Source: Patescibacteria group bacterium (lineage in GTDB: Bacteria > Patescibacteriota > Minisyncoccia > Phycocordibacterales > WO2-35-19). Taken from it: a stretch of 64,000 nucleotides of DNA. The stretch is taken from the NCBI GenBank assembly GCA_038056395.1, contig JBBUFS010000004.1, positions 884 to 64,883 of the forward strand, in the 5' to 3' direction. The translations under genes were made by a program, and so were the position numbers. The notes below the pieces were generated by a model that was not told the DNA's origin, searched no databases, and saw only the letters and a list, made by a program, of their open reading frames with translations. Of the stretch, positions 1-64,000 are shown piece by piece (positions within the stretch are counted from its first letter, which is position 1; every line of letters begins with the position of its first letter).

Positions 1-110
1 GTGTTTATGGCTTCCCTAGGCTGATTTTTATTTTTTTGCCAAAAAATCACCGATATCAAAACCAAAACGGCAATGACGGTTGATATTATTATTTTTGTTT
101 TTTTATTCAT
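1..110 (-). CDS. 5' fragment of a gene running off the window; N-terminus MNKKTKIIISTVIAVLVLISVIFWQKNKNQ... (signal-anchor/TM-like)
   Basis: Reverse complement of 1..110 reads ATG AAT AAA AAA ACA AAA... and continues open to the window edge; hydrophobic stretch follows the basic N-terminus. Not in the ORF track because it is truncated. Confidence 0.3.
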   Translation of the reverse strand, partial: MNKKTKIIISTVIAVLVLISVIFWQKNKNQPREAIN

Positions 111-149
111 GGGATTTTTATTATTAATTTCTATTCCTAACTCTCCAAA

Positions 150-230
150 CCTCCCTTAAATTAAGGGAGGGTTTAAGGAAGAAAAATGCTAATGCATTTT
201 TCCATAAATCTCCTCTTAACTTAAGAGGAG
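150..230. terminator. Three consecutive perfect hairpins downstream of the giant gene stop: 150-170 cctcccttaa-a-ttaagggagg; 181-202 gaaaaatgc-taat-gcatttttc; 210-230 ctcctcttaa-c-ttaagaggag
   Basis: Inverted repeats with 9-10 nt arms read directly from the sequence, lying between the stop of 287..11314(-) and the next minus-strand start at 110. Confidence 0.45.
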
Positions 231-286
231 TTTGAGGAGTTAGGTTTTGTTTTATAAATTTAAAATTTATCATTTGAAATTAATGT

Positions 287-3200
287 TTATGGCGCCGGTT
301 CAACTATGGGTTCAGGTGTCGGTTCCACTACTGCCGATGGAGTTTCCAACGGAGGCTCGGTAACAGGTACCGGTTCAGGAATTGGTTCAGGAATTATTTC
401 CGGCTTGCCCAGCGAAGCTTCAGCGGAGTTGGGAGTAGTAGTGGCAATCGGCTCTTCTATTATTGGCGGAGTGGTGGAAGCTGCTTGCCCTGAGTCAGTC
501 GAAGGGGTTGGTTCTTCTATTGTTGGAGGCGTTGTGTCTGGAGTGGTGGTAGCGGTGGGAGCAGGAGCGATTCCGGAAGAAGCAATCATGGCCGCCAATT
601 GCTCTTTGTTGACGCAGACATTATCTATGCAAAGCTCTTTGGTCTCCACCTTATCAGCCACCAGACTGCCTGTAATAAGTTTTGTTATCTTGACAAAGCC
701 GTTGCCGATTTCCATTCCGATTTGCTTCAAAAATTCAAACAAACCAAACCACTTGCTTGGCACATCCATGACACTGGCGCCATCCGCAGAAACAAGAGTT
801 TTGGCGCTTTCAACTTCTCTCCAGCCGCTTTTTATATAAGCCATAACCGTCTCTTCGGTATAAGAAGTGGAGGAAGCCGTATCTGATTCAGGAGTATAAA
901 AAGCGGTAGAAGTGGCTCCGCCCACCGCCACCCCGACAATATATCCGCTCTCTATCATTTTGACCGCCACGCCCGGCGTAGTGGAAGAAAGAGCTAGATA
1001 ATCGCCAATTTCAATGGCCCCATTTTCATTTGAAATTTTAACCGGCACCTGCCCGGCGATAGAAACCAAAACATTGTATTGGTTATAATTTTGGTCGCAG
1101 TCCGCGTCATTCACGAAACAAATCGGCCCGTTGCCTATAAAGCCGGGATTGGTGGAAACGATACCAAGGGGCTCCGCTTCCCAAGGTGGCACCTTTGGGG
1201 CATTTCCTAAGGTGCCACCTTGGGAAACAGACCCAGCCCTGACTACACTTTTATCTTTCGTCCTATCAAGCGCCACAATTTCTCCAAACTTCGGCTTATT
1301 ATTCAAATCAGAAATTCTAAAATATTCAGCCATGTCGGCGGCAGAGGTGGTGAAAGCGACCACGCTGGCGCCATTGCCTTGTATTTTGCCTCCTACCGTC
1401 TGGGTGCCATCGGCAAAGGCCACGAAATAGTTGCCGGTGGTTCGGCTGGCATTGGCCACGCCGAGAGTAATCAGCAAGCCGTCGGCATCAGCGCCGGTGT
1501 TGGCATTGTCTATGCGAGCGATATAAGTAGACGCTTGGTTGCCTTGAACTGTAAAGTCGTAAGCCAAAGTGGAGGTGCCTATACCGACGGCGCTATTGGT
1601 GGAATCAACCACAAAGGCAGCGGCGCCCAGTCCGTCATAAAGATTGAGGGCGGTGGTGCTTGAAAGATTCATCCAAAGCCCGCCCTCCGCCGTAAAGCCT
1701 GACAAAAATGTCCCGCCCGAAGAATACATGTTCAAAAGATTGGCCGTCTGGCCGGTGGCCGCCGTTATGTCAACTCCGGCGTTTGTGCTTCCTGCCGTAG
1801 TATCTACTTCAAAGACCGGCGTGCCGCTGGCCATTTGGATTGAAAAAGCGGTGCTTGAAGAAATTTTTTGAGTGAAGCCTCCCCATTGGCTGATAGTAAT
1901 TATATTTCCGCTGATGGAACTGCTGGCGATAGTGAGCAAATCTTTAGCCGTTCCCGCCCCTTGCAAAGAAAAGAGAGCGCCGGGCGCCGCTGTGCCTATG
2001 CCCACATTATTGCTGGAAAAATCATAAACAAATCCTGAACCTTCAATGGCTAAGCCTCCGGCGATGGTGGAAGTGGCGATGGTGGAAGTGGCATTAAAAT
2101 TGCCAAATGTCGGAGTGCTTGTAGCGACGATAGCGCCGGAGGCGTTGGTTGAAAGAAGTGAATTAACAGCCGCGCCAGTGAGAGTGAGAGACGGAGTTGA
2201 AATTGAAGAAGTGGCAATCAAGTTTGCCATCGTTACTGTGCCTCCGTCAAAATATCCGCTTCCGGCCACAGACATTTTATAACCGGGTGTGGTGGAGCCA
2301 ATGCCGAGGTTACCGGCAGAATTGAGAGCCAGCAATGTGGTGGAAGCCGAGTTCACAATATTCAATAAATCTTGAGCGGTTGAGGACGCCCAAATAGTTA
2401 GCCGCGCGTATGGCGTGCTTGTGCCTATGGCGATACCCTCATTTTTGGTGTCCCCGCTTCCGTCTGATTCGCTGTAAAGAGTGAGCAGGGGCAAGCCGTC
2501 AATTGAGGCGGAATAACTTTCAATAGTGCCGGCAGAAGCGGAAGATGTGACCGGCATATCAGCCCAAGAAACTATGCCCGCATCGGAATCAAAACTCTGC
2601 GCTCCCAAGACCAAATTATCAATGGCGGTTTCTCCGGTACTCCAATCATAAGTGATTGCCCCATTGCCCACATCCAATCCGCCAACAATAGTTGTCGTCG
2701 CCGTGCTTGTGCTCATCCAAATATCTCCTAAATGATTGACTCTGAAAAATGTGTTGGTGCTGGAGCCAATAATAAAACTATCCATACCCGCTCCTGCATG
2801 AACTGATAAAGTAGCGTAAGGAGAAGATGTCGCTCCTATTCCAACATTTCCCGTCGCGCCAATAATAGTCAGAGCAGAAGTTGTCGTCGTCGCCGTTCCA
2901 TCAACCGTCGTCGTGGCAAAATACAAATTACCTCCGGCGTTTCTTGTTATCCATTGAGCGATGCCCGCCCCGTCAGTGAGTGATGTTGATGAAGCGACGG
3001 TTAATCGTGCAATTGATGACATTGTGGTAGTGCCGATGCCGACGTTACCCTGACTATTAATACGCATCCTTTCAACCGGGTCTTCTCCTCCTCTGTTCCA
3101 AAATATAAGAGCTGTGACAGTATCACTTGTTCTTATGGCCCTAATACCTGCAAGATTATATGCAGAAGAATTACCCAGTGAAATACCAGCCCCGTCGCTA

Positions 3201-6200
3201 CTATTAGACCTTACTAATAATTGAGATCTGGCATCGCCTTGTGCTGTACCATAAGCACCAAATATCTCGGCCGCAGCTCCACTTTGCACACTAGGTGTGC
3301 CAACTAAGAAAGTACCATTTACGTGTAGTTTCTGCAACGGATTCGCCGTCCCTATCCCCACATTTCCCCCATTAGTCACGACGAAAGAAGTGTTGTGGGC
3401 GATGATGCCGCCGAATTCAATAGGGTCATCATTCCACTCATGTTCAAACTCCATAGATCTAAGATCATTATTGTATTTTTTAAGAAGTTTTTGTTCTTCT
3501 TCAAGAGAAAGAATTTTGCCGCTCTTTTTATATTTCAAATGCCCCGCCACGAAGTTGTGCGTGCCTTCCACTTCTATATCGTAGACCTGTTTTTCCTCCA
3601 GCTTTTCTATTTTCTTTATCTTTTCAAAATTCAAATTATTTTCCAGGGACTGCAGTTTGCCCTCATCATGATTTATTGTTTGCGTCTCTATAACAGCAAT
3701 CTCCTGCCCCTCTTTCAAATCGGAGGTTTTTACCCAAGAATCCTTAATTTGCGGAGAATTTCTCTCAATCCTAATTCCAACTTTATTCAGAGCCCATTTT
3801 AGGATTGATTTCTTATCCACATTGGAATCTGTTGAAACGCTTGACAAACCAAACAGGTTCGCTATACTTGGGACACATTCTCCCCTGCCTCGTTCCGTTT
3901 TCGGAGCGGGGTATGGTTTTTTATAGGAGTTCTTATCGCCAATAATTTTCTGGAAAAGCCCTTCAATCGTCCAGCCGAGACGGGAAAGCAATATATATTT
4001 GTGGGCCAAAGAAGTCAGTGCGCCGGAGAGATTTTCCCTTCCGGCAATTATCACCACTTTTTTACCCAAAGCGTTAAGATCTTTTATAAGCGGAGCAAAG
4101 TCGCCATCGCCAGAAAATAAAACTAGAGTATTAAAATCTTCCGCCAACCGAAGCGCGTCTGTAGCTATTTCTACATCAAAATTAGCTTTCGGCTCCAGAA
4201 GCTCAATACCTTGATCATCAAGACGCTTGGCTTCTGATAGTATTGAATTCCTGATTTTTTCTCCACAGGCCTTCAGCCATCTTGAATTTTGATCATTGTC
4301 CAAAAGGTCAGACAAAGAAATCTTAAAATACTGGACTGGTTTAGTGATAATTGAATATCCCGCTTTTTTGAGAAAATTAAAGAATGAGGGTTGATTTAGA
4401 TTTCGTTCATCTGTTCCATAATAGAAGCGGGTATCATATATGCCTATTTTTTTAAGAGTCCTAATCAATATTTCGAGATTCATAGTTAAACCTCTCTTAA
4501 CAAGCCATGATTTTATATTTGCGTAATCAATAAATGCCATAGCTCCGGACTTTGGCCTGCCTATTTTTTCTCTTACTAAATACGGATGAGTGCCCGTAGT
4601 TTCAATGTATCTGCCCGACTCAGTGGTCAATCTGTAAACGGTACGAACGCCCGTATCCAAAAGGCCGTTTATTATATGATATTCAAATTGGCCGGTTTTC
4701 TGATTCAAAGAAAGCACTTCATCTCCAGGCAAGATGTCTTTGATCGGAACAAACAAACTTTCGTATTCATCTGTTTCAAATTCTTCTCCGTCAGAATCGG
4801 TGTATTTTTTCCTGCGTCTTCTGCGAATTTTTAATAGGGTATCTCCCGTCACGCATTGAGTGGTTGAACCGATGGCAAATGCCGGACCGAGAATGCCCGT
4901 GGGATTTATTGACAACTGAGCCCAAGGCGATGAACTTGCAATCCCCACATTTCCCGTCGCGCCAATTATTGTTAATGCCGAAGTTGTCGTCGTTGCTTCT
5001 CCTGTAATTGTCGTAGTGGCAAAATACAGATTTCCTCCAGCGTTTCTTGTTATCCACTGAGCCACTCCCGCTCCATCAGTGAGAGATGTTGATGAAGCCA
5101 CAGTCAGACGATATTGAGGAGTGGTTGTCCCGATGCCGATTTGACCAGAGGAATCAATCAGCATTCTTGTGGCGATTGCGCCACCGGTTGGTTTGGTCTG
5201 AAACGCAAGCGCGCCCGCGTCATCAGCTCCAGCCCGAGCGCTAGCTATGCTGGCTACACGATTCGTCTGATGGTAAAAATCAATTAGAGCAAAACTTGTG
5301 TTGGTGGTTCTGCTTCCCTGCAGTTCCAGTGAAGAAAGGACATTCTCCGAAGCTCCAGCGGAAATAGTTAAGGATTTATTTACACCAGTGGTCAAACCAG
5401 GACTTTCCGTCCCCACCCCCACATTACCCACCGAGTTAATTATAAAGTATGTAGATGTAGCGGAAGCTCCAGTTGAACTTGCCACAACGAAGAGAGGAAC
5501 AACAGATGCTCCATCGGAGTATGAGGAGACAGAGAGTTTGGCCAGAGGAGAAGTGGTGCCAATGCCTAGGTTACCGTTAAAGACGAAGCCGTCTGTGTCA
5601 GTCAGTCCGTTGCCACCGGAGTTAGTGTGTATTATTCGATTAGCTGTAAATCCAGTTTGATCTGTGTCTGTTAAGGCGAGGAATGTTGAGACTCCTGATC
5701 CCCCACCAACGCAATTATTATTAATAGCAAAACATCCTGCGCTTAAGTTGATGCCGACATTTGATGTAGTGGTGGCTGTTGCGGATATATCAAGACCGGC
5801 TAAAGTGGTAGTGCCAAATCCTTCGGTTGAAACGGAGAGGAGAGATTTGGTTGAAGAGCCAACAGCAAAACCCCAAATATCTCCGGCTTGAGTTTCAATA
5901 CCCAATCGAGCAAACGGGGTGGTGGTGCCAACCCCTGTTTTGCCTTGATTAGTCACAACAAAACTGGTGTTGTGAGCGACGATGCCGTTGGCCACGAAGT
6001 TGTGGGTATTTTCAATTTCAATATCGTAAACTTTTTCCTCTGGCATAATTTCAATCTTTGAAATAACATCCCAAACAGATCTTTTATTGCCGGATACGGC
6101 TATTTTTTGGCCTTCCTTTAGACCCTTCACCTTTGTCCACACCCCACCGCTTGACAAAGATGGCGGCTTGGAATAGAGTGTATCCAATAACGCAACCCCA

Positions 6201-9200
6201 AGCCCTGTGCTTGGGGCTTGTTTTTTATCTGCGCCATTTGCCGTATTTTGATACAAGTTTAGGTCATTTTGGTAGTCATCTATGTTTATATGCAGTATCT
6301 GTCTCAACTCCCAAGCCATATTATTTTCAAACCCGGCAAAAGCTATTTTCTTCCCTTTGTTTATGGAATATTTCTTAAGCGGCAAAAGATCGCTGTCTCC
6401 GCTTACTACAAGTATTGCATCGAGATTTTTTGCGGTTTCTGTAACATCAAGAGTAAGTTCTACATCCATATCTCCCTTCTTTTCCATCACCTCTGCCATC
6501 TTTCCATTTATTTCCTTATTAGTTTTTATGTATTTAAGAGGTTTGGTAATTAAATTAACATACGGCTCAACAAAACTTATGTATTTCAATGTCTTCTCTC
6601 TGGACTCATCGCCTTCTTTCGGTATAGCTGTGTAGAAATTTATAAACTGCAAATCAAAAAACTTGGAAAGTTCTTTCTTCAATTTTGCAAAATCAATTTT
6701 CCAGCCCGCTTTTTTCTGAGCATAGAACATATTTGAGTTGTCATAAAATACTCCAAGTTTTGGCTTGACTGGAAGTTTTTCTGGTTTGGTTTGGGTGAAG
6801 TACGGATGCTCGCTTGTCGTCCTGATGGACTTGCCGGAGGCGGTGGTCAGTTTATAAATTTCTTTTTTGCCTGTGTAAACTACTTGCTTGACTTTGCTCC
6901 AGACAAGTTTGCCTGTTTTGGTATCAAGTGATTGAACTTCATCGCCTTCTTCTATGTCTAATATGGTTGGGTTGTCATAAACATACTCCGTATCCAAATC
7001 CGAAGCACTAAATCCGAAATCCGAAAGTTTGGAATTTGGATCATTTGGATTTGGAATTTGTTTAGAATTTCGAGTTTTGAATTTCGAATTTCTTCGACGC
7101 CTTCGTCGAAGTCTAGTGTCTCCCGTCACGCACTGCGTTGTTGAACCTATGGCAAATGCCGGACCGAGAATGCCCGTGGGATTTATTGACAACTGAGCCC
7201 AAGGTGATGAGCTTGCAATTCCCACATTTCCCGTCGCGCCAATTATTGAAAGCGCTTCTATTGAACTCGTCGCTGTTCCGTCAACCGTGGTAGTGGCAAA
7301 ATACAAATTCCCTCCTGCGTTTCTTGTCACCCATTGAGCTACTCCTGCTCCGTCAGTGAGTGCTGTGCTTGATGCGACAGTTAGACGGTATTGAGGTGTG
7401 GTGGTGCCGATGCCGACGTTGCCAGAAGATGTGATTCGCATTCGTTCAACTTGGTTGGTTACAAAACCCAAGACGTTCGCTGCCGGTGAAAATAATCCGG
7501 TACCAGTGCCTAAGATAGCTAAAGCTGGCACGTTCGCTACGCCACCACTGGTTATGAAGAATTTATTACTAACACCGATGTAGTCCGACGAGGAGCGGTT
7601 GAGATAATCGCCACTTGTACCGATATAAAGGTTAGTTACAACGCGGGCGCTGCCATTAACTTCCAAAGGATAGATAGGACTCGCCGTCCTGATGCCGACA
7701 TTGCCATTAGCCAAAACGGTGAAGAGAGTTGAGGTGGCGGTGCCGCCGGTGGTTGAGGCGATGGTGAAGAGAGGCGTGTTGATGGCGGTGTTGAGATTGT
7801 TTGAAATTGAAAGCAGAGAATATGGTGATGTCGTCCCAATACCGACATTGCCGCTTTGCGCAATGAAGAGAGAGGATGTAGCTGTCAAAGTTGTGCCGAC
7901 GGAATCATAAAATGGAACTTGGCCTTGCAAAGTAGAAGCGCCGACCGAACCAGCTCCGGTGCCCGCGCATATGCCGTTGATTGCGAAACATCCGGCTGAA
8001 AGATTGATGCCTACATTTGATGTGCTTGTGGCTTGACCGATAATATCCAAACCGCGAATTGTGGTTGTTCCAAATCCCCCGCCTGCGATTTCTAGAGCAG
8101 AGATGGTAGTAGTGGCTTCTCCGGTGATTGTTGTGGTGGCGAAATATAAATTCCCTCCGGCGTTCCTAAATGTCCATTGGCCAATGCCTGCTCCGGCTGA
8201 AAGCGAAAGTTGAGGCGAGGTGGAGGAAGATACCGTCAGTTGATAACTGGCGGCAGTGGTAGTGCCGATGAGTATTTGCGAAGTAGTGGCGGACAAACCA
8301 AGTAAGGGATGAGTCCAAGCGTCGTAGGAAGAGAGAGGAGTAAATCCGAATATGGAAGATGAGGCGGCTACATTGAGCGTTCCATCATTTCCGGCCGTGT
8401 AGACGAAACCGTTGGCGGTCAAATTTGAAAGTTTAGGAATACTGGCCGAACCTTCCACGGTAAGATTGCCGCCAAGGTAAGTGTTGTGAGCGATGATGTC
8501 GTTCCCCACGAAGTTGTGAGTGCCTTCCACTTCAATGTCATAGACTTTTTCAGCTGGCAGACGCTTGATCTCAATTACTTTTTCCCAAGCGGCTCTCTCC
8601 CCGTGAATAACAGCTACAGATTCGCCGACTCGCAGATCCCCCGCCACTCTCCACACGCCATCCTTGACAAGATTTTCAGATTTGCTATACTTGCTCTCAA
8701 GAAGCGCTCGTGAGCCAACCAGACTCTCGTCTTTGTGCGAGAAAACAGTAGCTCTAAGGGCGTTTTCTGTTTGGGCCAAAAGCGCGGTCGCGTCTGCTCC
8801 GACTTTTTCATCCGCTTTTTTCTTGCCAATATGAACGCCCCAGGCCGCAAAGTGAGCCGGCGACTTTTTGCCGATTGGAGCGAAATGTATTTCAATATCG
8901 GCAAATTGATTTTTGATGATAGAAGCAATAATTTTATCATGACCGATATACTCGGTATCAATAACAAGCTCGTGAACTGTAGATTTGAGCTTCAACAAAG
9001 CTTCTTTTATGCCGATAGCAAACAAAATCGCATAAAGTTTGCCTGATTTTTTAAATCTTTTCTTGAAATTTTGTTTTATCTCGCGCGGTATTACGACCGA
9101 GATTGAGTTTTCTTGATTTGCCACTGATATGACGGTATCATGATTGAAGTTTTCAATCTTTACTGATTGATCCGCTTCAAATTTGTAAAGCTTTTGGTTC

Positions 9201-11314
9201 GTTTTTAGAGGATATTTTGTGCGGACAAAATACGGATGAACAGCGGTAGTGCGTATGCTTTTGCCGGTAATAGTAGTAATCTTGTATAAATCCTTGATTC
9301 CCATATCCATCAAAGCGTTCACTCGCGACCAAATCAGCTTGCCTGTAATCTGGTCCATTGATTGAATCTCGTCTCCCGGCTCCACATCTTTGATCATCAC
9401 TTCATCATAAATGTATGCCCCTTTGCGTCTTCTCCTTCTCCTTAGTTTTGTGTCTGCCGTCACACAATGCGTCCCGACCGCAAATCCTCCGGCCGGACTT
9501 GTGGTTGCCACCCCCACCAATCCGTTTGCTGTAATAGTCAGAGCAGCCAGGGTAGAAGTGGCTGTGCCGTCAATAGTGGTGGTGGCGAAGTATAGATTAC
9601 CGCCTGCATTCCTCATTGTCCATTGAGCCACACCCGCTCCGGCGGAAAGCGAGAGTTGAGGAGCGGTGGAGGAGGCGACAGTGAGCAAATATTGAGGAGT
9701 GGTAGTGCCAAGACCGAGATTTTTAGAATTATTGTCCCAGACAAAATTACTATCAAATGAGAGATTGCCGCCGTTTGTCCAAAAAGCAGCCCTGTTTGCC
9801 GCGCCACTACCGGTCAGGCCGGCGCCCAGACCGAGGCAGGTGCCATCCATAGCGAAACAACCGTCAGAAATATCAAATCCTCCGGCTGATGTGGTAGTGC
9901 CGGTGCCATTGATAGCTAAATTGCCGCTAAAAGTAGAGGTGGCCGTGGAGGTGCCGGTAAAGTAGGCGCCAACAATTTGTCCCGCCACCGAAAGACTGGC
10001 GTATGGAGAAGTGGTGCCTATACCAAAATTAGTGCCGTCAAAAACAAAACCATCAGTATCGGTCAGGGCAGTGCCAAGCGCATTAGTGTGAATAATCCTG
10101 TTTGCTGTAAAAGCTGATGGCGTATCAGTGAGGGCCAGATAAGTGGAAGCTCCGGAACTGCTTGAGCTGCTAGAAGAACTAGAAGAACTGCCGGCTCTGC
10201 CAACAATTACATCATTTTGTCTGGATATATAATATCTGTTTACATTCGGCGCCAGAGGCGAAATCAAAAACCAATTTTTTAATTCTGCAATTTTAAAATC
10301 TACATATTCTTTGTCAGAGCCAGCCACAAAAACCGTTTTAGCTATTCTTCCTTCTTCTTCTGTTGTAAGAGAGGGTTGGAGTGAGTTATTTGAAATATTA
10401 TTTTCAACAATAATAGTTCCTCCATCTTTCAAAAACCAGGGCCTCACTATTTTATAAGCAGTATCTTTCATCCATCCAGAAATAGATTGCCATCCATCGA
10501 CAGAAAACAAAGAAGAAGCAAGTTGATTACTGCTTTGGTTTACATTTGAAATATTCTCTTTAAATTTTGAAAAATCATTTTGAAATTTATTTATATAAGG
10601 ACTATACAAAAAAGATATTTCTTCCTTGACTTGACCTCCAAAATGAGTTGGGATTGGATTTTTGAAATTTTCTTTACCAAAAATAAAGACTCCTGTAAGC
10701 AATAAAACAAGGGTAATAACGCTGGTATTTATAACAAACTTATCAAAGCTAGACCTCTTTGGGGACCTTTTTATCGCTTCCTCAACACCACTCAGAGCAA
10801 TGTATCTTGCCGTCCTTATATCAAATTTTTTTTCTAAAACCGGAAATAATTCTTTATCATCCTTATAATACAAGGGTTTTATCTCTCCGACATCTCGGGT
10901 ACTCGAGATACGCGATTTTACCTTTTTTTCCGTCAGTAATTCCCTTGGTAAAAAGGAGTCCTCCGAAACCATATTGTCGTCAAATACAGCAACTTTTTCC
11001 CACTTACTTTTTTCTTTATTTTTATCTTTTTCTTCTTCTAGATTTTCAACCTGATTCTCTGATTTTATCTCTAGACCATTTTTTTTTAGCCGGCGAGTTT
11101 TGAGAGTTTTCTTATGGGTTAGTAGATTTTTATTTTTATGATCCAAAATTTCATTTTCCAAAACATACCAGCTTCTACCAACCAAACTAGCAGTGATTTT
11201 TTTTGCTCTGCAAAGTTGTCCGATATAATCACTGGCATAACCAGTGATGTCAGCAGCTCGGCTTGCCGAGATGTATTTTTTACCTTTCAAATAAAGAGAC
11301 TTATTCACACACAT
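287..11314 (-). CDS. Giant (3675 aa precursor, about 2471 aa after splicing) membrane-anchored surface repeat protein interrupted by three inteins. It has an N-terminal HTH_17/excisionase-like segment, one TM helix, long Gly/Thr/Ser-rich beta-repeats (NVGIGTTxP...L.V.G; tail-fibre / Chlorovirus-glycoprotein-like) and a Pro/Thr/Glu-rich C-terminal tail
   Basis: Single uninterrupted ORF. TM segment FVINTSVITLVLLLTGVFIFG. Repeated modules GNVGIGTTTPQYRLTVASSTSLTDGAGVAQWITRNAGGNLYFATTT recur at least 5 times. Three Hint domains carry all intein blocks. C-terminus is ...TPEPIVEPAP. Confidence 0.8.
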   Translation of the reverse strand: MCVNKSLYLKGKKYISASRAADITGYASDYIGQLCRAKKITASLVGRSWYVLENEILDHKNKNLLTHKKTLKTRRLKKNGLEIKSENQVENLEEEKDKNKEKSKWEKVAVFDDNMVSEDSFLPRELLTEKKVKSRISSTRDVGEIKPLYYKDDKELFPVLEKKFDIRTARYIALSGVEEAIKRSPKRSSFDKFVINTSVITLVLLLTGVFIFGKENFKNPIPTHFGGQVKEEISFLYSPYINKFQNDFSKFKENISNVNQSSNQLASSLFSVDGWQSISGWMKDTAYKIVRPWFLKDGGTIIVENNISNNSLQPSLTTEEEGRIAKTVFVAGSDKEYVDFKIAELKNWFLISPLAPNVNRYYISRQNDVIVGRAGSSSSSSSSSSSSGASTYLALTDTPSAFTANRIIHTNALGTALTDTDGFVFDGTNFGIGTTSPYASLSVAGQIVGAYFTGTSTATSTFSGNLAINGTGTTTSAGGFDISDGCFAMDGTCLGLGAGLTGSGAANRAAFWTNGGNLSFDSNFVWDNNSKNLGLGTTTPQYLLTVASSTAPQLSLSAGAGVAQWTMRNAGGNLYFATTTIDGTATSTLAALTITANGLVGVATTSPAGGFAVGTHCVTADTKLRRRRRRKGAYIYDEVMIKDVEPGDEIQSMDQITGKLIWSRVNALMDMGIKDLYKITTITGKSIRTTAVHPYFVRTKYPLKTNQKLYKFEADQSVKIENFNHDTVISVANQENSISVVIPREIKQNFKKRFKKSGKLYAILFAIGIKEALLKLKSTVHELVIDTEYIGHDKIIASIIKNQFADIEIHFAPIGKKSPAHFAAWGVHIGKKKADEKVGADATALLAQTENALRATVFSHKDESLVGSRALLESKYSKSENLVKDGVWRVAGDLRVGESVAVIHGERAAWEKVIEIKRLPAEKVYDIEVEGTHNFVGNDIIAHNTYLGGNLTVEGSASIPKLSNLTANGFVYTAGNDGTLNVAASSSIFGFTPLSSYDAWTHPLLGLSATTSQILIGTTTAASYQLTVSSSTSPQLSLSAGAGIGQWTFRNAGGNLYFATTTITGEATTTISALEIAGGGFGTTTIRGLDIIGQATSTSNVGINLSAGCFAINGICAGTGAGSVGASTLQGQVPFYDSVGTTLTATSSLFIAQSGNVGIGTTSPYSLLSISNNLNTAINTPLFTIASTTGGTATSTLFTVLANGNVGIRTASPIYPLEVNGSARVVTNLYIGTSGDYLNRSSSDYIGVSNKFFITSGGVANVPALAILGTGTGLFSPAANVLGFVTNQVERMRITSSGNVGIGTTTPQYRLTVASSTALTDGAGVAQWVTRNAGGNLYFATTTVDGTATSSIEALSIIGATGNVGIASSSPWAQLSINPTGILGPAFAIGSTTQCVTGDTRLRRRRRRNSKFKTRNSKQIPNPNDPNSKLSDFGFSASDLDTEYVYDNPTILDIEEGDEVQSLDTKTGKLVWSKVKQVVYTGKKEIYKLTTASGKSIRTTSEHPYFTQTKPEKLPVKPKLGVFYDNSNMFYAQKKAGWKIDFAKLKKELSKFFDLQFINFYTAIPKEGDESREKTLKYISFVEPYVNLITKPLKYIKTNKEINGKMAEVMEKKGDMDVELTLDVTETAKNLDAILVVSGDSDLLPLKKYSINKGKKIAFAGFENNMAWELRQILHINIDDYQNDLNLYQNTANGADKKQAPSTGLGVALLDTLYSKPPSLSSGGVWTKVKGLKEGQKIAVSGNKRSVWDVISKIEIMPEEKVYDIEIENTHNFVANGIVAHNTSFVVTNQGKTGVGTTTPFARLGIETQAGDIWGFAVGSSTKSLLSVSTEGFGTTTLAGLDISATATTTSNVGINLSAGCFAINNNCVGGGSGVSTFLALTDTDQTGFTANRIIHTNSGGNGLTDTDGFVFNGNLGIGTTSPLAKLSVSSYSDGASVVPLFVVASSTGASATSTYFIINSVGNVGVGTESPGLTTGVNKSLTISAGASENVLSSLELQGSRTTNTSFALIDFYHQTNRVASIASARAGADDAGALAFQTKPTGGAIATRMLIDSSGQIGIGTTTPQYRLTVASSTSLTDGAGVAQWITRNAGGNLYFATTTITGEATTTTSALTIIGATGNVGIASSSPWAQLSINPTGILGPAFAIGSTTQCVTGDTLLKIRRRRRKKYTDSDGEEFETDEYESLFVPIKDILPGDEVLSLNQKTGQFEYHIINGLLDTGVRTVYRLTTESGRYIETTGTHPYLVREKIGRPKSGAMAFIDYANIKSWLVKRGLTMNLEILIRTLKKIGIYDTRFYYGTDERNLNQPSFFNFLKKAGYSIITKPVQYFKISLSDLLDNDQNSRWLKACGEKIRNSILSEAKRLDDQGIELLEPKANFDVEIATDALRLAEDFNTLVLFSGDGDFAPLIKDLNALGKKVVIIAGRENLSGALTSLAHKYILLSRLGWTIEGLFQKIIGDKNSYKKPYPAPKTERGRGECVPSIANLFGLSSVSTDSNVDKKSILKWALNKVGIRIERNSPQIKDSWVKTSDLKEGQEIAVIETQTINHDEGKLQSLENNLNFEKIKKIEKLEEKQVYDIEVEGTHNFVAGHLKYKKSGKILSLEEEQKLLKKYNNDLRSMEFEHEWNDDPIEFGGIIAHNTSFVVTNGGNVGIGTANPLQKLHVNGTFLVGTPSVQSGAAAEIFGAYGTAQGDARSQLLVRSNSSDGAGISLGNSSAYNLAGIRAIRTSDTVTALIFWNRGGEDPVERMRINSQGNVGIGTTTMSSIARLTVASSTSLTDGAGIAQWITRNAGGNLYFATTTVDGTATTTTSALTIIGATGNVGIGATSSPYATLSVHAGAGMDSFIIGSSTNTFFRVNHLGDIWMSTSTATTTIVGGLDVGNGAITYDWSTGETAIDNLVLGAQSFDSDAGIVSWADMPVTSSASAGTIESYSASIDGLPLLTLYSESDGSGDTKNEGIAIGTSTPYARLTIWASSTAQDLLNIVNSASTTLLALNSAGNLGIGSTTPGYKMSVAGSGYFDGGTVTMANLIATSSISTPSLTLTGAAVNSLLSTNASGAIVATSTPTFGNFNATSTIATSTIAGGLAIEGSGFVYDFSSNNVGIGTAAPGALFSLQGAGTAKDLLTIASSSISGNIITISQWGGFTQKISSSTAFSIQMASGTPVFEVDTTAGSTNAGVDITAATGQTANLLNMYSSGGTFLSGFTAEGGLWMNLSSTTALNLYDGLGAAAFVVDSTNSAVGIGTSTLAYDFTVQGNQASTYIARIDNANTGADADGLLITLGVANASRTTGNYFVAFADGTQTVGGKIQGNGASVVAFTTSAADMAEYFRISDLNNKPKFGEIVALDRTKDKSVVRAGSVSQGGTLGNAPKVPPWEAEPLGIVSTNPGFIGNGPICFVNDADCDQNYNQYNVLVSIAGQVPVKISNENGAIEIGDYLALSSTTPGVAVKMIESGYIVGVAVGGATSTAFYTPESDTASSTSYTEETVMAYIKSGWREVESAKTLVSADGASVMDVPSKWFGLFEFLKQIGMEIGNGFVKITKLITGSLVADKVETKELCIDNVCVNKEQLAAMIASSGIAPAPTATTTPDTTPPTIEEPTPSTDSGQAASTTPPIIEEPIATTTPNSAEASLGKPEIIPEPIPEPVPVTEPPLETPSAVVEPTPEPIVEPAP
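3392..4855 (-). mobile_element. Intein 3 (488 aa); CVTGDTLL...TTGTHPYL...VYDIEVEGTHNFVAG-(40 aa insert)-GGIIAHN | T(+1); contains an NYN/LabA-like nuclease domain
   Basis: Terminal Asn codon at 3394-3392 (frame-consistent). Cys1 codon maps to about 4855-4852; my by-eye indexing here is uncertain by +/-1 nt. Exteins ...AIGSTTQ | TSFVVTNGGNVGIG; same insertion site as intein 2. Confidence 0.75.
3956..4546 (-). other. NYN/LabA-like nuclease domain inside intein 3
   Basis: AMAFIDYANIKSW (FIDxxN), ANFDVEIATDALRLAED, LVLFSGDGDFAPLIKDLNALGKKVVIIAG. All three acidic motifs are conserved. Confidence 0.6.
5969..7132 (-). mobile_element. Intein 2 (388 aa); CVTGDTRL...TTSEHPYF...VYDIEIENTHNFVANGIVAHN | T(+1); contains an NYN/LabA-like nuclease domain
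   Basis: Cys1 codon at 7132-7130, terminal Asn codon at 5971-5969; both frame-consistent with the host ORF. Flanking exteins are ...AIGSTTQ | TSFVVTNQGKTGVGTTTP. Confidence 0.8.
6278..6769 (-). other. NYN/LabA-like (PIN-fold) nuclease domain inside intein 2
   Basis: The three NYN signature motifs appear in order: LGVFYDNSNM (FxDxxN), GDMDVELTLDV (acidic D-x-D/E), ILVVSGDSDLLPLKK (SGDSDxxPL) followed by GKKIAFAG. Pattern match by eye to PF01936-type proteins. Confidence 0.55.
8483..9466 (-). mobile_element. Intein 1 (328 aa), residues 617-944 of the precursor; Cys1 = CVTADT, block B TTAVHPYF, block F/G VYDIEVEGTHNFVGNDIIAHN | T(+1); carries a roughly 170-aa insert of unknown type
   Basis: Codons mapped by reverse-complementing the sequence: tgt(Cys1) at 9466-9464, aac(terminal Asn) at 8485-8483, followed by act (Thr+1). 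In frame with the host ORF. No LAGLIDADG or HNH motifs seen in the insert. Confidence 0.8.
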
Positions 11315-11341
11315 ATTATACTATCTCGGCTTGCCGAGATG
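11257..11341. promoter_or_regulatory. Two identical 17-nt copies of ctcggcttgccgagatg (11257-11273 and 11325-11341). Each is a 6-bp-stem hairpin, and they flank the start codon of the giant gene (ATG at 11314-11312)
   Basis: Exact duplicate read from the sequence: one copy 11 nt upstream of the ATG (mRNA sense), one in codons 14-19. Lies inside the divergent promoter region shared with the HTH gene at 11627. Confidence 0.4.
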
Positions 11342-11512
11342 AATAAAAAAGGTGGGGATAATTTAAAATAAATTTAAAATTTTTAGTTTCTAATTTTCAA
11401 ACAATTTCTAATTTCAAAATATCATATTAAATTACTAACAAAACAGACATTGGTTAATCAATGTATAATCAGCTATTTATTCATTAATAAATAATAAATT
11501 TTAAATTAAAAA

Positions 11513-11548
11513 AATTCTTAAAACTCTTATTAAAGAGTTTTAAGAATT
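11513..11548. promoter_or_regulatory. Perfect 36-nt palindrome aattcttaaaactctt-atta-aagagttttaagaatt in the divergent intergenic region
   Basis: 16-nt arms are exact reverse complements. Located between the giant gene start and the HTH gene start. Confidence 0.4.
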
Positions 11549-11564
11549 ATCCACATTACTAAAC

Positions 11565-11594
11565 TTGCATATTTATTCACAATTATATTATAAT
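11565..11594 (+). promoter_or_regulatory. Sigma70-like promoter candidate TTGCAT-18 nt-TATAAT about 33 nt upstream of the HTH gene
   Basis: ttgcat at 11565-11570, tataat at 11589-11594; very AT-rich surroundings, so specificity is limited. Confidence 0.3.
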
Positions 11595-11626
11595 GTTTAT
11601 ATAGGTTTAATAATGTTTAATTTTTA

Positions 11627-11890
11627 TTGATTTTAAATAATAATATGAATAAATATATAACAATTAAAGACGCTTCTAATATATTAGGTATGTCTAAGAT
11701 CACCCTTAGAAATTGGGACAAGTCCGGCAAGCTCAAGGCCCACCGCCATCCCTTTAATAATTACAGAGTCTATAAATTGGAGGACATTGACAAAGTATTG
11801 GAAATGATTGAGAGTAATATTTTCATCATAAAAAAGAAAAAGAATGAGATTCGCAAGTTGGCTGTTCGCCACTTAGAAGAAAATCAGTAG
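11627..11890 (+). CDS. Small HTH DNA-binding protein, MerR/excisionase (HTH_17) type
   Basis: MNKYITIKDASNILGMSKITLRNWDKSGKLKAHRHPFNNYRVYKLEDIDKV matches the HTH_17 pattern (ylt.keaaellgvs..tl..w...Gkl.a.r.g..rry..edl). Divergent from the giant gene, whose N-terminus carries a similar segment. Confidence 0.6.
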   Translation: MILNNNMNKYITIKDASNILGMSKITLRNWDKSGKLKAHRHPFNNYRVYKLEDIDKVLEMIESNIFIIKKKKNEIRKLAVRHLEENQ

Positions 11891-12399
11891 AGAAAGAGTG
11901 AAAGAAAAAAAGTAAATTTTTCTAAACAATTAGGTAATTTAAATAAAAAAAATATGGTTTTAAAATTATTGGATTTTAGTTTTTAGATATTCCATTTCAG
12001 TTTCAGAAAATACAACAAAACTTTTAATCAAAATTCATCTTCCTTTCTTATTTTTCCCTTCTTTTTTATTTTAAGTGCGGCATAATTAGATTGCTAATTT
12101 GCTGTGATTTTTTTATATAATGAACCAATTCAGATTTTATTTCTTTATAGATTCTCTACAAATTTGATTTTGAAGCAAAAACTTCCTTCTCTCTCCGATC
12201 AAATAAGATTAAACCTTTTGCAAAATTATAAAGAAGATTTCTTTTTTTATTCCAATTGGTCCAATATTAAACAAAAGACTAGCTGGCACAATAATTGGAT
12301 TTTAAATTAGCTCAATCTTACATAAAAAACTACATTTAATAACACCGCTATACAACATTTTCTATATAACATTTTACAATATTTCTATACAAAAATCTA

Positions 12400-12443
12400 T
12401 ACTAAACGCTCAGCGTCTAATATTAGACGCTGAGCGTTTAGTA
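12400..12443. repeat. Perfect 40-44 nt palindrome (ctaaacgctcagcgtctaa-ta-ttagacgctgagcgtttag) immediately upstream of the Y1 transposase; candidate IS200/IS605 end hairpin or REP-like element
   Basis: 19-nt arms at 12402-12420 and 12423-12441 are exact reverse complements; GC-rich relative to surroundings. Confidence 0.6.
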
Positions 12444-12497
12444 GTTATCCACAAGATAAAAATTAAACAGGAGTCCCCTTGTTATAATAAATGCACT

Positions 12498-13151
12498 ATG
12501 AGATACGAAAATTTTGCGGAGAATGAGCACTATCATATATTTGGCAGAGGAATTAATAAAGAAAAAATATTTATTGATGAACAAGATCGAATAAGATTTA
12601 TATTTTTAATCACCCATTTCCAATCCCCTATCAAAATATATAACATATCTTGGTACACTAAGGCCTTTATTAAAAGCGGTTCTTTTAATTTTAGTGCCAA
12701 AAAGAGCGGAACAGAAGAAATACTTAAAAAAAGAAATGTTGAGCTAGTGGCTTTTGCTTTAATGCCAAATCATTTTCATATTTTGATTAAAAATTTAGAG
12801 GATCGTATCCTCTCTGTCTATATGCACCGAATCCTGACCGCTTACAGCAAATATTTTAATGCCAAGTATAATAAAAAAGGTCATGTTTTTGAAGGACCCT
12901 TCGGGGCAGTGTTGGTTGAAAATAATAATCAACTTTTGCACCTATCCGCCTATATCCACAAGAACCCAAAGGAAATTAAGGAGTGGACGAACAATTATGA
13001 TAAATATCCATATTCAAGCTATCAAGATTACATTGGTTCAAACAGATGGGGAGACCTTCTTGTCACTGATATAATCTTAAAACAATTCAAAGACTGGGTT
13101 AAATATAAGGATTTTGTTTCCACTAGTGTGGCTAAAGAGCCCTTATTTTAA
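12498..13151 (+). CDS. IS200/IS605-family Y1 (HUH) transposase / REP-associated tyrosine transposase (RayT-like)
   Basis: YHIFGRGINKEKIFIDEQDRIRF (N-terminal motif), ALMPNHFHILI (HUH motif), GHVFEGPFGAVLVENNNQLLHLSAYIHKNPKE (catalytic Tyr region, YIHxNP). The 3' end overlaps the gatB stop by 9 nt. Confidence 0.65.
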   Translation: MRYENFAENEHYHIFGRGINKEKIFIDEQDRIRFIFLITHFQSPIKIYNISWYTKAFIKSGSFNFSAKKSGTEEILKKRNVELVAFALMPNHFHILIKNLEDRILSVYMHRILTAYSKYFNAKYNKKGHVFEGPFGAVLVENNNQLLHLSAYIHKNPKEIKEWTNNYDKYPYSSYQDYIGSNRWGDLLVTDIILKQFKDWVKYKDFVSTSVAKEPLF

Positions 13152-14594
13152 GCCTGTTTGAGTGATAATTTTTTCAAAAATATCTTTAAGTTTTTGGGGA
13201 TTAGCCGAACCACCGGTAGTTTTCATTCCCTGACCAATTAAAAAATGTAGGGCCGAAGCTTTGCCACTTTTGTATTCCAAAACCACATTTTGATTTTCTG
13301 ATATTATTTTGCTTGCCACCTTGGTGAGTTCTTCCTCATTACTTTTTTGAAATAACCCCCCTTCCTCCACTATGATTTTAGGATCTCGTTCATTTTCTAT
13401 CATTTTACCAAGTATACCTTTGGCTCCACGAGAAGAAATTTCTCCAGCAACAACCATAGAGATAAGATTTGAAAGATGTTTGGGTTTTATAGAGAACCCA
13501 TTTTTGCCAAAACTCGCGATATCACTCACTATATAATTAGAGAGTAACTGAAAATCTTTTTGATCTAGATCAACTGAAGTTTCTTCAAACAAAACGCCAA
13601 ATTTGGGATAAGAAATATAAAAAATAACATCACTCTCTTTTAAGCCATAATCTTTTTTGAATCTCTCTCTTTTTTGGACTGGGGTCTCTTTTATTTCACG
13701 ACGCAAAATTTCTTCGCTAAATTCAGGGAGCTCGCTTAATTTAAGTTTAGGTAAATCAGGGTCTGAAAAATATCGGTAGTCATGGGAATCTTCTTTTGAC
13801 CTTTGTGAAAATGTTATTTGTTTTTTGTCGTCCCAACCCCTGGTCTCCTGAACCACTTTTTTTACTTCACTTCGTTCAGCGCCTTCGGTCTCTTCTAAAA
13901 GTTCAGTTTGTCTTTTAATTTCGTATTCTATGGCTCTTTCAGCAGAACGAAAGGAATTTAGGTTTTTTACTTCTACTTTAGTTCCCAATTTTTTCACCCC
14001 CACTTCGTCAAGACTTCGCGGGGCAAGTGAAATATTGGCTTCAAGCCTCATTTCTCCCTTCTCCATATTAGCTTCGGCTATCCCCAAATATTGCAAAAGA
14101 AGCTGCAGTTCTTGACCAAATTTAACAACTTCGCCGGATGAATGCATTACCGGTTCTGTCACTAGCTCCAAAAGAGGTACTCCGGCCCGATTGAAATCAA
14201 CCAAACTATTTTCGCCTTGGTGAATAGATTTGGCCGTGTCTTCTTCCAGATGAATTCTGGTTATTTTAACTCCAGCAAGTTCGCCGCCAGACACAAGCGG
14301 ATGCTTGTATTGGCTGATTTGATAACCTTTTGGTATATCCGGATAGAAATAATTTTTGCGGTCAAATTCAGAAAAATCAGCCAGTTCCCCTTTCACTGCA
14401 AGCCCTACTCTTAAAACCTGCTTGACCGCTTCTTTATTTATAACTGGCAAAGTACCAGGCTGGCCGGTGCAAATTGGGCAAATATTCACATTGGGGTTTT
14501 TTTCATCCGTATCGTTCTTGCATGAACAGAACATTTTAGTATCAGTTTTCAGTTCAGCGTGTACTTCAAGACCTATAGTGGGTTTATATTCCAT
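13143..14594 (-). CDS. gatB: Aspartyl/glutamyl-tRNA(Asn/Gln) amidotransferase subunit B
   Basis: MEYKPTIGLEVHAELKTDTKMFCSCKNDTDEKNPNVNICPICTGQPGTLPVINKEAV... is a canonical GatB N-terminus; about 480 aa. Confidence 0.9.
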   Translation of the reverse strand: MEYKPTIGLEVHAELKTDTKMFCSCKNDTDEKNPNVNICPICTGQPGTLPVINKEAVKQVLRVGLAVKGELADFSEFDRKNYFYPDIPKGYQISQYKHPLVSGGELAGVKITRIHLEEDTAKSIHQGENSLVDFNRAGVPLLELVTEPVMHSSGEVVKFGQELQLLLQYLGIAEANMEKGEMRLEANISLAPRSLDEVGVKKLGTKVEVKNLNSFRSAERAIEYEIKRQTELLEETEGAERSEVKKVVQETRGWDDKKQITFSQRSKEDSHDYRYFSDPDLPKLKLSELPEFSEEILRREIKETPVQKRERFKKDYGLKESDVIFYISYPKFGVLFEETSVDLDQKDFQLLSNYIVSDIASFGKNGFSIKPKHLSNLISMVVAGEISSRGAKGILGKMIENERDPKIIVEEGGLFQKSNEEELTKVASKIISENQNVVLEYKSGKASALHFLIGQGMKTTGGSANPQKLKDIFEKIITQTGLK

Positions 14595-14625
14595 AAATAC
14601 AGATTAGACGATTGGGTCAATAAGG

Positions 14626-15543
14626 TCAATTATAAATTTTTAATGCCTTATTTGCCATCTCTATCGCCCCTTCTTTTGTTTTGGCAACCGCGAACCATCC
14701 TCCGTTAATGCAAAATACCGCCTCCTTTATTCCGGAAGCTTTTACCAGTTCTTCATCTCTAAGGCCGCGCCAATTTTCCGGAAATTTAACTCTGTCTATA
14801 TAATTATCCAGATTATTCCTGCCAGTTTGGATGCACCATTCCTGCTCCTCTTTTTGGGGATAAATAACAAACTTTATATTTTTATTCTGAGAGACCGCTT
14901 CGTGCCATTCCATATTTTTATCTAAAATTAAAATTTCCGGCTCATTTTGCTCTTTGATTGCTTTTAATGTTTCTCTCTCTCCGTTTATTAAAGCCCCGGC
15001 CCAAGCCATTTCTCTGAGCAATATCTCCTTGGCAAACTGCAGCGCTTTTTCAAATTGTTCACCAAGCAATTTTTCATTTTCCTCAGGGACCAAATTAAAA
15101 GCGCTTATTATATTGCCTATCCTATAATCATAAATATTGTAATCATTATTAGGAACAGAAATGGTTACGCCACTGTCTCTGGCGTCTATCGGCATTACAA
15201 GTTCTTTCTCAATTCTATCGGCAATTTCTTGGTCACCGCAAATTTCCTCCCCATATTTTTTCCAAACTAAACCAAAAGAAGCGTAAGGTATGCCATTTTC
15301 CCTCTTTCCGGCTCCGTTCCTCTGATGATGATCAAATCTATTTTTTTCTGGATCAAAAATTCCGCCCACATCCACCACCATGTCAGCTTTTTCTATAATT
15401 TCTTTTTCTCTACTCCGAATTATTTTAATTTTATTGTCTGTTTTTTCCGCCCAAAGCAAAAGTGCGGCGCAGGCAAAAACATCATCGCTGTGAAAATCGC
15501 CATTATGGGTTATCGCCGTAATTTTCTTTTTAAATAAACTCAT
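14626..15543 (-). CDS. MYG1/UPF0160 family metal-dependent hydrolase
   Basis: ITHNGDFHSDDVFACAALL motif (HxGxFHxD...) and DHHQRNGAG; about 305 aa. Confidence 0.55.
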   Translation of the reverse strand: MSLFKKKITAITHNGDFHSDDVFACAALLLWAEKTDNKIKIIRSREKEIIEKADMVVDVGGIFDPEKNRFDHHQRNGAGKRENGIPYASFGLVWKKYGEEICGDQEIADRIEKELVMPIDARDSGVTISVPNNDYNIYDYRIGNIISAFNLVPEENEKLLGEQFEKALQFAKEILLREMAWAGALINGERETLKAIKEQNEPEILILDKNMEWHEAVSQNKNIKFVIYPQKEEQEWCIQTGRNNLDNYIDRVKFPENWRGLRDEELVKASGIKEAVFCINGGWFAVAKTKEGAIEMANKALKIYN

Positions 15544-17498
15544 GGGGTTTTAGGCGCGTTCAGAGATTTTATTTTTTTATCATATTCAATAACGGTGCGA
15601 ACCAGCTCAGCATGGCTCCAGGTTAGAGGAGTGGCCGATAACGGGTCGCCGGTATAAGGGTTCAGCTGTTCTGATAGCATACCAGACCATGCAAACTTAG
15701 CCGTCCATTCTATATCTTTGGCCGTCTCCTGGAGTTCAGTGATAGAATTGGCAACTGCTATTTTATACTGGGTTAACCAGAGAGTAGTGACAAACCATGG
15801 ATTGCCGGTTGATGAACCTTCAATGTGGGAATATTTGTCCCCCTCGTAGCGGGCAAAACCGCCGATATTGATGCCTTTGTTCAAGCGAGCCGCTAAAATT
15901 TTAAATGCCTCTTTCATTCTGGGGTCGTCGGGAGACAGAACCCCAAAACGGAATGGGCCGTAAAAATTGCTGGCATCTAAGTTTGCATTCTTTTCCAGCT
16001 TGTCGCCAATCAGCTTGAAAAAATATTTATCTTCTTCGTTCCACAAAAGGGAAATAATGGCTTTGCGCAAAGATTCTGCTTCTGAATAAAATCTTTTGGT
16101 ATCTTCCTCTTTGCCTAAAATCTTGGCAAAATGGCCGGCCGAGATAAGGCCCCCGTAAACAACAGAAGCTGTAAACGGCAAAACTCCGTATTGCTCCTCC
16201 CATAAATCATAGCTTGGTAAAGGCAAGCCGGTGGAAACATCCCGATAATGAATCATAAACTCAGCCGCCTTTTTTATAAAGCTGTTATAAATGCTTTCAA
16301 TAAATTCCAGGTCTTTGGCTCTTATATAATGCTCCCAAAGGCCAACCAAAAGAATAGCTGTCTCATCCTCCTGAATGGCCAGCTGACGCTTGCCGTCCTT
16401 GACCCAAGGATGCCATGAACTTCCAAGAGAGTGATCAGGCTGGTATTTGTGCAAGACATAACCTTCTTCCGTTAAAATATCATTGGCAAAGACATAAAAT
16501 CTTTTGGAAACATCATAAAACCCGGCCAAGTCAAAACTCCAAGCGGTAAAACAGGCGTCTCTTGGCCAGATATATCCATAAGTGTCACCGCCATATTGGA
16601 CATTGCCTGAATCAGCTGAGGCTAGAATGCCACCACCATTGTCTGAATGAGCTCTCATCACCAAAAGCGAATCATAAAATAAATTTTTGGCCCGGTCGGA
16701 CAGCCCGGAAAATGACACTTCAACCTGACTGACCCAAGCCTGCCAAAAATCTTTGGTTGTTTCCACCAGATGTTCCGGAGATTTTTCAAAAATATATTCC
16801 AGCAGCTCGCATACTTCCTTATAGGTTTCTGCCGCCGCCACCCAATAATACAAAACGACAGATCCGTTACCGGGGACATCTTTGCTCCAGCCGATAATGG
16901 AATCCACTACCCCGTGCTCAATAGAATTTTTGGAAAGACTGCCGTCTTCGGCATCCTTCCAGGTGCCTTCTTTGCCCTCAGCGCCGCAAAAACCGATGCT
17001 GTAATCATCAAAAGGTTTGTTGCCGCACATGCCTCCAACCAGGAAAACTCTTCTGCCTTTATAATGAATAATGGACTCAATGGTGCTTGAAAAATAAGCG
17101 GTATCGGCGTGATTGGTGTCCCCTATTTTGAATTGCTGATTAAAGAATATTTTCAGCTGACGGGTTCTGGAATCATTATTGCTCAAAGTGATTTTCCTCA
17201 AAAAAATATTTTTTTCGTTGTAAACAATATCGTCCGATTGGATGGAAATTCTGGCTTTTTCATTGAAAGCTTCCGTTTTGGAAACCATGGAATTCCTTTC
17301 ATATTTTATGTCAATCTTCCATTCCCCGTTGTCAATCCAATGCATTCGGCCATCCGCAAAAACCCCAATCTTGTGCATTTGATTGGAGCCAATGTGATTT
17401 TCCTGTCCGGCATAAGGAAAATAAAAATCCCGCACTTGGCCAAATTTATCCAAGCACACCAACATGTTGCCATTCCCTAAAACCATTGAGCGAGCCAT
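15540..17498 (-). CDS. Glycoside hydrolase family 15 (glucoamylase/glucodextranase-like)
   Basis: 652 aa; N-terminus MARSMVLGNGNMLVCLDKFGQVRDFYFPY typical of bacterial/archaeal GH15 N-domains; (alpha/alpha)6 region with WPRD/WEE-type motifs. Confidence 0.65.
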   Translation of the reverse strand: MARSMVLGNGNMLVCLDKFGQVRDFYFPYAGQENHIGSNQMHKIGVFADGRMHWIDNGEWKIDIKYERNSMVSKTEAFNEKARISIQSDDIVYNEKNIFLRKITLSNNDSRTRQLKIFFNQQFKIGDTNHADTAYFSSTIESIIHYKGRRVFLVGGMCGNKPFDDYSIGFCGAEGKEGTWKDAEDGSLSKNSIEHGVVDSIIGWSKDVPGNGSVVLYYWVAAAETYKEVCELLEYIFEKSPEHLVETTKDFWQAWVSQVEVSFSGLSDRAKNLFYDSLLVMRAHSDNGGGILASADSGNVQYGGDTYGYIWPRDACFTAWSFDLAGFYDVSKRFYVFANDILTEEGYVLHKYQPDHSLGSSWHPWVKDGKRQLAIQEDETAILLVGLWEHYIRAKDLEFIESIYNSFIKKAAEFMIHYRDVSTGLPLPSYDLWEEQYGVLPFTASVVYGGLISAGHFAKILGKEEDTKRFYSEAESLRKAIISLLWNEEDKYFFKLIGDKLEKNANLDASNFYGPFRFGVLSPDDPRMKEAFKILAARLNKGINIGGFARYEGDKYSHIEGSSTGNPWFVTTLWLTQYKIAVANSITELQETAKDIEWTAKFAWSGMLSEQLNPYTGDPLSATPLTWSHAELVRTVIEYDKKIKSLNAPKTP

Positions 17499-17525
17499 GA
17501 GATTATTTTAACATAACTCCCCAAT

Positions 17526-17546
17526 CCCCTCTTATCTTAAGAGGGG
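17526..17546. repeat. Hairpin cccctctta-tct-taagagggg; same CCTC(Y)CTTAA...TTAAGRGAGG family as the hairpins at 150 and 210
   Basis: Inverted repeat read from the sequence between the GH15 start and the RelE stop. Confidence 0.4.
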
Positions 17547-17566
17547 GAAAACCAATTCCTTTCCCA

Positions 17567-17607
17567 GAGGGTGACCCTTGAGGATTCTGCCCCAAAGGGT
17601 CACCCTC
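17567..17607. repeat. 41-nt hairpin element gagggtgaccc...gggtcaccctc; an inverted, roughly 85% identical copy of the element at 26230-26270
   Basis: 11-nt perfect arms. Its reverse complement (gagggtgaccctttggggcagaatcctcaagggtcaccctc) aligns with 26230-26270 (gaggatgaccctttggggcagggtcttcaagggtcatcctc) with about 5 mismatches. Confidence 0.55.
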
Positions 17608-17620
17608 AAATTTTCATTTT

Positions 17621-17863
17621 TTACAAATTTTTATAAGTGTTATCGTTTCTTCTATCGATTTTTATTATTTTTACCTCTTTTTCGTTCATATAAAAAACAA
17701 TTCGAGCCTTTCCATTTTTTGCTCTATATAAACCGCCAAAACCTTTCAGTTTTTTAATGTTAAGGGTATGAAATTCTCTATTTGTAATCAATAATGCGTC
17801 TTGTTGAATTTGCAATCTTTCTTTGGGGGAAAATTTTATTAGTGACTTAAGGATTTTGTTCAT
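17621..17863 (-). CDS. Type II toxin, RelE/ParE family
   Basis: 80 aa; ...GLYRAKNGKARIVFYMNEKEVKIIKIDRRNDNTY fits the RelE/ParE C-terminal pattern; overlaps the upstream antitoxin by 17 nt. Confidence 0.65.
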   Translation of the reverse strand: MNKILKSLIKFSPKERLQIQQDALLITNREFHTLNIKKLKGFGGLYRAKNGKARIVFYMNEKEVKIIKIDRRNDNTYKNL

Positions 17864-18107
17864 TAAATTTCTTTATCATTTTGTATACCTTTTCTGCTGA
17901 AACTCCTTTTTTATTTATCTCAGTGAAATCAATGACTGTCTCCCATAAATTGTCATTATCTTCATCAAAAGGAATCATATTAAAAACAGGCCTTGATCGG
18001 CGAACAACAGTAAAAGATTCACCTCTACCTAAGCGATCAATATATCTACTTGTGTTTAACCTCAGATCCTTAAGGCCTATTATTTTATTTCTTATTTTAG
18101 TTAACAT
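17847..18107 (-). CDS. Type II antitoxin, Phd/YefM family
   Basis: 86 aa; LRLNTSRYIDRLGRGESFTVVRRSRPVFNMIP matches the Phd/YefM core (R.nl...ld.v..ge.v.itrrg.pvavl.p). Confidence 0.6.
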   Translation of the reverse strand: MLTKIRNKIIGLKDLRLNTSRYIDRLGRGESFTVVRRSRPVFNMIPFDEDNDNLWETVIDFTEINKKGVSAEKVYKMIKKFNEQNP

Positions 18108-18150
18108 ATATTAAAGTTTACCTAAAGATAAACTTCTGTCAAGCTCTAAA

Positions 18151-19410
18151 TTACACTTCGCTAAATCTCAGTGGCCGAACTCGGTGGAGAGAGACGCCGT
18201 GCTCTTGTTTTTTTTGAGCGTCAGTCAGACGCAGGCGCATATCTTGCATCACATTCATATAGGCAATAAAAGCTTCATAGGGCGATTCGTAGGGAGAAAA
18301 ATATTTATGGACATCGCCGTCATTCCACCACTTGGTGCACATATAATAGAAATGGTCGGAAGTCTGCAATTTTCGCCAATCTTCCAGAAGATCCAAATCA
18401 TCAATATGGACTATTTCTTTTCCTAAAGCATAAACCGTTTCCAAAGCTTGTTTTTGGAGGTCATTTGATATCCAAGCCGACAAATCACGTTCGGTGTCGG
18501 CCCAAGAAACATAGTAAGGCACATCCAGTTCCCCTTTGGCTTCATATCTGCCTATAACTTCCGACGGAGTGGCAAAATTATTATCAGGATTTTTTAAAAT
18601 TTCGGATGGCAGATATTTCAGAAATTCAAAAATGCCTGTGTCTTCCCACTGGTGCTCGCCAAAAGTTTCGTAATCCATAAAAAGATTTATGGTATCGCCA
18701 TTGCCGTTATGAGAAGAAACCCAGTCGGCAAATTTGGGCGCTGTCAATGGCCATCCCTCCCAGCTTTTTTGGGAAAATCTAAAAGCTACATCATCGGAAA
18801 GACGGTAATGTTTGAGCAAAAGTTTTATATTTTCAGTGCCAACCGGCTTGTAAATAAAAGTGGGGCTGCGCCAGCCCAAAATATGGTCAGCCCCTTCGGC
18901 CAAAATGCCTTTGTAGCCCATTTTCTCCGCTATTTTAGCTATTTCGTTTGAATAGATGAGCTCAGTGTTGCGAAAAACAGATGGGGTCACTCCAAACAAG
19001 TCTCTGATTTTTTTGCGATGAAGCCCAACTTGATTTATAAATTCTTCTTCATTATAAATAGAGGCCAAAGAATGATGATAAGTTTCCGAAAGAAGTTCAA
19101 CATTACCGGTATCCGTCAAAGCTTTGAATGAATCTATCACTTCCGGTTTGTATTTTTCAAACTGCTCCAGAGCCACGCCAGAAATGGAAAAACTGATTTT
19201 GAATTCCGGATTATTTTTTATATTTTCGAACAGAACTGCATTAGCCGGCAGATAACATTTACGAGCTACTTTTTCAATAATAGCTTTGTTGTCTAAACTA
19301 GTACCGCTCTCGTCATTGAAATAGGAGCTGTTTTGGCCCACATCAAAAATGCGATACTTGCGCACTCTCAAGGGCTGGTGAACCTGGAAATAAAAACACA
19401 CTGAAGGCAT
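18151..19410 (-). CDS. Glycoside hydrolase family 57 (alpha-amylase / alpha-glucanotransferase-like)
   Basis: N-terminus MPSVCFYFQVHQPLRVR carries the GH57 signature (FhxHQP); 419 aa. Confidence 0.65.
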   Translation of the reverse strand: MPSVCFYFQVHQPLRVRKYRIFDVGQNSSYFNDESGTSLDNKAIIEKVARKCYLPANAVLFENIKNNPEFKISFSISGVALEQFEKYKPEVIDSFKALTDTGNVELLSETYHHSLASIYNEEEFINQVGLHRKKIRDLFGVTPSVFRNTELIYSNEIAKIAEKMGYKGILAEGADHILGWRSPTFIYKPVGTENIKLLLKHYRLSDDVAFRFSQKSWEGWPLTAPKFADWVSSHNGNGDTINLFMDYETFGEHQWEDTGIFEFLKYLPSEILKNPDNNFATPSEVIGRYEAKGELDVPYYVSWADTERDLSAWISNDLQKQALETVYALGKEIVHIDDLDLLEDWRKLQTSDHFYYMCTKWWNDGDVHKYFSPYESPYEAFIAYMNVMQDMRLRLTDAQKKQEHGVSLHRVRPLRFSEV

Positions 19411-20632
19411 TGTCTAAAGAATTATATACTGAAATCAAAGATTCCGCCGCTTTTTTCCAGTGGATAGCTTTCACTTCTTCCCGCCCGTTTTCAGATAAAT
19501 GATTTTTAAATTTTTTATGCCGCAAAACACTTATCACTTTGTCTGCCATGTCGTCAACATCCCAAAAATGGGATTTTAGGGCAGTGGATAGTATTTCACT
19601 GACTCCGGATTCTTTGGAAACCAGCACCGGCACTTGTGAAATCATGGCCTCCAGCGGCACCAAACCGAAAGGTTCGGAGACTGACGGCATCACGAACATG
19701 TCAGCCGCTTTGTAAACCCTGGCCAATTCCTCACCTCTTAAAAATCCGCAGAAAATAAATCTGGCAGACAGGCCGCGGCTGGTCACCATTCTAATCATCT
19801 CCCCTTCCATATCGCCGCTGCCGGAGACCACAAAAAAAGTATTGGGCTCGTAAGCGAGCACTTTTTCCGCCATGGAAACAAAATAATCGGGGCCTTTTTG
19901 CAAAGTGATGCGGCCGACAAATAAAACTATTTGACTGCCATTTTGCTTTAACTTATCCAAATTATGTTCAATCATTGCCGAGTTGTTGTTGAATTCAACG
20001 CCATTGTAAACCACTTTCACTTTTTGGGCTGAGATTCCATACTTATTGACCACTTTATTTTTGGTTCTTTCGGAAACGGCCACAATAACATCCGCCTGAC
20101 GAAAACCTTCAAGCTCTATATTATAAATATCGGCATTGATTTTATCGCTGCCGCTCCGATCAAATTCGGTGGCGTGGATGTGGGCAACAAACGGCTTGCC
20201 GGAAATTTCTTTGGCCGCAATTCCGGCTGGATAAGTAAGCCAGTCATGGGCATGAATGACAGAATGCTTGTGTTTCCTGGCAATGGCTGGCGCGGCCAGC
20301 GCGTAAGACATTACTCTTTCCATCAAATCTCCCGATATAGACGCCGGCAGACCATATTTTTTAACTTCTTTAGAATTTGTGTGGCTGGCATAGCCGGCAA
20401 ATAAACTCCTGATTTGAATTTCGTTCATAAAATCGGTTGATTCATTAGCAAATACAAACTTACACCAAGGAGCAGAAATAGGAATTTTAAAAGGCAAAAC
20501 AAAAGTGAGGTCAACCCCGCTGGAAACCAGAGCTTTAGAAAGACCTTCGCAAGCGACTCCCAAGCCACCGCTGTTAAACGGCGGGAACTCCCAGCCGAAC
20601 ATTAAAACACTTGGTAATTTAAAACTGGCCAC
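19343..20632 (-). CDS. GT-B glycosyltransferase, glycogen/alpha-glucan synthase-like (GT4/GT5)
   Basis: VLMFGWEFPPFNSGGLGVACEGLSKAL (E-x7-GGL motif of glycogen-synthase-like GTs); C-terminal GT1-type region FCGFLRGEELARVYKAADMFVMPSVSEPFGLVPLEAM. Confidence 0.6.
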   Translation of the reverse strand: MASFKLPSVLMFGWEFPPFNSGGLGVACEGLSKALVSSGVDLTFVLPFKIPISAPWCKFVFANESTDFMNEIQIRSLFAGYASHTNSKEVKKYGLPASISGDLMERVMSYALAAPAIARKHKHSVIHAHDWLTYPAGIAAKEISGKPFVAHIHATEFDRSGSDKINADIYNIELEGFRQADVIVAVSERTKNKVVNKYGISAQKVKVVYNGVEFNNNSAMIEHNLDKLKQNGSQIVLFVGRITLQKGPDYFVSMAEKVLAYEPNTFFVVSGSGDMEGEMIRMVTSRGLSARFIFCGFLRGEELARVYKAADMFVMPSVSEPFGLVPLEAMISQVPVLVSKESGVSEILSTALKSHFWDVDDMADKVISVLRHKKFKNHLSENGREEVKAIHWKKAAESLISVYNSLDNAFSVFLFPGSPALESAQVSHF

Positions 20633-20642
20633 TTTATTTTGC

Positions 20643-21689
20643 TTAGGTTTGTTGATTATTGTAAGACATAATGGAAGGATAAATCTTCATCAGCGCGATG
20701 CAGGCGCTGACTACCACCGGACCGATCAAAAATCCAATGACGCCAAAAACTTCTATGCCGCCCAGCATAGAAAAGAGAACGACCATCGGGTGAACTTTTA
20801 TTTTGTCTTTCAAAAAAACAACCGGAATAATATTATCGACCAAACCGACGACAATGGCTCCCCATATTAAAAGCCCCACGCCCGCGCCAATACTGTGAGA
20901 CAAAAACAAATAAACCACCGCCGGCGCCACCACCACTGAAGTTCCCAATATTGGTATGAGAGAAGCGACGCCACCCACAAAACCCCAAAGCACCGGCGAA
21001 CCAATCCCAAAAACAGCAAAACCAATCCCGACAAAAACACCTTGAATAAAGGAAACCAAAATTCGTCCGCGCAAAACAGCGTCAACCGAAGATCTCAATG
21101 TTTGGATAAACTCCTCGTCATGTTCATCGGACAGAGGACTCCAGACCAGCAGGCCCTTTTTTATTTTATCCCCAAAAATGAAAAGGTGGTAAAGAGAAGC
21201 GAGCATCAATATAAAATTCAAAATGCCTCCGAAAACCGCGGCAAAGATAGAATCAAAATGCCCGATGATCCAGTTTAATATATTGCGGGCATATAATTCC
21301 AAGTTGACTTGAGAATCAATCAGACCGGGCAGAAATAAAGAGTTTATTTTATTAACCAGGACGTTTGCCTGAGAAATAAAACCTTGAGAACCCCCCCAAA
21401 AAGCCATGGAATTGTACAAACCAGCCGCTTCCTTTAGGAGGAAAGTTGACATAACTGCAATCGGAATAATTATAAAAACAAGGATTAAAAGGGTGGCGGC
21501 CAAGGCGGCTAATTTCTTCCTGCCATCAAATTTTTCAATTAACCTTTCATATAAAGGGTAAAAAGTAATAGCAAAAACTCCGGAAATAAATATGACACCA
21601 AGAAAAGGTTTAAGAATAAAAAACAACAAAACCAAAAGACCTATAGTCAGCACTATAAAAAAAGTTAACTGTATGGTTTTTTGAGGCAT
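20643..21689 (-). CDS. AI-2E family transporter (PerM/UPF0118) membrane protein
   Basis: 348 aa, about 8 TM segments, architecture and motifs typical of the AI-2E family. Confidence 0.65.
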   Translation of the reverse strand: MPQKTIQLTFFIVLTIGLLVLLFFILKPFLGVIFISGVFAITFYPLYERLIEKFDGRKKLAALAATLLILVFIIIPIAVMSTFLLKEAAGLYNSMAFWGGSQGFISQANVLVNKINSLFLPGLIDSQVNLELYARNILNWIIGHFDSIFAAVFGGILNFILMLASLYHLFIFGDKIKKGLLVWSPLSDEHDEEFIQTLRSSVDAVLRGRILVSFIQGVFVGIGFAVFGIGSPVLWGFVGGVASLIPILGTSVVVAPAVVYLFLSHSIGAGVGLLIWGAIVVGLVDNIIPVVFLKDKIKVHPMVVLFSMLGGIEVFGVIGFLIGPVVVSACIALMKIYPSIMSYNNQQT

Positions 21690-21759
21690 AAATGCAGAAG
21701 AGAAATTTTTTATCCCTTTAACCTGCTTCTATATTTTAACACAATAAAAACAGCAAGGG

Positions 21760-22392
21760 CTAAAATAGTGGAAAACTATGTCTTTTTTTGAATGCTAGAT
21801 TAAAAATTATAGGCAAAATAGAGAGAAAAATGATTAAAAAAATAATTGGCATAATATATTTTTCAATGCCGGGTATTGATGAGCCCAAGAAAAACCCTAA
21901 AAGAGACAAACCCACCGCCCAAAGAAGCGCTCCTATGATATTAAAAATTAAAAATTTCTTATAATTCATTCCTCCTACCCCAGCCAAAATAGGCGCAAAA
22001 GTCCTGACAATCGGCACAAAACGTCCAATAACCACCGTCATGGCCCCGTATTTTTCATAATATTCTTTGGTTTTATCCAAATATTTTTTGTTAAAAAACA
22101 ATGAGTCCTCTTTATTAAAAATCCTGTGTCCCACTTTAGAACCAAACCAGTAGCCAACATTGTCTCCCAGTATAGCCGCCACGCCCACCACCAGAATCAG
22201 CCAGTATACATTAAATAATCCCTGTGAAGCCAAGAGCCCGGCCGTAAAAAGAAGCGACCCGCCGGGCAAAAAGAAACCAAAAAAAACTCCCGATTCGGAA
22301 AATATAATAACAAAAAGTCCCAGATACCCTACCACTCTCACCAATTCAACAATATCTATATTAAAAATGCTCATTAGGTCATTATACCACAC
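21760..22392 (-). CDS. DedA/VTT-domain membrane protein
   Basis: GYLGLFVIIFSESGVFFGFFLPGGSLLFTAGLLA ... YGAMTVVIGRFVPIVRTFAPILAGVGGMNYKKF are classic DedA motifs. Confidence 0.7.
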   Translation of the reverse strand: MWYNDLMSIFNIDIVELVRVVGYLGLFVIIFSESGVFFGFFLPGGSLLFTAGLLASQGLFNVYWLILVVGVAAILGDNVGYWFGSKVGHRIFNKEDSLFFNKKYLDKTKEYYEKYGAMTVVIGRFVPIVRTFAPILAGVGGMNYKKFLIFNIIGALLWAVGLSLLGFFLGSSIPGIEKYIMPIIFLIIFLSILPIIFNLAFKKRHSFPLF

Positions 22393-22717
22393 GCAATCTT
22401 GCCGCTATGCCAAAATAATCAAAATACTTTTGCAAATCTTTGAGATTAGTGCCATATTCTTTGCCCCCTAAAATCGCGTCACAAAACACATCTCTAGCCC
22501 TACCAATTTCACGCAAGCGACCAAACCATCTTTTATCAGAAAGAGTTAAATCAAAAAGTTCCAAAGCTCTATCTGCCGCCTTTTTAAAAAGTTCCGGGTT
22601 TTTGTTTTCTTGTATTCTTGTTCGCGAAACCTCGCTTCCAATATTGCCCATTTGTTCGGCTAGGGAAAAAGCGAACCACCTGCCATTTGCCAAATATTTA
22701 TGTGTTATCTCACTCAT
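22382..22717 (-). CDS. Hypothetical protein (111 aa), possibly in the four-helix-bundle/HEPN-like superfamily
   Basis: No confident family. Stop/start fused with the upstream gene (shared nucleotide 22717) and 11-nt overlap with dedA, so likely co-transcribed. Confidence 0.4.
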   Translation of the reverse strand: MSEITHKYLANGRWFAFSLAEQMGNIGSEVSRTRIQENKNPELFKKAADRALELFDLTLSDKRWFGRLREIGRARDVFCDAILGGKEYGTNLKDLQKYFDYFGIAARLRVV

Positions 22718-23076
22718 TACTTAATAATTAATTTATTTACAATTTCTTTTATTTTTTCCCGCGTTTTTTTATCTTCAACATTTCGTGTCTTGTTTCCAAG
22801 CGCCGGCTTTAAATTTATCATTGAGTCAAATTCAACAAAATCTTCCTCGAAATTTTCCAGATAAAGGTTAATGCCCCAAGTGTCTTTTCTCAAAGAATTT
22901 TCATTTTCCATAAGCAGGGTCTCCATATCCGCATGCAACTCTCCTCCAACTGCCATAATCTCTTGCTCCACATCAACCACCGCTTTTACCATATCGCCAA
23001 ATCCTTTTTCGGCAATTTTCTTTAATTCAACTCTTGTTATCGGTTTTTTAATAATTCTTATTTCTGTCATGTTCAC
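22717..23076 (-). CDS. Hypothetical protein (119 aa)
   Basis: ORF with coding-like composition; first gene of the 23076 -> 18151 minus-strand gene string; no recognisable motif. Confidence 0.4.
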   Translation of the reverse strand: MNMTEIRIIKKPITRVELKKIAEKGFGDMVKAVVDVEQEIMAVGGELHADMETLLMENENSLRKDTWGINLYLENFEEDFVEFDSMINLKPALGNKTRNVEDKKTREKIKEIVNKLIIK

Positions 23077-23115
23077 ATTTTAACCAAAATCCACACAAAA
23101 AGAAAGCTGGCCTAA

Positions 23116-23140
23116 AGTGTCAAAGATGCCCTTTGACACT
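23116..23140 (-). terminator. Hairpin agtgtcaaag-atgcc-ctttgacact downstream of secA
   Basis: Perfect 10-bp inverted repeat 88 nt after the secA stop; on the minus strand it is followed by a cttt-rich stretch. Confidence 0.45.
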
Positions 23141-23227
23141 CCTTATTACCAGAAGATATATAACTCCAAATAGCAGAAACGACATACCAAGAATCCGAAA
23201 GAAAGTTTTGCTTAAATTAAAAAATTT

Positions 23228-25684
23228 TTATGATTTCTTATGATGAGGAGCGTTGATTAATCCGCATTGTTTATATTTATAGACTTTGCCAGTACTAGGA
23301 TTTATTGCGCCACAAGGACAAGGATCATTGCGCCCAATTTTTTTTCCTCCTTCTCCCCTCTCCTTCACAAGGAGAGGAGCTGGGGGTGAGGTCGTAATTT
23401 TAAGAGCTTGATTCTGCACCTCCGCAGCTTCCACCGACACTCCCAGCTGTTCCGTAAGCTTCTTTAAATTTTCTTCAATAGTATTTTCAACATTTTGTTC
23501 CATTTCTTTAAAAAGCTTCAGGCCTTCTCTTTTATATTCAACCAGCGGGTCCCTCTGGCCATAAGCCCGCAAATTAACCGAACCGCGCAAATAATCCATC
23601 ATCTCTAGATGTTCCACCCAAAACATATCAAAAGTCTGCAATTTTAGACTGCGGATTTTTTCATCTTTCTCTTCTGTCAATATCTTTCGGCGGCGCTCGT
23701 AAAAAGTTTTCCTCTGAAAATTTAAAACATCATCATATTCAAGAATATGCTTGCGGGCGTCAAAATTGAGGCCCTCTATTTTTTCCTGAGCGCTCTCCAG
23801 AGATTTGGTAATCAGCCGATTTTCAATGGCTTCATCTTCGGGAATGCCCAGACGGCCCATCATATTTTTGACCGTATCAGCGGCAAAAACTCTCATAATA
23901 TGGTCTTCCATAGAAACAAAAAATTGAGTTTCTCCGGGGTCGCCTTGACGGCCGGACCGGCCGCGAAGTTGGTTGTCTATGCGCCTGGCATCATGCCTCT
24001 CGGTACCTAAAACAAAAAGACCGCCTAAACTTTTAACTTTCTCATGGGCCTCCTTATTGAAAGGAGCGCCTCCGAGTTTTATATCAACTCCGCGGCCAGC
24101 CATGTTGGTGGCCACCGTTACAGCGCCAAACCGGCCAGCCTGAGCGATAATTTCTCCTTCTCTTTCGTGATTTTTGGCGTTCAACATTTCAAAATTAACA
24201 CCTGCCGTTTTCAAATATTCTCCCAGCAGTTCATTCTTTTCAATAGAGATTGTGCCAATCAGGACTGGCTGGCCATTTTTTTGAAGCTCTTTCACTTTTT
24301 GGGCGATAGCCAAAAGTTTGCCTTTTTCGGTCTGGAAAATGAGGTCATTTTTGTCTGCCCTAGCGCCCGGTTTATTGGTTGGTATGGCTATAGTGTTGAG
24401 GCCGTAAACTTTGTAAAACTCTTCAGAAGAAGTGATGGCGGTACCGGTCATGCCCGAAAGTTTTTCGTACATCCTGAAATAATTTTGATAGGTGATGGAG
24501 GCAAAAGTCCGGCTTTCTTTTTGGACGCTGACATTTTCCTTGGCTTCAATGGCTTGATGCAAACCTTCTGACCAGCGCCGGCCCGGTTGTAGCCGGCCCG
24601 TATAGGGATCAACAATAATCACCTCGTCTTCCTTAACCACATAATCTTTATCAATATGATAGAGAGCTTTGGCTTTAATGGCGGTTTCCAGATGATGCAC
24701 CAATTTTATGCCCCCCTCGGCATAAATATTTCCCAAACCCAAAATTTCTTCCGCTTTGCTTATGCCCTCATCAGTTAAAAGCACGGCGTGCATTTTTTCA
24801 TCAACATTGTAATGTTCATTCTCTTTCAATTTATTCGCCACCAAAGCAAATTTTTTATATAAAGAGTCGGATTCCGCCGCCGGCGCGGAAATAATAAGCG
24901 GCGTTCTGGCCTCATCAATCAAAATAGAATCTATTTCATCTACGATGGCAAAGTGATGCCTTTTTTGCCTGACACTTTCATATTTATATTCAAGATTGTC
25001 GCGCAGATAATCAAAACCGAATTCACTGTTGGTGCCGTAAGTAATATCGGCTTCATATGCTTCCACTCTGCTGCAAGGTTTTAAAAATTCATGCACTATT
25101 TTAAAACTGCCTTTCTCATCTCTTTCTTTATCTAGTGTTTCCTCATTTTGATTTTTGATATTTGAATTTTGAATTTTAGCTTCAATATTTGCATTATATA
25201 AAAAGCTTGACTCATGAGCAATTACCGATACGGTAAGTCCCAGGGCATTATATATTTCCCCCATCCAAACAGCATCGCGGCGGGAAAGATAATCATTGAC
25301 CGTCACCACATGCACTCCTTTGCCGGCCAAAGCGTTAAGATAGGCCGGCAGAGTGGCTACTAAAGTTTTGCCCTCTCCAGTGCGCATTTCAGCGATGCCC
25401 CCCTGATGCATCACCATACCGCCCAAAAGTTGGACATCAAAATGTCTTTCATTTAAAGTTCTTTTAGCTGCTTCCCGCACACAAGCAAAAGCTTCCAGCA
25501 AAATATTTTCAAGTGTTTCTCCTTTTTTTAATCTTTCTTTGAATTCAGTAGTTTTATTTTTTAATTCCTCATCAGACAATTTAGAAATAGCTTCCTCAAA
25601 GCCGTTTATTTTGGGAATTAAAGGCGATATTTCTTTTATATATCTTTTACTCGAATCTCCAAATATTTTGTTCAAAAATGACAT
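23228..25684 (-). CDS. secA: Preprotein translocase ATPase SecA
   Basis: 818 aa; HFDVQLLGGMVMHQGGIAEMRTGEGKTLVATLPAYLNALAGKGVHVVTVNDYLSRRD (DEAD-motor and preprotein-binding region); C-terminal zinc finger CPCGAINPSTGKVYKYKQC. Confidence 0.95.
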   Translation of the reverse strand: MSFLNKIFGDSSKRYIKEISPLIPKINGFEEAISKLSDEELKNKTTEFKERLKKGETLENILLEAFACVREAAKRTLNERHFDVQLLGGMVMHQGGIAEMRTGEGKTLVATLPAYLNALAGKGVHVVTVNDYLSRRDAVWMGEIYNALGLTVSVIAHESSFLYNANIEAKIQNSNIKNQNEETLDKERDEKGSFKIVHEFLKPCSRVEAYEADITYGTNSEFGFDYLRDNLEYKYESVRQKRHHFAIVDEIDSILIDEARTPLIISAPAAESDSLYKKFALVANKLKENEHYNVDEKMHAVLLTDEGISKAEEILGLGNIYAEGGIKLVHHLETAIKAKALYHIDKDYVVKEDEVIIVDPYTGRLQPGRRWSEGLHQAIEAKENVSVQKESRTFASITYQNYFRMYEKLSGMTGTAITSSEEFYKVYGLNTIAIPTNKPGARADKNDLIFQTEKGKLLAIAQKVKELQKNGQPVLIGTISIEKNELLGEYLKTAGVNFEMLNAKNHEREGEIIAQAGRFGAVTVATNMAGRGVDIKLGGAPFNKEAHEKVKSLGGLFVLGTERHDARRIDNQLRGRSGRQGDPGETQFFVSMEDHIMRVFAADTVKNMMGRLGIPEDEAIENRLITKSLESAQEKIEGLNFDARKHILEYDDVLNFQRKTFYERRRKILTEEKDEKIRSLKLQTFDMFWVEHLEMMDYLRGSVNLRAYGQRDPLVEYKREGLKLFKEMEQNVENTIEENLKKLTEQLGVSVEAAEVQNQALKITTSPPAPLLVKERGEGGKKIGRNDPCPCGAINPSTGKVYKYKQCGLINAPHHKKS

Positions 25685-25715
25685 AATAAAGTCATATTAT
25701 CACAAAAACAAAAAC

Positions 25716-25739
25716 TCCGCGTAGAGCGGAATTTTTGTT
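25716..25739 (-). promoter_or_regulatory. Short GC hairpin (tccgc-gtaga-gcgga) followed by a U-rich tract, about 30 nt upstream of the secA ATG in the mRNA leader
   Basis: Read from the sequence; on the minus strand: ccgctctacgcgga GUUUUUGUUUUUGUG ... ATG. Confidence 0.25.
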
Positions 25740-25958
25740 AAGTGGGAAAAGAGATTAAGCTCTCCTCTTCTTTGTTGCTTTTTTTTTCTTTGCCATTTTA
25801 GTGAAAGACCCTGCAGACGCAGGATAAATTATTTTTAAGCGCGCTTACTCCGATAAAAATTTATTTTAAATTTTTCGGAATGATCGACCTTGAGTTAATT
25901 ATCGCTCTAAAAAATTTTTAAGTAAATGATTTTTTGCAAAAATGTGGGGATAACTTTT

Positions 25959-26002
25959 AAAAAATAATTTTTGAAATTTTTTATTTTCAAAAATTATTTT
26001 TT
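25959..26002. repeat. Pure A/T inverted repeat, 18-nt arms (aaaaaataatttttgaaa / tttcaaaaattatttttt) with 8-nt spacer
   Basis: Arms are exact reverse complements; located in the 600-nt secA upstream region. Confidence 0.4.
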
Positions 26003-26003
26003 A

Positions 26004-26215
26004 TGTCGCCGCGTGGATGGCGGAAGCGATCTCCAAAACAAATGTCTATGTGAGTGCGAACCGCCACCCGCGCCGCGATACATGCTAAGTATAAATGAAA
26101 ATAAAAAAATATCAACGAAAAATCGCTATTACTAGCGACCTTTCGCAGACATTCATTTGTGTGGAAATTACTATTGCCACACTCACACCGCACAAGTGTA
26201 GCATATTACAAAAAT
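26004..26215. ncRNA. Locally GC-rich (about 55-60%) roughly 210-nt non-coding segment with internal complementarities (gtgtgg...ccacac; gtgagtg...cactcac); candidate structured RNA or gene relic of unknown class
   Basis: Composition contrast with flanking AT-rich DNA. No convincing ORF (the 68-aa track ORF 25987..26193 looks spurious). No match by eye to tRNA, tmRNA, RNase P or SRP consensus. Confidence 0.2.
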
Positions 26216-26229
26216 AATGCAAGGAAATT

Positions 26230-26270
26230 GAGGATGACCCTTTGGGGCAGGGTCTTCAAGGGTCATCCTC
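26230..26270. repeat. 41-nt hairpin element gaggatgaccc...gggtcatcctc (partner of 17567-17607), 24 nt downstream of the stop of 26294..28594(-)
   Basis: See 17567-17607. Confidence 0.55.
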
Positions 26271-26293
26271 TGGGAGAAGGTGCCCTTTGACTT

Positions 26294-28594
26294 TTACGGA
26301 TTTCTCCCTGCTTGTATCTCCTTTATATAATATTCTCCCTTCTCCTTAAAAGACGGGTCTAATTTTATAATATTCTGTATTTCTTGCACTGCCTCCCCTC
26401 TTCTTCCCGCTTGCAAGTAGGCGGCAGTAAGCGTAATTCGGTGCTGCATATTGCCAGAGTCAAGCTCAACTCTTTTCTTAGCTACTTCAATAATTTCCGG
26501 AAACTTTTTGAGGGCCAGCAACACCGTGATATATCTATCATCAAAAATAATTTTTGATTCCGGCATGCCTTTCAAAATTTCATCCGAAAGAGACTTGTTA
26601 TTTGAAGCAAGAAGAGTTAAACCATAAATAAATTTGGCTTCTTCGTACGATGGTTCTAATTCATAAGCGGTTTTAGCCGCCTGTAAAGCTTCTGTGAACT
26701 TGCCGTCAAGAAGAAGATTGCTTGTCAGTTCAAAATATATTTGCTGTTTATTGGGAGAAAGTTTTTTGGCTTCTGTCAATTGTTCAATGGCTTTGCCATA
26801 CCAGCCAAATCTGGAAAGAAAAATTCCATAGAAAAGCCGATAACGGGCATCATTGGGAACTCTTGCCAAATGTTTTACAAAAGCCTTATCCACCGTATCA
26901 AATAATTTCTGCTTCAGCTCTCCTGAAGCGTTTGGATTGGCCGCCACATTAATGGCTGCCTGCGATATATGCTCTAAACTTTCGGAAAAGCCCATGCCAT
27001 ATCCAGCCAGAGGTTTGGCGTAAATTTCAATAGTTCCTATCTTTCCTCCATTATTTAATTTCAAAACCGCCAACAAATCCTTATTTTGCCGCCACGGCGC
27101 ATAAATAACAAAATATACAATCGTTATCGCCAAAATTAATATTAATGCCTCTATGACGGGTTTTAATTTCTCACTCTCAAGTATTTTTTTGATTTTTGTT
27201 GAAATTTTATCCCACCAAAACATTGGTGTTTCCGGCGCGCGAGAATGCACATAAGCCAGAATAGTAAAAAATAATATGTAACTGCTTATCTGATCAAAAA
27301 CAAAAATATTGTTGAATAAATATGCCGAGATAAGGCCCAATATTACGGCCTTGTCTTTTCTCTCCAATAAATCGTCCTTGGCTTTAATTATGTAATAAAA
27401 AAGGGAGAAAATTATTGCCAGATAGGAAAGCAGGCCTAAAGCGCCGCCGGCAATCAGCCAATCAAGATAAGTGTCATGAGCCCGATCAAACCACGGTTCC
27501 TGATTATACATTCGCGGGTCATAATATTTGTTGAAAACAAAATTGAAGCCCTCCTGCCCCCAGCCCAGAATCGGTTTTTCAATAAATCCCTTGATGGCCA
27601 TAGGCCAAACATAGTATCTGCCTTGGGTTTTTATTTCAGAAGGTGAAAGAGAGGAAAATCGACTCAAAACATAGTCATTTTTGACAAAAGCAGCATTCTT
27701 CACGGATAGAAACAAACCCACAAAAATAACGAGGCCTAAAATACTTGCGCCAGCCATTTTTCTTATTTTGTCGCCTTTCTCAGATTTCAACAGCAGAAAA
27801 ACGAAAGTTATAAAAACTCCGCCAATTAAACCCAAAATGGCTCCCCTGGTAGCGGTAAAGTAAAGCACGGTTAAATCAGCCAGAAAAACAATCCCCAATA
27901 AAATTTTCGCCCACAAACTTTTGGACCGGACAAACAGAAGAGCGGCAAAGAAAATATGGAAGACCATATAAATGGCCAGATAAGAAGCGTTGCCCAAAGT
28001 GCCATCTACTCTTACTCCTCCCTGATTGATATTAATCTTTCCGGCGATTTGCAAAAAAGAATAAGTAGCCATAATGGCCGAAGCGCCAAGACTGGTAGCC
28101 AAAAGTCTATTCCATATTTCTTGAGTTTTTAGGACAGAGCTCAAAACCAAAAAATAAGCGCCGAGATGCAAAAGGGTGATGTAACCTTCCATTCTTTCAT
28201 AATTGCTCCAAAAAGCTTTGAATGGATTTTGAGCGAAAATGTCAGCCACCCCCATTGCCAACAGAAACAAAAAAATGGAGCTTAATATCCAAGAAAATTT
28301 TGGCCGATAAGATTCGTCTCTGATGGCCAATACCAGATAACAGGCAAAGATGATTTCAACAATAATCCTAAAAACAAAAGCTTTGCCTGTAATAAAAGGA
28401 AAGAAAAGCGAGGATGCAACAATAAACGGCACAAACGGTATGGCAAAAAGCCCGGCCAAAATAATATATCTGAGTTGATTGTTAGACATAAATGCAAGTA
28501 TACCAAATATAAAAATAAAATGAAAAGATAGAAAAAATTTCTTATTTCTGTTATTATAACTCATTATGGAATTGACGGTTATTAGACCACACAA
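26294..28594 (-). CDS. Polytopic membrane protein with O-antigen-ligase/Wzy_C-type domain and C-terminal TPR repeats; candidate oligosaccharyl (O-)transferase or ligase
   Basis: 766 aa; about 12 TM helices, FTATRGAILGLIGG (Wzy_C signature region); C-terminal TPR-like repeats (AIEQLTEAKKLSPNKQQIYFELTSNLLLDGKFTEALQAAKTAYELEPSYEEAKFIYGLTL...). Confidence 0.6.
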   Translation of the reverse strand: MCGLITVNSIMSYNNRNKKFFLSFHFIFIFGILAFMSNNQLRYIILAGLFAIPFVPFIVASSLFFPFITGKAFVFRIIVEIIFACYLVLAIRDESYRPKFSWILSSIFLFLLAMGVADIFAQNPFKAFWSNYERMEGYITLLHLGAYFLVLSSVLKTQEIWNRLLATSLGASAIMATYSFLQIAGKININQGGVRVDGTLGNASYLAIYMVFHIFFAALLFVRSKSLWAKILLGIVFLADLTVLYFTATRGAILGLIGGVFITFVFLLLKSEKGDKIRKMAGASILGLVIFVGLFLSVKNAAFVKNDYVLSRFSSLSPSEIKTQGRYYVWPMAIKGFIEKPILGWGQEGFNFVFNKYYDPRMYNQEPWFDRAHDTYLDWLIAGGALGLLSYLAIIFSLFYYIIKAKDDLLERKDKAVILGLISAYLFNNIFVFDQISSYILFFTILAYVHSRAPETPMFWWDKISTKIKKILESEKLKPVIEALILILAITIVYFVIYAPWRQNKDLLAVLKLNNGGKIGTIEIYAKPLAGYGMGFSESLEHISQAAINVAANPNASGELKQKLFDTVDKAFVKHLARVPNDARYRLFYGIFLSRFGWYGKAIEQLTEAKKLSPNKQQIYFELTSNLLLDGKFTEALQAAKTAYELEPSYEEAKFIYGLTLLASNNKSLSDEILKGMPESKIIFDDRYITVLLALKKFPEIIEVAKKRVELDSGNMQHRITLTAAYLQAGRRGEAVQEIQNIIKLDPSFKEKGEYYIKEIQAGRNP

Positions 28595-29384
28595 AACATT
28601 TAGTTTGAAGGATATTAAAGAGCTCTGGCAATACAGAGAGCTTTTGTATTTTTTTACCTGGCGTGATTTAAAGGTTCGTTATAAGCAGACCTTTATAGGT
28701 GTGGCTTGGGCCATATTTCAGCCATTTATTACCATGGTGATTTTTTCCATATTCTTCGGCGGGCTAGCCAAAATGCCTTCCGACGGAGTACCTTATCCCA
28801 TTTTTGTTTTTGTCGGCCTTTTGTTTTGGCAATTTTTCTCCAGCGCCCTCTCTGAAACAAGCGGTTCTCTCATTGGTAACCAATCTATTATTACCAAAGT
28901 TTATTTTCCTCGCTTAATTTTGCCGGTCTCCGGTGTAATAACCAAATTTATAGACTTTTTAATCGCCACCCTAATATTGATAGGCCTTATGTTTTATTAC
29001 GGATATACGCCCCATATTTCGGGCCTTTTGATTTTGCCTCTTCTGCTTCTGATTACTTTCATGGCCTCTATAGGGTTGGGACTTTTTTTGGCAGCCATAA
29101 ATGTTAAATACAGAGATGTGAGGTATGCTTTGCCTTTTTTTATACAGATACTTTTGTTTCTTACTCCGGTTATTTATCCCGCTTCCATCGCCGGCAAATA
29201 TTCTTTTCTTCTGGCCATTAATCCCATGATGGGTGTTATTCAAAGCGCCAGAGCGGCCATACTCGGCACTTCACCCATCAACTGGTTACTGGTGGAAATT
29301 TCTCTGGCGGGCACGTTTGTTCTTCTTATATTCGGAATATACATATTTAAAAAAACCGAGCGCTACTTTGCCGACATAATATAG
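28566..29384 (+). CDS. ABC-2 type polysaccharide/teichoic-acid export permease (Wzm/TagG-like)
   Basis: ELWQYRELLYFFTWRDLKVRYKQTFIGVAWAIFQPF is the classic ABC-2 permease N-terminus; 6 TM segments. Confidence 0.8.
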   Translation: MELTVIRPHKTFSLKDIKELWQYRELLYFFTWRDLKVRYKQTFIGVAWAIFQPFITMVIFSIFFGGLAKMPSDGVPYPIFVFVGLLFWQFFSSALSETSGSLIGNQSIITKVYFPRLILPVSGVITKFIDFLIATLILIGLMFYYGYTPHISGLLILPLLLLITFMASIGLGLFLAAINVKYRDVRYALPFFIQILLFLTPVIYPASIAGKYSFLLAINPMMGVIQSARAAILGTSPINWLLVEISLAGTFVLLIFGIYIFKKTERYFADII

Positions 29385-29393
29385 ACGAAAATT

Positions 29394-30671
29394 ATGGAAA
29401 AACCGATTATAGAAATTAGAAATATAAGCAAAAAATATAATATCGCCCATCAGCGTGGTGGCTATGTGGCTTTGCGCGATGTTTTGATGAATGTGCTTAA
29501 ATCCCCCTTCTATTTTTTGAAATCAAAAGCCAAGCAAGTTGCCGGATTTGAAAAAAAGGAAGAATTCTGGGCCCTTAAAGATGTCAATTTTTCGGTTCAA
29601 AAAGGCGAAGTGGTGGGAATTATAGGGGCCAACGGCGCGGGCAAATCCACCCTGCTTAAAATCCTCTCTCAAATCACCCCCCCGACCGAGGGCGAGATTA
29701 TTTTACGAGGCAGAGTCGGCTCGCTTTTGGAAGTCGGCACGGGCTTTCATCCGGAATTGACCGGCCGGGAAAATATATTTTTGAATGGAGCTATTTTGGG
29801 CATGAAGAAAAAGGAGATAGCCCAAAAATTTGACGAGATTGTGGAGTTTGCCGGCATAGGAAAATTTTTGGACACACCAGTCAAATATTATTCAAGCGGT
29901 ATGTATGTACGACTGGCTTTTTCAGTAGCCGCTTATATGGAACCGGATATTTTGATAATTGATGAAGTTCTGGCCGTGGGCGACGCCGAGTTCCAAAAAA
30001 AATGTTTGGGTAAGATGGAGGAAATAACAAAAGAAGAAGGCAGAACTATTCTTTTTGTAAGCCATAATATGGAGGCCATAAGAAGAATGTGCAGCCACTG
30101 CATTCTTTTGGATAAGGGAAAAATCACTTTCAAAGGAAATACGGGAGATACTTTGTCGGCTTATGATAAAAGCGACACAAAACTTGGAATAAACAAAGGA
30201 GGAAACAGAAAAAATCAAAGCCGAAGAGGTTCGGGGACTTTGAGTTTTACTGATATAAAAATTTTGGATGATTTAAACAAAGAAAGAAACATTTTTAAGA
30301 CGGGAGAGGCCGTCAGATTCAAAATGTCTTATGTTGTTTGTGAAGAAATGCGGGGGCTTCATGCCAGCGTTTGTTTTTTTTCAAACAAAACCAGGGAGTT
30401 GCTCACTAGCATACGTTATGAAATAAAAAGCGGCGTCGTGGCAAAAAATGAAACCGGCACGGCAACTATAGAAGTAGAGCTGACGATTATAAGGCCGGGT
30501 GAATACTCATTGTATTTTTGGCTGGGTGACGAAGCGGCCACCAAACAAGGCACTCCAACAAACTACGATATTGTTGACGGCATAACCAAACCGCTTATTA
30601 TAGAAGCTAAAAATGAAGAAGAAAAAAAACTGACTGGTAGCTTCTCCTTGCCTTCAAAAATTATAAAATAG
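29394..30671 (+). CDS. ABC transporter ATP-binding protein, Wzt/TagH-like, with C-terminal extension (possible carbohydrate-binding domain)
   Basis: Walker A GANGAGKST, signature YSSGMYVRLAFSVA, Walker B ILIIDEVLAVGD; about 170-aa C-terminal beta-rich extension. Confidence 0.85.
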   Translation: MEKPIIEIRNISKKYNIAHQRGGYVALRDVLMNVLKSPFYFLKSKAKQVAGFEKKEEFWALKDVNFSVQKGEVVGIIGANGAGKSTLLKILSQITPPTEGEIILRGRVGSLLEVGTGFHPELTGRENIFLNGAILGMKKKEIAQKFDEIVEFAGIGKFLDTPVKYYSSGMYVRLAFSVAAYMEPDILIIDEVLAVGDAEFQKKCLGKMEEITKEEGRTILFVSHNMEAIRRMCSHCILLDKGKITFKGNTGDTLSAYDKSDTKLGINKGGNRKNQSRRGSGTLSFTDIKILDDLNKERNIFKTGEAVRFKMSYVVCEEMRGLHASVCFFSNKTRELLTSIRYEIKSGVVAKNETGTATIEVELTIIRPGEYSLYFWLGDEAATKQGTPTNYDIVDGITKPLIIEAKNEEEKKLTGSFSLPSKIIK

Positions 30672-31191
30672 ATTTTACCATCATAACGCTGTTTATATAT
30701 TTGCCGTTAAAAAGAAAGAGTTCTTTTCTAACATCTTCTATTGTAAAACCGTTTTTGGTAAATGCTTTGATTGAACCGGTGTTATTTTCATATGCCCCAG
30801 CTATAATTTTATGCAACTTTAATCTATTAAAAGAAAAATCAGACAAAAGACCAATGGCCTCACTGGCATAGCCATGACCCCAAGAATCTTTGTCGCCAAT
30901 CATAATTCCGATTTCAGCAAATTTATGATGTTTGTTTATAGGACCTAATTTTATATTGCCTATATGCTTATCAGAATCTTTACGAATAATAGCCAAAAAT
31001 ATATAACTGGAATCTTTCAAGACATTATTAATATATTCTCTTAAGTTTTTTGACGTATGTTTAGAAAACCTGCTCTCCAGATATTGGTTGACTTCCGGAT
31101 CATTAAGCCAACCGACATATTCTTTGGTGGCGTCGGAGATTTCAACCGGTCTTAAATAAATAAGGGTTCCCTCTAATTTTATTTTTTTCAT
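30661..31191 (-). CDS. GNAT family N-acetyltransferase (RimL-like; a PseH-like role is possible)
   Basis: 176 aa; ...IGNIKLGPINKHHKFAEIGIMIGDKDSWGHGYASEAIGLLSDFSFNRLKLHKIIAGAYENNTGSIKAFTKNGF is a typical GNAT core. Confidence 0.7.
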   Translation of the reverse strand: MKKIKLEGTLIYLRPVEISDATKEYVGWLNDPEVNQYLESRFSKHTSKNLREYINNVLKDSSYIFLAIIRKDSDKHIGNIKLGPINKHHKFAEIGIMIGDKDSWGHGYASEAIGLLSDFSFNRLKLHKIIAGAYENNTGSIKAFTKNGFTIEDVRKELFLFNGKYINSVMMVKSIL

Positions 31192-31222
31192 TCTTGTTAG
31201 ATTGGTTCGGCAAAAATAATAA

Positions 31223-32293
31223 TTAAAAATATACTGCCTCGGCCATATGGGCAGTTTGTTTGAAAAGGTCTTGCCGCCACGCCGGATTATTGTTGAAATA
31301 ATTGTCTTTCATGGCATGGGTCAATCTAGACAATGCCTCATCTCGAATAAAATATGGTATTGTTGCAAGTTCTTTTTTATCTATGGGGCAAATATCTTGG
31401 TATGCATTAAGAAAAATATTTTTAGCTTCCGCTGCCACTTTTGAATAGTCGGTTAGATTATTAAATATAATATATTGTCGCGCCATTCTGTGGAGAGCAA
31501 AAGCGAGAGAGCGTGTTTTTTCAAGATAATGCAATGAATCAAAATCAATAATTGCTGCTATTTTTTTGCCGTTAGCTAAAAGATTGTGGGGATGAAGGTC
31601 AAAATGAACAATGCCCCAAGCGGTACTGCGCGGTTTTTGTTTTATAACATTGCGAACATCTTTAAGAATAAAATCCTCTTTAACCAGAAGATCAGCATGA
31701 AACTGGTCCTTTGGATTATTTTTCTGCTGGTGGCGCGCCTCTTGAAATATCTTTTTCCATATAGAAAGATTATACGACCTTAATTCTCTGACTTTTTTTA
31801 GCAATGAAAGCTTTTTTCGCTGCTTGCCCGTTATAGGCAGACAAGCCAGGGCTTTATCCAATTTACCAATTTCCCTGCCAGCGCTTTCAATCTCTTGGCG
31901 CGTCCCCCGATAATGGTCGGCATTGAGAAATATAAAAAGCGCGTATGGGTTATTCTCATCTATAACAAATAATTGTTTGCTTTGGGACGGCACCAAATGT
32001 GGCACATTCACTCCTTTGATAGAAAGTTTTTCCATAAGTTTAAGAGTTTCCCCTATCGCCGCCTGATTTCTAACACCCATATAACGCCGAAGCAAATATG
32101 TGTTTTTGTTTGTCGTAATCTTAAAATTATTGCTGTTGATTTCCGCTTCATCAACTTGTTCAATAGTTAAAATATTTTGGGGTTCAATGCCATAGCAGGA
32201 ACCGGCAATGTTCTTCACATTTTCGGCCTCTTTTTGGCTGACAGGTCTATAATGTATCTTCCACTTGCTGTGATTGTTGGGCTGAAAAATCAT
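31223..32293 (-). CDS. Aminoglycoside-phosphotransferase (APH)/choline-kinase-fold kinase
   Basis: GIVHFDLHPHNLL ... IIDFDS (catalytic loop HxDxxxxN and DFD motif of the APH/ChoK family). Confidence 0.6.
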   Translation of the reverse strand: MIFQPNNHSKWKIHYRPVSQKEAENVKNIAGSCYGIEPQNILTIEQVDEAEINSNNFKITTNKNTYLLRRYMGVRNQAAIGETLKLMEKLSIKGVNVPHLVPSQSKQLFVIDENNPYALFIFLNADHYRGTRQEIESAGREIGKLDKALACLPITGKQRKKLSLLKKVRELRSYNLSIWKKIFQEARHQQKNNPKDQFHADLLVKEDFILKDVRNVIKQKPRSTAWGIVHFDLHPHNLLANGKKIAAIIDFDSLHYLEKTRSLAFALHRMARQYIIFNNLTDYSKVAAEAKNIFLNAYQDICPIDKKELATIPYFIRDEALSRLTHAMKDNYFNNNPAWRQDLFKQTAHMAEAVYF

Positions 32294-32389
32294 GCATTAA
32301 AATATACCATAGAACCCCAAAACAAACCAGCATTTAATTTATAAAGTGTCAATATATAACAAAAATTTCGTCTCGAGTAATATAAGGAC

Positions 32390-33013
32390 ATGGGCGTGAA
32401 AAATGCTGAAAAAATAAAAGCTGTTATTTTTGACTGGGCGGGAGTGTTTTGTTCTCCTGGTGAACTTTTTTCACATCCAGCCCTAGCGACTCAAACAGGC
32501 CTGAATGTTGACGAAATGGGTGAACAGACCGCATCTATCCAACACGCTTATTATACCGGCACGATAAACAGCAAAGAATTTTGGGAGCAATCTTCCAATC
32601 TTTTGGGTCCTGCAGGTTTGTCCGAAACAGAATTGCGCGACGCATATCTTGCTTCTTACAGAATCTATCCGGAAATGCTTGGGCTTGCTTTAAATCTCAA
32701 ACAGAAATATAAAACATTGCTTCTTTCTAATTTAACGGCTGAAATGACGGAAGATATTAAAAAAAAATATGGAGTAAAAAAATATTTTCATCATGCTATT
32801 TTTTCAAACGAAGTCGGCTTGATGAAACCGGACCCTAAAATTTTTGAACTTGCCGTTGAAAAAATTAATATTCCGATAAAAAACATTGTTTTTATTGACG
32901 ACTCGCAAACCAATATCAAAGTCGCTGAGCATCTCGGTTTCCATATAATATTGTTCAAAAATCCGACTCAATGCCGGCAAGAGCTGAGAGATTTGGGGGT
33001 AACTATAATTTAA
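32390..33013 (+). CDS. HAD-superfamily hydrolase (subfamily IA)
   Basis: AVIFDWAGVF (motif I DxD-like), LLSNLT, VFIDDSQTNIKVAEHLG (motif IV). Confidence 0.7.
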   Translation: MGVKNAEKIKAVIFDWAGVFCSPGELFSHPALATQTGLNVDEMGEQTASIQHAYYTGTINSKEFWEQSSNLLGPAGLSETELRDAYLASYRIYPEMLGLALNLKQKYKTLLLSNLTAEMTEDIKKKYGVKKYFHHAIFSNEVGLMKPDPKIFELAVEKINIPIKNIVFIDDSQTNIKVAEHLGFHIILFKNPTQCRQELRDLGVTII

Positions 33014-33016
33014 TTA

Positions 33017-34309
33017 TTAAACCGGTTTATTGCGCGGTTTTATAACGGGACCCTCAAGCAAGGTTCCAACTTTTCCGTTTTTTAATGCGCTACTCATAAT
33101 CGCAAAAACTTTTTCCAATCGTCGCGATACTTCTGCGATGTGAGAGGTGGTGTGAGAATAATTCATAACATTGGAACAACTCGTCAAAATACCAGCTTTG
33201 GCTGTCTCTTGAATAAACAAACTTTTGAGAACGAGATCATCATTTCCGTCGTTGTCCTTGAAAACAAATACCGGATGAGGACCGATACCCACGGCTTTCG
33301 TCGGGATTTTATATTCATTGGCAAGGGCATTGTAATTTTTGATCAGCAGATTCCCGGTTTCCCACAATCTTTTTTGAATATTGTTTCGCTTCATAAAATC
33401 AAGGGTTGCCAACGCGGCCGCGATACTTGGCAGATAACCGGCATAGGTAAATGAAAAAAATATGTCACCAGCATTCAAAGTCGCCATAATTTCTCGCTTA
33501 CCGCCCAATACCGAGAGTGGTTCGCCGTTGGAAATCGCTTTTCCATAACAAACCAGATCCGGAATGACACCGAAATATTCCGCGGCGCCACCCATGGCCA
33601 AACGAAAACCAGTAACCAGCTCATCAAAAACCAGCACCGCTTTATGTTTGCTGGCTAGTATTTTTATTCCTTCAAGAAAACCGGGGTGTGGCAGAGCAGA
33701 ACTGACTGGCTCAAGAATAATCGCGGCTATTTGATTGGGATAATCGTTTAGAATTTTTTCAAGACTAGGCAAATCATTGTATTTAAACTCATGGCTTAAA
33801 TTCTTAACCGCCTCCGGAATACCTCTGTTGCGGAGAGGATTGGTGGCAATTGCCCAATCCGGCCAGCCGTGATAGCCGCACTTGGCAACATGGTCGCGCC
33901 CGGTGTAAGCTCGAGCCACTCTGATAGCGGCAGTAGTAACATCAGAACCATTGAGACCAAAACGCACCATCTCGATATAAGGCAGCAGGCCGACAATCTT
34001 TTCAGCCAAGACGACTTCAAGATCGCCTGGTATGGAAAAAATTGTCCCTTTTTGGCGTTGACGGAGAACCGATCGTTCAATAAGCGGATGTTGGTAACCC
34101 AAAATGATCGCTCCCAATGAGGAAGCGAGATCAATATATTTGTTACCATCAACATCCCAGACTTCGCAGCCTTTGCCTCTTATGATTGCGTAGGGCGACA
34201 CCCCTTCCACAAATTGATCAGGAGATTTGCTTAAGGTTTGGGAAGCCCGCGGAATCACTTTTTTTGCTCTTTCCAGTAATCTTTTTGAATTTAAGGTTCT
34301 TCTTTTCAT
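33017..34309 (-). CDS. Class III (GSA-aminomutase-like) PLP-dependent aminotransferase
   Basis: 430 aa; ...GSDVTTAAIRVARAYTGRDHVAKCGYHGWPDW... and general class-III aminotransferase architecture. Confidence 0.7.
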   Translation of the reverse strand: MKRRTLNSKRLLERAKKVIPRASQTLSKSPDQFVEGVSPYAIIRGKGCEVWDVDGNKYIDLASSLGAIILGYQHPLIERSVLRQRQKGTIFSIPGDLEVVLAEKIVGLLPYIEMVRFGLNGSDVTTAAIRVARAYTGRDHVAKCGYHGWPDWAIATNPLRNRGIPEAVKNLSHEFKYNDLPSLEKILNDYPNQIAAIILEPVSSALPHPGFLEGIKILASKHKAVLVFDELVTGFRLAMGGAAEYFGVIPDLVCYGKAISNGEPLSVLGGKREIMATLNAGDIFFSFTYAGYLPSIAAALATLDFMKRNNIQKRLWETGNLLIKNYNALANEYKIPTKAVGIGPHPVFVFKDNDGNDDLVLKSLFIQETAKAGILTSCSNVMNYSHTTSHIAEVSRRLEKVFAIMSSALKNGKVGTLLEGPVIKPRNKPV

Positions 34310-34336
34310 TGTAATACAGCTCTTGTTTCTAAAATA

Positions 34337-35104
34337 TTATTTTTTAAAATTAAAGCAATTTTTTTTCCAGCTACTAAATCCGTCATGCCGTCTATATTTT
34401 TTATTTATATCAATCAGGGAATCATTTTGTTTCAATACTTTCAAAATATCTTCTAAGACAAAATCTCTGGGCAAGAGTTTTAACAGATTGTTGATAAGTT
34501 TGATATCATCCTTATAATCAACCGTAAACCTAAATCTTGATATATCTTTCTCGTTGTTTAAGTTGGCTATTCTAAACCGCCGAGGATTGTCTCTGATATG
34601 GGCGGTAACATGTTCTCGCTCATGCGATTTTTTAGCTTTTTTCCACATGTTCTTTAAAATATTAAAGGAAAAGACTTCAACATCCAGACCATCCGGAAAG
34701 GTTGGTGGGATAACATTACTGGCATAATCAACTTTTTCCCGAAAAAAAATATTTATTACTTTATCAATAATCTGCGGATCGGTTAGAGGGCAGTCGGCGT
34801 TAATTCTGATGATCACAGAATAGTTGCGATAAAACAACGCGCATTGATAAAATCTGTCCAGAACATCATTTTCCGAACCGCGAAAACAATCAACGCCGAT
34901 TTTCCGGCATAATTTTTCCGTAACATCGTCTTCTCTTCTATCAGTAGTAGCGACAACAATTTTGCCTATTTTTTTTGCTTGACCAACTCTAATCAAAACA
35001 TTTTCAAGAATTGTTCGGCCCCCGGCTTTCATTAAAATCTTGCCGGGCAAGCGAGTAGAATTCATTCTGGCTTGAATAATGCAAATTGTTTTTATTTTTT
35101 CCAT
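34337..35104 (-). CDS. SpsF/PseF-type cytidylyltransferase (CMP-sugar synthetase family)
   Basis: ICIIQARMNSTRLPGKILMKAGGRTILENVLIRV is the acylneuraminate-cytidylyltransferase-family N-terminus. Confidence 0.65.
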   Translation of the reverse strand: MEKIKTICIIQARMNSTRLPGKILMKAGGRTILENVLIRVGQAKKIGKIVVATTDRREDDVTEKLCRKIGVDCFRGSENDVLDRFYQCALFYRNYSVIIRINADCPLTDPQIIDKVINIFFREKVDYASNVIPPTFPDGLDVEVFSFNILKNMWKKAKKSHEREHVTAHIRDNPRRFRIANLNNEKDISRFRFTVDYKDDIKLINNLLKLLPRDFVLEDILKVLKQNDSLIDINKKYRRHDGFSSWKKNCFNFKK

Positions 35105-36000
35105 AAGCTGGGAAATATTATGCTTTTTTCGACATCAACAAAATTTTCTTTCAATTCTTTTATGCAGTTATCGCAATCCTTATTCTTATCTGCTATATCT
35201 ATGTCTTCTTTTAGCTGATCTAGATCATCCACGCCAAAAACCGTATAATTTATATCTTTGTTTTTGCAGGAAAACAGAAGAGCCGCTTGTTGTCTAGACA
35301 GATTATATTTATTTATAATTTTATCAAGCTTTTTCAAATATGGCTTGGCAATTTCCAAATATGGAGGAATTTTCTCCTCTGACATAAAAAACAGACCCTG
35401 TAAAAAAGCGCTGCGCGCAAAAACTGTCACATTATTTTTTTGGGCAATTTCAAAAAAATTTGTTTTGTTTAATCTTTGGTCAAAAATGCTATACGGCACT
35501 TGTATATAATCAAATTTATTGAGTTCAACCGCATAGACAGCATCGTTTTCTTCATAAATAGAAACGCCTATGTTTTTGACTAATTTTTGTTTTTTAAGGT
35601 TTACCATAGCGTCAACCGTTTTATTATCATATATATATGCCGGAGTATGAAAAAGATAACCATCCACATAATTTCTATTTAATCTTTTTAATGATTCCTC
35701 CAGATTGTTAGCTATAATATCGAGAGCTTCTCCGTGAGATTCAGACATAATATTCGGTTTTAATTTAGTAATAATCTTTATTTCCGCGCTTAAATTTCTA
35801 GTTTTAATAAATTCCCCTAAAATTTCTTCCGCTTCGCCGTAATTATAGGCAGTATCAAAAATCCTTATGCCCTTTTGCCAAGCATAATCAAGCATGGCAA
35901 GAGATTTCTCTCTTGCCGGTTTTCCATTTGGATTGTTAATTCCGTAATTTAAACCAAATTGAACCGTGCCCAGTATTAATTTGTTTAATAAGCTATTCAT
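35092..36000 (-). CDS. Aldo/keto reductase
   Basis: LGTVQFGLNYGINN ... GIRIFDTAYNYGEAEEILG ... AKR fold motifs. Confidence 0.75.
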   Translation of the reverse strand: MNSLLNKLILGTVQFGLNYGINNPNGKPAREKSLAMLDYAWQKGIRIFDTAYNYGEAEEILGEFIKTRNLSAEIKIITKLKPNIMSESHGEALDIIANNLEESLKRLNRNYVDGYLFHTPAYIYDNKTVDAMVNLKKQKLVKNIGVSIYEENDAVYAVELNKFDYIQVPYSIFDQRLNKTNFFEIAQKNNVTVFARSAFLQGLFFMSEEKIPPYLEIAKPYLKKLDKIINKYNLSRQQAALLFSCKNKDINYTVFGVDDLDQLKEDIDIADKNKDCDNCIKELKENFVDVEKSIIFPSLWKK

Positions 36001-36083
36001 TAAATTTTGTTAATTATATCATTAAAAATATAATATTGCTAGTGTTTATAATGTAATTTGATATATAATAGCAAACATTAAAT

Positions 36084-36962
36084 ATGAGAAGGACGAACCA
36101 GCTTGTAAAGCATAAATTGGGATTTTTCCAAGTTAAAAATAAGCCAACCCAAAAAGAATTGGAGAATTTTTATTCAAAACAATATTATCAAAACGAACGT
36201 GGCAGTTATCGCTCTCAATATTCCAACGAAGAAATAAAGTATTTTAATGCGAAAGATGAACAAAGGTTTGAAATTATTTCTAAACTGATTCCGAAAGGCA
36301 AACGCCTTTTAGATATAGGTTGCGGAGAGGGTTATATGATTGATTTTTTTAAAAAGGGAGGATGGGATGTTTTGGGTTTAGATTATAGCGGATTTGGTTG
36401 TTCAAAAATGAACCCCGCCTGTCTTTCCATGGTAAAGATCGGCGACATCTACAGGAGCATAGATGAACTCATAAGCAAAAAAGGAAAATTTGATGTAATC
36501 AGCTTGAAAAATGTTTTGGAGCATGTGCTTGAACCAGAAATACTCTTAAAAAAAATAAAAAAACTTGCCCGCAGTAACACGATCCTGATTGTTACGGTAC
36601 CGAATGATTTTTCATTTTATCAAAATTTTTTGTTGAAAGAAAAAATGATTGATAATCCGTTTTGGGTGATTATCCCGGACCATATCTCTTATTTTGAAAA
36701 AAACAGTTTAAAAAAAATCTGCAGCTATGCCGGCTGGCAAGAAAAAGAAGTAGTGGCTGATTTTCCAATAGACATATTTTTATCAAATCCCCATTCCAAT
36801 TATATCAAAGATAAGTCCAAGGGACCGGCCGCCCATCAGGCCAGGATTAAATTGGAAAATTTGTTTAATAATGTGTCAATCAAAGCAACGATTAATCTTT
36901 ACAAAGCAATGGCCGAACTTGGTTTTGGAAGACAGATTACCGGGTACTACAAAATTAAATAG
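36084..36962 (+). CDS. Class I SAM-dependent methyltransferase
   Basis: RLLDIGCGEGYMIDFF (motif I), VISLKNVLEHVLEP (motif II/III). Confidence 0.65.
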   Translation: MRRTNQLVKHKLGFFQVKNKPTQKELENFYSKQYYQNERGSYRSQYSNEEIKYFNAKDEQRFEIISKLIPKGKRLLDIGCGEGYMIDFFKKGGWDVLGLDYSGFGCSKMNPACLSMVKIGDIYRSIDELISKKGKFDVISLKNVLEHVLEPEILLKKIKKLARSNTILIVTVPNDFSFYQNFLLKEKMIDNPFWVIIPDHISYFEKNSLKKICSYAGWQEKEVVADFPIDIFLSNPHSNYIKDKSKGPAAHQARIKLENLFNNVSIKATINLYKAMAELGFGRQITGYYKIK

Positions 36963-36985
36963 GCCATTTATCCGATTTTTATATT

Positions 36986-37672
36986 TTAATCATTCAATTC
37001 CCTTATAATTTCAAAGGCCTCCGCACATTCATATCCAACATTCATACCCCGATATTTAGCAAGAATCCTTATTCCCTCGTAAGATCGAGGGTGGGGGTAT
37101 GAGCGCATTTCATTCCTATATATTTTTAATGCCTCTATTTTTCTATCTATAAAACTAGTTATATTATTATAAAAATTTGGCATAAATGTTTTTCCAGAGT
37201 TTTTATTTTCCCATTCGGTAGAAGAGGGAGTTTCAAAAGTAAAAATCTTTTTTACAAAAAATCCTGGCTGAGGCCGACAAGCAGTGAGAACCGCTTGAAA
37301 AGTCAGTTTGTGGTCAATATTCAAATCTCCGCCATGGTGGGTATAAATTATATCCGGCCTTATTTTATTTATATATTTTTCAACAATTTTAGCAATTGAA
37401 AGAAGCGGAATAGAATCAAATTGATTATCGGGAAGTTTTTCCAAAAACAAATTTTTAAATCCCAATTTTTTGCTTACTTGTTCTGCCTGTTTTTCCCTTC
37501 TTTTTGTGTCAGTTGAAGTGGCGGTACTGCGAGAAAGTTCCCCATCGCCCAAAATAAGGGCGGAGACTTCATCTTTCTCCGCCACATGTTTGAGTATGGT
37601 CCCGCCGATGCCCAGTATTTCATCATCCGGGTGAGCGACAATAACCATTATTTTTTTTCCTCCTGTTTTCAT
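36986..37672 (-). CDS. PIG-L/LmbE family N-acetyl-sugar deacetylase
   Basis: IMVIVAHPDDEILGIGGTILKHVAEKDEVSALILGDGE. The probable start is the ATG at 37672 (GGAGG 8 nt upstream), forming an ATGA overlap with the stop of the upstream formyltransferase; the track ORF extends to 37744. Confidence 0.7.
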   Translation of the reverse strand: MKTGGKKIMVIVAHPDDEILGIGGTILKHVAEKDEVSALILGDGELSRSTATSTDTKRREKQAEQVSKKLGFKNLFLEKLPDNQFDSIPLLSIAKIVEKYINKIRPDIIYTHHGGDLNIDHKLTFQAVLTACRPQPGFFVKKIFTFETPSSTEWENKNSGKTFMPNFYNNITSFIDRKIEALKIYRNEMRSYPHPRSYEGIRILAKYRGMNVGYECAEAFEIIRELND

Positions 37673-38340
37673 TTCTCTTTTATTTCTACCGACACTTTGA
37701 GGCCGGTTTTTGTTTTCTCGGCTTCCGAAAATTCCATTCTCCATTTTTCTCCCTCAATAAAGGCCTTGGGATATTCCGGAGCGTCAAGCATACGAACGAT
37801 ATCATAAATTTCTTCCATTGGCATGGTTTCCAAAATCTTTCCGTCTTCGGGCTTACGCCGCTTAAAGGAAACAATTTTCCCTTTTTGTGGCTTCGGCTTT
37901 GGATTACTCTTTGCGATAAGGGGGATCATTTCGCCGAAAATCATTTCCGAGGCGCGGATATATATCTCCTCCGCCGTTCCGAACAGGGAAAGCTTGCGTT
38001 TGAGATAAACAGGTCCAGTATCCAATCCCCCATCCACTTTGAGAGCTGTTATTTTAGTCCTTTTGTGTCCGCGAACAATCAGATTTTGGAGCGGACTGCC
38101 GCCGCGGCCATATGGAAGATCAGTCATATGGAAAACCACGCACTCAAAATTTGACCATATCTCTTCCGGAATAATCCATGACCAGTGTGGAACAAAGATA
38201 TATCTCGGATTTATTTTCTTTATCTTATTGAGCGTCAGATCCTCCTTGCGCGCAATAAGATGGAAGTTTTTCTTTCGACCGAAATATTTCTTAAAAAAAG
38301 ATATATTCCAGGGCCTAATAGTGGCTATTATGTAATTCAT
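37669..38340 (-). CDS. Formyltransferase-family protein (Fmt N-terminal-domain-like; sugar N-formyltransferase candidate)
   Basis: VFHMTDLPYGRGGSPLQNLIVRGHKRTKITALKVDGGLDTGPVYLK corresponds to the formyl_trans_N catalytic region (HxSLLPxxRG...N...G...D.G.DTG). Confidence 0.6.
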   Translation of the reverse strand: MNYIIATIRPWNISFFKKYFGRKKNFHLIARKEDLTLNKIKKINPRYIFVPHWSWIIPEEIWSNFECVVFHMTDLPYGRGGSPLQNLIVRGHKRTKITALKVDGGLDTGPVYLKRKLSLFGTAEEIYIRASEMIFGEMIPLIAKSNPKPKPQKGKIVSFKRRKPEDGKILETMPMEEIYDIVRMLDAPEYPKAFIEGEKWRMEFSEAEKTKTGLKVSVEIKEK

Positions 38341-38434
38341 ATGGTTTCTCTCCGTTGTTTAGAATAATACAAATAATAACTTAAAGCAACTTGACAAAGT
38401 ATATAATATTTTTATAATCAAACGCTAGACGTCT

Positions 38435-39004
38435 TTGAAAAGGAGAGCTACACTAATGACCATGATGGATCTTGTAAATGAATTCATTGATTTGTATAAG
38501 AGTTCGCCCGAAACAGTCCCAAAAAATACAGACGGCATTGTTGTGCTTATGGGGCCGGCACGTCGGGTGGATATTTCTAGAATAAACCTTGGGTTGAATA
38601 TACTCAGGACTTTGAGTAACCCGGTTCCCATAATTTTCAGCGGAGTAACGGAAGAGAGAGAAGAAATTCTTTCCCTTATGGAGCGGCTCGGCTCGCCAAA
38701 ATCGCTGACTCATTTCCAGGATTGCGGCAAGACTGGCGTTGCCAACACCAAAACCCAGTTTGAAACTTTGATTGCCGATCCGCTGACCAAAGACCTCAGA
38801 AGATTGGCCATTGTAACGAGCGTGTGGCATATTCCCAGAGTAAAGAGGACCGCTGCAAAATTCCTCCCGCCTGAAACCCGGTTTGTTGTGGCTGGAAATC
38901 CTGATGGAAGCAATGATTGCGACTCATTCGTTTTGGTCATGGGCGAGATAAGAAAAATCATTGAGTATTCGGCCAGGGGAGACATTTCGGCCAAGCCACG
39001 CTAG
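38435..39004 (+). CDS. YdcF/DUF218-family protein
   Basis: GIVVLMGPA ... IIFSG ... IVTSVWHIPRV pattern of DUF218 (ElyC/SanA/YdcF). Confidence 0.5.
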   Translation: MKRRATLMTMMDLVNEFIDLYKSSPETVPKNTDGIVVLMGPARRVDISRINLGLNILRTLSNPVPIIFSGVTEEREEILSLMERLGSPKSLTHFQDCGKTGVANTKTQFETLIADPLTKDLRRLAIVTSVWHIPRVKRTAAKFLPPETRFVVAGNPDGSNDCDSFVLVMGEIRKIIEYSARGDISAKPR

Positions 39005-39015
39005 TCGCAATTTTT

Positions 39016-39723
39016 CTATTTTTCTTTCACCTTTATTTTTATTATATTTTTTAAATCTGTAAGCGACTTTACTTTTATACAGTCATTCACTCCCGGATGC
39101 GAAAGCTGCCTATCTACCAACACCGGAATAAGCCCTGCCAAACGGGCCGGTATTATATCAAGTTCATAATCGTCTCCAACATAATAAATATTTCCGTAAT
39201 TCCCAATCATGCCATGCAAAAGTTCTTCAAAAAATTTAGGGTCCGGTTTTGCATATCTTGATTGCGACGAACTGCGTACAATATCAAAATATTTCAAAAT
39301 TCCCGTTTCCTGCAATATTTTTTCAAGTCCCGCAGTCCAGTTGGCAAGAATCCCCAGCAGTATTTTTTCATTATGAAAATACTGGAGTGTTTCCAGCACA
39401 TCCTCATAAATCGCGTATTTGGCGCAAGTGTCAATTTTCTTATTCAAGGCTTGCGCCTGCCCGTCAAGTGACTTAAGCCCTAAAATTTCCAATAATTCTT
39501 TATTGTATAAAATGTAATACTTTTCTCTTTCTTCTTTTGAGTTAAATTGGGGGTGAATAAATTTATGCTTATCGTAGACAATATCCAACGCTTTTTGGAC
39601 TGATTTGACAGAGACATTTTTATTGAATTCTTTGCAAGCAAATTGGCTGATTGTCTCTTCAAGATTTTTTTTAAAAATAAGCGTTTTGTAGCAGTCAAAT
39701 ATTATGTAAATCTTTGATTTCAT
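39016..39723 (-). CDS. HAD-superfamily hydrolase
   Basis: IYIIFDCYKTLI (DxY/DxD motif I), GILANWT, IYYVGDDYELDIIPARLAG (motif IV). Confidence 0.65.
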   Translation of the reverse strand: MKSKIYIIFDCYKTLIFKKNLEETISQFACKEFNKNVSVKSVQKALDIVYDKHKFIHPQFNSKEEREKYYILYNKELLEILGLKSLDGQAQALNKKIDTCAKYAIYEDVLETLQYFHNEKILLGILANWTAGLEKILQETGILKYFDIVRSSSQSRYAKPDPKFFEELLHGMIGNYGNIYYVGDDYELDIIPARLAGLIPVLVDRQLSHPGVNDCIKVKSLTDLKNIIKIKVKEK

Positions 39724-40742
39724 ATATTTGTTATTCTGCCTTGTTTTTTGAGTTTTGCGTACCGTAACTGCGGAACGATATGTTCTCCAAATAGACGCAT
39801 GATAAAACCGTCCTTATAATCCAGCGCCGGCCGTTTATTTTCCAGAAAATAATCTATTGCAGCCAAAGCTTCATTGAATCCCAGCATGGCCCTAAAAATT
39901 GTGGTGCTGGATATCCTGGCATTTATTTCAATAACGCAAGGTTGGTGATTTTTATCTCTTCGAAGCTGCACATTGCACGGACCGATTGCCCCAACGCTTT
40001 CGGCCGTTTTTTTTGCGACATCCGCCATATCTTTTTGGTGGTTGGCAATAGCATGCCAAGTCATGCCGAATTTAAGCTTTCTTAGCATGGTTATCGCCCC
40101 AAGCGCCCGCGAATCCTTTGTCAAAAATACACCCACCGTATATTCTTCATCTTTGCCATTGTCAATATATTCCTGAATTATCGGATTGGACACATTTGGC
40201 CACTTCTTATCCAGCTCCTTTTTATTTTTGATGATGTAAAAATCTTTTGAGCCGCTTCCGTGTCTCGGCTTCAAAACAAGCGGCCATCCATATTTTTTTA
40301 TGAGCTTATCGGCGCCGTTTTTTGTTGTGTAGGTTTCCGGCACTCTTATGTTATTTTTTGACAAAAATCGGTAAGTTGCTAATTTATCCTGATTGCAAAT
40401 ATCCAAAACTTTCTCGGGCTGAACCACAAAATAAGCCTTGGTGCTTGCTTTCAACCTTTCAACATTTTTAGCGATAACAATCTGCTCCGCCTCAAAGCAA
40501 CTGAATACTATATCAATTTTTTCCTTATTGCAGATGGTTATGATATCTTTGAGAAATTTCTTTTCATCTCCAAGCACCGGCTCAATAATATAGCCCTTGT
40601 CGGCAAGAAATAATCCGCAACTTTCCGCGTTTATGTCTGTGGCAATTATTCGCATTTTCCGACCAAACATTCTAAGCGACTTAATCACTCCCTGTCCGAT
40701 ATCCCCGCTACTCGCGGTAACCAAAATATTTATTTTTTTCAT
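39720..40742 (-). CDS. ATP-grasp domain ligase
   Basis: WPLVLKPRHGSGSKDFYIIKNKKEL ... PIIQEYI ... VIEINARISSTTIFRA (ATP-grasp motifs). Probable start MKKINILV at about 40742; the track ORF extends to 40814. Confidence 0.65.
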   Translation of the reverse strand: MKKINILVTASSGDIGQGVIKSLRMFGRKMRIIATDINAESCGLFLADKGYIIEPVLGDEKKFLKDIITICNKEKIDIVFSCFEAEQIVIAKNVERLKASTKAYFVVQPEKVLDICNQDKLATYRFLSKNNIRVPETYTTKNGADKLIKKYGWPLVLKPRHGSGSKDFYIIKNKKELDKKWPNVSNPIIQEYIDNGKDEEYTVGVFLTKDSRALGAITMLRKLKFGMTWHAIANHQKDMADVAKKTAESVGAIGPCNVQLRRDKNHQPCVIEINARISSTTIFRAMLGFNEALAAIDYFLENKRPALDYKDGFIMRLFGEHIVPQLRYAKLKKQGRITNI

Positions 40743-40746
40743 TAAA

Positions 40747-41802
40747 TTATTTCGCAATAAGCCGCCAAGACAGAGGCGTGCCGGACTTGATATCGATTTT
40801 AGCGCGCCGACCAATAACGCTATCTAAATATTTTGGAGACAAACCATAGCCAGGACGGATAGAACGAATGTTGCTCTTAGAAAAAATTTCTCCCTTTTTC
40901 ACATCCTTGACTACAAATAAAGATCGACGATACACACTATATTGCTTCTCTCGAGGAGTCAGTTTATAACACGGGCGACCAACGGCTTTTTCTACCTGAC
41001 GGATAGATTCTACGAGTTCTTTAAACTCTGCCGGTTCCAGAGAAAATCCGGCATCAGGACCACCTTCAGAACGTTTGAGTGTCAGATGCTTTTCAATAAT
41101 ACAGGCGCCCAAAGCCACCCCCGCGATTGAAGAGATGGCGCCGAGAGAATGGTCGGATAGTCCGGGAACTACCTTAAATTTTTTGGCCAAATCAGGTATG
41201 GTCGCCAAATTCATTTGTTCGGCTGTAGCCGGATAGGAAGTGACGCAATGCAATACTGCCACCGCCGGTGCGCCGTTTGCTCTTAAAGTTTTGACTGCCA
41301 GCTCAATTTCCTTTACTGAAGCCATGCCCCGCGAAATTATAACAGGTTTCTTTGTTTGGCCTATTTTTTTAAGCAACCCGATATCCGGAACTTCAAAAGA
41401 GGCCACTTTATAGAGAGACACTTTGAGCTTATTCAAGAAATCCACCGCTGTCTCATCAAAAGGGGTGGAAAAAAATACAAGACCCCTGTTCTCGGCATAT
41501 TTTTTAAGTTTTGCCTGCCATTCCCATGGCGTATAGGCCCATTTATATAAATCATAAAGGGTCTTTTTGTCCCAGAGATTGTCGGTCTTAACTTTAAACC
41601 ATTTTAGGTCGCTATCAATTGTCATCGTGTCTGGTGTGTAAGTTTGCAATTTGACAGCATCAGCCCCGGCTTTGGCCGCCGCATCTATGATTCTCAAAGC
41701 TTTTTTATAATCATGATTATGATTGCCCGACATTTCCGCCACGATAAAAACCGGTTTATTTCTGCCAATTATTCTCCGTCCTATTTTAAATTGACTAGAC
41801 AT
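40747..41802 (-). CDS. pseI: Nonulosonic acid synthase, pseudaminic acid synthase-like (NeuB/PseI family)
   Basis: FKIGRRIIGRNKPVFIVAEMSGNHNHDYKKALRIIDAAAKAGADAVKLQTYTPDTMT ... LWDKKTLYDLYKWAYTPWEW ... GLSDHSLG; close to C. jejuni PseI motif order. Confidence 0.8.
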   Translation of the reverse strand: MSSQFKIGRRIIGRNKPVFIVAEMSGNHNHDYKKALRIIDAAAKAGADAVKLQTYTPDTMTIDSDLKWFKVKTDNLWDKKTLYDLYKWAYTPWEWQAKLKKYAENRGLVFFSTPFDETAVDFLNKLKVSLYKVASFEVPDIGLLKKIGQTKKPVIISRGMASVKEIELAVKTLRANGAPAVAVLHCVTSYPATAEQMNLATIPDLAKKFKVVPGLSDHSLGAISSIAGVALGACIIEKHLTLKRSEGGPDAGFSLEPAEFKELVESIRQVEKAVGRPCYKLTPREKQYSVYRRSLFVVKDVKKGEIFSKSNIRSIRPGYGLSPKYLDSVIGRRAKIDIKSGTPLSWRLIAK

Positions 41803-42940
41803 AATTAAAAAATTTCTTAACGATTAAACACACATATAAAATACCCAATCTTGAAAGTTGCGGGTGAAGCGGTAAAGTAAGGCAGGACTCCTGGTATAAC
41901 TCTTCGTTTGGCAAGGCAAATTTTTTATAGCCATTATTTCTATAGTATGGATGCGAATAAACAGCCGGATAATGAATCGTATTCCCTATTCCAGCTTTTT
42001 TTAAATAAGCCATCAACCCACCTCGCCGATTTGAATCTTTCAAACGAATAACAAAAATATGCCAAGATGATAGGGCCTCGTGTTCAACGGGTAATATTAT
42101 ATCTTTTATTTCTTTTAATTTTTTTATATAAACGGCGGTTAATTTGCGTCTTTTTTTTACAAAATTATCCAGCCGCTTTAATTGGCTTACTCCTAAACCA
42201 GCAGCAATATCCGACAAGCGATAATTAAATCCTAACTCTATCACGCTATTAAATCCATTCTTGTCTTTCACAATACCATGAGAGCGAAAATATTTCAGTT
42301 TTTCATAATATTTAATATCATTAGTCAAAACAGCGCCCCCCTCTCCCGTGGTTATGTGTTTAACCGGATGAAAACTAAACACAGTCATATCGGCAAGTGT
42401 TCCCGTTTTCTTTCCTTTATATAAAGCGCCAAGAGAGTGACAAGCGTCTTCAATCACAATCAACTTATCCTTTTTGGCAATTTTTTTTATTGCATCCATA
42501 TTGGACGGATGTCCGGCAAAATCCACCGGCGCAATCGCCTTGGTTTTTTTTGTAATAAGAGACTCTATTTTATTTTCATCAATATTATATGTATCCAATC
42601 TAATATCACAAAAAACGGGTTTGGCTCCGGTCGCCAAAATCATATTTGATGTTGCCGCAAAAGTATTGGGAGTGGTAATAACTTCATCCCCCGTTTTTAG
42701 ACCGGCCGCCAAATACGCAATATGGAGTCCAGCAGTGCCACTGCTTACAGCCACCGCATATTTTGCTCCGCAATATTCTGCCAGCTTCTCTTCAAATTTT
42801 TTTACTTTAGGACCCTGAGTGAGCCAATCCGATTCTAACACTTTAACTACAGAAGATATATCTGCATTATTAACGCTTTGGCGACCATATGACGCTAAAC
42901 CAGTCCGGCTATTTTTCTTATGTCCTTTGTAGTGAGCCAT
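41795..42940 (-). CDS. pseC: DegT/DnrJ/EryC1 PLP aminotransferase, PseC-like (UDP-4-keto-6-deoxy-sugar 4-aminotransferase)
   Basis: YGRQSVNNADISSVVKVLESDWLTQGPKVKKFEEKLAEYCGAKYAVAVSSGTAGLHIA ... FSFHPVKHITTGEGG. Confidence 0.8.
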   Translation of the reverse strand: MAHYKGHKKNSRTGLASYGRQSVNNADISSVVKVLESDWLTQGPKVKKFEEKLAEYCGAKYAVAVSSGTAGLHIAYLAAGLKTGDEVITTPNTFAATSNMILATGAKPVFCDIRLDTYNIDENKIESLITKKTKAIAPVDFAGHPSNMDAIKKIAKKDKLIVIEDACHSLGALYKGKKTGTLADMTVFSFHPVKHITTGEGGAVLTNDIKYYEKLKYFRSHGIVKDKNGFNSVIELGFNYRLSDIAAGLGVSQLKRLDNFVKKRRKLTAVYIKKLKEIKDIILPVEHEALSSWHIFVIRLKDSNRRGGLMAYLKKAGIGNTIHYPAVYSHPYYRNNGYKKFALPNEELYQESCLTLPLHPQLSRLGILYVCLIVKKFFNYV

Positions 42941-43881
42941 TTTTTATTGAGATCGCTTGTGTAAAGAAAATCTTTGCCTAGCGGTTTTTTAAGTTTATAT
43001 TTTAATACATGCGCCGTGCTTGGTGTGTGAGGAATGATTACATAATAATCGCCTAAATCGTGAGTCCTAATAGCTTCCTCTTGGGTTATCAGAGTTTCAT
43101 GGATTTTCTCTCCCGGCCTCATCCCCACTACTTTAATTTTTTTATCCGGAGCTAGAGCTTTAAATAGATCGGAAATTTTCATTGAAGGAACCTTCGGCAC
43201 AAATATTTCACCCCCTACCATATTCTTGATGGCGTATGATACTAAATCAAAGCATTGATCCAATGTGATCCAAAAACGAGTCATGTCGTTGTCGGTAACA
43301 TGCAGCGGATCGTTATCTTTACGATTTAATATCGTGTCAATAACACTTCCCCTGCTGCCAATTACATTGCCATAACGAACAACGCTTAAACATGTATTAT
43401 TACCTTTTGAATAAACATTGCTTGATATAAAAAGCTTCTCCGCGCACATCTTGCTGGCCCCGTAAAGATTAACGGGACTTACCGCCTTATCGGTAGAGAT
43501 AAGAAGGATCTTCCCGACTTCCCTGTCTAGAGCGGCTGTTACAATATTTTGAGTGCCTAAAATATTTGTTTGAATCGCTTCAAATGGGTTGTATTCCAAA
43601 GCTGGCACCTGCTTTAATGCGGCGGCATGCACCACGATATCCACACCATCAAAAGCCATACGCAACCTTGATAAGTCTCTAATATCCCCCAAGAAAAAAC
43701 GCAATATATTATTATAAGCCGCCAATTCCTGTTGCATCTTAAATTGTTTTAATTCGTCCCGACTAAAAATAATAATCTTTTTGGGCTTGAAATTAGTAAG
43801 AAGAAACTTAATAAAACTCTGGCCAAAAGAGCCGGTGCCTCCGGTTATTAGAATGGTTTTGTTGTTATACATGGTATACAT
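42895..43881 (-). CDS. pseB: UDP-GlcNAc 4,6-dehydratase (inverting), PseB/FlaA1/CapD-short type
   Basis: ILITGGTGSFGQSFIKFLL...KKIIIFSRDELKQFKM ... DGVDIVVHAAALKQVP ... YGASKMCAEKL; near-identical motif layout to C. jejuni PseB. Confidence 0.85.
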   Translation of the reverse strand: MYTMYNNKTILITGGTGSFGQSFIKFLLTNFKPKKIIIFSRDELKQFKMQQELAAYNNILRFFLGDIRDLSRLRMAFDGVDIVVHAAALKQVPALEYNPFEAIQTNILGTQNIVTAALDREVGKILLISTDKAVSPVNLYGASKMCAEKLFISSNVYSKGNNTCLSVVRYGNVIGSRGSVIDTILNRKDNDPLHVTDNDMTRFWITLDQCFDLVSYAIKNMVGGEIFVPKVPSMKISDLFKALAPDKKIKVVGMRPGEKIHETLITQEEAIRTHDLGDYYVIIPHTPSTAHVLKYKLKKPLGKDFLYTSDLNKKWLTTKDIRKIAGLV

Positions 43882-43990
43882 ATAAACATTTTATTATTTA
43901 TTTTGCAACAAAAAACATATGCGTATCTGCCCGCGATATGGTATTGAGAAAGGCCTCGAGCCATGATAAAATGGCCAAATTAAAGATAAA

Positions 43991-45988
43991 ATGGACGAAA
44001 AAACCAAAAATATAAACGATCCAAACAATCCGGTGATCCTTTTTATTCCCGAGGCCGGAATATATCCTTTTATAAGAGGGCTTTCTGTTTTGGGTGATTC
44101 CATAGTAAAACAGGGCGGTAAAGTGTTTGTTACTTATGATCCGGGAATTATGCTGCGCTCCCCTATTATGGTAAAGCATAAAATGCCGGTGAACGCTTCG
44201 TTGGAACAAAGAGCTGAAATATGCAAAAAAAATACGGAGATTTTGAAAAAAGTTTTGTCAAAATATAAATTTTCACCAATAGATATTTCTGAATTGGTTG
44301 ATGAAAAGCTTATGCAAGAAATAGAAAGTTTGGTTGCCGATAAAAATAACGATTTGGAAAACATAATTTATAGAGGTTTTCCCGTTGGAAAAGTCGCTCA
44401 GTACGACTTTATGCTTGAAACCAAATTTCCATACTCTCCAATCCTTTCCAATGAACGTAAGGCTTTGTATTCGGCCTATATAAAAAACACGGCTCTGACC
44501 ATAGCCATAACTGACCGTATTTGCCAAAAACACAAGCCCTCTCTGCTTGTAACATTTAATGAATACGCCCAAAGTCAGGCTGTGAGATATAGCGCAGATA
44601 CTCACAACATATCGCGTATGGCCTTAACATATCCGGTGCATTTTAATATAGATGCATCAAGATTTCTAATTTGGAAATCCACATTTTCATTATTTTTTTA
44701 TCTTCATTGTCAAAAGTGGAACGACATAAAAGATATTCCCATAGTTCCGCAATATATAAAAGAATGTTGGGATGATGTTGTGTTTCGCCTTTTTGGCGCG
44801 GGGGGGTCGCATATATTTTCCACCAGAAAGGAAGGCGACCCGGCTAATGTCTTCAATAAATTAAAACTGGATCCAAAAAAGAAAACTGTTGTGGCCTATT
44901 CCAGCAGTCGCGATGAACGTCCAGGTTTGGACACCATAATGAAAGTGTGGGGGGAAGATTCGAAGGTTGTCGACGCTTTTCAAAATCAAACAGAATGGCT
45001 TTCGGTTTTGCGCGAATACGCCGCCAAACGGGATGATATTCAAATTGTGGTCCGCATTCATCCGCGAGAAGGCAAGAGGCAGTTTGGTTTTGATTCCCAA
45101 CATCTGAAACAGCTTAAAGAAAAATTCACCGAAAACGCTTCAAATTTTATTATTGTTTGGCCAGATGATCCTATTTCAAGTTATGACCTGGTGGAACTGG
45201 CTGATATTTGTTTGATAGCTTGGTCTTCTATGGGCCATGAAGCGACCAGACTGGGAGTGCCGGTGCTTTCGTATGCCAGCAATCTGACTTATGTGGATGA
45301 TGATTTTATGCAAGTCGCCACTACCCCGGAAGAATACTTGAAAAAATTGGATTATATTATTGATATGAAATATGCTTGGCGACACCTTGTTAAAGCAGTG
45401 CGTTTTTACCATTGGCGCACTTTTATTCCTTCGCTTGATTTGGGAGAAACTGTTCCTGTTGATTTTGGAGATGACACTATATGGCCGGAGGCTCCAGAGT
45501 CTATGGTTCCAGTAATAAACGATATTTTATCAGGCAAACAAGACCTTATTTCTTACAATATAAAAAAATGGCAAGATTCTCTGAATGATGATTCCCTAAA
45601 AGAAGAATCTGAGGCCATGCGAAAAGGAATACGCTATTTTTTGGATAAAATATTTTACCCGCCAGCTGCTCCTAAAAATAATTTCTTAACAAAATTATAT
45701 AAACGAGTTTTGTATAAATTGATAAGAATTTGGCATCGCCTATCCTGGAATAGAAAATATCCAACCAAGAAAAAAGAGTATGATTTTACCGACTACAAGC
45801 TTGAGTACTACGATAATAAGTCCCGCGCCGAAGAGTTTCGCCTAAGAACCGAGGGGGACAAAAATTTGCGTGTTATCATTGCCGATGGACTTTATGCCGT
45901 ATTGGCGCACAATGGAAAGTTATCGCGTCGCATGTCTCCCATGGTTATTAAATTAGCCAAAATGCACTATGAATCAAGAGAGTATTAA
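43991..45988 (+). CDS. Capsule-polysaccharide-biosynthesis (KpsS/KpsC/LpsZ, PF05159-like) family protein; candidate CMP-nonulosonate (Pse/Kdo-type) glycosyltransferase
   Basis: C-terminal region IQIVVRIHPREGKR...IIVWPDDPISSYDLVELADICLIAWSSMGHEATRLGVPVLSY matches the KpsS/KpsC conserved block (KpHP...lyeLl..ad.VvtinSt.G.EAl..gkPV). Confidence 0.5.
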   Translation: MDEKTKNINDPNNPVILFIPEAGIYPFIRGLSVLGDSIVKQGGKVFVTYDPGIMLRSPIMVKHKMPVNASLEQRAEICKKNTEILKKVLSKYKFSPIDISELVDEKLMQEIESLVADKNNDLENIIYRGFPVGKVAQYDFMLETKFPYSPILSNERKALYSAYIKNTALTIAITDRICQKHKPSLLVTFNEYAQSQAVRYSADTHNISRMALTYPVHFNIDASRFLIWKSTFSLFFYLHCQKWNDIKDIPIVPQYIKECWDDVVFRLFGAGGSHIFSTRKEGDPANVFNKLKLDPKKKTVVAYSSSRDERPGLDTIMKVWGEDSKVVDAFQNQTEWLSVLREYAAKRDDIQIVVRIHPREGKRQFGFDSQHLKQLKEKFTENASNFIIVWPDDPISSYDLVELADICLIAWSSMGHEATRLGVPVLSYASNLTYVDDDFMQVATTPEEYLKKLDYIIDMKYAWRHLVKAVRFYHWRTFIPSLDLGETVPVDFGDDTIWPEAPESMVPVINDILSGKQDLISYNIKKWQDSLNDDSLKEESEAMRKGIRYFLDKIFYPPAAPKNNFLTKLYKRVLYKLIRIWHRLSWNRKYPTKKKEYDFTDYKLEYYDNKSRAEEFRLRTEGDKNLRVIIADGLYAVLAHNGKLSRRMSPMVIKLAKMHYESREY

Positions 45989-46919
45989 AAAAGAAAACGC
46001 GCCTATTGCTCTATTCGTTTATAACCGTCCAGAGCATACTAAGAGAACAATTAGTGCTTTGAAGCAGAATAATCTTGCTAAAGAGAGCGATCTTTTTATT
46101 TTCAGTGACGGCTCCCAACTTCGTCGAGACTCCGCTGGGCAAGGGAAAGATGAAGAAGCGAAACTTAAAGTTCAAAAAGTGAGAGATTATATAAAAACGG
46201 TTTCCGGATTCAGAAAAGTGGAGATTATTGAAAGAAGCGAAAATTTTGGTTTAGCAAAATCTATAATTTCCGGAGTGACAGAAATTGTAAATAAATACGG
46301 CAGAGTTATTGTACTGGAAGACGATTTGGTCACTTCTCCCCATTTTTTGGAATACATGAATGATGCCCTTGATTTGTATGAAAAAGAAGAAAAAGTCATA
46401 AGCATACACGGATATATTTATCCCATAAAAAAAGATCTGCCGGAGACATTTTTTATAAAAGGAGCGGACTGCTGGGGCTGGGCCACCTGGAAAAGAGGGT
46501 GGGGTCTGTTTGAATCGGATGGAAAAAATCTATTAGCGGAATTAGAAAAAAGAAATTTGATAAAAGAATTTGATTTTGACGGCGCTTATAATTACTCGGG
46601 TATGCTTAAAAGGCAAATTGAAGGAAAGAATGATTCCTGGGCCGTTCGCTGGTATGCTTCGGCCTTCCTTAAAAACAAGCTGACTCTTTATCCGGGCCAG
46701 TCTCTTGTTCAAAACATAGGGCAAGACGCCAGCGGCACCCATAAAGGCGACTCAAACGCACACCGGGTTATTGTTTCGGATAGAAAAATAAATGTTGAAA
46801 AAATTGAAATTATTGAAAATGGAAAAATTAAGAAAAGTATTATACAATATTTCAAGTCCCTAAAGCCAAGCGTTTTCGAAAGAATCAAATTGAAAATTTT
46901 GTTAAAAAATTCTAAATGA
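45969..46919 (+). CDS. GT-A-fold glycosyltransferase (GT2-like)
   Basis: PIALFVYNRPEHTKRTISAL N-terminal GT-A strand/helix, VLEDDLV (DxD-like). Confidence 0.45.
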   Translation: MNQESIKKENAPIALFVYNRPEHTKRTISALKQNNLAKESDLFIFSDGSQLRRDSAGQGKDEEAKLKVQKVRDYIKTVSGFRKVEIIERSENFGLAKSIISGVTEIVNKYGRVIVLEDDLVTSPHFLEYMNDALDLYEKEEKVISIHGYIYPIKKDLPETFFIKGADCWGWATWKRGWGLFESDGKNLLAELEKRNLIKEFDFDGAYNYSGMLKRQIEGKNDSWAVRWYASAFLKNKLTLYPGQSLVQNIGQDASGTHKGDSNAHRVIVSDRKINVEKIEIIENGKIKKSIIQYFKSLKPSVFERIKLKILLKNSK

Positions 46920-46928
46920 ATAAAAAAT

Positions 46929-47690
46929 ATGAAAGAAAAAATAAAATCTTTTGTCAAGAAATTTTCAGAAATATTATTTAAATATGAATGTCTTCTGGCA
47001 TCTAGGTGGGCGTCAAAAGCGCACGAACATCTAAAGTGGGCTCAATGGAGAATACTGCCACAGCCAGAATTTTTTGACCATCATATTGACTTGTATTATC
47101 AATGGCTGGAAAAAAAAGATCCTCTTTGGACAGAAAGGGGTGTTTTTAGTGGTTTGGCATTAAAAGGAAACAATGTTTTAGAATTGGCCTGCGGAGACGG
47201 TTTTAACGCCAGAAATTTTTACAGCTTAAAATCAAAACAAATCATCGCATGCGATTTTGATCCAAAAGCAATAAGAACGGCAAAAAATAAAAACCCGGCT
47301 TCCAATGTTGAATATATCCTGGCCGATATAAGAAGTGAAATGCCCCAAGGAAAATTTGATAACATTATATGGGATGCGGCAATTGAACACTTCACCCCAA
47401 AAGAAATAAACAATATTCTAAAAGAAATAAAAACACGATTGAATAAGGAGGGCATATTGAGCGGCTACACAATAGTCAAAAAAGACGACGGCCAAAAATC
47501 TTTGTCACACCATGAATACGAGTTTGAAAATAAAGAGGATTTATTAAATTTTTTGGCGCCCTTTTTTAAAAACGTGACAGTTTTTGAAACTATATTTCCT
47601 AGCCGCCACAATTTGTATTTTTGGGCTTCAGATGAAAGCGATCTCCCATTCGCAAAAAACTGGAAGCATTCCATAAGCCATAATGATTAA
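46929..47690 (+). CDS. Class I SAM-dependent methyltransferase
   Basis: VLELACGDGFNARNF (motif I), IIWDAAIEHFTPKE. Confidence 0.65.
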   Translation: MKEKIKSFVKKFSEILFKYECLLASRWASKAHEHLKWAQWRILPQPEFFDHHIDLYYQWLEKKDPLWTERGVFSGLALKGNNVLELACGDGFNARNFYSLKSKQIIACDFDPKAIRTAKNKNPASNVEYILADIRSEMPQGKFDNIIWDAAIEHFTPKEINNILKEIKTRLNKEGILSGYTIVKKDDGQKSLSHHEYEFENKEDLLNFLAPFFKNVTVFETIFPSRHNLYFWASDESDLPFAKNWKHSISHND

Positions 47691-48474
47691 AAACCTTATA
47701 AAAAATATCACCCCGCCTATTATTTTAAAACTCATAAAAGGAAGACCGAGGTACGGGTTTTTTGGAAATTATAAAGCTTGGCATGAAGCGCGGGCGGATT
47801 CCGGAGGTTATGATGATGAAAAAATTTTGGAAAAAGTAAAAGATTCTTTGCTTAAAGTTAAAAACGGCCAAGCGGCATACGAAAGGGACTCGGTTTTGTT
47901 TGATAAAATTCAATATTCTTGGCCGGTTCTTTCTGCTCTATTATGGATTGCTTCGCAAAACAACAATGAATTGATTTTGATTGATTTTGGAGGCTCTCTC
48001 GGCAGCAGCTATTTCCAGAATATGGGATTTTTGAAGCATCTCAAAAAGTTAAAGTGGAATATTGTTGAACAGAAAAATTTCGTTGAATGCGGCAGAAAAT
48101 TTTTTGAAGATGAACATCTTAAATTTTTTGGCGATATTGAAGATTGCTTAAAAGAAAATAATATCAATGTTTTCTTGGCTTCAAGTTCATTCCAATATCT
48201 TGAAGATCCTTACGCTTTTATGAAAAAGATAGTTGACCTTGATTTTAAATATATCGTTATAGACAGGACTCCATATTTCAAAGAAGAAGACCTTATCACC
48301 GTGCAAAAAGTAAATCCCAAAATCTATGACGCTAGTTATCCGGCTTGGATTATAAATGAAAGTAAATTTATTAAAATTCTTGAGCCGAAATATGATTTGA
48401 TTGCCGATTGGCAATCTTCTTTTGAAAAAATCGCGCTGCGGGGATTTATTCTAAGAAATAAAAAAAATGAATAA
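47683..48474 (+). CDS. Methyltransferase-like protein (TIGR04325-like family often adjacent to radical-SAM/sugar-modifying genes)
   Basis: LIDFGGSLGSSYF (glycine-rich motif I-like), FLASSSFQYLEDPYAFMKKI; family call from memory only. Confidence 0.4.
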   Translation: MIKNLIKNITPPIILKLIKGRPRYGFFGNYKAWHEARADSGGYDDEKILEKVKDSLLKVKNGQAAYERDSVLFDKIQYSWPVLSALLWIASQNNNELILIDFGGSLGSSYFQNMGFLKHLKKLKWNIVEQKNFVECGRKFFEDEHLKFFGDIEDCLKENNINVFLASSSFQYLEDPYAFMKKIVDLDFKYIVIDRTPYFKEEDLITVQKVNPKIYDASYPAWIINESKFIKILEPKYDLIADWQSSFEKIALRGFILRNKKNE

Positions 48475-50020
48475 AACCGCAAACAAAAAAGGCCCGGTTA
48501 TACTGGTGCCCAAAGATATTTCTTTTATTTTTCCATTTGGGTATGCATATCTGGCCGGTTATTTGATTGAAAAAGGCGAGGAGGTAAAGATTTTGTTCAG
48601 GCCCAATAATCCCTCCGATTTTAAAAAATTTGTCCGGCAAATAATTGATTTGAAGCCGGTATTAGTCGGTTTCGGCACTATTTATCCAGATCTTTATCCG
48701 ATCAAAGAGTTAGTGGGGCTTTTAAACAAAGCCGGCAGAAATTTCCCTGTCGTTGTCGGCGGCCAGATGGTAACCCCCACTCCGGATTTTGCCGTAGAAA
48801 TAACCGGAGCGGACTTCGGGGTAATCGGTGAAGGGGAAATTATTTTATACGAGCTGGTTAAAGCTTTGCGCCAAGACCAGGACGTTCATCAAGTCAAAGG
48901 TATCATAATCAATGAGAACGGCAAATTATTTTCTACCGGTCCGGGCGATTTTATAAAAAATATGTCCAAATTGCCGAAAATTCCGTATGATTTATTCCCC
49001 TCCGACAAATGGCTGAATATCGGGCGATATTATGTCGGGAAAGCCCAGCCCCATTGGCGGTACAATGATAAGGTGGTTGCCATTCACGGCGGCCGAGGAT
49101 GCCCTTTCAATTGCAATTTCTGCTACCATCATAGTCTGCCGCGTTATCGCTCCATAGACGATATGTTTGAAGGGGTGGAAATGTTGATAGAAAAATATAA
49201 CGCCAATATGTTGTATTTTGCCGATGATTTGGTATTAGCCACTCCGACCAGAGCCAAAGAATTGACCGAGGCGATAAGGCGGCTCGGCCGGAAAATTGAA
49301 TATTCGGTTTCCTGTCGTTTTGACATTTTAGATCGGCTGAGCGATGAAATGCTGCGCGAAATGAAAGAAACCGGCTGCCGGATCATGGGACTTGGCATTG
49401 AATCAGGTTCGCCAAGAATGCTTGGCATTATTGATAAAAGAATTACTCCTGAACAAATTATAAGAGGCATGCGGCGCTTGAAAGACGCCGGTATTCTGTC
49501 ATCAGTAAGCATTATGGTCGGACAATACACCGAAACCCCGGAAGATGTCCAGAAATCAATGGATTTGATGCTGGAAACTTTGAAGTACGACAAGAATGCT
49601 TTCTATGCTTTCTCTATCACCACCCCTTTCCCCGGCACTCAGTTGTACGGCATCGCCTTGGAGAAAAAGATAATCAAAGATCATTTGGATTTTTATAGAA
49701 AATTTAATTCAGAAAAAGGAATTGGCGGATTGTCGGTAAACCTTTCAGCCATGAGCGATGAAGAAGTGGTGGCCATGCATCAAAAAATAAAGAACGCTTA
49801 TTTGAAAAGAAAAAGGGAGCTGGTCGGCCGGAAAGTGATAGCGGCGGAAGCCGTCCGTTATTTTACCTATCGAGTTTACAACAAAATAGCCAGGAGAATC
49901 ATAGATCGACTGCCAGCGGGACAGCCGTTCGCGCTCATCAAAAAAATATACCACGAAAGCCACAATGCCATTCAGTTTTTGTTTGATAAATTGAGGCTTT
50001 ATTTATTGGATGTCAAATAA
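48467..50020 (+). CDS. Cobalamin(B12)-binding-domain radical SAM enzyme (class B radical SAM, probable methyltransferase)
   Basis: N-terminal B12-binding-like Rossmann region (VLVGFGTIYP...VVVGG...), radical SAM cluster motif GGRGCPFNCNFCYHH (CxxxCxxC), 517 aa. Confidence 0.75.
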   Translation: MNKTANKKGPVILVPKDISFIFPFGYAYLAGYLIEKGEEVKILFRPNNPSDFKKFVRQIIDLKPVLVGFGTIYPDLYPIKELVGLLNKAGRNFPVVVGGQMVTPTPDFAVEITGADFGVIGEGEIILYELVKALRQDQDVHQVKGIIINENGKLFSTGPGDFIKNMSKLPKIPYDLFPSDKWLNIGRYYVGKAQPHWRYNDKVVAIHGGRGCPFNCNFCYHHSLPRYRSIDDMFEGVEMLIEKYNANMLYFADDLVLATPTRAKELTEAIRRLGRKIEYSVSCRFDILDRLSDEMLREMKETGCRIMGLGIESGSPRMLGIIDKRITPEQIIRGMRRLKDAGILSSVSIMVGQYTETPEDVQKSMDLMLETLKYDKNAFYAFSITTPFPGTQLYGIALEKKIIKDHLDFYRKFNSEKGIGGLSVNLSAMSDEEVVAMHQKIKNAYLKRKRELVGRKVIAAEAVRYFTYRVYNKIARRIIDRLPAGQPFALIKKIYHESHNAIQFLFDKLRLYLLDVK

Positions 50021-50744
50021 AATAATGGGAAAGATTTCCGAGACAATAAAAAAACAACAATTCAATCCGGGACTCTTGGGTGTCTTTATCAATCCTTTTT
50101 ATCTTGTCAGACGAGAGTTGTACCGAAACATATTTTCATTGGCAAAACACATAAAAGGCCGTGTTCTTGATATCGGGTGCGGCAGCAAGCCTTACCAAAA
50201 ACTTTTTACGGATGCCAAAGAGTATGCGGGGATGGAATTTGATTCGGAAGCTAACAGGGCTAAAAAACAAGCTGATATTTTTTACGATGGCAAACGCTTC
50301 CCTTTTGAAGATTCCCGGTTTGATTCGGTTATAGCCACAGAAGTGTTGGAACATGTATTCAATCCGGATGAATTTGCAAACGAAATAAATCGGGTGCTCA
50401 AGAAAGGCGGGAATGTTCTTCTGACTGTTCCATTTGTTTGGGACGAGCATGAACAGCCTTATGATTACGCCAGATATTCTTCGTTTGGTCTTTCCCATCT
50501 TCTCCAAAAACACGGCTTTAAAATAATGGAAATGCGCAAGACGCTTGGCGACATAAGAGTTGTATTTCAGCTGATAAATTGCTATGTGCATAAAATAATT
50601 CCCGTGAAAAATTATCGTTTTAGATTATGTTTTTATGTTTTATTTATCGCGCCGTTCACTATCGCGGGTATTTTGATATCTTTTATTCTGCCGAAAAACC
50701 AGGATCTTTATATGAATAATATAATTCTGGCCAAAAAAATATGA
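50010..50744 (+). CDS. Class I SAM-dependent methyltransferase (Methyltransf_11-like)
   Basis: RVLDIGCGSKPY (motif I), FDSVIATEVLEHVFNPDEFANEINRVLKKGGNVLLTVP. Confidence 0.7.
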   Translation: MSNKIMGKISETIKKQQFNPGLLGVFINPFYLVRRELYRNIFSLAKHIKGRVLDIGCGSKPYQKLFTDAKEYAGMEFDSEANRAKKQADIFYDGKRFPFEDSRFDSVIATEVLEHVFNPDEFANEINRVLKKGGNVLLTVPFVWDEHEQPYDYARYSSFGLSHLLQKHGFKIMEMRKTLGDIRVVFQLINCYVHKIIPVKNYRFRLCFYVLFIAPFTIAGILISFILPKNQDLYMNNIILAKKI

Positions 50745-51691
50745 CCAGAAATTTCTGCACTTATTTTGATAAAAATTATCTTTTGAAAGGTCTGGCTTTG
50801 CACGGTTCTCTTTTGGAATTTTGTCCAAATTTTCATCTTTGGATTCTGTGTTTTGACGATGAAAGTCACGATGCCTTGAAAAAATTAAATTTGCTGAAAA
50901 CCAGTCTCATAAAACTTTCTGATTTTGAAGATGAAAAACTTTTGGCGGTTAAAAGCGGTCGTAAAATATCCGAATATTGCTGGACATGTACTCCTTCCCT
51001 ACCCCTTTATATTTTCAAGCAAAATCCGGATTTGGAAATGCTGGCTTATCTGGACGCTGATTTGTATTTTTACAATTCTCCAAACGAAATTTATGAAGAA
51101 TTTGGTCATAATTCAATAATGATAATTCCTCACAATTTTTCAAAAGACCAAAAATTCAGGGAGAAAACCAGCGGCATTTATAATGTAGGCATGCTTATTT
51201 TCAAAAATGACGCTAACGCTTTGGAGTGTTTAAATTGGTGGCGGGATAAATGTCTGGAGTGGTGCTTTGATTATTATGAAGATGGTAAGTTTGGCGATCA
51301 ACTTTACTTAAACGATTGGCTAAAAAGATTCAAAGGTGTCCATGTTTTAAAAAATCCCGGAGCAAATGTGGCCTCTTGGAATATCAGAAATTATGATTCT
51401 TCAAAATGGCCACTTATTTTTTATCACTTCCATGGGATAAGATTGTTCAATGTTTTTGGAAAAATAAAAGCAAAAAATCAAAATATCAATGGTATTGAAA
51501 ATAAATTTATTTTTACAAAATATTCTCAAACCCTTACTAATTGTTTGCATAATATTAAAAAAATAGACAAAAATTTTAATTGCAGGACAGAAAGCAATAT
51601 AAAATACTTGTTTTGGATAATAAAATATTTCTTGCAAAGAATAAAAAGTGTGTTATCTCTGTTTAATATCTTTCTGCTTATAAAAATATGA
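50741..51691 (+). CDS. GT-A-fold nucleotide-diphospho-sugar transferase (GT8-like)
   Basis: FCTYFDKNYLLKGLALHGSL...LWILCFDDES ... AYLDADLYFY (DxD). Confidence 0.45.
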   Translation: MTRNFCTYFDKNYLLKGLALHGSLLEFCPNFHLWILCFDDESHDALKKLNLLKTSLIKLSDFEDEKLLAVKSGRKISEYCWTCTPSLPLYIFKQNPDLEMLAYLDADLYFYNSPNEIYEEFGHNSIMIIPHNFSKDQKFREKTSGIYNVGMLIFKNDANALECLNWWRDKCLEWCFDYYEDGKFGDQLYLNDWLKRFKGVHVLKNPGANVASWNIRNYDSSKWPLIFYHFHGIRLFNVFGKIKAKNQNINGIENKFIFTKYSQTLTNCLHNIKKIDKNFNCRTESNIKYLFWIIKYFLQRIKSVLSLFNIFLLIKI

Positions 51692-52228
51692 TAATTTTTT
51701 GATTATGGGTATTTGGAGTGGCAATAAATTTTTAGGTAATTTATTTAATGGGAAAAATTTTTCTATCTGATTTTCTCTTTTTTTTCCTTTTAGTTCAGCC
51801 GTAAAAACAAAAGAAAATTCATGACCCCTAGGAGATTCACCAATATTTTTTCCAAAAGGTCTTTCAAACCAATCAAAAAAAGATTCTTTAGTTATTGGCA
51901 TTTTGATTTCTTCTTTACAAACTCTTTCTATGGTATTTCCTATCTTTTCCGTAGGAATACATACCCGACCGGGAATATGCCAACCCTTAAAAAATTTATC
52001 TTTCCTATAAGTTAAAAATATTTCTGGATTTTTGTCCTTATTTTTGATAACTATAACTTCGGCACAAACCGTACCAAAAACTTGACACCAAGCTTCAAAA
52101 ACTGGGAGTGGTGTCGGGAAAGAGAGTTTATTTATTAACCTTACTAGTTCTTTTTCTTCTTGGCTTGTTAAAGAAGTCATTAGATATAGTATCAAACCTC
52201 TGTGATATTTATAGCCTGGGCCGGGCAA
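51653..52228 (-). CDS. NUDIX-like hydrolase (degenerate Nudix box)
   Basis: KGWHIPGRVCIPTEKIGNTIERVCKEEIKM approximates GX5EX7REUXEEXGU with one insertion. The probable start is an internal Met (MTSLTSQEEK...), which avoids overlap with the upstream gene. Confidence 0.4.
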   Translation of the reverse strand: MPGPGYKYHRGLILYLMTSLTSQEEKELVRLINKLSFPTPLPVFEAWCQVFGTVCAEVIVIKNKDKNPEIFLTYRKDKFFKGWHIPGRVCIPTEKIGNTIERVCKEEIKMPITKESFFDWFERPFGKNIGESPRGHEFSFVFTAELKGKKRENQIEKFFPLNKLPKNLLPLQIPIIKKLSYFYKQKDIKQR

Positions 52229-52419
52229 CCCTCTGCCGCTTCTTTCACTTTTTTTAATTGTTCATCGGTTAATTCTATTAACAATGTCTCTACCAGCTCG
52301 CCATTTTCGTTTAGTTTGCCCTTAAAATCTTTTTCATCGTACTTAAACAATTCCGGCGCGCAGTTCATGCAGAAACTGCAGCCGATGCATTCGTTTTGAT
52401 TTATGGTTATTTTAGCCAT
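52192..52419 (-). CDS. Small [4Fe-4S] ferredoxin
   Basis: 75 aa; CIGCSFCMNC...C(P) cysteine pattern; immediately downstream of, and overlapping, a radical SAM gene. Confidence 0.65.
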   Translation of the reverse strand: MAKITINQNECIGCSFCMNCAPELFKYDEKDFKGKLNENGELVETLLIELTDEQLKKVKEAAEGCPAQAINITEV

Positions 52420-53911
52420 GTAAAGATTTTAATCTATTATATCTCTTTGCCGACAATTGAAAAAATTTCTTTAACCAGACTATAGTTCGCACTTCAACTG
52501 GCCAGCGCCAAAAGTTGTTTTTGAATCGAAAAATAATCAGGATTCTAAATAATTTAATCAGCAGATGCCGCGCGACATTTTTTGGCGATTTGTCAGTCAG
52601 AGATTTCAATCTCTTGCCATACCAGGCAAATGGACTCAGCTCGTGGATAATTTCATATTCTTTGTGGTTTTTAATCCAGGGCAGGCGCGCCTTGCCCCAA
52701 AAATAGCTTCCCCATTCTTCCAGTGTTTGAGGCGGTTTAAACCCCAAGTCCAAGGCTTTATTAAATAAAATCGTACCAGGATATGGAATATAAATCCATA
52801 AAGGATAAAAGGCGGCCTTGTTGTAAATTTTTTGCAATTTTAATATCAGGTCAACGGTTTCTTGTCTCTCGGTTATAGTTTCAGTCGGCCAGCCAATGAC
52901 AAACGACAGCATTAATTTTAAATCCAGAGATTTGGCCACTTCTACCGCCTTGATAGTTTGTTCAACCGTAATGCCTTTTCGGATAACCTCCCGCAAAATA
53001 CGGTCGGAACCGCTTTCGCAGCCCACCCGCAGTTCGCATAAACCGCTGTCTTTCAATTCTTTCAAAAAAACATAATCAAAATAATCCACTCGGGCGTCAA
53101 TTGAATATTTTATTTTAAGTTTTTTTTCTTTTATAAGTCGCCCGAATTCCAAAGCGCGACTCCGGTCTACCACAAAATTGTCATCGTGAATAACAAAATA
53201 ATTTATGCCATAATTTTTGTGCAAAAATTCCAGCTCTTCAAAGGCCTTTTGAGCAGTCTTGGCCCGCCATTTGCGTTTGTTAAAAAATAAGTTATAGCAA
53301 AAACTGCACGGGAAAGGGCATCCTTTGCTGGTATAAAAATCTATTACCCGTTCGCCGGGATTATGCGACAGAGCTTTAACATAACGCTCCACTGGAATTA
53401 AATCCCAAGCCGGCCTGGGCAATTCGTTCATATCAAGAAAATCTTCCGAAATTTTATTTATTCTAGCCCGGCCTTTTTCTTTCCAACCCAAATTTTCTAT
53501 ATTATCAAAAAACAAATTGTGTTCCAATGTTTCTAATAACAATTTCAATGTTTTCTCTCCTTCATTAATAACAACAAAGTCAATTGAGGGGTGCGCCAAA
53601 GTTTGCTCCGGAAAAAAAGTGGGGTGAATGCCGCCGACTATTATTTTTACATTTGAATCAATAGCTCTTATTTTTTGGCTGATTTTTATAATTTGCAAAA
53701 TGCAGCTGCCTGTCAGCATGCTAAAACCAACGGCCAAAGGTTTTTTCTCTTTAATTAAATCGCAAAGCTTATCTGCCGAACTGAAACGCAAATCAACAAT
53801 TTGGACATCAAAATCGCCTCTTATGTAAGCGGCCAAACTTATTAAACCAAGCGGCGCATAAGCCGCCTCATTTAACCCGTTTTCCGGCTGAATCAAAATA
53901 ATTTTTCTCAT
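52412..53911 (-). CDS. Cobalamin(B12)-binding-domain radical SAM enzyme (second copy, class B-like)
   Basis: ILIQPE...LGLISLAAY...VGFSMLTG...IIVGGIHPT (B12-binding-like) and YTSKGCPFPCSFCYN (CxxxCxxC); 499 aa. Confidence 0.75.
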   Translation of the reverse strand: MRKIILIQPENGLNEAAYAPLGLISLAAYIRGDFDVQIVDLRFSSADKLCDLIKEKKPLAVGFSMLTGSCILQIIKISQKIRAIDSNVKIIVGGIHPTFFPEQTLAHPSIDFVVINEGEKTLKLLLETLEHNLFFDNIENLGWKEKGRARINKISEDFLDMNELPRPAWDLIPVERYVKALSHNPGERVIDFYTSKGCPFPCSFCYNLFFNKRKWRAKTAQKAFEELEFLHKNYGINYFVIHDDNFVVDRSRALEFGRLIKEKKLKIKYSIDARVDYFDYVFLKELKDSGLCELRVGCESGSDRILREVIRKGITVEQTIKAVEVAKSLDLKLMLSFVIGWPTETITERQETVDLILKLQKIYNKAAFYPLWIYIPYPGTILFNKALDLGFKPPQTLEEWGSYFWGKARLPWIKNHKEYEIIHELSPFAWYGKRLKSLTDKSPKNVARHLLIKLFRILIIFRFKNNFWRWPVEVRTIVWLKKFFQLSAKRYNRLKSLHG

Positions 53912-53915
53912 TAGA

Positions 53916-55010
53916 TTAAATATTGAAAGATTTTCTATATAAATCCAAATTTTGCTCTTTGTCCGGCAAAGCTAAAACATTTTTTCTGGCCTCTTCGCCT
54001 ATTTTTATGCCAAAGTCCCTATTTTGAATCAGTTTTATCATTGCTGCCGCCAGTGCTTTTTCATCGTCAACTTTTATGATAATTCCGCTTTCTTTATTTT
54101 CAATTATCTCGCCGGCACATCCTACATCAGTCATAATTATGGGCAAACCAAAACTGGCCGCTTCAACAACCACCATTCCCCAACCTTCATAATTTGAAGT
54201 AAGCAGAAAAGCGTCGGCTTGTTTATAAAATTCTTCTAAATTATTTTGCCATCCCAAAAATTTTATTTTATTTTCTATTTTTAATTTTTTACTTAAATTT
54301 TCCAGTTTATTTCTTTCTGGTCCGTCACCCGCAATCAAAAGATTGATATTAGAATAGTTTTTTATAACTTCTTTCATCACCTGAATCTGCAGAGAAATAT
54401 TTTTTACATTTACCAATCTGCCGGCCGTTAAAAATATAAATTTATTATTTTCTTTTTTGTTTTTTTCGCTCAAATCTTTTTCACTGATTGGCGAGTAAAT
54501 CGGCACCACCATGATTTTTTCTGACATCAAACCAAGTTTAATTAAACTGTCTTTTGTTCTTTTGCTAACCACTCTGACCGAATCGGCTTTTTTAAGCAGA
54601 AATTTTCCCAAATAATATCTTAATCCGTTCAAAAAGCTTTCTTTCCGCCAGTATGGAGAACCGAAATAATCTCCGTGAATTTGAATTTGTAATTTTAATT
54701 TGTATTTTTTAGCCAACAGCCAAGCGACAAATCCCAACTCAAAAGGATCTTGGGCGCTAACAATATCGTGGATGTATTTATTGATCATTTTCTTGCCCAA
54801 AAAATAAGCGCTAAACAAATAATTCAATTTGCTGAATGAATTGGTCGGGGCGATAAGTATATTTTCAAATTCAAGACTTTTATAACCGCGCGGCGTTAAA
54901 ACAATAAGGTCAAACCTTTCAAATAAATTGGCATAGTCCAAAACTCTTTGCCGAGATTTTGATTCTTCTGAAAACAGTTTTTTTTCCAAACTGATGCTTA
55001 AAATTTTCAT
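53916..55010 (-). CDS. Glycosyltransferase family 4 (GT-B, group 1)
   Basis: FLTAGRLVNVKNISLQIQVM...LLIAGDGPE...FLLTSNYEGWGMVVVEAASFGLPIIMTDVGCAGEII (E-x7-E region). Confidence 0.8.
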   Translation of the reverse strand: MKILSISLEKKLFSEESKSRQRVLDYANLFERFDLIVLTPRGYKSLEFENILIAPTNSFSKLNYLFSAYFLGKKMINKYIHDIVSAQDPFELGFVAWLLAKKYKLKLQIQIHGDYFGSPYWRKESFLNGLRYYLGKFLLKKADSVRVVSKRTKDSLIKLGLMSEKIMVVPIYSPISEKDLSEKNKKENNKFIFLTAGRLVNVKNISLQIQVMKEVIKNYSNINLLIAGDGPERNKLENLSKKLKIENKIKFLGWQNNLEEFYKQADAFLLTSNYEGWGMVVVEAASFGLPIIMTDVGCAGEIIENKESGIIIKVDDEKALAAAMIKLIQNRDFGIKIGEEARKNVLALPDKEQNLDLYRKSFNI

Positions 55011-55019
55011 TTTTATATA

Positions 55020-55745
55020 TTATAATCTGCCGTTTAACTTATACCTTAAGCGAAAAATATCAACAAACATTCTTATTGAATCGCCAAAAAGCGACACTTT
55101 AGAATTTCTGTTGTCTCGCCAGATAATATCTATTGGTTGAATTTTAAGGCCATGAACTAAAGATACAATAATTAGTTCAGTATCAATAAAAAAACCGTTT
55201 TCACTTAAAAAAGGCATAATCAAATTAAATTTTTCTTTGCTAATAGCTTTAAAGCCGCATTGATGGTCAATAAAAGGCGATTTGAAAATAATTTGAACCA
55301 TAAAATTAAAAACTTTTGAAGCAAACCTCCTGGTTATTTTGTCCGAAAACACTTGCGATTTTTGCCCCCGCCTATTACCTATGGCCATATCGTTTTTGCC
55401 TATAGCTATGCTTTCTATGAGGGGCTTAAGAAAATTTAAATCAGACGCCAAATCTATATCCATAAAGGCGAGAATATCCACGTCGCTTTTTGACCAAGCT
55501 GTTCTTATAGCCAAACCTTTACCTTTCTGTCCAATTTTAAGGCAGCGAACTTGATTGTATCTGTGGGATAATTCCCTGCAGATATCCTGCGAATTATCAG
55601 TGCTGGCGTTGTCTGCTAAAGTGATTGAATAATCATATGGAAAATTTGATTGGCGTAAAAAATCCGCGAGTGTTTTTACGGATTTTTCCAAAATTTTCTC
55701 TTCATTATAAAGGGGAATAACAATATCAACCTTCATTTCTGCCAT
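55020..55745 (-). CDS. Glycosyltransferase family 2 (Dpm1/GtrB-like)
   Basis: VDIVIPLYNEEKIL ... ADNASTDNS ... MDIDLASD (DxD). Start placed at the internal Met (MAEMKVDIV) to avoid overlap with the upstream gene; the track ORF extends to 55823. Confidence 0.75.
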   Translation of the reverse strand: MAEMKVDIVIPLYNEEKILEKSVKTLADFLRQSNFPYDYSITLADNASTDNSQDICRELSHRYNQVRCLKIGQKGKGLAIRTAWSKSDVDILAFMDIDLASDLNFLKPLIESIAIGKNDMAIGNRRGQKSQVFSDKITRRFASKVFNFMVQIIFKSPFIDHQCGFKAISKEKFNLIMPFLSENGFFIDTELIIVSLVHGLKIQPIDIIWRDNRNSKVSLFGDSIRMFVDIFRLRYKLNGRL

Positions 55746-55758
55746 TATAACAGGCAAA

Positions 55759-56808
55759 TTACAATCCCTCAATAGCTCTAATAATATCGCGGCCAAGTTT
55801 AATGGGAGATAATTTTTCTTCATATAAATGGTACCCGTTATTTGCGATTTTTTGTATTAAATTCTCATCATTTTTCAATTCCAATATTTTCTTCGCCAAG
55901 TCCTTCGGGTCGGCATTGTTTGCCATCAAACAATTTTCCCTATCAGTTAATAATTCTGAAACCGCGGCATTTTGACCAGTAACATATGGCAAACCCATAG
56001 CTAACGATTCAAAGGCCTTATGCGGAATTGTCCTCTGCAAACGAACATGGTTTCCGAATTGACCCAAGGAAACATGGCATTCAAGCATTTTCTCCCGCAA
56101 TTCATTAATTGGTAAATATTGATTAACCCATTTAAGGTTGTTTGGCTTTAAGGACTTAATTAGCGATTCAATATTTTCCTCCACCACACCACTACCTATA
56201 ATAAGAAATTCTACGTTGTTGTCTTCTAAAAGTTTTGCCGCCTGAACAATATATTCAATCCCCGCTTCCGGCAAAAACATACCTCTGAATAAAACCTTGA
56301 ATTTCTCTCTTTTTTTAATATCTGAATCGAGATGAAATATTTCTTCATCTGTTCCCGTAAAAATTCTGACGACCTTTTCACCTGATAAATTAAATTTTTT
56401 TATAAAATAATTTTTTTGAGCTTCTGACTCAACCAAGATCAAATCGGCGCATTTTGCCGCCAACCAATCAATAAATAAAACCGACCATTTCATAAAAAAA
56501 TTATATTTATATAAATTTCTGGAGAGAATTTCGCCTTCATATAAAGTGCATAGGGCATCAAAAATTACGGGCTTTTTGGAAATAAGTTTGGCCAACCAAA
56601 CAACCACATGGCCGGGATAACCGACTATCAAATAATCGTAATCATTTCTGATTTTCCAGTGTTTAAAAAATAATCTGACAAATTTTATGAACCCGCGCGA
56701 AGCATCGCGGCATTCTATGATTTCAACGCCATTTTGCTTCAACCCGTCAATATAGGTCTTATTGCGGCCAAAATCAGGCCTATATATGCCAAAATAGCAG
56801 ATTTTCAT
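55759..56808 (-). CDS. GT-B-fold glycosyltransferase (GT1/GT4-like); paralogue of 61346..62395
   Basis: 349 aa, N-terminus MKICYFGIYRPDFGRN; C-terminal ...FRGMFLPEAGIEYIVQAAKLL...FLIIGSG...FESLAMGLPYVTG. Confidence 0.6.
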   Translation of the reverse strand: MKICYFGIYRPDFGRNKTYIDGLKQNGVEIIECRDASRGFIKFVRLFFKHWKIRNDYDYLIVGYPGHVVVWLAKLISKKPVIFDALCTLYEGEILSRNLYKYNFFMKWSVLFIDWLAAKCADLILVESEAQKNYFIKKFNLSGEKVVRIFTGTDEEIFHLDSDIKKREKFKVLFRGMFLPEAGIEYIVQAAKLLEDNNVEFLIIGSGVVEENIESLIKSLKPNNLKWVNQYLPINELREKMLECHVSLGQFGNHVRLQRTIPHKAFESLAMGLPYVTGQNAAVSELLTDRENCLMANNADPKDLAKKILELKNDENLIQKIANNGYHLYEEKLSPIKLGRDIIRAIEGL

Positions 56809-56840
56809 AAAGCGTAATTATGTGATATATTAGCATAATT

Positions 56841-57899
56841 ATGGGGAAAATTCCTAATAAATTAGCTGGTACAATGCTGGTTTTTGGCGGTGCCGGATTC
56901 ATAGGATCAAATTTTATACGATATATTTTGGATAAAAACGGGGCAGTAAAGATCGTAAATATTGATCTGCTCACCTATTCGGGAGATCTTCAAAACCTCA
57001 AAGATGTTGAAAAAAATTCAAACTACACGTTTATTAAGGGTGATGTGGCAGATACCATTCTCGTTAATCGTTTAGCCAAAAAATACAAACCGGATTATAT
57101 AATAAATTTTGCAGCTGAAACTCATGTGGACAGAAGCATTCATGTTGGGGCTCGGGAATTTATAGAAACAAACATTGTCGGTGTTTTTAATATACTTGAA
57201 GCGATAAAAACATATAAAGTTAAAAAATATGTTCAGGTGAGTACCGACGAGGTTTACGGATCGCTTCCTTTGGATTCAAAAAATAAATTTGACGAATCAA
57301 GCCCCATTCTTCCAAACGCTCCTTACGCGGCCACAAAAGCGGGAGGAGATTTGTTATGTAATGCTTATTACTCTACCTGGAAATTACCGGTAGTGGTAAC
57401 CCACTGCTCAAACAATTACGGCCCTTACCAGTATCCGGAAAAGCTTATTCCTTTTTTTGTTTTAAGAATGATTGAAAATAAAAAGCTGCCGATGTACGGG
57501 GACGGTAAAAATGTCAGGGACTGGATTCATGTGGAGGATCACTGCCGAGCTCTTGAATTGTGTTTGTTAAACGGAGTACCTGGACAGGTATACAACATCG
57601 GAGCCGATAATGAAAAAAATAACTTGGAAATCGCAGGCCTTATCCTTTCTTTTTTTGGGCGGGACAAATCATGGCTTGAGTTTGTTTCCGACCGCCCGGG
57701 GCATGATCGCCGATATGCCATAAACAATTCAAAAATAAAAAGAGAACTTGGGTGGAAACCTTTGAAAGAATTCGATGAAGAATTTAAAAAAACCGTAAAC
57801 TGGTATATTGAAAATCCGAAATGGATCGATCATATTAGAAAAAAAACCAATGTCTTTAATCCCCATATTGATTTATGGAGAAAACATAAAATAAAATGA
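56841..57899 (+). CDS. rfbB: dTDP-glucose 4,6-dehydratase
   Basis: MLVFGGAGFIGSNFIRYIL...DLLTYSGDLQNL...FAAETHVDRSI...VSTDEVYG...YAATKAGGDLL...YGDGKNVRDWIHVEDHC; the actual start may be the Met at 56874. Confidence 0.9.
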   Translation: MGKIPNKLAGTMLVFGGAGFIGSNFIRYILDKNGAVKIVNIDLLTYSGDLQNLKDVEKNSNYTFIKGDVADTILVNRLAKKYKPDYIINFAAETHVDRSIHVGAREFIETNIVGVFNILEAIKTYKVKKYVQVSTDEVYGSLPLDSKNKFDESSPILPNAPYAATKAGGDLLCNAYYSTWKLPVVVTHCSNNYGPYQYPEKLIPFFVLRMIENKKLPMYGDGKNVRDWIHVEDHCRALELCLLNGVPGQVYNIGADNEKNNLEIAGLILSFFGRDKSWLEFVSDRPGHDRRYAINNSKIKRELGWKPLKEFDEEFKKTVNWYIENPKWIDHIRKKTNVFNPHIDLWRKHKIK

Positions 57900-58621
57900 A
57901 GGGCATAATCTTAGCTGGAGGCAAAGGCACCCGCCTGCTACCTCTCACCAAAATCACCAATAAGCATCTACTACCCCTCTTTAACCGAGCGATGATAGAT
58001 TATCCTCTGCAGACTCTCCTTCGGGCCGGTATCAAAGATATTTTGGTTGTCTCAGGCAGAGAACATGCAGGAGATTTCATTGAATACCTCGGTTCAGGTA
58101 AGGATTTCGGCGCCAAACTAACTTATAAAGTCCAGGAAGATGCCGGAGGTATCGCTCAAGCACTTTTGCTTGCCGAAGATTTCAGTTGTGGTGATTTCGT
58201 TACTGTTATATTGGGCGATAATGTATTTGGAAACAGCTTCTCGAACAAGCTTAAAAATTTTACAGGAGGAGCGAAAGTTTTCTTGAAAAAAGTTTTCGAC
58301 CCGGAACGTTTTGGTGTAGCAGTTTTGAGTGGCAAAAAAGTAACCGAAATAATAGAAAAACCGAAAAAAGCTCCGTCAAATTTTGCTGTCACCGGCGTTT
58401 ATCAGTACGATAACAAAGTGTTTAATATCATAAAAACACTCAAACCTTCCGCTCGGGGCGAATTTGAACAAACAGATGTAAATAATGTTTATATAAATAA
58501 GGGTGAGATGAAAGCCGAATTTATTTCTGGTTTTTGGTCCGATGCGGGGACTTTTGATTCAATGTTTAAAACAATTAACTGGGCAGTTAAAAAAAACGAT
58601 CATGAAAATAAAACTAAATAA
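57896..58621 (+). CDS. rfbA: Glucose-1-phosphate thymidylyltransferase (short form)
   Basis: MKGIILAGGKGTRLLPLTKITNKHLLPLFNRAMIDYPLQTLLRAGIKDILVV ... VILGDNVF ... EKPKKAPSNFAVTGVY. Confidence 0.85.
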   Translation: MKGIILAGGKGTRLLPLTKITNKHLLPLFNRAMIDYPLQTLLRAGIKDILVVSGREHAGDFIEYLGSGKDFGAKLTYKVQEDAGGIAQALLLAEDFSCGDFVTVILGDNVFGNSFSNKLKNFTGGAKVFLKKVFDPERFGVAVLSGKKVTEIIEKPKKAPSNFAVTGVYQYDNKVFNIIKTLKPSARGEFEQTDVNNVYINKGEMKAEFISGFWSDAGTFDSMFKTINWAVKKNDHENKTK

Positions 58622-59441
58622 AGTACTCATAACGGGAGCGGACGGAATGGTGGGGAGTTATGCCGATTTTGGAATTAAAACAAACAGAAGGTCTCTGGAT
58701 GTAATCGACCTCAAGGAGGTTTTAGCTGTATGCAAAAAATATAAGCCCGAAGCCATTATTCATCTAGCGGCCGAAACCGATGTCGATAGGTGCGAACGAG
58801 ATCCGGAGTATGCTTACACGGTAAATTCTATTGGCACCTATAATATGGCAGTGGCCGCTAAAGAATTAGGTATTAAATTAGTCTATGTTTCCACTGCTGG
58901 AGTATTCGATGGTCAGAAAAAGACTCCTTATAACGAAAAAGATGAACCTAACCCCCAAAATTATTATGGCCGGTCGAAATTTTTAGGAGAGCTGATAATC
59001 AAAGGAATGTTGAAAGACTATATTATTGCACGAGTGTGTTGGATGTTTGGAGGCGGGCCGGAAAAAGACCAGAAATTTGTAGCAAAAATAATCAGGCAGT
59101 TAGATAAAAAAGAAATTAAAGTTGTTACTGATCAAATTGGTTCGCCTACTTTTGGTAAAGATCTCATTACTAGCATAAAAAAACTTATCAAAAAAGATGC
59201 AAAAGGAATATATAATCTTGCTAATCGAGATATTTGTTCGAGATATGAGTTTGCAGAGGCTATTGTAAAAATTTTAAAAAAGAATACAAAAATATTACCA
59301 GTTAAAATGAATGATTTTAAAATGGACGCTTTCCGAACATATAATGAGAGTATGGTTTCAAAAATTAAAACCCAAAGAAATTGGCAGGGTGCCTTAAAAG
59401 AATACTTGGAAACGGAGTGGAAAAGTTATGAAAAAATTTAA
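58602..59441 (+). CDS. rfbD: dTDP-4-dehydro-6-deoxyhexose reductase (RmlD family)
   Basis: VLITGADGMVGS...IIHLAAETDVDRCERDPEYAYTVNSIGTYNMA...YGRSKFLGE. Start at the internal Met MKIKLNKVLITG; the track ORF begins at 58542 and overlaps rfbA. Confidence 0.75.
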   Translation: MKIKLNKVLITGADGMVGSYADFGIKTNRRSLDVIDLKEVLAVCKKYKPEAIIHLAAETDVDRCERDPEYAYTVNSIGTYNMAVAAKELGIKLVYVSTAGVFDGQKKTPYNEKDEPNPQNYYGRSKFLGELIIKGMLKDYIIARVCWMFGGGPEKDQKFVAKIIRQLDKKEIKVVTDQIGSPTFGKDLITSIKKLIKKDAKGIYNLANRDICSRYEFAEAIVKILKKNTKILPVKMNDFKMDAFRTYNESMVSKIKTQRNWQGALKEYLETEWKSYEKI

Positions 59442-60729
59442 ACTCAAAAAAAGATGCGGGATGTGCAGTGGTAAAGATTTTTTTGAAATTCTTAACATCG
59501 GGGAAATGCCTCCGGCTAACGCTTTTTTAGAGAAAAAGGATTTTGATAAGGAAGAGAGTTTCCCTTTGGGTGTGCAGCTATGTAAAAATTGCAAATCTTT
59601 ACAGCTCCGCCAGGTAATTTCTCCCAAGCTTATTTTTCAGGATTATTGTTATGCAACAAGAGCAAGCAAACCGCTGGTGGAACATTTTCATCGGCTAGCA
59701 GAAGAGATTGCAAATAATTATGTCCAATCTTCAAATGATCTTGTAATAGAGATCGGCAGTAATGATGGTGCCTTATTATCAAAAATTAAAGATCGATGTC
59801 GAGTATTGGGAATTGATCCAGCGAGCAATATGGCAAAGACCGCTATCCAAGAAGGGGTACCAACTCTTGTTGAATTTTTTGACACCAAACTTTCAGAAAA
59901 AATCAAATCTGAAATGAAAGAAGCAAGGGTAATAGTGGCAAATAATGTAATGGCTCATATAGAAGACCTTAGAGATGTCTTTTCCGGCGTAAAAAAACTG
60001 CTCTCGCCGGAAGGAAAATTTATTTTTGAAGTCCATTGGGTCGGCAATCTCTTAAATGAAGGAGGATTTGATCAGATATACCATGAACATCTTTACTACC
60101 ATTCATTGCATAGTTTGCAGGTATTATTAAATTCTTTGGGTATGACAGTAAACGATGTAAAATTAGTGCCCATTCATGGAGAATCTATAAGAGTTTATGC
60201 GGGAAATTCAGGAACATCTTCTGAAGCGGTACGCAAACTTTTGGATTGTGAAATTGAAATGGGACTTTTAGATACAAAAACTTATCAAAATTTTTCCAAA
60301 AAGGTTGAATCAAACAAAGGAAAACTTAATAAACTTCTAGCAAAGCTGAAAAAAGACGGCAAAAAAATAGTGGGTTATGGGGCGCCAGCCAAAGGTAATA
60401 CATTGTTAAATTATTTTAAGATAGGACCGGAGATACTAGATTACATAACCGACACTACTCCTTCTAAGCAAGGCAAATATACTCCTGGGACTCATATTTT
60501 AGTTGTCTCTCCGGAAATATTATTGAAAGATCTCCCTGATTACGCACTTCTGCTTTCTTGGAATTATGCTGATGCAATACTAGAGAAAGAAAAGGAACTA
60601 AGAAAAAAAGGTTTAAAATTCATTATTCCTGTTCCAGAAGTTAGGATTGTAGAACTTTGCAATGATAAACCATTCGAAAACCTAGCAAATTTTTCCATAA
60701 ATTCGGTAGCCAAGGCAATAATCCCCTAA
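59428..60729 (+). CDS. NDP-hexose C-methyltransferase (TylC3/NovU-like; zinc-ribbon N-domain + MTase + C-methyltransferase C-terminal domain)
   Basis: CGMCSGKDFFEILNIGEMPPANAF...CKNCKSLQL (Cys4 ribbon), VIEIGSNDGALL (motif I), C-terminal domain ...IVGYGAPAKGNTLLNYF... Confidence 0.75.
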   Translation: MKKFKLKKRCGMCSGKDFFEILNIGEMPPANAFLEKKDFDKEESFPLGVQLCKNCKSLQLRQVISPKLIFQDYCYATRASKPLVEHFHRLAEEIANNYVQSSNDLVIEIGSNDGALLSKIKDRCRVLGIDPASNMAKTAIQEGVPTLVEFFDTKLSEKIKSEMKEARVIVANNVMAHIEDLRDVFSGVKKLLSPEGKFIFEVHWVGNLLNEGGFDQIYHEHLYYHSLHSLQVLLNSLGMTVNDVKLVPIHGESIRVYAGNSGTSSEAVRKLLDCEIEMGLLDTKTYQNFSKKVESNKGKLNKLLAKLKKDGKKIVGYGAPAKGNTLLNYFKIGPEILDYITDTTPSKQGKYTPGTHILVVSPEILLKDLPDYALLLSWNYADAILEKEKELRKKGLKFIIPVPEVRIVELCNDKPFENLANFSINSVAKAIIP

Positions 60730-61336
60730 ATGTGAAGCCGTCGGATACGGGAGCAAAGACAACTTCAAGCCCCAAAGCCGAAAGCCAATCCAAAAAATCA
60801 ATATGGGACCAGTAACGCAGATGCTCTGACGGGTGATAAATCCACTGAGTAAAAAATCTGCCCCCAAACATCAGTCCGTAACGAAATTGATAAGAGGCGC
60901 TGTTGGGAACAGTTATCAAAAAATATTTAGTACAGGGTTTTAAGGCTTTGATAATCTGTTCTGGATTGCGAGTGTGTTCTAGAACTTCGCTTAAAATTAA
61001 ATAATCAAATTGGTCTGGTAATTTTATACTGTCAATTTTTTCCAGATTAATTTCAAAACTGTTTATCCCCAATTCCCGATATTGATCAAGAACCGTTTTT
61101 GAGATATCAGCCACTGAAACCATACAATTTTTTTCTTTTAATTTGAGTGGCAGCAGCGAATTGCCACAACCAATATCGGCTATTTTGGATTTAGTTGGAA
61201 TAATATCAAGCATGATTTTCTCTCTGGGTTTCAATCCGGAATTAAGCTTCCAACCACGAAATTGCCAATAATCGTTATAATCGATTTCTTTTACATTTTG
61301 AAAATCCGGTTTTCTGATCCAAGGTGATGAAAACAT
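60641..61336 (-). CDS. Class I SAM-dependent methyltransferase
   Basis: IADIGCGNSLLPLKL (motif I), FDYLILSEVLEHTRNPEQIIKAL. Its 3' end overlaps the convergent C-methyltransferase gene by about 89 nt. Confidence 0.65.
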   Translation of the reverse strand: MFSSPWIRKPDFQNVKEIDYNDYWQFRGWKLNSGLKPREKIMLDIIPTKSKIADIGCGNSLLPLKLKEKNCMVSVADISKTVLDQYRELGINSFEINLEKIDSIKLPDQFDYLILSEVLEHTRNPEQIIKALKPCTKYFLITVPNSASYQFRYGLMFGGRFFTQWIYHPSEHLRYWSHIDFLDWLSALGLEVVFAPVSDGFTFRGLLPWLPNLWKNLLGFRMVYHCKVLQS

Positions 61337-61345
61337 GGTACAAAT

Positions 61346-62395
61346 TTATTTATTGACATACTTACTTATTATACTTATCAAAGACTGGGCTGTGGGTGTC
61401 GGAAAATATCTTGATACCGCTTTATATCCCTTATCTGCAAGCATTTCCCTTTTTTTAGAATCATACGCCAACATTTTAATACCATTAGCTATTGATTGAG
61501 GATCGTTTTTAACAAATAATATTTCTTCATCAGAAAAAATCTCCCTCAAAGCCGGAGAATTCATATTTATAACCGCTTTTTTTGCCGCTAATCCTTCATA
61601 CACTTTATTAGGAATGGCTCGCATTGCCCGGTCAACATCCCCGAACAACCCCAAAACAACATCCGCTTCGGCCATATATTCATTGACGCGGGAAAGTGAA
61701 ACTCTACGGCCTACGATTTCAAGATTGGAAAGATTATAATTTTCAACCAATTTTTGAATTTTTTTAAAGCCGGCGCCATCCCCTATCATCCGAAAACGGA
61801 TTTTGGGATCGTCAACGCAAATTTTGGCCGCTTCAATAATTTTATCCACGCCCTGCGCGGGAATATAGGAGCCATGCCAATGAACCAAGAAGTAATCTTT
61901 TTTTGCCACATGCATGGGGTGAATTATTTTATCATTAACGCCGAGATAAACCGGGTGGATTTTCTTGCCGTTCAGCCCCCACCATGAAGCCCAGTATTGC
62001 CTGTGGGCATCCGTATCGGTGATAGCCGCGGTGGCAAATACCATACTGAGCCAATCGATCACAAGAAGTTTAACGGCTCGCGGATGCCACCAGGCCACTT
62101 CTTGACGATCATTAACAACGCAGTCAAACATGGAATAAAAAGCGTCGCAAATCACCGGTTTGGATGAGACCAATCTGGCCAGAATGGTCGCAACGGGCGA
62201 TGGGTAGGCGGCATACACGCAATCATATTCATTATGCAGGGCGCGAAGGACTTTCCATAATTTGAAATATCTTTGGGGGTCCTGCCAATCCGTTCGGCAC
62301 TGTATCACCTCTACACCAATCTGGCTCAGCCCCGACAACAGAATGTCGTTTCTGGAATAATTTGGGTTATATATGCCGAAATAGCAGATTTTCAT
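61346..62395 (-). CDS. GT-B-fold glycosyltransferase (GT1/GT4-like); paralogue of 55759..56808
   Basis: 349 aa, N-terminus MKICYFGIYNPNYSRN; ...FRMIGDGAGFKKI...IPNKVYEGLAAKKAVIN. Confidence 0.6.
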   Translation of the reverse strand: MKICYFGIYNPNYSRNDILLSGLSQIGVEVIQCRTDWQDPQRYFKLWKVLRALHNEYDCVYAAYPSPVATILARLVSSKPVICDAFYSMFDCVVNDRQEVAWWHPRAVKLLVIDWLSMVFATAAITDTDAHRQYWASWWGLNGKKIHPVYLGVNDKIIHPMHVAKKDYFLVHWHGSYIPAQGVDKIIEAAKICVDDPKIRFRMIGDGAGFKKIQKLVENYNLSNLEIVGRRVSLSRVNEYMAEADVVLGLFGDVDRAMRAIPNKVYEGLAAKKAVINMNSPALREIFSDEEILFVKNDPQSIANGIKMLAYDSKKREMLADKGYKAVSRYFPTPTAQSLISIISKYVNK

Positions 62396-63837
62396 TTTGC
62401 GGAAATATTTTTATTCAAAATCGAATACTTATAAAAATTTAATGACAAATGATATTTGACAAATAATGTCTTGTCAGAGCTATTGAATTTATTTGTGGCA
62501 ATAATAATCTCATCTGCCACACCCCGCCTTATCACCTCCAATTGCTTACTGCCTATAATTATTTCTGGGAGCGGTTCAAAATATTGATAATAATTATTGC
62601 CTTTCATAAAAATCACCACTTCCGGAGTATCATAAAAAAAGACTGATTTGGAAGATGGCAATTGCTCAAAATATTTTTGCCAATCGGCCGTTTTCTTTGA
62701 GGCATAAGCCGAGGCCACCCAAGAATCAAAGCAAATTTGATAAACGCCAAAAGCTATCAATAACGAAAAAAGAGTTGCGAGAGAGACAGAGATTAATTTT
62801 TTAGGCGGAGAGAAAAGCGATAAAAGAGCCGAAGGGAAAAATATGAGAGAAATTATTTGGGCGGGATAAAAATATCGAAACATGCCAGTGGTGCGCAAAT
62901 AAGCCAACATGCACAGCAAAGAAAATATGGCTGCGGTCGCCTCTTCGGGATAAATCGTTATTTTTCGTTTAATTCTTGTCCATAAAGAAATTAGCCAGAT
63001 TGTGATCACTATAAGAAGATATAGTGGGCCGATGCTGGTAAAGAAATTCTTGGCATTTTTGATTATTACGCCAAACATTTCTCCAAAAGTGTAATAATAT
63101 GGATTTGCGTAGAAAGAAAAAATTTCTGTAAACGAATCACCCGCCTGAAATTGGGTCGCAAACCATAAAATTATTGGTATTAAAATTGCAATAACGCCCA
63201 CAAACAAATCGGATACTTTAAGAGAAATTTGTTTTCTGCCTATAAACAAACCGCCGATAAGAGCCGGAATAAATATAAGAAAAAGCGGTTTTGTCGCTAT
63301 GGCCAAGCCGGCGCTTAATCCTGCCAGTATCACATATTTTCTTTTTGGTTCCGTGGTTGTTCTGACAAAATAAATAAATAATAAAGCCAGAAAAACAAAA
63401 AATAATCCCGGAGTTTCACCCAACACGCTCTTGCCATTGCCATATAGTGGTGGAAAGGCGACTAATAAAGCCAGAGAGAGCAGGGCCAAATTGGGCCCAA
63501 ATAATTTTTTAATAAGAAAATATCCCGTCGCGGCAAGACCTAAAATAAATAAAACCATCAACAGACGCGCCTGCAAAATTCCAAATCCAAAAACCTTAAA
63601 GACGCCGGCCAAAGGATAAATAACCGGATATTCAACGGTAAATTTTGATATATGTAAAATCTCGCTGGGAGAAAAACGCATGGCAACCAAGCCGTTATCG
63701 GCAAGATTTTTTGCAATTTGCATGTATATTCCCTCGTCATACCAAACCGAAGGACTTTCAGTAAGTTTATATGTTGAAGCAAACAAAATACCAAGAAACA
63801 TAATCGCGATTATGATAACATCTCTATGAGCTTTCAT
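62392..63837 (-). CDS. GT-C membrane glycosyltransferase (GT39/GT83, ArnT/PMT-like)
   Basis: 481 aa, about 11 TM helices; N-terminal loop VWYDEGIYMQIAKNLADNG (DE motif in first extracytoplasmic loop as in PMT/ArnT). Confidence 0.65.
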   Translation of the reverse strand: MKAHRDVIIIAIMFLGILFASTYKLTESPSVWYDEGIYMQIAKNLADNGLVAMRFSPSEILHISKFTVEYPVIYPLAGVFKVFGFGILQARLLMVLFILGLAATGYFLIKKLFGPNLALLSLALLVAFPPLYGNGKSVLGETPGLFFVFLALLFIYFVRTTTEPKRKYVILAGLSAGLAIATKPLFLIFIPALIGGLFIGRKQISLKVSDLFVGVIAILIPIILWFATQFQAGDSFTEIFSFYANPYYYTFGEMFGVIIKNAKNFFTSIGPLYLLIVITIWLISLWTRIKRKITIYPEEATAAIFSLLCMLAYLRTTGMFRYFYPAQIISLIFFPSALLSLFSPPKKLISVSLATLFSLLIAFGVYQICFDSWVASAYASKKTADWQKYFEQLPSSKSVFFYDTPEVVIFMKGNNYYQYFEPLPEIIIGSKQLEVIRRGVADEIIIATNKFNSSDKTLFVKYHLSLNFYKYSILNKNISAK

Positions 63838-64000
63838 ATAAAGTTTAAGCCCATGATTATAACAAATTATGCCTAATGTTTCAATTATAAGAAAAGTTCT
63901 AACTTTTTTACCGGCTTCTCTGCCGGCAAAAATATATCACGCGGCATCGCTAGTGCCGGCCTTCAAAACAATTTTGAATAAGATTATTTTATCCAGAATC

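Follow-up and report, generated by a model that had tools for sequence, protein, structure and literature searches.

The window (the whole 64-kb stretch of DNA that was analysed) holds on its minus strand, at 287..11314, a giant gene whose open reading frame call was confirmed and which encodes a protein of 3675 aa. This protein comprises an HTH-like cytoplasmic N-terminus, followed by one transmembrane helix and then by NVGIGTTxP repeat modules, which are rich in Thr, Gly, Ala and Ser and contain CX6C pairs. The sole predicted transmembrane segment, VINTSVITLVLLLTGVFIF (10679..10735, minus strand; aa 194–212), is a single strong hydrophobic stretch with a Kyte–Doolittle 19-residue mean of 2.33, in agreement with the membrane anchoring put forward in the original prediction. 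The tail-fibre-like character also ascribed to the protein applies to homologous host proteins, which contain PF13884 and bear the name tail fiber domain-containing, but not to the window protein itself, in which Pfam gave no PF13884 match. Three inteins, together 1204 aa, interrupt the frame; their removal leaves an extein of 2471 aa, the predicted size of the mature protein after splicing, and all of these figures proved exact, as did the placement of inteins in a giant surface-type protein outside the housekeeping repertoire. An assembly artefact was rejected: an ENA contig from an independent assembly has the same neighboring GatB gene and, beside it, the beginning of a partial gene call of 3288 residues, GatB is also present in a Logan assembly, and the same architecture is found at 47 genome loci. 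Rfam and tRNA scans of the 64-kb window gave no match, so no RNA-level element accounts for the insertions.

Intein 1 (328 aa; 8483..9466, minus strand; aa 617–944) lies at site A, ATTSPAGGFAVGTH↓C...IIAHN↓TYLGGNLTVEGS (arrows mark junctions), and intein 2 (388 aa; 5969..7132, minus strand; aa 1395–1782) and intein 3 (488 aa; 3392..4855, minus strand; aa 2154–2641) lie at site B, GPAFAIGSTTQ↓C...IVAHN↓TSFVVTNQG and GPAFAIGSTTQ↓C...IIAHN↓TSFVVTNGG, respectively. The junctions reported earlier, AVGTH↓CVTADT...IIAHN↓TYLGGN and, twice, AIGSTTQ↓CVTGDT...AHN↓TSFVVTN, were thereby confirmed, and the predicted ligated-junction peptides of the host protein read ...FAVGTH-TYLGGNLTVEGSASIPK and ...AIGSTTQ-TSFVVTNQGK. 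All three inteins are in frame, with Cys1, TxxH, block F, His-Asn and Thr+1 intact: their N-termini read CVT[AG]DT, their blocks B are TTAVH, TTSEH and TTGTH, and block F VYDIEVEGTHNFV and the block G end I[IV]AHN are present in 3/3. In the HMM search proposed as a check, each intein segment scored above the gathering score of Pfam Intein_splicing (PF14890; E 2e-16 to 3e-19), at about twice the family cut-off, and below that of pretoxin HINT (PF07591; 21–25 bits for the separate segments versus a cut-off of 27.7). TIGR01445 and TIGR01443 match each intein, the N-terminal match of intein 1 lying below the cut-off of that family. Each shows the Hint fold of a class 1 intein in a DnaB-intein-like form, and the nearest solved sequences are the Ssp and Npu DnaB, CDC21 and gp41-1 inteins. 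Intein 3 carries a 46-aa extra insertion between blocks F and G (3407..3544, minus strand) that could impair splicing; we argue that such extensions are tolerated, because comparable ones recur in the family (L012, L038 and a third intein of L036). As originally proposed, then, these are canonical class-1 inteins and not BIL or pretoxin HINT domains, and all three are most likely splicing-competent.

Repeats of the extein were detected by tiled BLAST, self-BLAST of the whole extein having given only the trivial match. Inteins 2 and 3 occupy exactly equivalent positions in two paralogous repeats, which share 85% identity across 118 aa, at a common offset of 371 aa. In the MAFFT alignment of the repeat modules, the junction of intein 1 falls some 26 columns upstream of site B, in the same module type but in a different register, and its site is a different, family-typical one directly after the xVGxxTTSP motif. 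The notion that all three lie at equivalent repeat sites is accordingly good for two of the three inteins, because the intein 1 junction falls elsewhere in the module. A third repeat copy contains an unoccupied paralogous site B (FIIGSSTN↓TFFRVN; 2735..2776, minus strand). The intein-free versions of site B that it had been proposed to look for do exist in homologues, which show almost exactly the predicted ligated junction: L077 (PAFAIGSSTQTSFVVTNGGNVGIGTT / PWAQLSINPNGIAGPAFAIGSSTQTSFVVTNGGNVGIGTT) is uninterrupted and matches it, and further uninterrupted homologues of the site are found in L076, L079, L080, L081, L040 and P0116. An exact empty site A (LHVxGQ followed directly by TYIxGNVGIGTT) was absent from the sequences examined, in which only looser counterparts such as STGQ↓TYIAGNLGVG of L032 were found.

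Each intein harbors a further module, set between its blocks B and F. In intein 2 this is an NYN domain of subtype a (6299..6760, minus strand; aa 125–278 of the intein; PF01936, E 2.6e-16, 60.9 bits) and in intein 3 an NYN domain of subtype b (3989..4534, minus strand; aa 108–289; E 7.3e-20, 72.4 bits), against a PF01936 cut-off of 24.2 bits. The acidic active-site residues are intact and are shared by at least 90% of the members of each subtype, namely D131, D223, D246 and D248 in the 12 of subtype a and D110, D227, E229, D250 and D252 in the 10 of subtype b. The insert of intein 1 (8747..9205, minus strand; about aa 95–215) has an RNase H-like (RNase HII-like) fold with conserved D99, E105, D110, D170 and H205; Pfam assigned neither it nor its free-standing relatives, of about 150 aa, to any family, even at E ≤ 1. 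This nuclease-type insert has 334 representative relatives, and among the best 150 of these 142 were newly listed, 113 of them small free-standing proteins and 24 giant proteins. Pfam matches to LAGLIDADG or HNH endonucleases were absent from the three window inteins (E ≤ 0.1) and from seven other family members (E ≤ 0.01), and NYN, RNase H-like and DUF3800 modules are found in their place. NYN/PIN-like and RNase H-like domains are familiar mainly for RNase or structure-specific nuclease activity, and we know of no case in which either was shown to be a site-specific DNA homing endonuclease. On the most likely reading, inteins 1–3 are mobile and use these putative nucleases of a non-canonical kind. 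The original prediction had overlooked the most unusual feature of the locus, its NYN and RNase H-like inserts. An NYNa-type insert was also observed without an N-terminal Hint part in two LeuRS fragments (P0012 and P0014), in which the contig stops within the gene.

The inteins belong to a lineage with the signature CVTGDTxLRRRRR, found at 47 loci that are nearly all from Patescibacteria, where it occupies repeat sites of giant NVGIGTT-repeat proteins, with two to six inteins per giant ORF and, in any one protein, mostly at a repeat site that recurs. Among the paired inteins of these loci, TxxH is present in 52/53, block F in 50/53 and an Arg/Lys-rich tract after block A in 46/53; Cys1 and HN occur in 53/53, both being required by the search pattern that found them. 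The +1 residue, counted without restriction on the residue, is Thr in 62/64, Cys in 1/64 and Ser in 1/64. At the orthologous site A, different genomes carry an NYNa, NYNb or RNase H-like insert between conserved Hint termini. A phage origin was considered and set aside: a tblastn search of INPHARED phages with intein 2 was negative and IMG/VR yielded, besides generic block F/G matches, one full-length relative only, so that the lineage looks cellular. No publication on such inteins, in an NYN or a CPR/Patescibacteria context, was found in the searchable library that was consulted, and the lineage, which is widespread and CPR-specific, is apparently undescribed.

The original prediction had explained the arrangement by intra-gene homing, and a recent event of this kind, in which one intein was copied from one repeat unit to paralogous units of the same gene, would fit several observations. 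Besides sitting at identical positions of closely similar repeats, inteins 2 and 3 have N-extein flanks with 86% protein identity and 80% DNA identity, the latter climbing to 90–93% over the last 120 nt, and the two inteins begin with the same 14 nt; in genes L012, L020, L002 and L004, moreover, an intein has its nearest relative in the same gene. The inteins themselves tell otherwise: against flanks of 86% identity, the overall identity between inteins 2 and 3 is 37%, and it is 42% for the N-terminal part of Hint; their NYN domains are of different subtypes, and the nuclease of intein 1 is unrelated to either. Recent intragenic copying is unsupported, because the three inteins are mutually only 34–37% identical and each has its closest relative in another genome (L001, L010 and L020/L033); in multi-intein hosts, too, the nearest neighbor lies in the same host for only 8/29 inteins. 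We consider such copying distinctly improbable, and mobility among the repeat sites is likely, but in an old and/or modular form and not by simple copying. Inside one gene, the flanks and the ends of the inteins often share 88–100% identity in DNA, with inteins at 35–55% in protein, as in L003 (98/98/100% around differing interiors) and L008 (93/97/92–98%), and the Hint termini follow the insertion site while the inserts vary. These data show flanks and intein termini to be homogenized within genes and, as far as can be judged from sequence, the interior nuclease module to be swapped between intein shells. The same near-identical flanks and termini around differing interiors would also be left by segmental duplication of an intein-bearing repeat, one interior having later been replaced or diverged and gene conversion having kept the flanks alike. 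Inteins 2 and 3 are, however, strongly diverged in their Hint parts as well (42–55% identical), the likeness of their C-exteins ends after 7 residues, and the third paralogous repeat copy is empty; this account, which overlaps with our preferred explanation and does not exclude it, we regard as somewhat unlikely.

Two further readings concern what the inteins do. That they are non-splicing Hint modules of the BIL or pretoxin-HINT type, which would cleave the giant protein or free a toxin without ligation, is brought to mind by the variable surface-type host, as with BIL domains, by the weak pretoxin-HINT matches and by inserts that are nuclease-like, as are many polymorphic-toxin tips. In each segment, though, these matches stay below a gathering score that Intein_splicing clearly exceeds; the +1 nucleophile is kept in 64/64; His-Asn and TxxH are there too; the nuclease lies within the Hint domain and the repeats go on downstream, unlike the layout of pretoxin HINT; and the uninterrupted homologues correspond to the ligated sequence. 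This makes a non-splicing role very improbable. A domesticated function, with the Arg-rich Hint-nucleases serving as RNase effectors against a host bacterium or as diversifiers of the repeat array, would accord with inserts of RNase-type folds or the uncharacterized DUF3800 instead of classical site-specific endonucleases, with the prevalent Arg/Lys-rich tract, with gene-conversion footprints around the sites, and with a host protein that is predicted to be extracellular in a lineage whose lifestyle is inferred to be episymbiotic. Yet the same features are expected of selfish inteins that captured available nuclease genes, and presence/absence polymorphism and patchy site occupancy fit selfish elements, so that we rate domestication as unlikely.

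The explanation that we prefer, and hold to be probable as a whole, is that the product of the locus is a giant repeat protein, anchored by a single pass in the membrane of a groundwater Patescibacteria (CPR) bacterium and interrupted by three splicing-competent inteins of a CPR lineage that carry nuclease modules and spread over repeat sites. After translation, the three inteins would excise and their flanks ligate to give the 2471-aa surface protein and three free Hint-nuclease proteins. With the host segment predicted to lie outside the cell, the inteins with their Arg6 tract would either splice before export or be exported and then splice outside. The target of the lineage would be the conserved β-strand motif right after the NVGIGTTxP repeat, and we infer that the lineage persists and spreads because this motif recurs per gene, across genes and across CPR lineages. 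Spread may proceed via gene conversion that is initiated by the nuclease and/or driven by repeat homology, which would also even out flanks and intein termini within a gene, while the interior nuclease module would be traded between intein shells. With module swapping and gene conversion, inteins 2 and 3 would thus be occupants of homologous sites and not recent copies of each other. It is a good deal more speculative, and unlikely, that the excised inteins are more than selfish passengers, acting as RNase effectors against the host cell or nicking or cutting the repeated target motif and so setting off recombination that varies the surface protein. If they were, the intein cassettes would represent a modular loading of varied nucleases onto one carrier protein, from which splicing would free up to three Hint-nuclease proteins with an Arg-rich tract, and up to six in relatives.

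The window inteins share blocks A, B, F and G and the +1 nucleophile with class-1 bifunctional inteins such as Ssp/Npu DnaB, Pho/Pab CDC21-1, PI-PfuI and PI-SceI, which likewise have a nuclease nested between blocks B and F and likewise have empty-site homologues. They differ from these in that NYN or RNase H-like modules replace LAGLIDADG/HNH, in the Arg-rich tract after block A, in a target that is repeated within one gene and so permits 3 to 6 inteins per protein, and in their host, a giant non-ATP-binding surface repeat protein instead of a member of COG category L or F. BIL domains, reportedly described in variable surface proteins by Amitai et al. in 2003 and by Dassa et al. in 2004, are not known to have a nested nuclease and usually lack a C-flanking nucleophile, whereas here Thr+1 is essentially invariant, nested nucleases are present and the profiles favor true inteins. 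Viewed from the nuclease side, each nested module is a full-length copy of a free-standing protein, either NYN/LabA-like (PF01936; structure 2qip) or RNase H-like and of about 150 aa; like these proteins the modules keep catalytic-type residues and, unlike them, they sit in a Hint scaffold. The embedding of NYN and RNase H-like modules in Hint parallels the presumed invasion of mini-inteins by free-standing homing endonuclease genes. Several inteins per gene, with presence and absence varying among relatives, are likewise known from the haloarchaeal MCM gene, which has four insertion sites (PMC10643990). The MCM sites lie at separate, non-homologous places in a unique domain; the sites here are paralogous copies of one repeat motif, and therefore one target specificity can serve many positions.

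The host bias of inteins is usually explained by the presence of conserved sites in essential proteins. In surveys, more than 80% of bacterial intein hosts belong to replication/repair and nucleotide metabolism, 61.5% falling in category L and 21.7% in category F (PMC4760082). The present lineage points to an alternative niche, a conserved and highly repeated structural motif of CPR giant surface proteins, where one target specificity finds many landing sites in each gene. The lineage also puts forward NYN/PIN-like and unclassified RNase H-like families as candidate intein-associated mobility or effector modules and provides a case of modular exchange of nuclease modules between Hint shells, and its inteins, compact, DnaB-like and followed by Thr+1, could serve as new tools for splicing. 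At present, annotation names fragments of such genes 'NYN domain-containing protein' and the mature size of CPR giant proteins is overestimated; the poor assembly of these genes is due to their repeats and inteins.

The giant host gene occupies window positions 287–11314 on the minus strand as an uninterrupted open reading frame of 3675 residues, and encodes a short HTH-like segment at its N terminus (weak HTH_17 match) and, by hydropathy, one strongly hydrophobic segment at residues 194–212, both likewise on the minus strand. The remaining approximately 3400 residues are rich in Thr, Gly, Ala and Ser and comprise at least 14 copies of the NVGIGTTxP-type motif, with paired CX6C cysteines. Regularly spaced pairs lie at extein residues 486/493, 1109/1116, 1861/1868 and 3399/3406 (e.g. 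DGCFAMDGTC, GCFAINGIC); these likely form disulfide loops in the repeat modules, which would agree with an extracellular location of the repeat region. Three segments, set apart by their composition and all on the minus strand, are embedded in this protein: intein 1 (residues 617–944, window 8483–9466), intein 2 (residues 1395–1782, window 5969–7132) and intein 3 (residues 2154–2641, window 3392–4855). They are Lys-, Glu- and Ile-rich, with a GC content of 0.39–0.43 versus 0.48–0.50 in the adjoining repeats, and their coordinates reproduce the predicted 1204 residues of intein and 2471 residues of extein. Each segment scores 61–70 bits against Pfam Intein_splicing (gathering score 35.8) and falls under the gathering scores of the PT-HINT and Hedgehog Hint profiles; the NCBIfam N- and C-terminal intein models match as well, and among solved proteins those nearest in sequence include the DnaB inteins of Ssp and Npu together with the CDC21-1 and gp41-1 inteins. 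The splicing architecture is intact in all three, with Cys1, TxxH, block F VYDIEVEGTHNF, His-Asn and Thr at +1 in place. The HMM check proposed with the original prediction thus came out in favor of intein profiles, and on every feature that can be tested in silico these are, as predicted, canonical class-1 inteins. Assignment as BIL or PT-HINT domains fails on the profile scores, on conservation of a nucleophile at +1 and on the nesting of a nuclease. Intein 3 contains an extra 46 residues between splicing blocks F and G (window 3407–3544), a layout of the form THNFVAGH...GGI[IV]AHN with a conserved start GHxxxKKxGKxLxxEEE that recurs in the related loci L012 (residues 1079–1513), L036 and L038, and that is much longer in certain relatives.

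When the protein, spliced in silico, was compared with itself in tiles, residues 963–1080 and 1334–1451 proved to be 85% identical, with junctions 2 and 3 at the same offset within these two repeat copies. We defined this position, ...GPAFAIGSTTQ/TSFVVTN... (slash marking the junction), as site B; in a third copy, 69–72% identical, it is empty (FIIGSSTN/TFFRVN). Intein 1 resides in a similar module, directly after an xVGxxTTSP-xxx-FAVGTH strand (site A, the most frequent insertion site among related proteins). The claim that all three inteins sit at equivalent repeat sites therefore holds for inteins 2 and 3, whose positions are exactly homologous, but not for intein 1, which shares the module type in another register. 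Intein-free versions, a search for which had been suggested, were found by scanning metagenome contigs with a degenerate DNA pattern of the predicted ligated site B: this gave five true matches, all in giant repeat ORFs and two of them from another Hainich well, with locus L040 and protein record P0116 as additional examples. The empty site of L077 reads ...PWAQLSINPNGIAGPAFAIGSSTQTSFVVTNGGNVGIGTT..., almost exactly the window N-extein and C-extein joined at site 3. Such empty sites in homologues confirm the intein boundaries, the insertions being exact and in frame, and show that homologous sites are filled in some giant-protein genes and vacant in others.

Inteins 2 and 3 each enclose an NYN domain (PF01936; E = 2.6e-16 and 7.3e-20), of the different subtypes NYNa and NYNb, and at least 90% of the members of either subtype keep the acidic residues that typify PIN-like nucleases. 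For the 150-residue RNase H-like insert of intein 1, Pfam gives no match even at E ≤ 1; this insert is predicted to adopt a confident fold (pLDDT 89.6) in which D99, S101, E105, D110, D170, K200 and H205 are (nearly) invariant among relatives. Searched exhaustively, a set of 1.84 billion representative proteins yielded 334 relatives of the insert. Of the 142 new entries in the best 150, 113 are free-standing proteins of less than 260 residues and 24 exceed 1000 residues, the latter nearly all with intein termini and most with GIGTT motifs; seven free-standing relatives that we inspected (140–182 residues) align over essentially their whole length. The insert thus resembles a captured free-standing gene, and capture of free-standing genes is the proposed origin of classical homing endonucleases in inteins. 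LAGLIDADG and HNH domains are absent from all tested family members, which in nuclease type are thus not bifunctional inteins of the LAGLIDADG/HNH kind. Some inteins of the lineage carry DUF3800 (PF12686, E = 5e-7) in the nuclease position (L029, residues 108–535; P0017), L036 has a weak LPD3 match, and several other inserts match no family. An NYNa-type domain approximately 41% identical to that of intein 2 also occurs in two partial leucyl-tRNA synthetases from Microgenomates-type MAGs (P0012, P0014; L050, 2768–4786), followed by an intein-style linker; the N-terminal Hint part is not recognizable (…CQKCAKNKITYFRSQLLKNKPKAAVFIDD…) and the contig stops within the gene, and this may be an intein that has degenerated, one that is split in an atypical way, or an NYN domain inserted by itself.

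When inteins 1 and 2 were used as homology queries, the matches were almost all Patescibacteria fragments, labeled in the databases as NYN domain-, Hint domain- or tail fiber domain-containing proteins. Scanning one genome per species gave 47 loci with a wide but patchy distribution (Kaiser-, Zambryski-, Sungii-, Saccharibacteria, WWE3, Davies-, Shapiro-, Kerfeld-, Giovannoni-, Falkow-, Blackburnbacteria and others), and phage collections are essentially without these inteins. The host ORFs are very long, up to at least 5135 residues inside a locus and 7694 residues for the longest proteins from the representative search, and the usual site recurring within a protein is GTTSPxxxLHVxGQ/CVTGDTxLRRRRR...AHN/TYIxGNVGIGTT. 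Strict pairing yields 2–3 inteins per ORF; with a relaxed N-terminal pattern L006 has 4, L022 has 5 (5135 residues) and L012 at least 6 (in a 4328-residue ORF fragment), to our knowledge more than reported for any gene. When the residue is left unrestricted, +1 is Thr in 62 of 64 cases, and Cys and Ser once each. In 46 of 53 inteins, block A is followed by a tract rich in Arg and Lys, for which nucleic-acid binding is the simplest guess. In L036, one 22-residue repeat unit separates two inteins at residues ~1176–1200 (AHN/TYLSGNVGIGTTSPAQKLHVEGQ/CVIGNT). An NYNb-type intein in a GIGTT-repeat fragment also lies on a contig of 1.4 kb (L023/P0007) from a bin assigned to Candidatus Pacearchaeota (DPANN archaea), reflecting either cross-domain presence or a binning error.

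The original prediction proposed intra-gene homing between paralogous repeats. In its favor, the N-extein flanks of inteins 2 and 3 share 86% of their protein sequence and 80% of their DNA sequence, the latter figure climbing to 90–93% over the final 120 nt, and both inteins begin with the same 14 nt. Their N-terminal Hint parts are 42% identical, and overall the window inteins share 34–37% pairwise identity. On a core of alignment columns at least 85% occupied, which also includes a few insert columns, each is nearest to an intein of another genome (L001, L010 and L020/L033), and of 29 inteins in multi-intein hosts only 8 are most closely related to one from their own host. A simple recent repeat-to-repeat copy does not fit these data. 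Other multi-intein genes often show 88–100% DNA identity over the ±60 nt flanks and over the final 60 nt of their inteins, although the inteins themselves are just 35–55% identical in protein. Inserts at orthologous site A vary, being NYNa in L007, L009, L010 and P0001, NYNb in L011 and L014 and RNase H-like in the window, within near-same Hint termini (...WDKIVKIEKLPxEKVYDIEVEGTHNFVGNDIIAHN), and the NYN domain of L010 shares 74% identity with the one in site-B intein 2. Near-identical flanks and termini, diverged inteins and variable inserts together indicate concerted evolution of flanks and intein termini within a gene, and exchange of interior nuclease modules between intein shells. In such a scheme, the inteins would splice out of the precursor to leave the 2471-residue surface protein, and would spread through breaks or nicks that the nested nucleases make in DNA, and/or through homologous recombination between flanking repeats, which most family members have at their insertion sites. 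Inteins usually require a conserved site in an essential protein; here the repeated conserved motif, with its many equivalent targets, would stand in for it.

Bacterial intein hosts fall mainly in COG categories L (61.5%) and F (21.7%), with 76.7% being ATP-binding (PMC4760082), and the multi-intein haloarchaeal MCM gene has up to four distinct sites (PMC10643990). In our literature search, no paper dealt with inteins in surface proteins of CPR bacteria or with inteins that carry NYN or RNase H-like modules. The splicing chemistry appears ordinary, the unusual features being the host class, the nuclease cargo and the multi-copy, repeat-targeted lifestyle; the observation first made has been confirmed and its interpretation supported in part.

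The giant gene is surrounded by genes for GatB, an MYG1-like protein, GH15 and GH57 enzymes, a GT4 glycosyltransferase, SecA and a Wzy-like protein. The low GC content of the window agrees with a Patescibacteria genome, and the adjacent GatB is identical in protein sequence to one on Hainich aquifer groundwater metagenome contigs. Upstream of the giant gene, an AT-rich stretch of 1.2 kb holds an IS200-like Y1 transposase ORF (window 12498–13151, plus strand; PF01797, E = 1e-10), along with a small gene of the MerR/HTH_17 type (window ~11640–11890, plus strand; 81 residues by ENA gene call). Two copies of a 17-nt element with a palindrome (CATCTCGGCAAGCCGAG) lie at window ~11255–11340 on the minus strand, one directly upstream of a TATAAT-like box and the giant-gene ATG, the other within codons ~14–20 (YISASRAA), and may represent a regulatory hairpin or operator pair. 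Just 3′ of the stop codon, at window ~140–235, are two perfect hairpins (CCTCCCTTAAATTAAGGGAGG, CTCCTCTTAACTTAAGAGGAG), which may be terminators or a repeated element.

Follow-up and report, generated by a model that had tools for sequence, protein, structure and literature searches.

NYN/LabA-type nuclease domains nested in two of the three inteins of a giant surface-protein gene from a groundwater CPR bacterium

To our knowledge, the nucleases carried by inteins are so far essentially of two kinds, LAGLIDADG and HNH. Homing endonuclease genes in general may be free-standing, intron-borne, intein-borne or inserted in a host gene, and fungal mitochondrial rps3, for example, contains LAGLIDADG ORFs as in-frame fusions. 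LabA-like NYN proteins (PF01936 / COG1432), of which VPA0982 has a solved structure (2QIP), are numerous, most having no assigned function; together with MARF1 (5YAA), they are free-standing or fused to OST-HTH/RRM RNA-binding domains, and are either RNases or uncharacterised. Here we describe NYN domains that are nested in inteins, possess a distinctive tail helix and behave as a shuffled cassette, in contrast to these known members. As in PI-SceI, PI-PfuI and PI-PkoII (LAGLIDADG) and in HNH inteins, the nuclease lies between blocks B and F of a class-1 HINT domain, the host motif is conserved and one gene may hold several inteins. The present inteins differ in their nested fold (NYN/PIN), in an Arg-rich tract and loop after block A, in their hosts, which are mostly non-essential repeat surface proteins instead of replication and repair enzymes, and in that DNA cleavage is here something we infer. 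We found no description of an intein-nested NYN nuclease in the searchable literature, as the original prediction had supposed; the architecture itself is already present in public databases, automatically annotated as "NYN domain-containing protein".

The window, a 64,000-nt stretch of genome from a groundwater CPR bacterium (Patescibacteria), contains three inteins of the self-splicing type, predicted to splice, within one giant surface-protein gene. This gene occupies nt 287..11314 of the minus strand as one ORF of 3675 aa; the inteins are all in frame, the 11-kb ORF is unbroken across them, and the predicted spliced product would be 2471 aa. The host protein has a cytoplasmic N-terminal segment, a single predicted TM helix, repeats of the GIGTTxP / RNAGGNLYFATTT type and a tail rich in Pro and Thr. 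Its end regions gave no Pfam match, and Peptidase_S74, Ig-like and Gly-rich domains are present in its relatives. Intein 1 (328 aa; nt 8483-9466, aa 617-944) is inserted between ...GGFAVGTH and TYLGGNLT, intein 2 (388 aa; nt 5969-7132, aa 1395-1782) between ...AFAIGSTTQ and TSFVVTNQ, and intein 3 (488 aa; nt 3392-4855, aa 2154-2641) within a paralogous repeat, at a site identical to that of intein 2, all on the minus strand. The nucleotide sequences of these last two sites are 92-93% identical in the 120 nt adjoining the insertion point and 77% identical over 330 nt, a rise consistent with a common target or with a co-conversion tract. Diverged empty paralogous repeats are also present within the host protein; an example of an intein-less junction is TTTGCCATAGGTTCAACAACGCAG followed directly by ACCAGTTTTGTTGTGACTAATCAA.

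The sequence features of all three inteins are those of class 1. Block A reads CVTADT in intein 1 and CVTGDT in inteins 2 and 3, each beginning with Cys1, and block B reads TAVH, TSEH and TGTH, respectively. Block F, of the form VYDIE(V/I)E.THNF with its Asp, is VYDIEIENTHNF in intein 2 and VYDIEVEGTHNF in intein 3, and the C-terminal junction is AHN followed by Thr+1 in all three. The Intein_splicing profile (PF14890) is passed by each of them, inteins 2 and 3 are above the cut-off for TIGR01445 (intein_Nterm), and TIGR01443 (intein_Cterm) also passes. In the predicted NYN-intein structure, a HINT fold is present and both of its halves superpose on mini-inteins. Intein 1 is the sister of the other two, with HINT halves that are 49-60% identical. 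With splicing residues intact throughout, inteins 2 and 3 are best explained as splicing-competent class-1 inteins. Directly after block A, intein 2 carries a tract of six Arg (nt 7091..7108, minus strand) and then a variable loop of low confidence; equivalent Arg-rich tracts lie at 9425-9442 in intein 1 and 4811-4825 in intein 3 on the same strand, and almost every relative keeps the tract, in the form CVTGDTxLRRRR(R/K). Intein 3 also has an extra 43-aa insertion (nt 3416..3544, minus strand) between block F (THNFVAG) and block G (GGIIAHN), and one relative (P0052) has a longer insertion at the matching position.

The nested domain of inteins 2 and 3 is an NYN/LabA-type (PIN-fold) nuclease in the canonical endonuclease-insertion site, as originally predicted. 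In intein 2 the module spans residues 119-330 (nt 6143..6778, Pfam core nt 6299-6760) and in intein 3 nt 3821..4555 (Pfam core nt 3989-4534), both on the minus strand. The profile matches to PF01936 are far beyond chance against a gathering cut-off of 24.2 bits: 60.9 bits for intein 2 (E 2.6e-16, residues 125-278) and 72.4 bits for intein 3 (E 7.3e-20, residues 108-289). Both NYN inteins also match the LabA-like structure 2QIP by sequence, intein 3 at 8e-5. Structure prediction places an NYN/LabA (PIN-like alpha/beta) fold between the HINT halves, from block B to block F; the structures nearest to this fold are LabA (2qip) and the NYN RNase MARF1 (5YAA). A LAGLIDADG or HNH homing endonuclease is ruled out, no motif, profile match or fold of either kind being found in the nested region, and the original prediction passes the refutation test attached to it. 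The motifs quoted in the original prediction were all recovered, namely VFYDNSN (128-134), DMDVELTLD (221-229) and LVVSGDSDLLPL (241-252) in intein 2, and AFIDYANI (107-114), NFDVEIATD (225-233) and LVLFSGDGDFAPL (244-256) in intein 3. Its residue ranges within the inteins also hold, but its nucleotide span of 3956-6769 runs from residue 300 of intein 3 to residue 122 of intein 2 and so includes the extein between them.

The active-site residues are D131 (6740-6742), N134, D223 (6464-6466), E225, D246 (6395-6397) and D248 (6389-6391) in intein 2, and D110, N113, D227, E229, D250 and D252 in intein 3. Because these acidic residues are conserved in both inteins and in every scorable nested relative, the domain is probably a catalytically active, metal-dependent nuclease, and the earlier expectation of activity appears reasonable. 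After the NYN core, the intein 2 module has a conserved C-terminal tail helix, GVALLDTLYSKPPSLSS. The intein 3 module belongs to a separate subtype, 30% identical to that of intein 2, with a helical insert of about 45 aa and the tail ...IANLFGLSSVS.

Inteins with a nested NYN occur repeatedly among CPR and DPANN-type sequences, and 18 of the 30 genome loci show the nested context. Their hosts are unrelated to one another and include CPR giant repeat surface proteins, Fib_succ proteins (P0053, P0054), proteins labelled Bathyarchaeia or Pacearchaeota, and an SMC ATPase. In the last (P0079), the intein lies in the Walker-A loop, entering after GPNGSGK with its Cys and ending in HN before Ser, and the protein matches SMC_N, NYN (76 bits) and Intein_splicing. 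Many relatives are partial proteins on short contigs, and some taxon labels of the metagenome-assembled genomes (Gammaproteobacteria, Thermoplasmata) are probably binning errors. Among the 54 nested copies, some of them partial, D, N, D, D and D are kept wherever those columns are covered and every complete copy has its catalytic Asp residues, a conservation which indicates that the nested active site is under selection.

The modules also change places. The exteins of P0053 and P0054 are 95-97% identical and their HINT halves 75-76%, whereas their NYN modules, of different subtypes, share only 22%. A third protein, P0007, combines a P0054-like HINT-N (92%) and a P0053-like HINT-C (98%) with a third NYN subtype, and in P0001 an intein 2-type NYN (71%) is found at the site that intein 1 occupies in the window. 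This is module shuffling: host alleles that are almost the same carry NYN modules of different subtypes within mosaic HINT halves, and at the P0053/P0054 site one NYN subtype replaces another. The nested domain of intein 1 (nt 8822..9184, minus strand; motifs FEADQS, VIDTEYIGH and GKKSPAH) matches no Pfam family and has a predicted RNase H-like fold resembling RNase HII, and the corresponding place in another sister intein (P0060) holds a Zn-ribbon and a PD-(D/E)xK-like domain. Predicted nuclease chemistry is what the NYN, RNase H-like and PD-(D/E)xK-like inserts have in common.

Outside inteins, we found nine loci with free-standing homologues of about 200 aa, up to 62% identical to nested copies. 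They look like unremarkable small cellular genes whose neighbourhoods vary, and on a crude tree they interleave with the nested NYN domains, with about 19 context switches. A leucyl-tRNA synthetase (LeuRS) contains a clean in-frame NYN insertion of 216 aa, at T. thermophilus residues 443/444, which lacks HINT blocks and leaves the host sequence complete. In one LeuRS copy (P0012, SGDSH) a catalytic Asp has been lost, and one locus (L031) holds a decayed NYN remnant. The family thus resembles homing endonuclease genes in being free-standing, intein-nested or in frame within a conserved gene, with decayed remnants, but belongs to a different fold family and has no intron-borne copies that we could find. 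The intein 2-type module was not found in viral contigs or in rRNA/intron contexts; homing endonuclease genes are usually common in both, and this result counts against the homing reading.

Between the homing and the domesticated roles named in the original prediction, the comparative observations favour a selfish, mobile nuclease, mobility being suggested by the distribution of the module across unrelated hosts, its swapping, and its free-standing and LeuRS copies. The NYN module is probably a shuffled, mobile nuclease cassette, and we give a probability of roughly 55% to its being a homing endonuclease of a kind new to inteins. The self-contained cassette, made of the core and the short conserved tail helix, would have moved repeatedly into the endonuclease site of one CPR/DPANN intein family, and at least once straight into a host gene, in frame (LeuRS). 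Once spliced out, the intein would nick or cut DNA wherever the conserved host motif, ...G(Q/H) before and T(Y/S/A)(L/F)... after the insertion point, downstream of a GIGTTxP repeat, is unoccupied; repair templated by an occupied copy would then carry the intein to other alleles and to paralogous repeats within the gene. Such spread would explain the presence of three inteins in one ORF and of two different inteins at identical sites. In keeping with such a role, the modules are nested at the conserved endonuclease insertion site of the HINT fold (as defined in PMC6801210), and unrelated hosts and free-standing genes both occur.

The best surviving alternative, although unlikely, is that the nested NYN is an RNase and that the free intein acts on RNA, as a regulator, a toxin or addiction factor, or in tRNA, rRNA or mRNA processing, the intein spreading or persisting without DNA homing. 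All characterised NYN-family enzymes that we know of (MARF1, Regnase-1, Rae1/YacP, PRORP) are RNases, which counts against homing, and the nearness of the predicted fold to LabA and MARF1 speaks for an RNase. LAGLIDADG inteins frequently decay, whereas all scorable nested NYN copies (100%) keep their active site, which suggests continuing selection instead of a homing-decay cycle and could mean a function useful to the host. A 2017 survey of the PIN superfamily lists LabA-like NYN as "function unknown", in RNA-processing neighbourhoods. LeuRS, one host of the bare module, handles RNA, the intein 1 insert is RNase HII-like, the free-standing homologues look like ordinary cellular genes, and a generic NYN defence model of PADLOC gives a weak match. 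A monomeric PIN-fold site is also not an obvious double-strand DNA cutter. Action on RNA leaves unexplained, however, why NYN subtypes, RNase H-like and PD-(D/E)xK-like domains are interchangeable at one site of near-identical inteins, and why hosts as functionally unrelated as surface repeat proteins, an SMC P-loop, Fib_succ proteins and LeuRS are involved. Moreover, DNA is cut by the PIN-fold relatives T5 5'-exonuclease and FEN, although the NYN domains show no significant sequence relationship to the structure-specific nucleases T5 5'-exonuclease, FEN1 or ExoIX and have neither the helical arch nor the H3TH DNA-binding parts; at a comparable position, the intein 3 subtype carries a helical insert that is unrelated.

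It is improbable that the NYN has no mobility function and is instead a folded insert that stabilises the HINT sub-domains, the inteins being fixed vertical passengers of a recombining repeat family. Splicing of some inteins is reported to require the nested domain or a long linker (PMC6801210), and repeat-rich, recombination-prone host genes could alone yield mosaics. An intein-less orthologous allele was not found for any NYN-intein site, including among 79 metagenome loci for the P0053/P0054 site, where matches covered the shared C-terminal domain only, and this also counts against homing. Yet a purely structural role would not keep all five catalytic residues unchanged between subtypes with as little as 22-30% identity, and it explains neither the free-standing genes nor the LeuRS insert. 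That these are not true inteins but BIL or pretoxin-HINT autoprocessing domains, cleaving a surface protein or releasing a nuclease toxin, is very improbable despite the variable surface-type host, a classic context of BIL and polymorphic toxins, and despite weak PT-HINT matches, because these matches (21.1-24.6 bits) are below the 27.7 cut-off while the intein models are passed, all three inteins carry the full catalytic signature with the Thr+1 nucleophile, the NYN lies within HINT, and is followed by over 1000 aa of extein, instead of being C-terminal, and the same intein type is found in an SMC P-loop.

A wider form of the homing reading can be put forward tentatively, at somewhat less than even odds: the NYN domains would be a new family of DNA homing endonucleases and, with the RNase H-like and PD-(D/E)xK-like inserts, form an interchangeable cassette pool in CPR/DPANN that colonises intein endonuclease sites and possibly invades conserved genes directly as non-spliced in-frame insertions, as in LeuRS. 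If the homing role is true, it would add a new homing-endonuclease family, drawn from a superfamily best known for cleaving RNA. A PIN/NYN domain in such a role predicts DNA-directed, site-specific activity for NYN domains, and compact new site-specific nucleases, if real, would be of practical interest. Since LabA-like NYN proteins are abundant and mostly without an assigned function, the intein context offers a testable substrate, the intein-less junction. The swapping of nested nucleases between nearly identical inteins and the occurrence of the same cassette in an essential gene with no splicing element both bear on the acquisition and exchange of endonucleases by inteins, and on the mobile-element biology of the little-studied CPR and DPANN. 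If direct gene invasion is true, it would represent a mode of selfish-gene spread that needs neither intron nor intein.

The giant repeat protein is encoded on the minus strand by a single open frame of 3675 aa (287..11314) that holds all three inteins. Their limits were set by searching for a Cys-block A start and an end at His-Asn followed by Ser, Thr or Cys, which gave intein 1 (I1) at aa 617-944 (nt 8483-9466), I2 at aa 1395-1782 (nt 5969-7132) and I3 at aa 2154-2641 (nt 3392-4855), all on the minus strand. The host protein has a cytoplasmic N-terminal segment, a single hydrophobic helix and long repeats rich in Gly, Thr and Ala, and a Pfam search of both of its ends returned no family; its exteins include a run of 13 Ser and a C-terminal tail rich in Pro/Thr/Glu. 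Misassembly through the long repeats is possible in principle, yet no stop interrupts the frame and the flanks of the repeats differ from one another. The window derives from a 0.1-µm metagenome of Hainich groundwater, and its genes include ordinary bacterial ones such as GatB and SecA. On the plus strand at 12498-13151, roughly 1.2 kb away from where the giant gene starts, there is an IS200-like Y1 transposase gene (PF01797, E 1e-10), and the lowest GC of the window (31-32%) is found at 10-14 kb. Composition does not mark the inteins as foreign: they have 39-43% GC against 50% in the exteins, but with a genome background of about 38-40% we attribute the gap to the Gly/Ala/Thr-rich exteins rather than to transfer.

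By their motifs, I1, I2 and I3 are all complete class-1 inteins, with Cys1, a TxxH block B (TAVH, TSEH and TGTH, respectively), block F (VYDIE.E.THNF), a terminal AHN and Thr+1. Intein_splicing (PF14890) passes its cut-off in 3/3, the NCBIfam N- and C-terminal intein models are matched, and I2 and I3 match DnaB mini-inteins by sequence. The HINT halves, which form the splicing domain on either side of the nested insert, are 42-60% identical between pairs. I2 and I3 share an insertion site in paralogous repeats (...AFAIGSTTQ/.../TSFVVTN, slashes marking the intein limits), and their upstream flanks are 92-93% identical in the 120 nt nearest the insertion, a figure that drops to 77% when 330 nt are compared; I1 is inserted at ...GGFAVGTH/.../TYLGGNLT. 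Removal of the inteins gives the junctions TTTGCCATAGGTTCAACAACGCAG/ACCAGTTTTGTTGTGACTAATCAA for I2 and TTTGCCATCGGTTCAACCACTCAA/ACTTCTTTCGTCGTGACTAATGGG for I3. The RNAGGNLYFATTT module occurs in five copies in the host protein, three of which are followed by an intein within the next 40-50 aa and two of which are not, one intein-less example of this context being the diverged sequence FIIGSSTN/TFFRVNH downstream of I3. In relatives, the insertion point always lies between ...G(Q/H) and T(Y/A/S)(L/I/F), after a GIGTTxP...LHV.G repeat.

Right after block A, I1, I2 and I3 have a run of 5-6 Arg/Lys (CVTGDTxLRRRRRR; minus strand, 9425-9442, 7091-7108 and 4811-4825), as does nearly every relative; it is followed by a variable, low-confidence loop (I2 residues 15-48) and might bind nucleic acid. 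I3 has an additional 43-aa insert at an unusual position between blocks F and G (GHLKYKKSGKILSLEEEQKLLKKYNNDLRSMEFEHEWNDDPIE; 3416-3544, minus strand), and a related protein, P0052, has a longer one at the same point.

The insert of I2 and I3 lies between blocks B and F, the conserved endonuclease-insertion site of inteins (PMC6801210). The original prediction, whose span of 3956-6769 extends between I3 residue 300 and I2 residue 122, placed there an NYN domain instead of a LAGLIDADG or HNH endonuclease. PF01936 indeed matches I2 at residues 125-278 (60.9 bits, E 2.6e-16) and I3 at residues 108-289 (72.4 bits, E 7.3e-20; cut-off 24.2 for both), and the predicted NYN motifs are all present at their intein-relative positions. 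Both inteins also match the LabA-like structure 2QIP by sequence, and the TIGR00288 NYN model of NCBIfam weakly. The model of I2, a predicted structure like all those used here, has no LAGLIDADG or HNH structural neighbour, and a degenerate domain of either type in the inserts was rejected on Pfam, NCBIfam and structural comparison. The two NYN modules (nt 6143-6778 in I2, 3821-4555 in I3) are just 30% identical and I3 has a helical insert of about 45 aa, so we regard them as two different subtypes. The noted conservation of the acidic residues holds in an alignment of 31 sequences, in which D223 and D246 (I2 numbering) are invariant and D131, N134 and D248 at least 90% conserved, and in 54 nested copies, where D-N-D-(E/D/x)-D-D is found in every copy covering those columns. 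Among 184 relatives aligned to an HMM of the module for active-site scoring, only one, a copy embedded in a leucyl-tRNA synthetase (LeuRS; P0012, SGDSH), has lost a catalytic Asp. The inserts are NYN domains in identity and fold, at the endonuclease position and with an intact active site.

In searches with I2 and I3, NYN domains nested in HINT turned up in dozens of proteins, overwhelmingly from Patescibacteria/CPR; many of these are partial proteins on short contigs, and some come from MAGs with doubtful taxon labels. Intein_splicing was detected in 24/37 long representatives, and in 18 of 30 loci from species-representative genomes NYN is nested between CVTGDT and AHN/T. The hosts belong to several families: CPR giant repeat proteins, the Fib_succ-domain proteins P0053 and P0054, and proteins labelled Bathyarchaeia or Pacearchaeota; Peptidase_S74, Ig-like and Gly-rich domains occur among them. 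One host is an SMC ATPase (SMC_N, NYN at 76 bits and Intein_splicing by Pfam) whose Walker-A loop is split by the intein (GPNGSGK/CVTGDT...ILHN/SNVAEG). P-loops are well known as places where inteins insert. A search of IMG/VR contigs gave no I2-type NYN, PHROGs yielded weak matches, all of them families of unknown function, and membership in a defence system was rejected, as PADLOC gave generic NYN/HEC-09 matches only.

The alleles P0053 and P0054 of a single host have exteins 95-97% identical and HINT halves 75-76% identical; their NYN modules are of different subtypes and 22% identical. P0007 is a mosaic of the HINT-N of P0054 (92%) and the HINT-C of P0053 (98%) with a third NYN subtype between them, and P0006 combines the HINT-N of P0007 (94%) with an I2-type NYN. 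Judged from these identities, HINT-N, nested nuclease and HINT-C of the four inteins have separate histories. In P0001, an I2-type NYN (71%) occupies the site held by I1 in the window. Other domains are nested as well: I1 contains an insert of predicted RNase H-like fold and the sister intein of P0060 a Zn-ribbon and a PD-(D/E)xK-like domain (GHIDIV...LLDYKP), and the intein insert of P0017 matches DUF3800 weakly. A free-standing homologue of the P0060 insert (L028, 1715-2779; PDDEXK_1 23.2 bits, cut-off 22) precedes a free-standing NYN gene (3350-3955) by about 600 bp, and in L021 a DUF3800-like gene is immediately upstream of another.

At nine genome loci NYN forms a complete free-standing gene (about 180-215 aa) among ordinary neighbours, the closest of these being 54-62% identical to nested copies and sharing their tail helix (K-K-x-P...LLxxLYxxxxxLSS). 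A crude NJ tree of identity distances implies about 19 switches among nested, free and other contexts, a count that is indicative only, as some "free" sequences may be fragments and status was judged by length for some. The neighbourhoods of the free-standing genes have no common partner. Two of these genes are near PpsA, which is probably coincidence or synteny: in L024, from a genome labelled Saccharibacteria, NYN lies about 1.2 kb downstream of a PpsA with a conventional LAGLIDADG-type intein (1103-4729; LAGVIDGDGTF), and in L027 directly upstream of a PpsA without intein. Decayed copies also occur: a 131-aa ORF (L031, 1397-1789) retains no more of the module than its first 25 residues and its tail, and in L026 a C-terminal NYN fragment (7092-7442) sits beside a full-length free-standing NYN, with two giant surface-protein genes around both. 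Finally, three Microgenomates-type LeuRS genes (L023, P0012/L019, P0014) carry an I2-type NYN fused in frame just behind the CxxC knuckle; around this point, uninterrupted LeuRS reads CEAC/G(V/W)xP(V/I)PEEELP. L023 is complete (3519-6770; insert about 4914-5561), and its residues 5-465 correspond to T. thermophilus LeuRS 1-443 and 682-754 to 444-517, a clean insertion of 216 aa without HINT blocks in which all host residues are kept. Rfam detected just two tRNAs at the free-standing genes and the LeuRS insert, and no rRNA or group-I-intron context; a survey of rRNA insertions in CPR does not mention NYN (PMC11270868).

We propose, with a probability of about 0.55, that the nested NYN would act as the homing endonuclease of the intein. 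Comparison of the sequences points this way because the family occurs free-standing, intein-nested and directly inserted, the hosts are unrelated and the target motifs conserved, modules are replaced in near-identical alleles, and paralogous sites are multiply occupied. The main rival, an RNase with a role after splicing, seems to us possible but rather unlikely. To our knowledge, all characterized NYN enzymes are RNases, and uninterrupted conservation of the active site is not usual among homing endonucleases. Our metagenome scan with spliced P0053 gave 79 loci, among which no intein-less P0053/P0054 site was found; these were intein-bearing alleles or proteins with just the C-terminal Fib_succ domain in common. 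L066, a candidate junction-bridging empty allele, is a frameshifted intein copy (P0054-type, about 1364-1940, frameshift in block A). A purely structural role is improbable, as it fits poorly with the invariant catalytic residues, and that these are BIL or pretoxin-HINT domains rather than inteins is very improbable given Thr+1, the +1 nucleophile, and the nesting.

Full-text searches of open-access papers and bioRxiv found none linking NYN, LabA or PIN domains with inteins, and a comprehensive classification of the PIN superfamily never mentions inteins, Hint or homing; the architecture is already present in public databases under automatic names. In I2 and I3 the nested nuclease is of a class new to inteins; NYN may, as the stronger claim, constitute a new family of homing endonucleases.

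What the first reader, a model, noticed from the sequence alone, without database searches (positions are those of the whole stretch)
10990..11890. Giant surface protein begins with an excisionase/MerR-type HTH resembling the divergently encoded small HTH protein; a duplicated hairpin 17-mer brackets its start codon
The N-terminus of the giant protein (KYISASRAADITGYASDYIGQLCRAKKITASLVGRSWYVLENEI) and the 87-aa protein at 11627(+) (KYITIKDASNILGMSKITLRNWDKSGKLKAHRHPFNNYRVYKLEDI) share the HTH_17 pattern. The giant protein therefore has a ToxR/CadC-like topology: cytoplasmic DNA-binding domain, single TM helix, huge extracytoplasmic part. Two exact copies of ctcggcttgccgagatg (each a 6-bp hairpin and mutually complementary) lie 11 nt upstream of and about 40 nt into the ORF. 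Together with the 36-nt perfect palindrome at 11513-11548 they look like operator sites, or an mRNA structure sequestering the start, in the divergent promoter region. This suggests autoregulation by the HTH domains.
Basis: partly seen in the sequence, partly recalled or inferred. Interest (0 to 1): 0.6.

Follow-up and report, generated by a model that had tools for sequence, protein, structure and literature searches.

The report
Self-gene operators of membrane-anchored giant protein
The repeated 17-mer is part of a conserved 18-base palindrome that occurs once in the promoter and twice inside the coding sequence of a giant membrane protein of an uncultivated (CPR) bacterium. The protein starts with a DNA-binding domain, so it probably controls its own gene.

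Summary
The two 17-mers are two of three copies of an 18-bp palindrome, ATCTCG-N6-CGAGAT, all within 450 bp and found nowhere else in the 64 kb.

- **O1** (11323-11340) ends 2 nt before a TATAAT. That TATAAT lies 6 nt before the conserved GTG start, so the mRNA is probably leaderless.
- **O2** (11255-11272) and **O3** (10892-10909) lie inside the ORF.

In about 140 related loci from Patescibacteria the motif keeps these positions. At O2 it is held by rare synonymous codons (TCG 92% against 11% background; CGA 86% against 14%). At O3 it is kept in two different reading frames. The arms show no compensatory changes, so the sequence is read, not merely a hairpin.

The N-terminus folds as an excisionase/BldC/MerR-type winged helix (pLDDT 88). 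It is followed by the only transmembrane helix of the protein, with the N-terminus inside.

The 81-aa MerR-like gene is a divergent neighbour in 93 distinct loci. The two HTH domains are related only at superfamily level.

The 36-nt hairpin is not conserved and looks like a minus-strand terminator.

Best reading: the palindromes are operators for a wHTH protein encoded in this locus, most likely the giant protein's own domain. Binding itself is untested.

The parts
287..11314 (-). Giant ORF (3675 aa from ATG 11314): N-terminal wHTH, cytoplasmic linker, one TM helix, a huge extracytoplasmic repeat region, and three inteins
11306..11308 (-). Probable true start codon (GTG), 6 nt after the TATAAT. 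This is the position of the conserved GTG/ATG start in about 40 orthologs.
   Evidence: homolog N-termini
11105..11299 (-). Winged helix-turn-helix domain (residues about 6-70; strand-strand-helix-helix-strand-strand-helix). Invariant motif DY[IV]GQLCR and the GRSWYV wing.
10673..10741 (-). The only transmembrane helix (residues 192-214), N-terminus inside by the positive-inside rule
   Evidence: conserved in alignment A1
11323..11340 (.). O1: perfect palindrome ATCTCG-GCAAGC-CGAGAT (minus-strand reading) in the promoter spacer. It ends 2 nt upstream of the -10.
11255..11272 (.). O2: ATCTCG-GCAAGC-CGAGCT inside the ORF (codons I-S-A-S-R-A at the start of the HTH), about 37 nt after the start codon
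10892..10909 (.). O3: perfect palindrome ATCTCG-AGTACC-CGAGAT inside the ORF (codons I-S-S-T-R-D in the cytoplasmic linker)
11315..11320 (-). TATAAT -10 element of the giant gene, near-invariant in orthologs
11353..11361 (-). TTATCCCCA box (DnaA-box-like), 41 nt upstream of the -10 and conserved in nearly all loci
11645..11890 (+). 81-aa MerR/BldC-like wHTH protein, a divergent neighbour conserved in 93 distinct loci (up to 97% identity)
11547..11594 (+). Small-gene promoter: TTATCCACA box (11547-11555), TTGCAT (11565-11570), TATAAT (11589-11594)
11590..11619 (+). Conserved direct repeat ATAATGTTTA x2, spaced 20 nt, in the small-gene leader
11513..11548 (-). 16+4+16 hairpin followed by a T-run on the minus strand: terminator-like and not conserved in orthologs

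Best explanation
The 'duplicated 17-mer' is two of three copies of an 18-bp palindromic DNA site, ATCTCG-N6-CGAGAT (ideal form ATCTCGGCTAGCCGAGAT), that belongs to this gene.

- O1 fills the space just upstream of the -10 of a promoter that makes a leaderless mRNA.
- O2 lies about 37 nt and O3 about 400 nt into the coding sequence.

These are operator sites read in a sequence-specific way by an excisionase/MerR-type winged-helix protein encoded in the locus. The most likely reader is the cytoplasmic N-terminal domain of the membrane-anchored giant protein itself. Bound at O1, it would block RNA polymerase, giving negative autoregulation. O2 and O3 would act as auxiliary sites or roadblocks. 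Because transcription, translation and membrane insertion are coupled, the nascent domain could act in cis on its own gene.

A second input comes through the TTATCC[A/C]CA box 41 nt upstream of the -10. The box is shared with the divergent small MerR/BldC-like gene and is bound by that small protein or by DnaA.

**Shown:** the sites, their position, their conservation at nucleotide level, the fold, the topology and the gene pairing.
**Inferred:** who binds, and that binding represses.
For: **Non-random and local.** There are three sites within 450 bp and none elsewhere in 64 kb (0.09 expected). In 1.16 Mb from 140 distinct related loci, 137 of 166 matches sit at the O1, O2 or O3 positions or immediately upstream of O1.

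**O1.** It sits at a fixed -110/-111 nt from the DYIGQLCR codons in 37 loci, 33 of them perfect. It is always followed by nGTATAAT and then 6-7 nt to the ATG/GTG.

**O2 is held by synonymous choice in 140 loci.**
- Ile ATC 115/128 against 30% background.
- Ser TCG 126/137 against 11%.
- Arg CGA 91/106 against 14%.

The second HTH copy of tandem-HTH proteins lacks the motif.

**O3** is kept in two reading frames: ISxxRD in 18 cases and SRxxE[IL] in 22.

**Sequence is read, not just structure.**
- The arms of O2 show no compensatory changes in 127 sequences.
- Distant clades keep only the half-site CCGAGAT next to the -10.
- L020/L105 have a direct repeat of CGAGAT.

- The N-terminal domain is a wHTH: pLDDT 88, with Xis, BldC, RdfS, RacA and GlnR as compact structural matches at rmsd 1.7-2.9.
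- It is followed by the single TM helix, N-in.
- Its recognition helix DYIGQLCR is invariant, as are the arms.
- The 150 best-scoring members of this large family all carry two tandem HTH copies, as expected for a two-half-site target.
- Perfect palindromes also lie next to the HTH-TM gene in loci that have no small-gene neighbour (L049, L074, L030, L035).

**Gene starts in this genome.** It largely lacks Shine-Dalgarno sites and often has TATAAT 6-13 nt before first-gene ATGs.
Against: - No binding data exist. Everything about who binds is inference.
- Pfam HTH_17 is below its cut-off for this protein (20.2 against 27 bits), and a profile of the domain finds no PDB sequence.
- The small MerR-like protein is an equally local candidate. 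The O2 left arm is present in 79 of 83 loci with that neighbour and in only 15 of 33 without. This comparison is confounded by phylogeny.
- O1 lies where MerR-type regulators bind.
- The O1 spacer tracks the O2 spacer of the same locus, mostly as its reverse complement (3.86 against 3.31 matches of 6; 0 of 5000 permutations).
- If both were on one RNA, they would pair in 23 of 36 loci.
- In L049/L074-type loci the same core is extended into terminator hairpins. This points to an RNA role there.
- One clade (L006, L084, L107) has a 17-bp O1 with one base less between the arms. That is awkward for a rigid dimer.
- The O1-O2 spacing of 68 bp is about 6.5 helical turns, which is poor for looping.
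Confidence: 0.45

Rival explanations
1. The divergently encoded 81-aa MerR/BldC-like protein, not the giant protein's own domain, binds the palindromes. Bound at O1 between the upstream promoter elements and the -10, it would control the giant gene as MerR-type regulators do, repressing or activating by distorting the spacer.
For: - The small protein is a clear MerR-type wHTH: PF00376 at 38.9 bits against a cut-off of 28.2, with profile hits to CarA-Nter, MerR-like regulators, Xis and BldC.
- It is the divergent neighbour in 93 distinct loci and far more conserved than the giant N-terminus (97% against 45% with L009).
- O1 is a dyad centred about 11 nt upstream of the -10, the place of MerR operators.
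- The O2 left arm is present in 79 of 83 loci with the neighbour and 15 of 33 without.
Against: - At 81 aa, with a non-conserved tail after residue about 62, it has no room for the MerR coiled-coil dimeriser or an effector domain. It therefore resembles BldC, which binds direct repeats as a monomer (PMC5859096), more than a palindrome-binding dimer.
- There is no palindrome at its own promoter. That promoter instead has the TTATCCACA box and a conserved direct repeat.
- No recognisable -35 lies 19-20 bp upstream of the -10.
- Perfect palindromes persist next to the HTH-TM gene in loci without the small gene nearby.
- This model gives no reason for sites inside the coding sequence.
Confidence: 0.25
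2. The giant protein's HTH binds the palindromes, but the purpose is architectural rather than transcriptional. It would tether this chromosomal locus to the membrane, as RacA or Noc tether DNA, or stabilise coupled transcription, translation and membrane insertion of an 11-kb gene.
For: - RacA is among the structural matches of the domain.
- The sites lie inside the gene as well as in the promoter.
- In L049 they also flank the 3' end of the gene.
- The protein is membrane-anchored with a cytoplasmic linker of about 130 residues.
Against: - O1 overlaps the core promoter at a fixed distance from the -10 in 37 loci. That is what a transcriptional operator looks like.
- Only three sites per locus, and none elsewhere in the 64 kb, makes a weak anchor.
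- Most family members are small proteins of about 320 aa, for which insertion of a giant chain is not an issue.
Confidence: 0.12
3. The elements act as RNA. O1 pairs with O2 in a transcript that starts further upstream and hides the start codon, and O2 and O3 are hairpins that modulate translation, stability or termination.
For: - The predicted O1:O2 duplex in the window is -30.3 kcal/mol, and the same duplex is predicted in 23 of 36 orthologs.
- The O1 spacer is preferentially the reverse complement of the O2 spacer of the same locus.
- In L049, L074, L030 and L035 the core is extended by locus-specific complementary flanks and followed by T-runs, which makes a terminator form.
Against: - O1 ends 2 nt upstream of a near-invariant TATAAT that is 6-7 nt from the start codon (up to 8 nt in distant family members) in more than 100 loci. 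The main mRNA should therefore begin at the start codon and lack O1.
- There is no compensatory covariation between the arms of O2.
- Many orthologs have lost the right arm of O2.
- Distant clades keep only a half-site.
- O3 is too far away to take part.
- The spacer matching can arise neutrally by template-switch correction of quasi-palindromes (established mutational mechanism; my own knowledge).
Confidence: 0.08
4. O1 and O2 are inverted repeats of a 68-bp invertible or excisable switch that carries the -10 and the start codon, giving phase variation of a surface protein. The neighbouring Y1 transposase-like enzyme might drive it.
For: - O1 and O2 are inverted copies of each other, including the asymmetric spacer, in several loci (L008, L010, L011, L088).
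- They bracket the -10 and the start codon.
- A Y1/RAYT-like gene is syntenic in Zambryskibacteria.
Against: - All of about 41 independent assemblies show the same orientation.
- The arms are only 6-7 bp and the segment is too short for known invertases.
- In the window and in L032 the spacers are direct, not inverted.
- The palindromes are found far beyond the clade that has the Y1 gene.
- O3 and the half-site-only promoters are left unexplained.
Confidence: 0.03

Closest known systems
ToxR/CadC-type membrane-integrated one-component regulators (e.g. E. coli CadC; PMC6320335, PMC5430869)
   Same: Cytoplasmic N-terminal DNA-binding domain, flexible linker, a single TM helix and an extracytoplasmic part. 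The target site is next to the regulator's own gene.
   Different: - The DNA-binding domain here is an excisionase/MerR-type wHTH (HTH_17-like), not the OmpR/PhoB-type domain (no PF00486 hit).
- The outside part is a 3400-residue repeat protein with inteins, not a sensor domain.
- The presumed targets are its own promoter and its own coding sequence.
BldC family of small MerR-like proteins, and Xis/RdfS excisionases (PMC5859096, PMC11963761)
   Same: The fold of both HTH proteins of the locus. Small size without the MerR coiled coil. Half-site or direct-repeat recognition appears in some clades.
   Different: - BldC and Xis are soluble and bind head-to-tail on AT-rich direct repeats.
- The main target here is a GC-rich inverted repeat.
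- One of the two proteins is fused to a TM helix and a giant surface protein.
Classical MerR-type promoter control
   Same: A dyad operator centred in the spacer just upstream of the -10. The regulator gene is transcribed divergently.
   Different: - No recognisable -35 at 19-20 bp.
- The regulator candidates lack the coiled coil and an effector domain.
- Extra operators lie inside the coding sequence.
- The two promoters are about 270 bp apart (measured between their -10 elements) and do not overlap.
lac operon auxiliary operators (O2 inside lacZ at +401)
   Same: A main operator at the promoter, plus auxiliary copies downstream inside the coding sequence, one of them about 400 bp away.
   Different: Here the coding sequence that carries the operators encodes the presumed repressor itself. 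The sites are kept by synonymous-codon choice across more than 100 species. Looping is not shown.
RacA (B. subtilis chromosome anchor, MerR-like wHTH binding GC-rich palindromes)
   Same: A MerR-like wHTH that links a GC-rich palindrome to the cell envelope. It is a structural match.
   Different: RacA is soluble, binds DivIVA and recognises about 25 sites near the origin (my own knowledge). Here there is a TM anchor and three sites in one gene.

Membership tests
HTH_17 / excisionase-MerR winged-helix superfamily (giant protein N-terminus) | Match to the Pfam PF12728 model above its gathering score | tested here: not met
   20.2 bits (E 7e-4) for residues 16-62 against a cut-off of 27, and 14.2 bits in the whole protein. 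Several homologs of the same family do carry precomputed PF12728.
HTH_17 / excisionase-MerR winged-helix superfamily (giant protein N-terminus) | Fold: strand, helix-turn-helix, beta-hairpin wing | tested here: met
   AF2 model with pLDDT 88 and elements E-E-H-H-E-E-H. Compact Foldseek matches to Pukovnik Xis (rmsd 1.8), BldC (1.7), RdfS, RacA and GlnR with probability 0.75-0.99, although E-values are only 0.1-0.8.
ToxR/CadC-like membrane-integrated regulators | OmpR/PhoB-type winged-helix DNA-binding domain (Trans_reg_C) | tested here: not met
   No such Pfam hit at E <= 0.1. The fold matches are Xis/BldC/MerR types.
ToxR/CadC-like membrane-integrated regulators | Cytoplasmic DNA-binding domain, single TM helix, extracytoplasmic C-terminal part | tested here: met
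   One hydrophobic segment (192-214) in 3675 aa, with 5 K/R on the N-side and 1 on the C-side. It is conserved in orthologs.
Classical MerR family (81-aa protein) | N-terminal MerR wHTH | tested here: met
   PF00376 at 38.9 bits (cut-off 28.2) and PF13411 at 31.7 bits (cut-off 21.6). PDB profile hits to CarA-Nter, MerR-like regulators, BrlR and MtaN.
Classical MerR family (81-aa protein) | Long coiled-coil dimerisation helix and a C-terminal effector-binding region | tested here: not met
   The protein is 81 aa. Conservation ends at about residue 62 and the tail is variable.
MerR-type promoter | Dyad operator inside an over-long (19-20 bp) spacer between recognisable -35 and -10 hexamers | tested here: inconclusive
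   The dyad ends 2 nt before TATAAT. However, the hexamers at 17-20 bp (TTCATC, TATTCA, TTATTC) match TTGACA in at most 3 of 6 positions (read from the sequences).
BldC family (81-aa protein) | Small MerR-like wHTH without a coiled coil that binds direct repeats head-to-tail | tested here: inconclusive
   The size and the profile hit to BldC chains (E about 1e-3) fit. Candidate direct repeats exist: ATAATGTTTA x2 and tandem box-like repeats in one clade. Binding is not testable here.
Leaderless mRNA | -10 element 6-8 nt upstream of the start codon, with no Shine-Dalgarno sequence | tested here: met
   TATAAT-N6/7-ATG/GTG in about 40 orthologs and TATAAT-N6-8-ATG in distant family members. Other genes of the window mostly lack SD sequences. 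The transcription start itself is not testable here.
DnaA box | 9-mer TTATCCACA (TTAT[A/C]CACA) | tested here: met
   There is a perfect box at 11547 and 12445, and a one-off TTATCCCCA at 11353. They are conserved at a fixed distance from the -10 in the orthologs. Binding by DnaA is not testable here.
Intrinsic terminator (36-nt hairpin 11513-11548) | Stable stem-loop followed by a T-run; expected to recur at the same place in orthologs if functional | tested here: inconclusive
   The form is met on the minus strand: 16-bp stem, then TTTTTTTAATTT, with z = -6.3. Only 5 of 45 orthologs have a strong hairpin there, and only 3 of the 16 pairs are G-C.
Invertible promoter (inverton) | Both orientations of the segment between the inverted repeats found in sequence data | tested here: not met
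   All of about 41 assembled orthologous loci have the same orientation. Raw reads were not available.

The most novel reading that the evidence does not exclude
A cis-acting feedback circuit. The mRNA is leaderless, so the very first thing translated is a winged-helix domain. While the 11-kb gene is still being transcribed and the chain is being inserted into the membrane, this domain would bind operators in its own promoter and its own coding DNA. Transcription initiation of a giant surface protein, and of its many small relatives across the Paceibacteria, would thereby be coupled to membrane insertion of the previous copy. The operator sequence is written into the codons of the DNA-binding domain that reads it.
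Probability: 0.15. Interest if true: 0.8.

Novelty: new variant of a known kind. Interest (0 to 1): 0.6.

Why it matters
Patescibacteria (CPR) are uncultivated, and almost nothing is known about how they regulate genes. This locus offers a conserved and experimentally tractable regulatory module.

**Its parts**
- A leaderless promoter.
- A GC-rich 18-bp palindrome kept in the promoter and inside the coding sequence, by synonymous codons and in two reading frames.
- A DnaA-box-like upstream element shared by three neighbouring promoters.
- Two excisionase/MerR-type winged-helix proteins. One is fused to a membrane anchor and, in Zambryskibacteria, to a 3675-residue surface protein.

The HTH-TM family is large: 7258 clusters at 50% identity. 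It has no curated family of its own: there is no NCBIfam hit and the Pfam match is below threshold.

If the membrane-anchored domain reads these sites, this would be a membrane-tethered regulator class built on a different DNA-binding fold from ToxR/CadC, with its operators embedded in its own gene. It is also a clean example of overlapping protein and DNA codes that annotation pipelines would miss.

Tried and rejected
- **Chance.** Rejected.
- **Codon artefact of coding for the HTH.** Rejected. The second HTH copy of tandem proteins lacks the motif, and O3 is kept in two reading frames.
- **Generic hairpin.** Rejected for O2, which shows no compensatory changes.
- **Known RNA family.** Nothing meaningful in Rfam for 10500-13500.
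- **Origin of replication, suggested by three DnaA-box-like 9-mers in 1.1 kb.** GC skew shows no switch at 11-12 kb and simply follows gene strand. The boxes sit at a fixed distance from promoters.
- **General promoter element.** Only 8 boxes in the 64 kb, and the five outside this region are not in promoter positions.
- **REP elements of the neighbouring Y1/RAYT-like gene.** Only three copies in the window, at fixed positions across species, and present in clades without that gene.
- **Sequence search of the HTH profile against PDB.** No hit.
- **BLASTP between the two HTH proteins.** No hit.
- **Covariation between recognition helices and motif variants, to assign binders.** Both helices are invariant, so there is no signal.
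- **Literature.** Searches for leaderless translation in Patescibacteria or for this protein family found nothing relevant.

Full report
**What is in the window**

The minus strand carries a 3675-codon ORF (287-11314). Pfam finds three intein splicing domains, two NYN domains and only a sub-threshold HTH_17 match at the N-terminus. Divergently, at 11645-11890, lies an 81-aa protein that is a clear MerR/HTH_17 winged helix: PF00376 at 38.9 bits against a cut-off of 28.2.

The 17-mer CTCGGCTTGCCGAGATG occurs exactly twice, at 11257-11273 and 11325-11341, and none of 100 shuffles reached the observed number of matches. The hairpin at 11513-11548 has perfect 16-nt arms around a 4-nt centre.

**The unit is an 18-bp palindrome with three copies**

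Read on the coding (minus) strand, both 17-mers belong to ATCTCG-N6-CGAGAT. Searching for that pattern gives a third, perfect copy at 10892-10909, inside the ORF. With at most one mismatch there are three matches in 64 kb against 0.09 expected, and all lie within 450 bp. I call them:
- **O1**, 11323-11340, upstream of the ORF.
- **O2**, 11255-11272, covering codons I-S-A-S-R-A at the start of the HTH.
- **O3**, 10892-10909, covering codons I-S-S-T-R-D in the cytoplasmic linker.

**Related loci**

The first 375 residues have homologs only in Patescibacteria (Zambryskibacteria and other Paceibacteria). The N-terminal module of HTH, linker, TM helix and first outside segment aligns over its whole length in about ten truncated giant orthologs. 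The HTH alone recurs in hundreds of proteins of 250-600 aa. I fetched 160 loci, of which 140 are distinct.

In about 40 giant-type orthologs the upstream region follows a fixed pattern:

TTTATCC[A/C]CA, a T-rich stretch, ATCTCG-N6-CGAGAT, nG, TATAAT(A), 6-7 nt, then ATG or GTG.

- O1 is at -110/-111 nt from the DYIGQLCR codons in 37 distinct loci, and 33 of these are perfect.
- The start codon that aligns across orthologs corresponds to GTG 11308. The window's ATG 11314 abuts the TATAAT (11315-11320) and has no counterpart in most loci.
- A -10 element 6-7 nt before the start codon, with no Shine-Dalgarno sequence, is the signature of a leaderless mRNA.
- The other genes of the window also mostly lack Shine-Dalgarno sites and often have TATAAT 6-13 nt before the first ATG of an operon.

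O1 is therefore promoter DNA and not part of the main transcript.

**The copies inside the ORF are selected at nucleotide level**

Codon use at O2 in 140 distinct loci, compared with the rest of the same ORFs:

| Codon | At O2 | Background |
|---|---|---|
| Ile ATC | 115/128 | 30% |
| Ser TCG | 126/137 | 11% |
| Arg CGA | 91/106 | 14% |

- In proteins with two tandem HTH domains the second copy does not carry the motif (GTA TCA in L037 and L042). The motif is therefore positional and not a by-product of encoding this domain.
- O3 is present in most giant orthologs, but in two reading frames: ISxxRD in 18 cases and SRxxE[IL] in 22.
- In L015, which lacks O1 and the usual O2, a near-perfect palindrome reappears 8 nt further on in another frame.
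- Of 166 matches in 1.16 Mb of distinct locus sequence, 137 sit at the O1, O2 or O3 positions or immediately upstream of O1.

**Sequence or structure?**

- The arms are essentially invariant. Where one arm of O2 deviates, the other does not compensate (127 sequences).
- Distant clades keep only the right half-site CCGAGAT abutting the -10.
- L020/L105 have a direct repeat of CGAGAT.

These observations point to sequence-specific recognition of a 6-9-nt half-site, as a winged-helix protein would do, and not to a generic hairpin.

Three observations pull the other way:
1. The O1 spacer matches the O2 spacer of the same locus, mostly as its reverse complement, more than in permuted pairs (3.86 against 3.31 of 6; 0 of 5000 permutations; not corrected for phylogeny).
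2. If both sites were on one RNA, they would pair in the window (-30.3 kcal/mol) and in 23 of 36 orthologs.
3. In loci where gatB directly precedes the HTH-TM gene (L049, L074), the perfect consensus ATCTCGGCTAGCCGAGAT is extended by locus-specific complementary flanks plus a T-run into a terminator hairpin. L049 has two more such hairpins at and beyond the 3' end of the gene.

The spacer matching can arise neutrally by template-switch correction of quasi-palindromes (established mechanism; my own knowledge). A GC-rich palindromic operator in an AT-rich genome is also easily co-opted as a terminator stem. I record both points as unexplained, not as settled.

**The proteins**

*Giant protein N-terminus.*
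- A profile-based AF2 model has mean pLDDT 88 and the order strand-strand-helix-helix-strand-strand-helix.
- Its compact structural matches are Pukovnik Xis, BldC, the RdfS excisionase, RacA and GlnR, at rmsd 1.7-2.9 and probability 0.75-0.99, although E-values are only 0.1-0.8.
- The recognition-helix motif DY[IV]GQLCR and the wing GRSWYV are invariant or nearly so.
- The protein has one hydrophobic segment, residues 192-214, with the positive charges on the N-side. The HTH and a linker of about 130 residues are therefore cytoplasmic and the remaining 3400-odd residues are outside.
- The HTH family is large: 7258 clusters at E <= 1e-3. The 150 best-scoring members all carry two tandem copies in proteins of about 300-400 aa, which suits a target with two half-sites.

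*Small protein.*
- It matches CarA-Nter, MerR-like regulators, Xis and BldC.
- It has no conserved sequence beyond residue about 62, so it has no room for the MerR coiled coil.
- It is the divergent neighbour in 93 distinct loci and is very conserved, up to 97% identity where the giant N-terminus is about 45%.
- Public sources name it only generically, as excisionase, MerR or integrase-resolvase.

*Relation between the two.* There is no BLASTP similarity and only a weak profile-profile match over helix-turn-helix (probability 64%). The resemblance is at superfamily level.

**The rest of the intergenic region**

An alignment of 24 intergenic regions shows only two conserved blocks:
- The giant promoter described above.
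- The small-gene promoter: TTATCCACA, 9 nt, TTGCAT, 18 nt, TATAAT. Its leader carries a conserved direct repeat, ATAATGTTTA twice, 20 nt apart.

TTATCC[A/C]CA is the DnaA-box consensus. It sits about 41 nt upstream of the -10 of the giant gene and of the small gene. A third box lies upstream of the next gene, a Y1/RAYT-like transposase homolog, and is likewise conserved in Zambryskibacteria. One distant clade has three to four box-like repeats at 11-13-nt spacing.

The 36-nt hairpin is not conserved: only 5 of 45 orthologs have any strong hairpin there. On the minus strand it has terminator form. It most likely insulates the giant promoter from read-through and is not a shared operator.

**Most likely mechanism**

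O1, O2 and O3 are operators of a wHTH protein encoded in the locus. I favour the giant protein's own domain, for these reasons:
- The motif travels with the HTH-TM gene, including in loci without the small gene nearby.
- It is confined to that gene.
- The small gene has its own, different conserved elements.
- Tandem-HTH relatives fit a two-half-site target.

Bound at O1, which abuts the -10, the protein would repress. O2 and O3 would add affinity or act as roadblocks. Because the mRNA is leaderless and translation is coupled to transcription, action in cis is plausible.

The small protein is the main rival (0.25). O1 lies where MerR operators lie, and O2 conservation correlates with the presence of the small gene (79/83 against 15/33; confounded by phylogeny). 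Tethering without regulation, RNA pairing and an invertible switch are less likely, for the reasons given under the rival explanations.

No binding has been shown. The confidence of 0.45 is for the specific model. I put about 0.7 on the weaker claim that these are protein-read DNA sites controlling this promoter.

**Comparison with known systems**

- The topology is that of ToxR/CadC, but the DNA-binding domain is of another family, so this protein is not a member of that family.
- The folds are those of BldC, Xis and MerR.
- The layout of a promoter operator plus intragenic auxiliary sites recalls lac O1/O2.
- I found no description of this family or module in the searchable literature, and no NCBIfam model covers the N-terminal module.

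I rate it a new variant of a known kind.

Noticed in passing
window 8483-9466, 5969-7132, 3392-4855 (minus strand): The giant surface protein contains three inteins (aa 617-944, 1395-1782, 2154-2641). Each starts CVT[AG]DT followed by a run of five or six Arg/Lys. Inteins 2 and 3 carry NYN (PF01936) nuclease-like domains where a homing endonuclease is usual. Inteins 2 and 3 are inserted at the same repeat motif (...STTQ|C...HN|TSFVV).
   Followed up: partly
window 12400-13151: A Y1 (IS200-like / REP-associated tyrosine transposase-like) gene lies at 12498-13151(+). It is preceded by a perfect 22+22-nt palindrome (12400-12443) and a TTATCCACA box (12445-12453). The box and the start ATGAGATAC are conserved at the same place in Zambryskibacteria orthologous loci, so the gene looks syntenic or domesticated and not mobile.
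   Followed up: partly
window 11353-11361(-), 11547-11555(+), 12445-12453(+): The DnaA-box consensus TTATCC[A/C]CA sits 38-42 nt upstream of the -10 of three neighbouring promoters. Only five other copies occur in the 64 kb, none in a promoter position. One distant clade has 3-4 tandem box-like repeats instead (L026, L036, L047, L078, L139).
   Followed up: partly
window 11590-11619 (+): A conserved direct repeat, ATAATGTTTA twice with 20-nt spacing, starts one base inside the -10 of the small MerR-like gene. It is a candidate autoregulatory site for a BldC-like protein.
   Followed up: no
whole window (gene starts listed): The genome has almost no Shine-Dalgarno sequences. Many first genes of operons have a TATAAT-like hexamer 6-13 nt before the ATG, which suggests widespread leaderless or very short-leader mRNAs in this organism.
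   Followed up: partly
L049 5692-5709, 6824-6841, 7163-7180; L074 5921-5938: In loci where gatB directly precedes the HTH-TM gene, the same palindrome core (perfect ATCTCGGCTAGCCGAGAT) is extended into terminator-like hairpins after gatB. In L049 this also happens at and beyond the 3' end of the HTH-TM gene. gatB is also the upstream same-strand gene in the window (13143-14594).
   Followed up: partly
window 11375-11425 (minus strand): Two copies of TTGAAA(A)TTAGAAA, 20 nt apart, with A/T tracts in phase with the helical repeat, lie about 60-100 nt upstream of the giant promoter. Similar 'AATTGTTTGAAAATTAGAAATT' strings recur at the same place in many orthologs and in distant loci. This may be curved DNA or a further binding site.
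   Followed up: no
window 11257-11280 (+ strand): On the strand antisense to the giant gene, the O2 hairpin is followed by ATGTATTTTT. This reads as an intrinsic terminator for antisense transcription. The T-run is the complement of the conserved Lys-Lys-Tyr codons.
   Followed up: no
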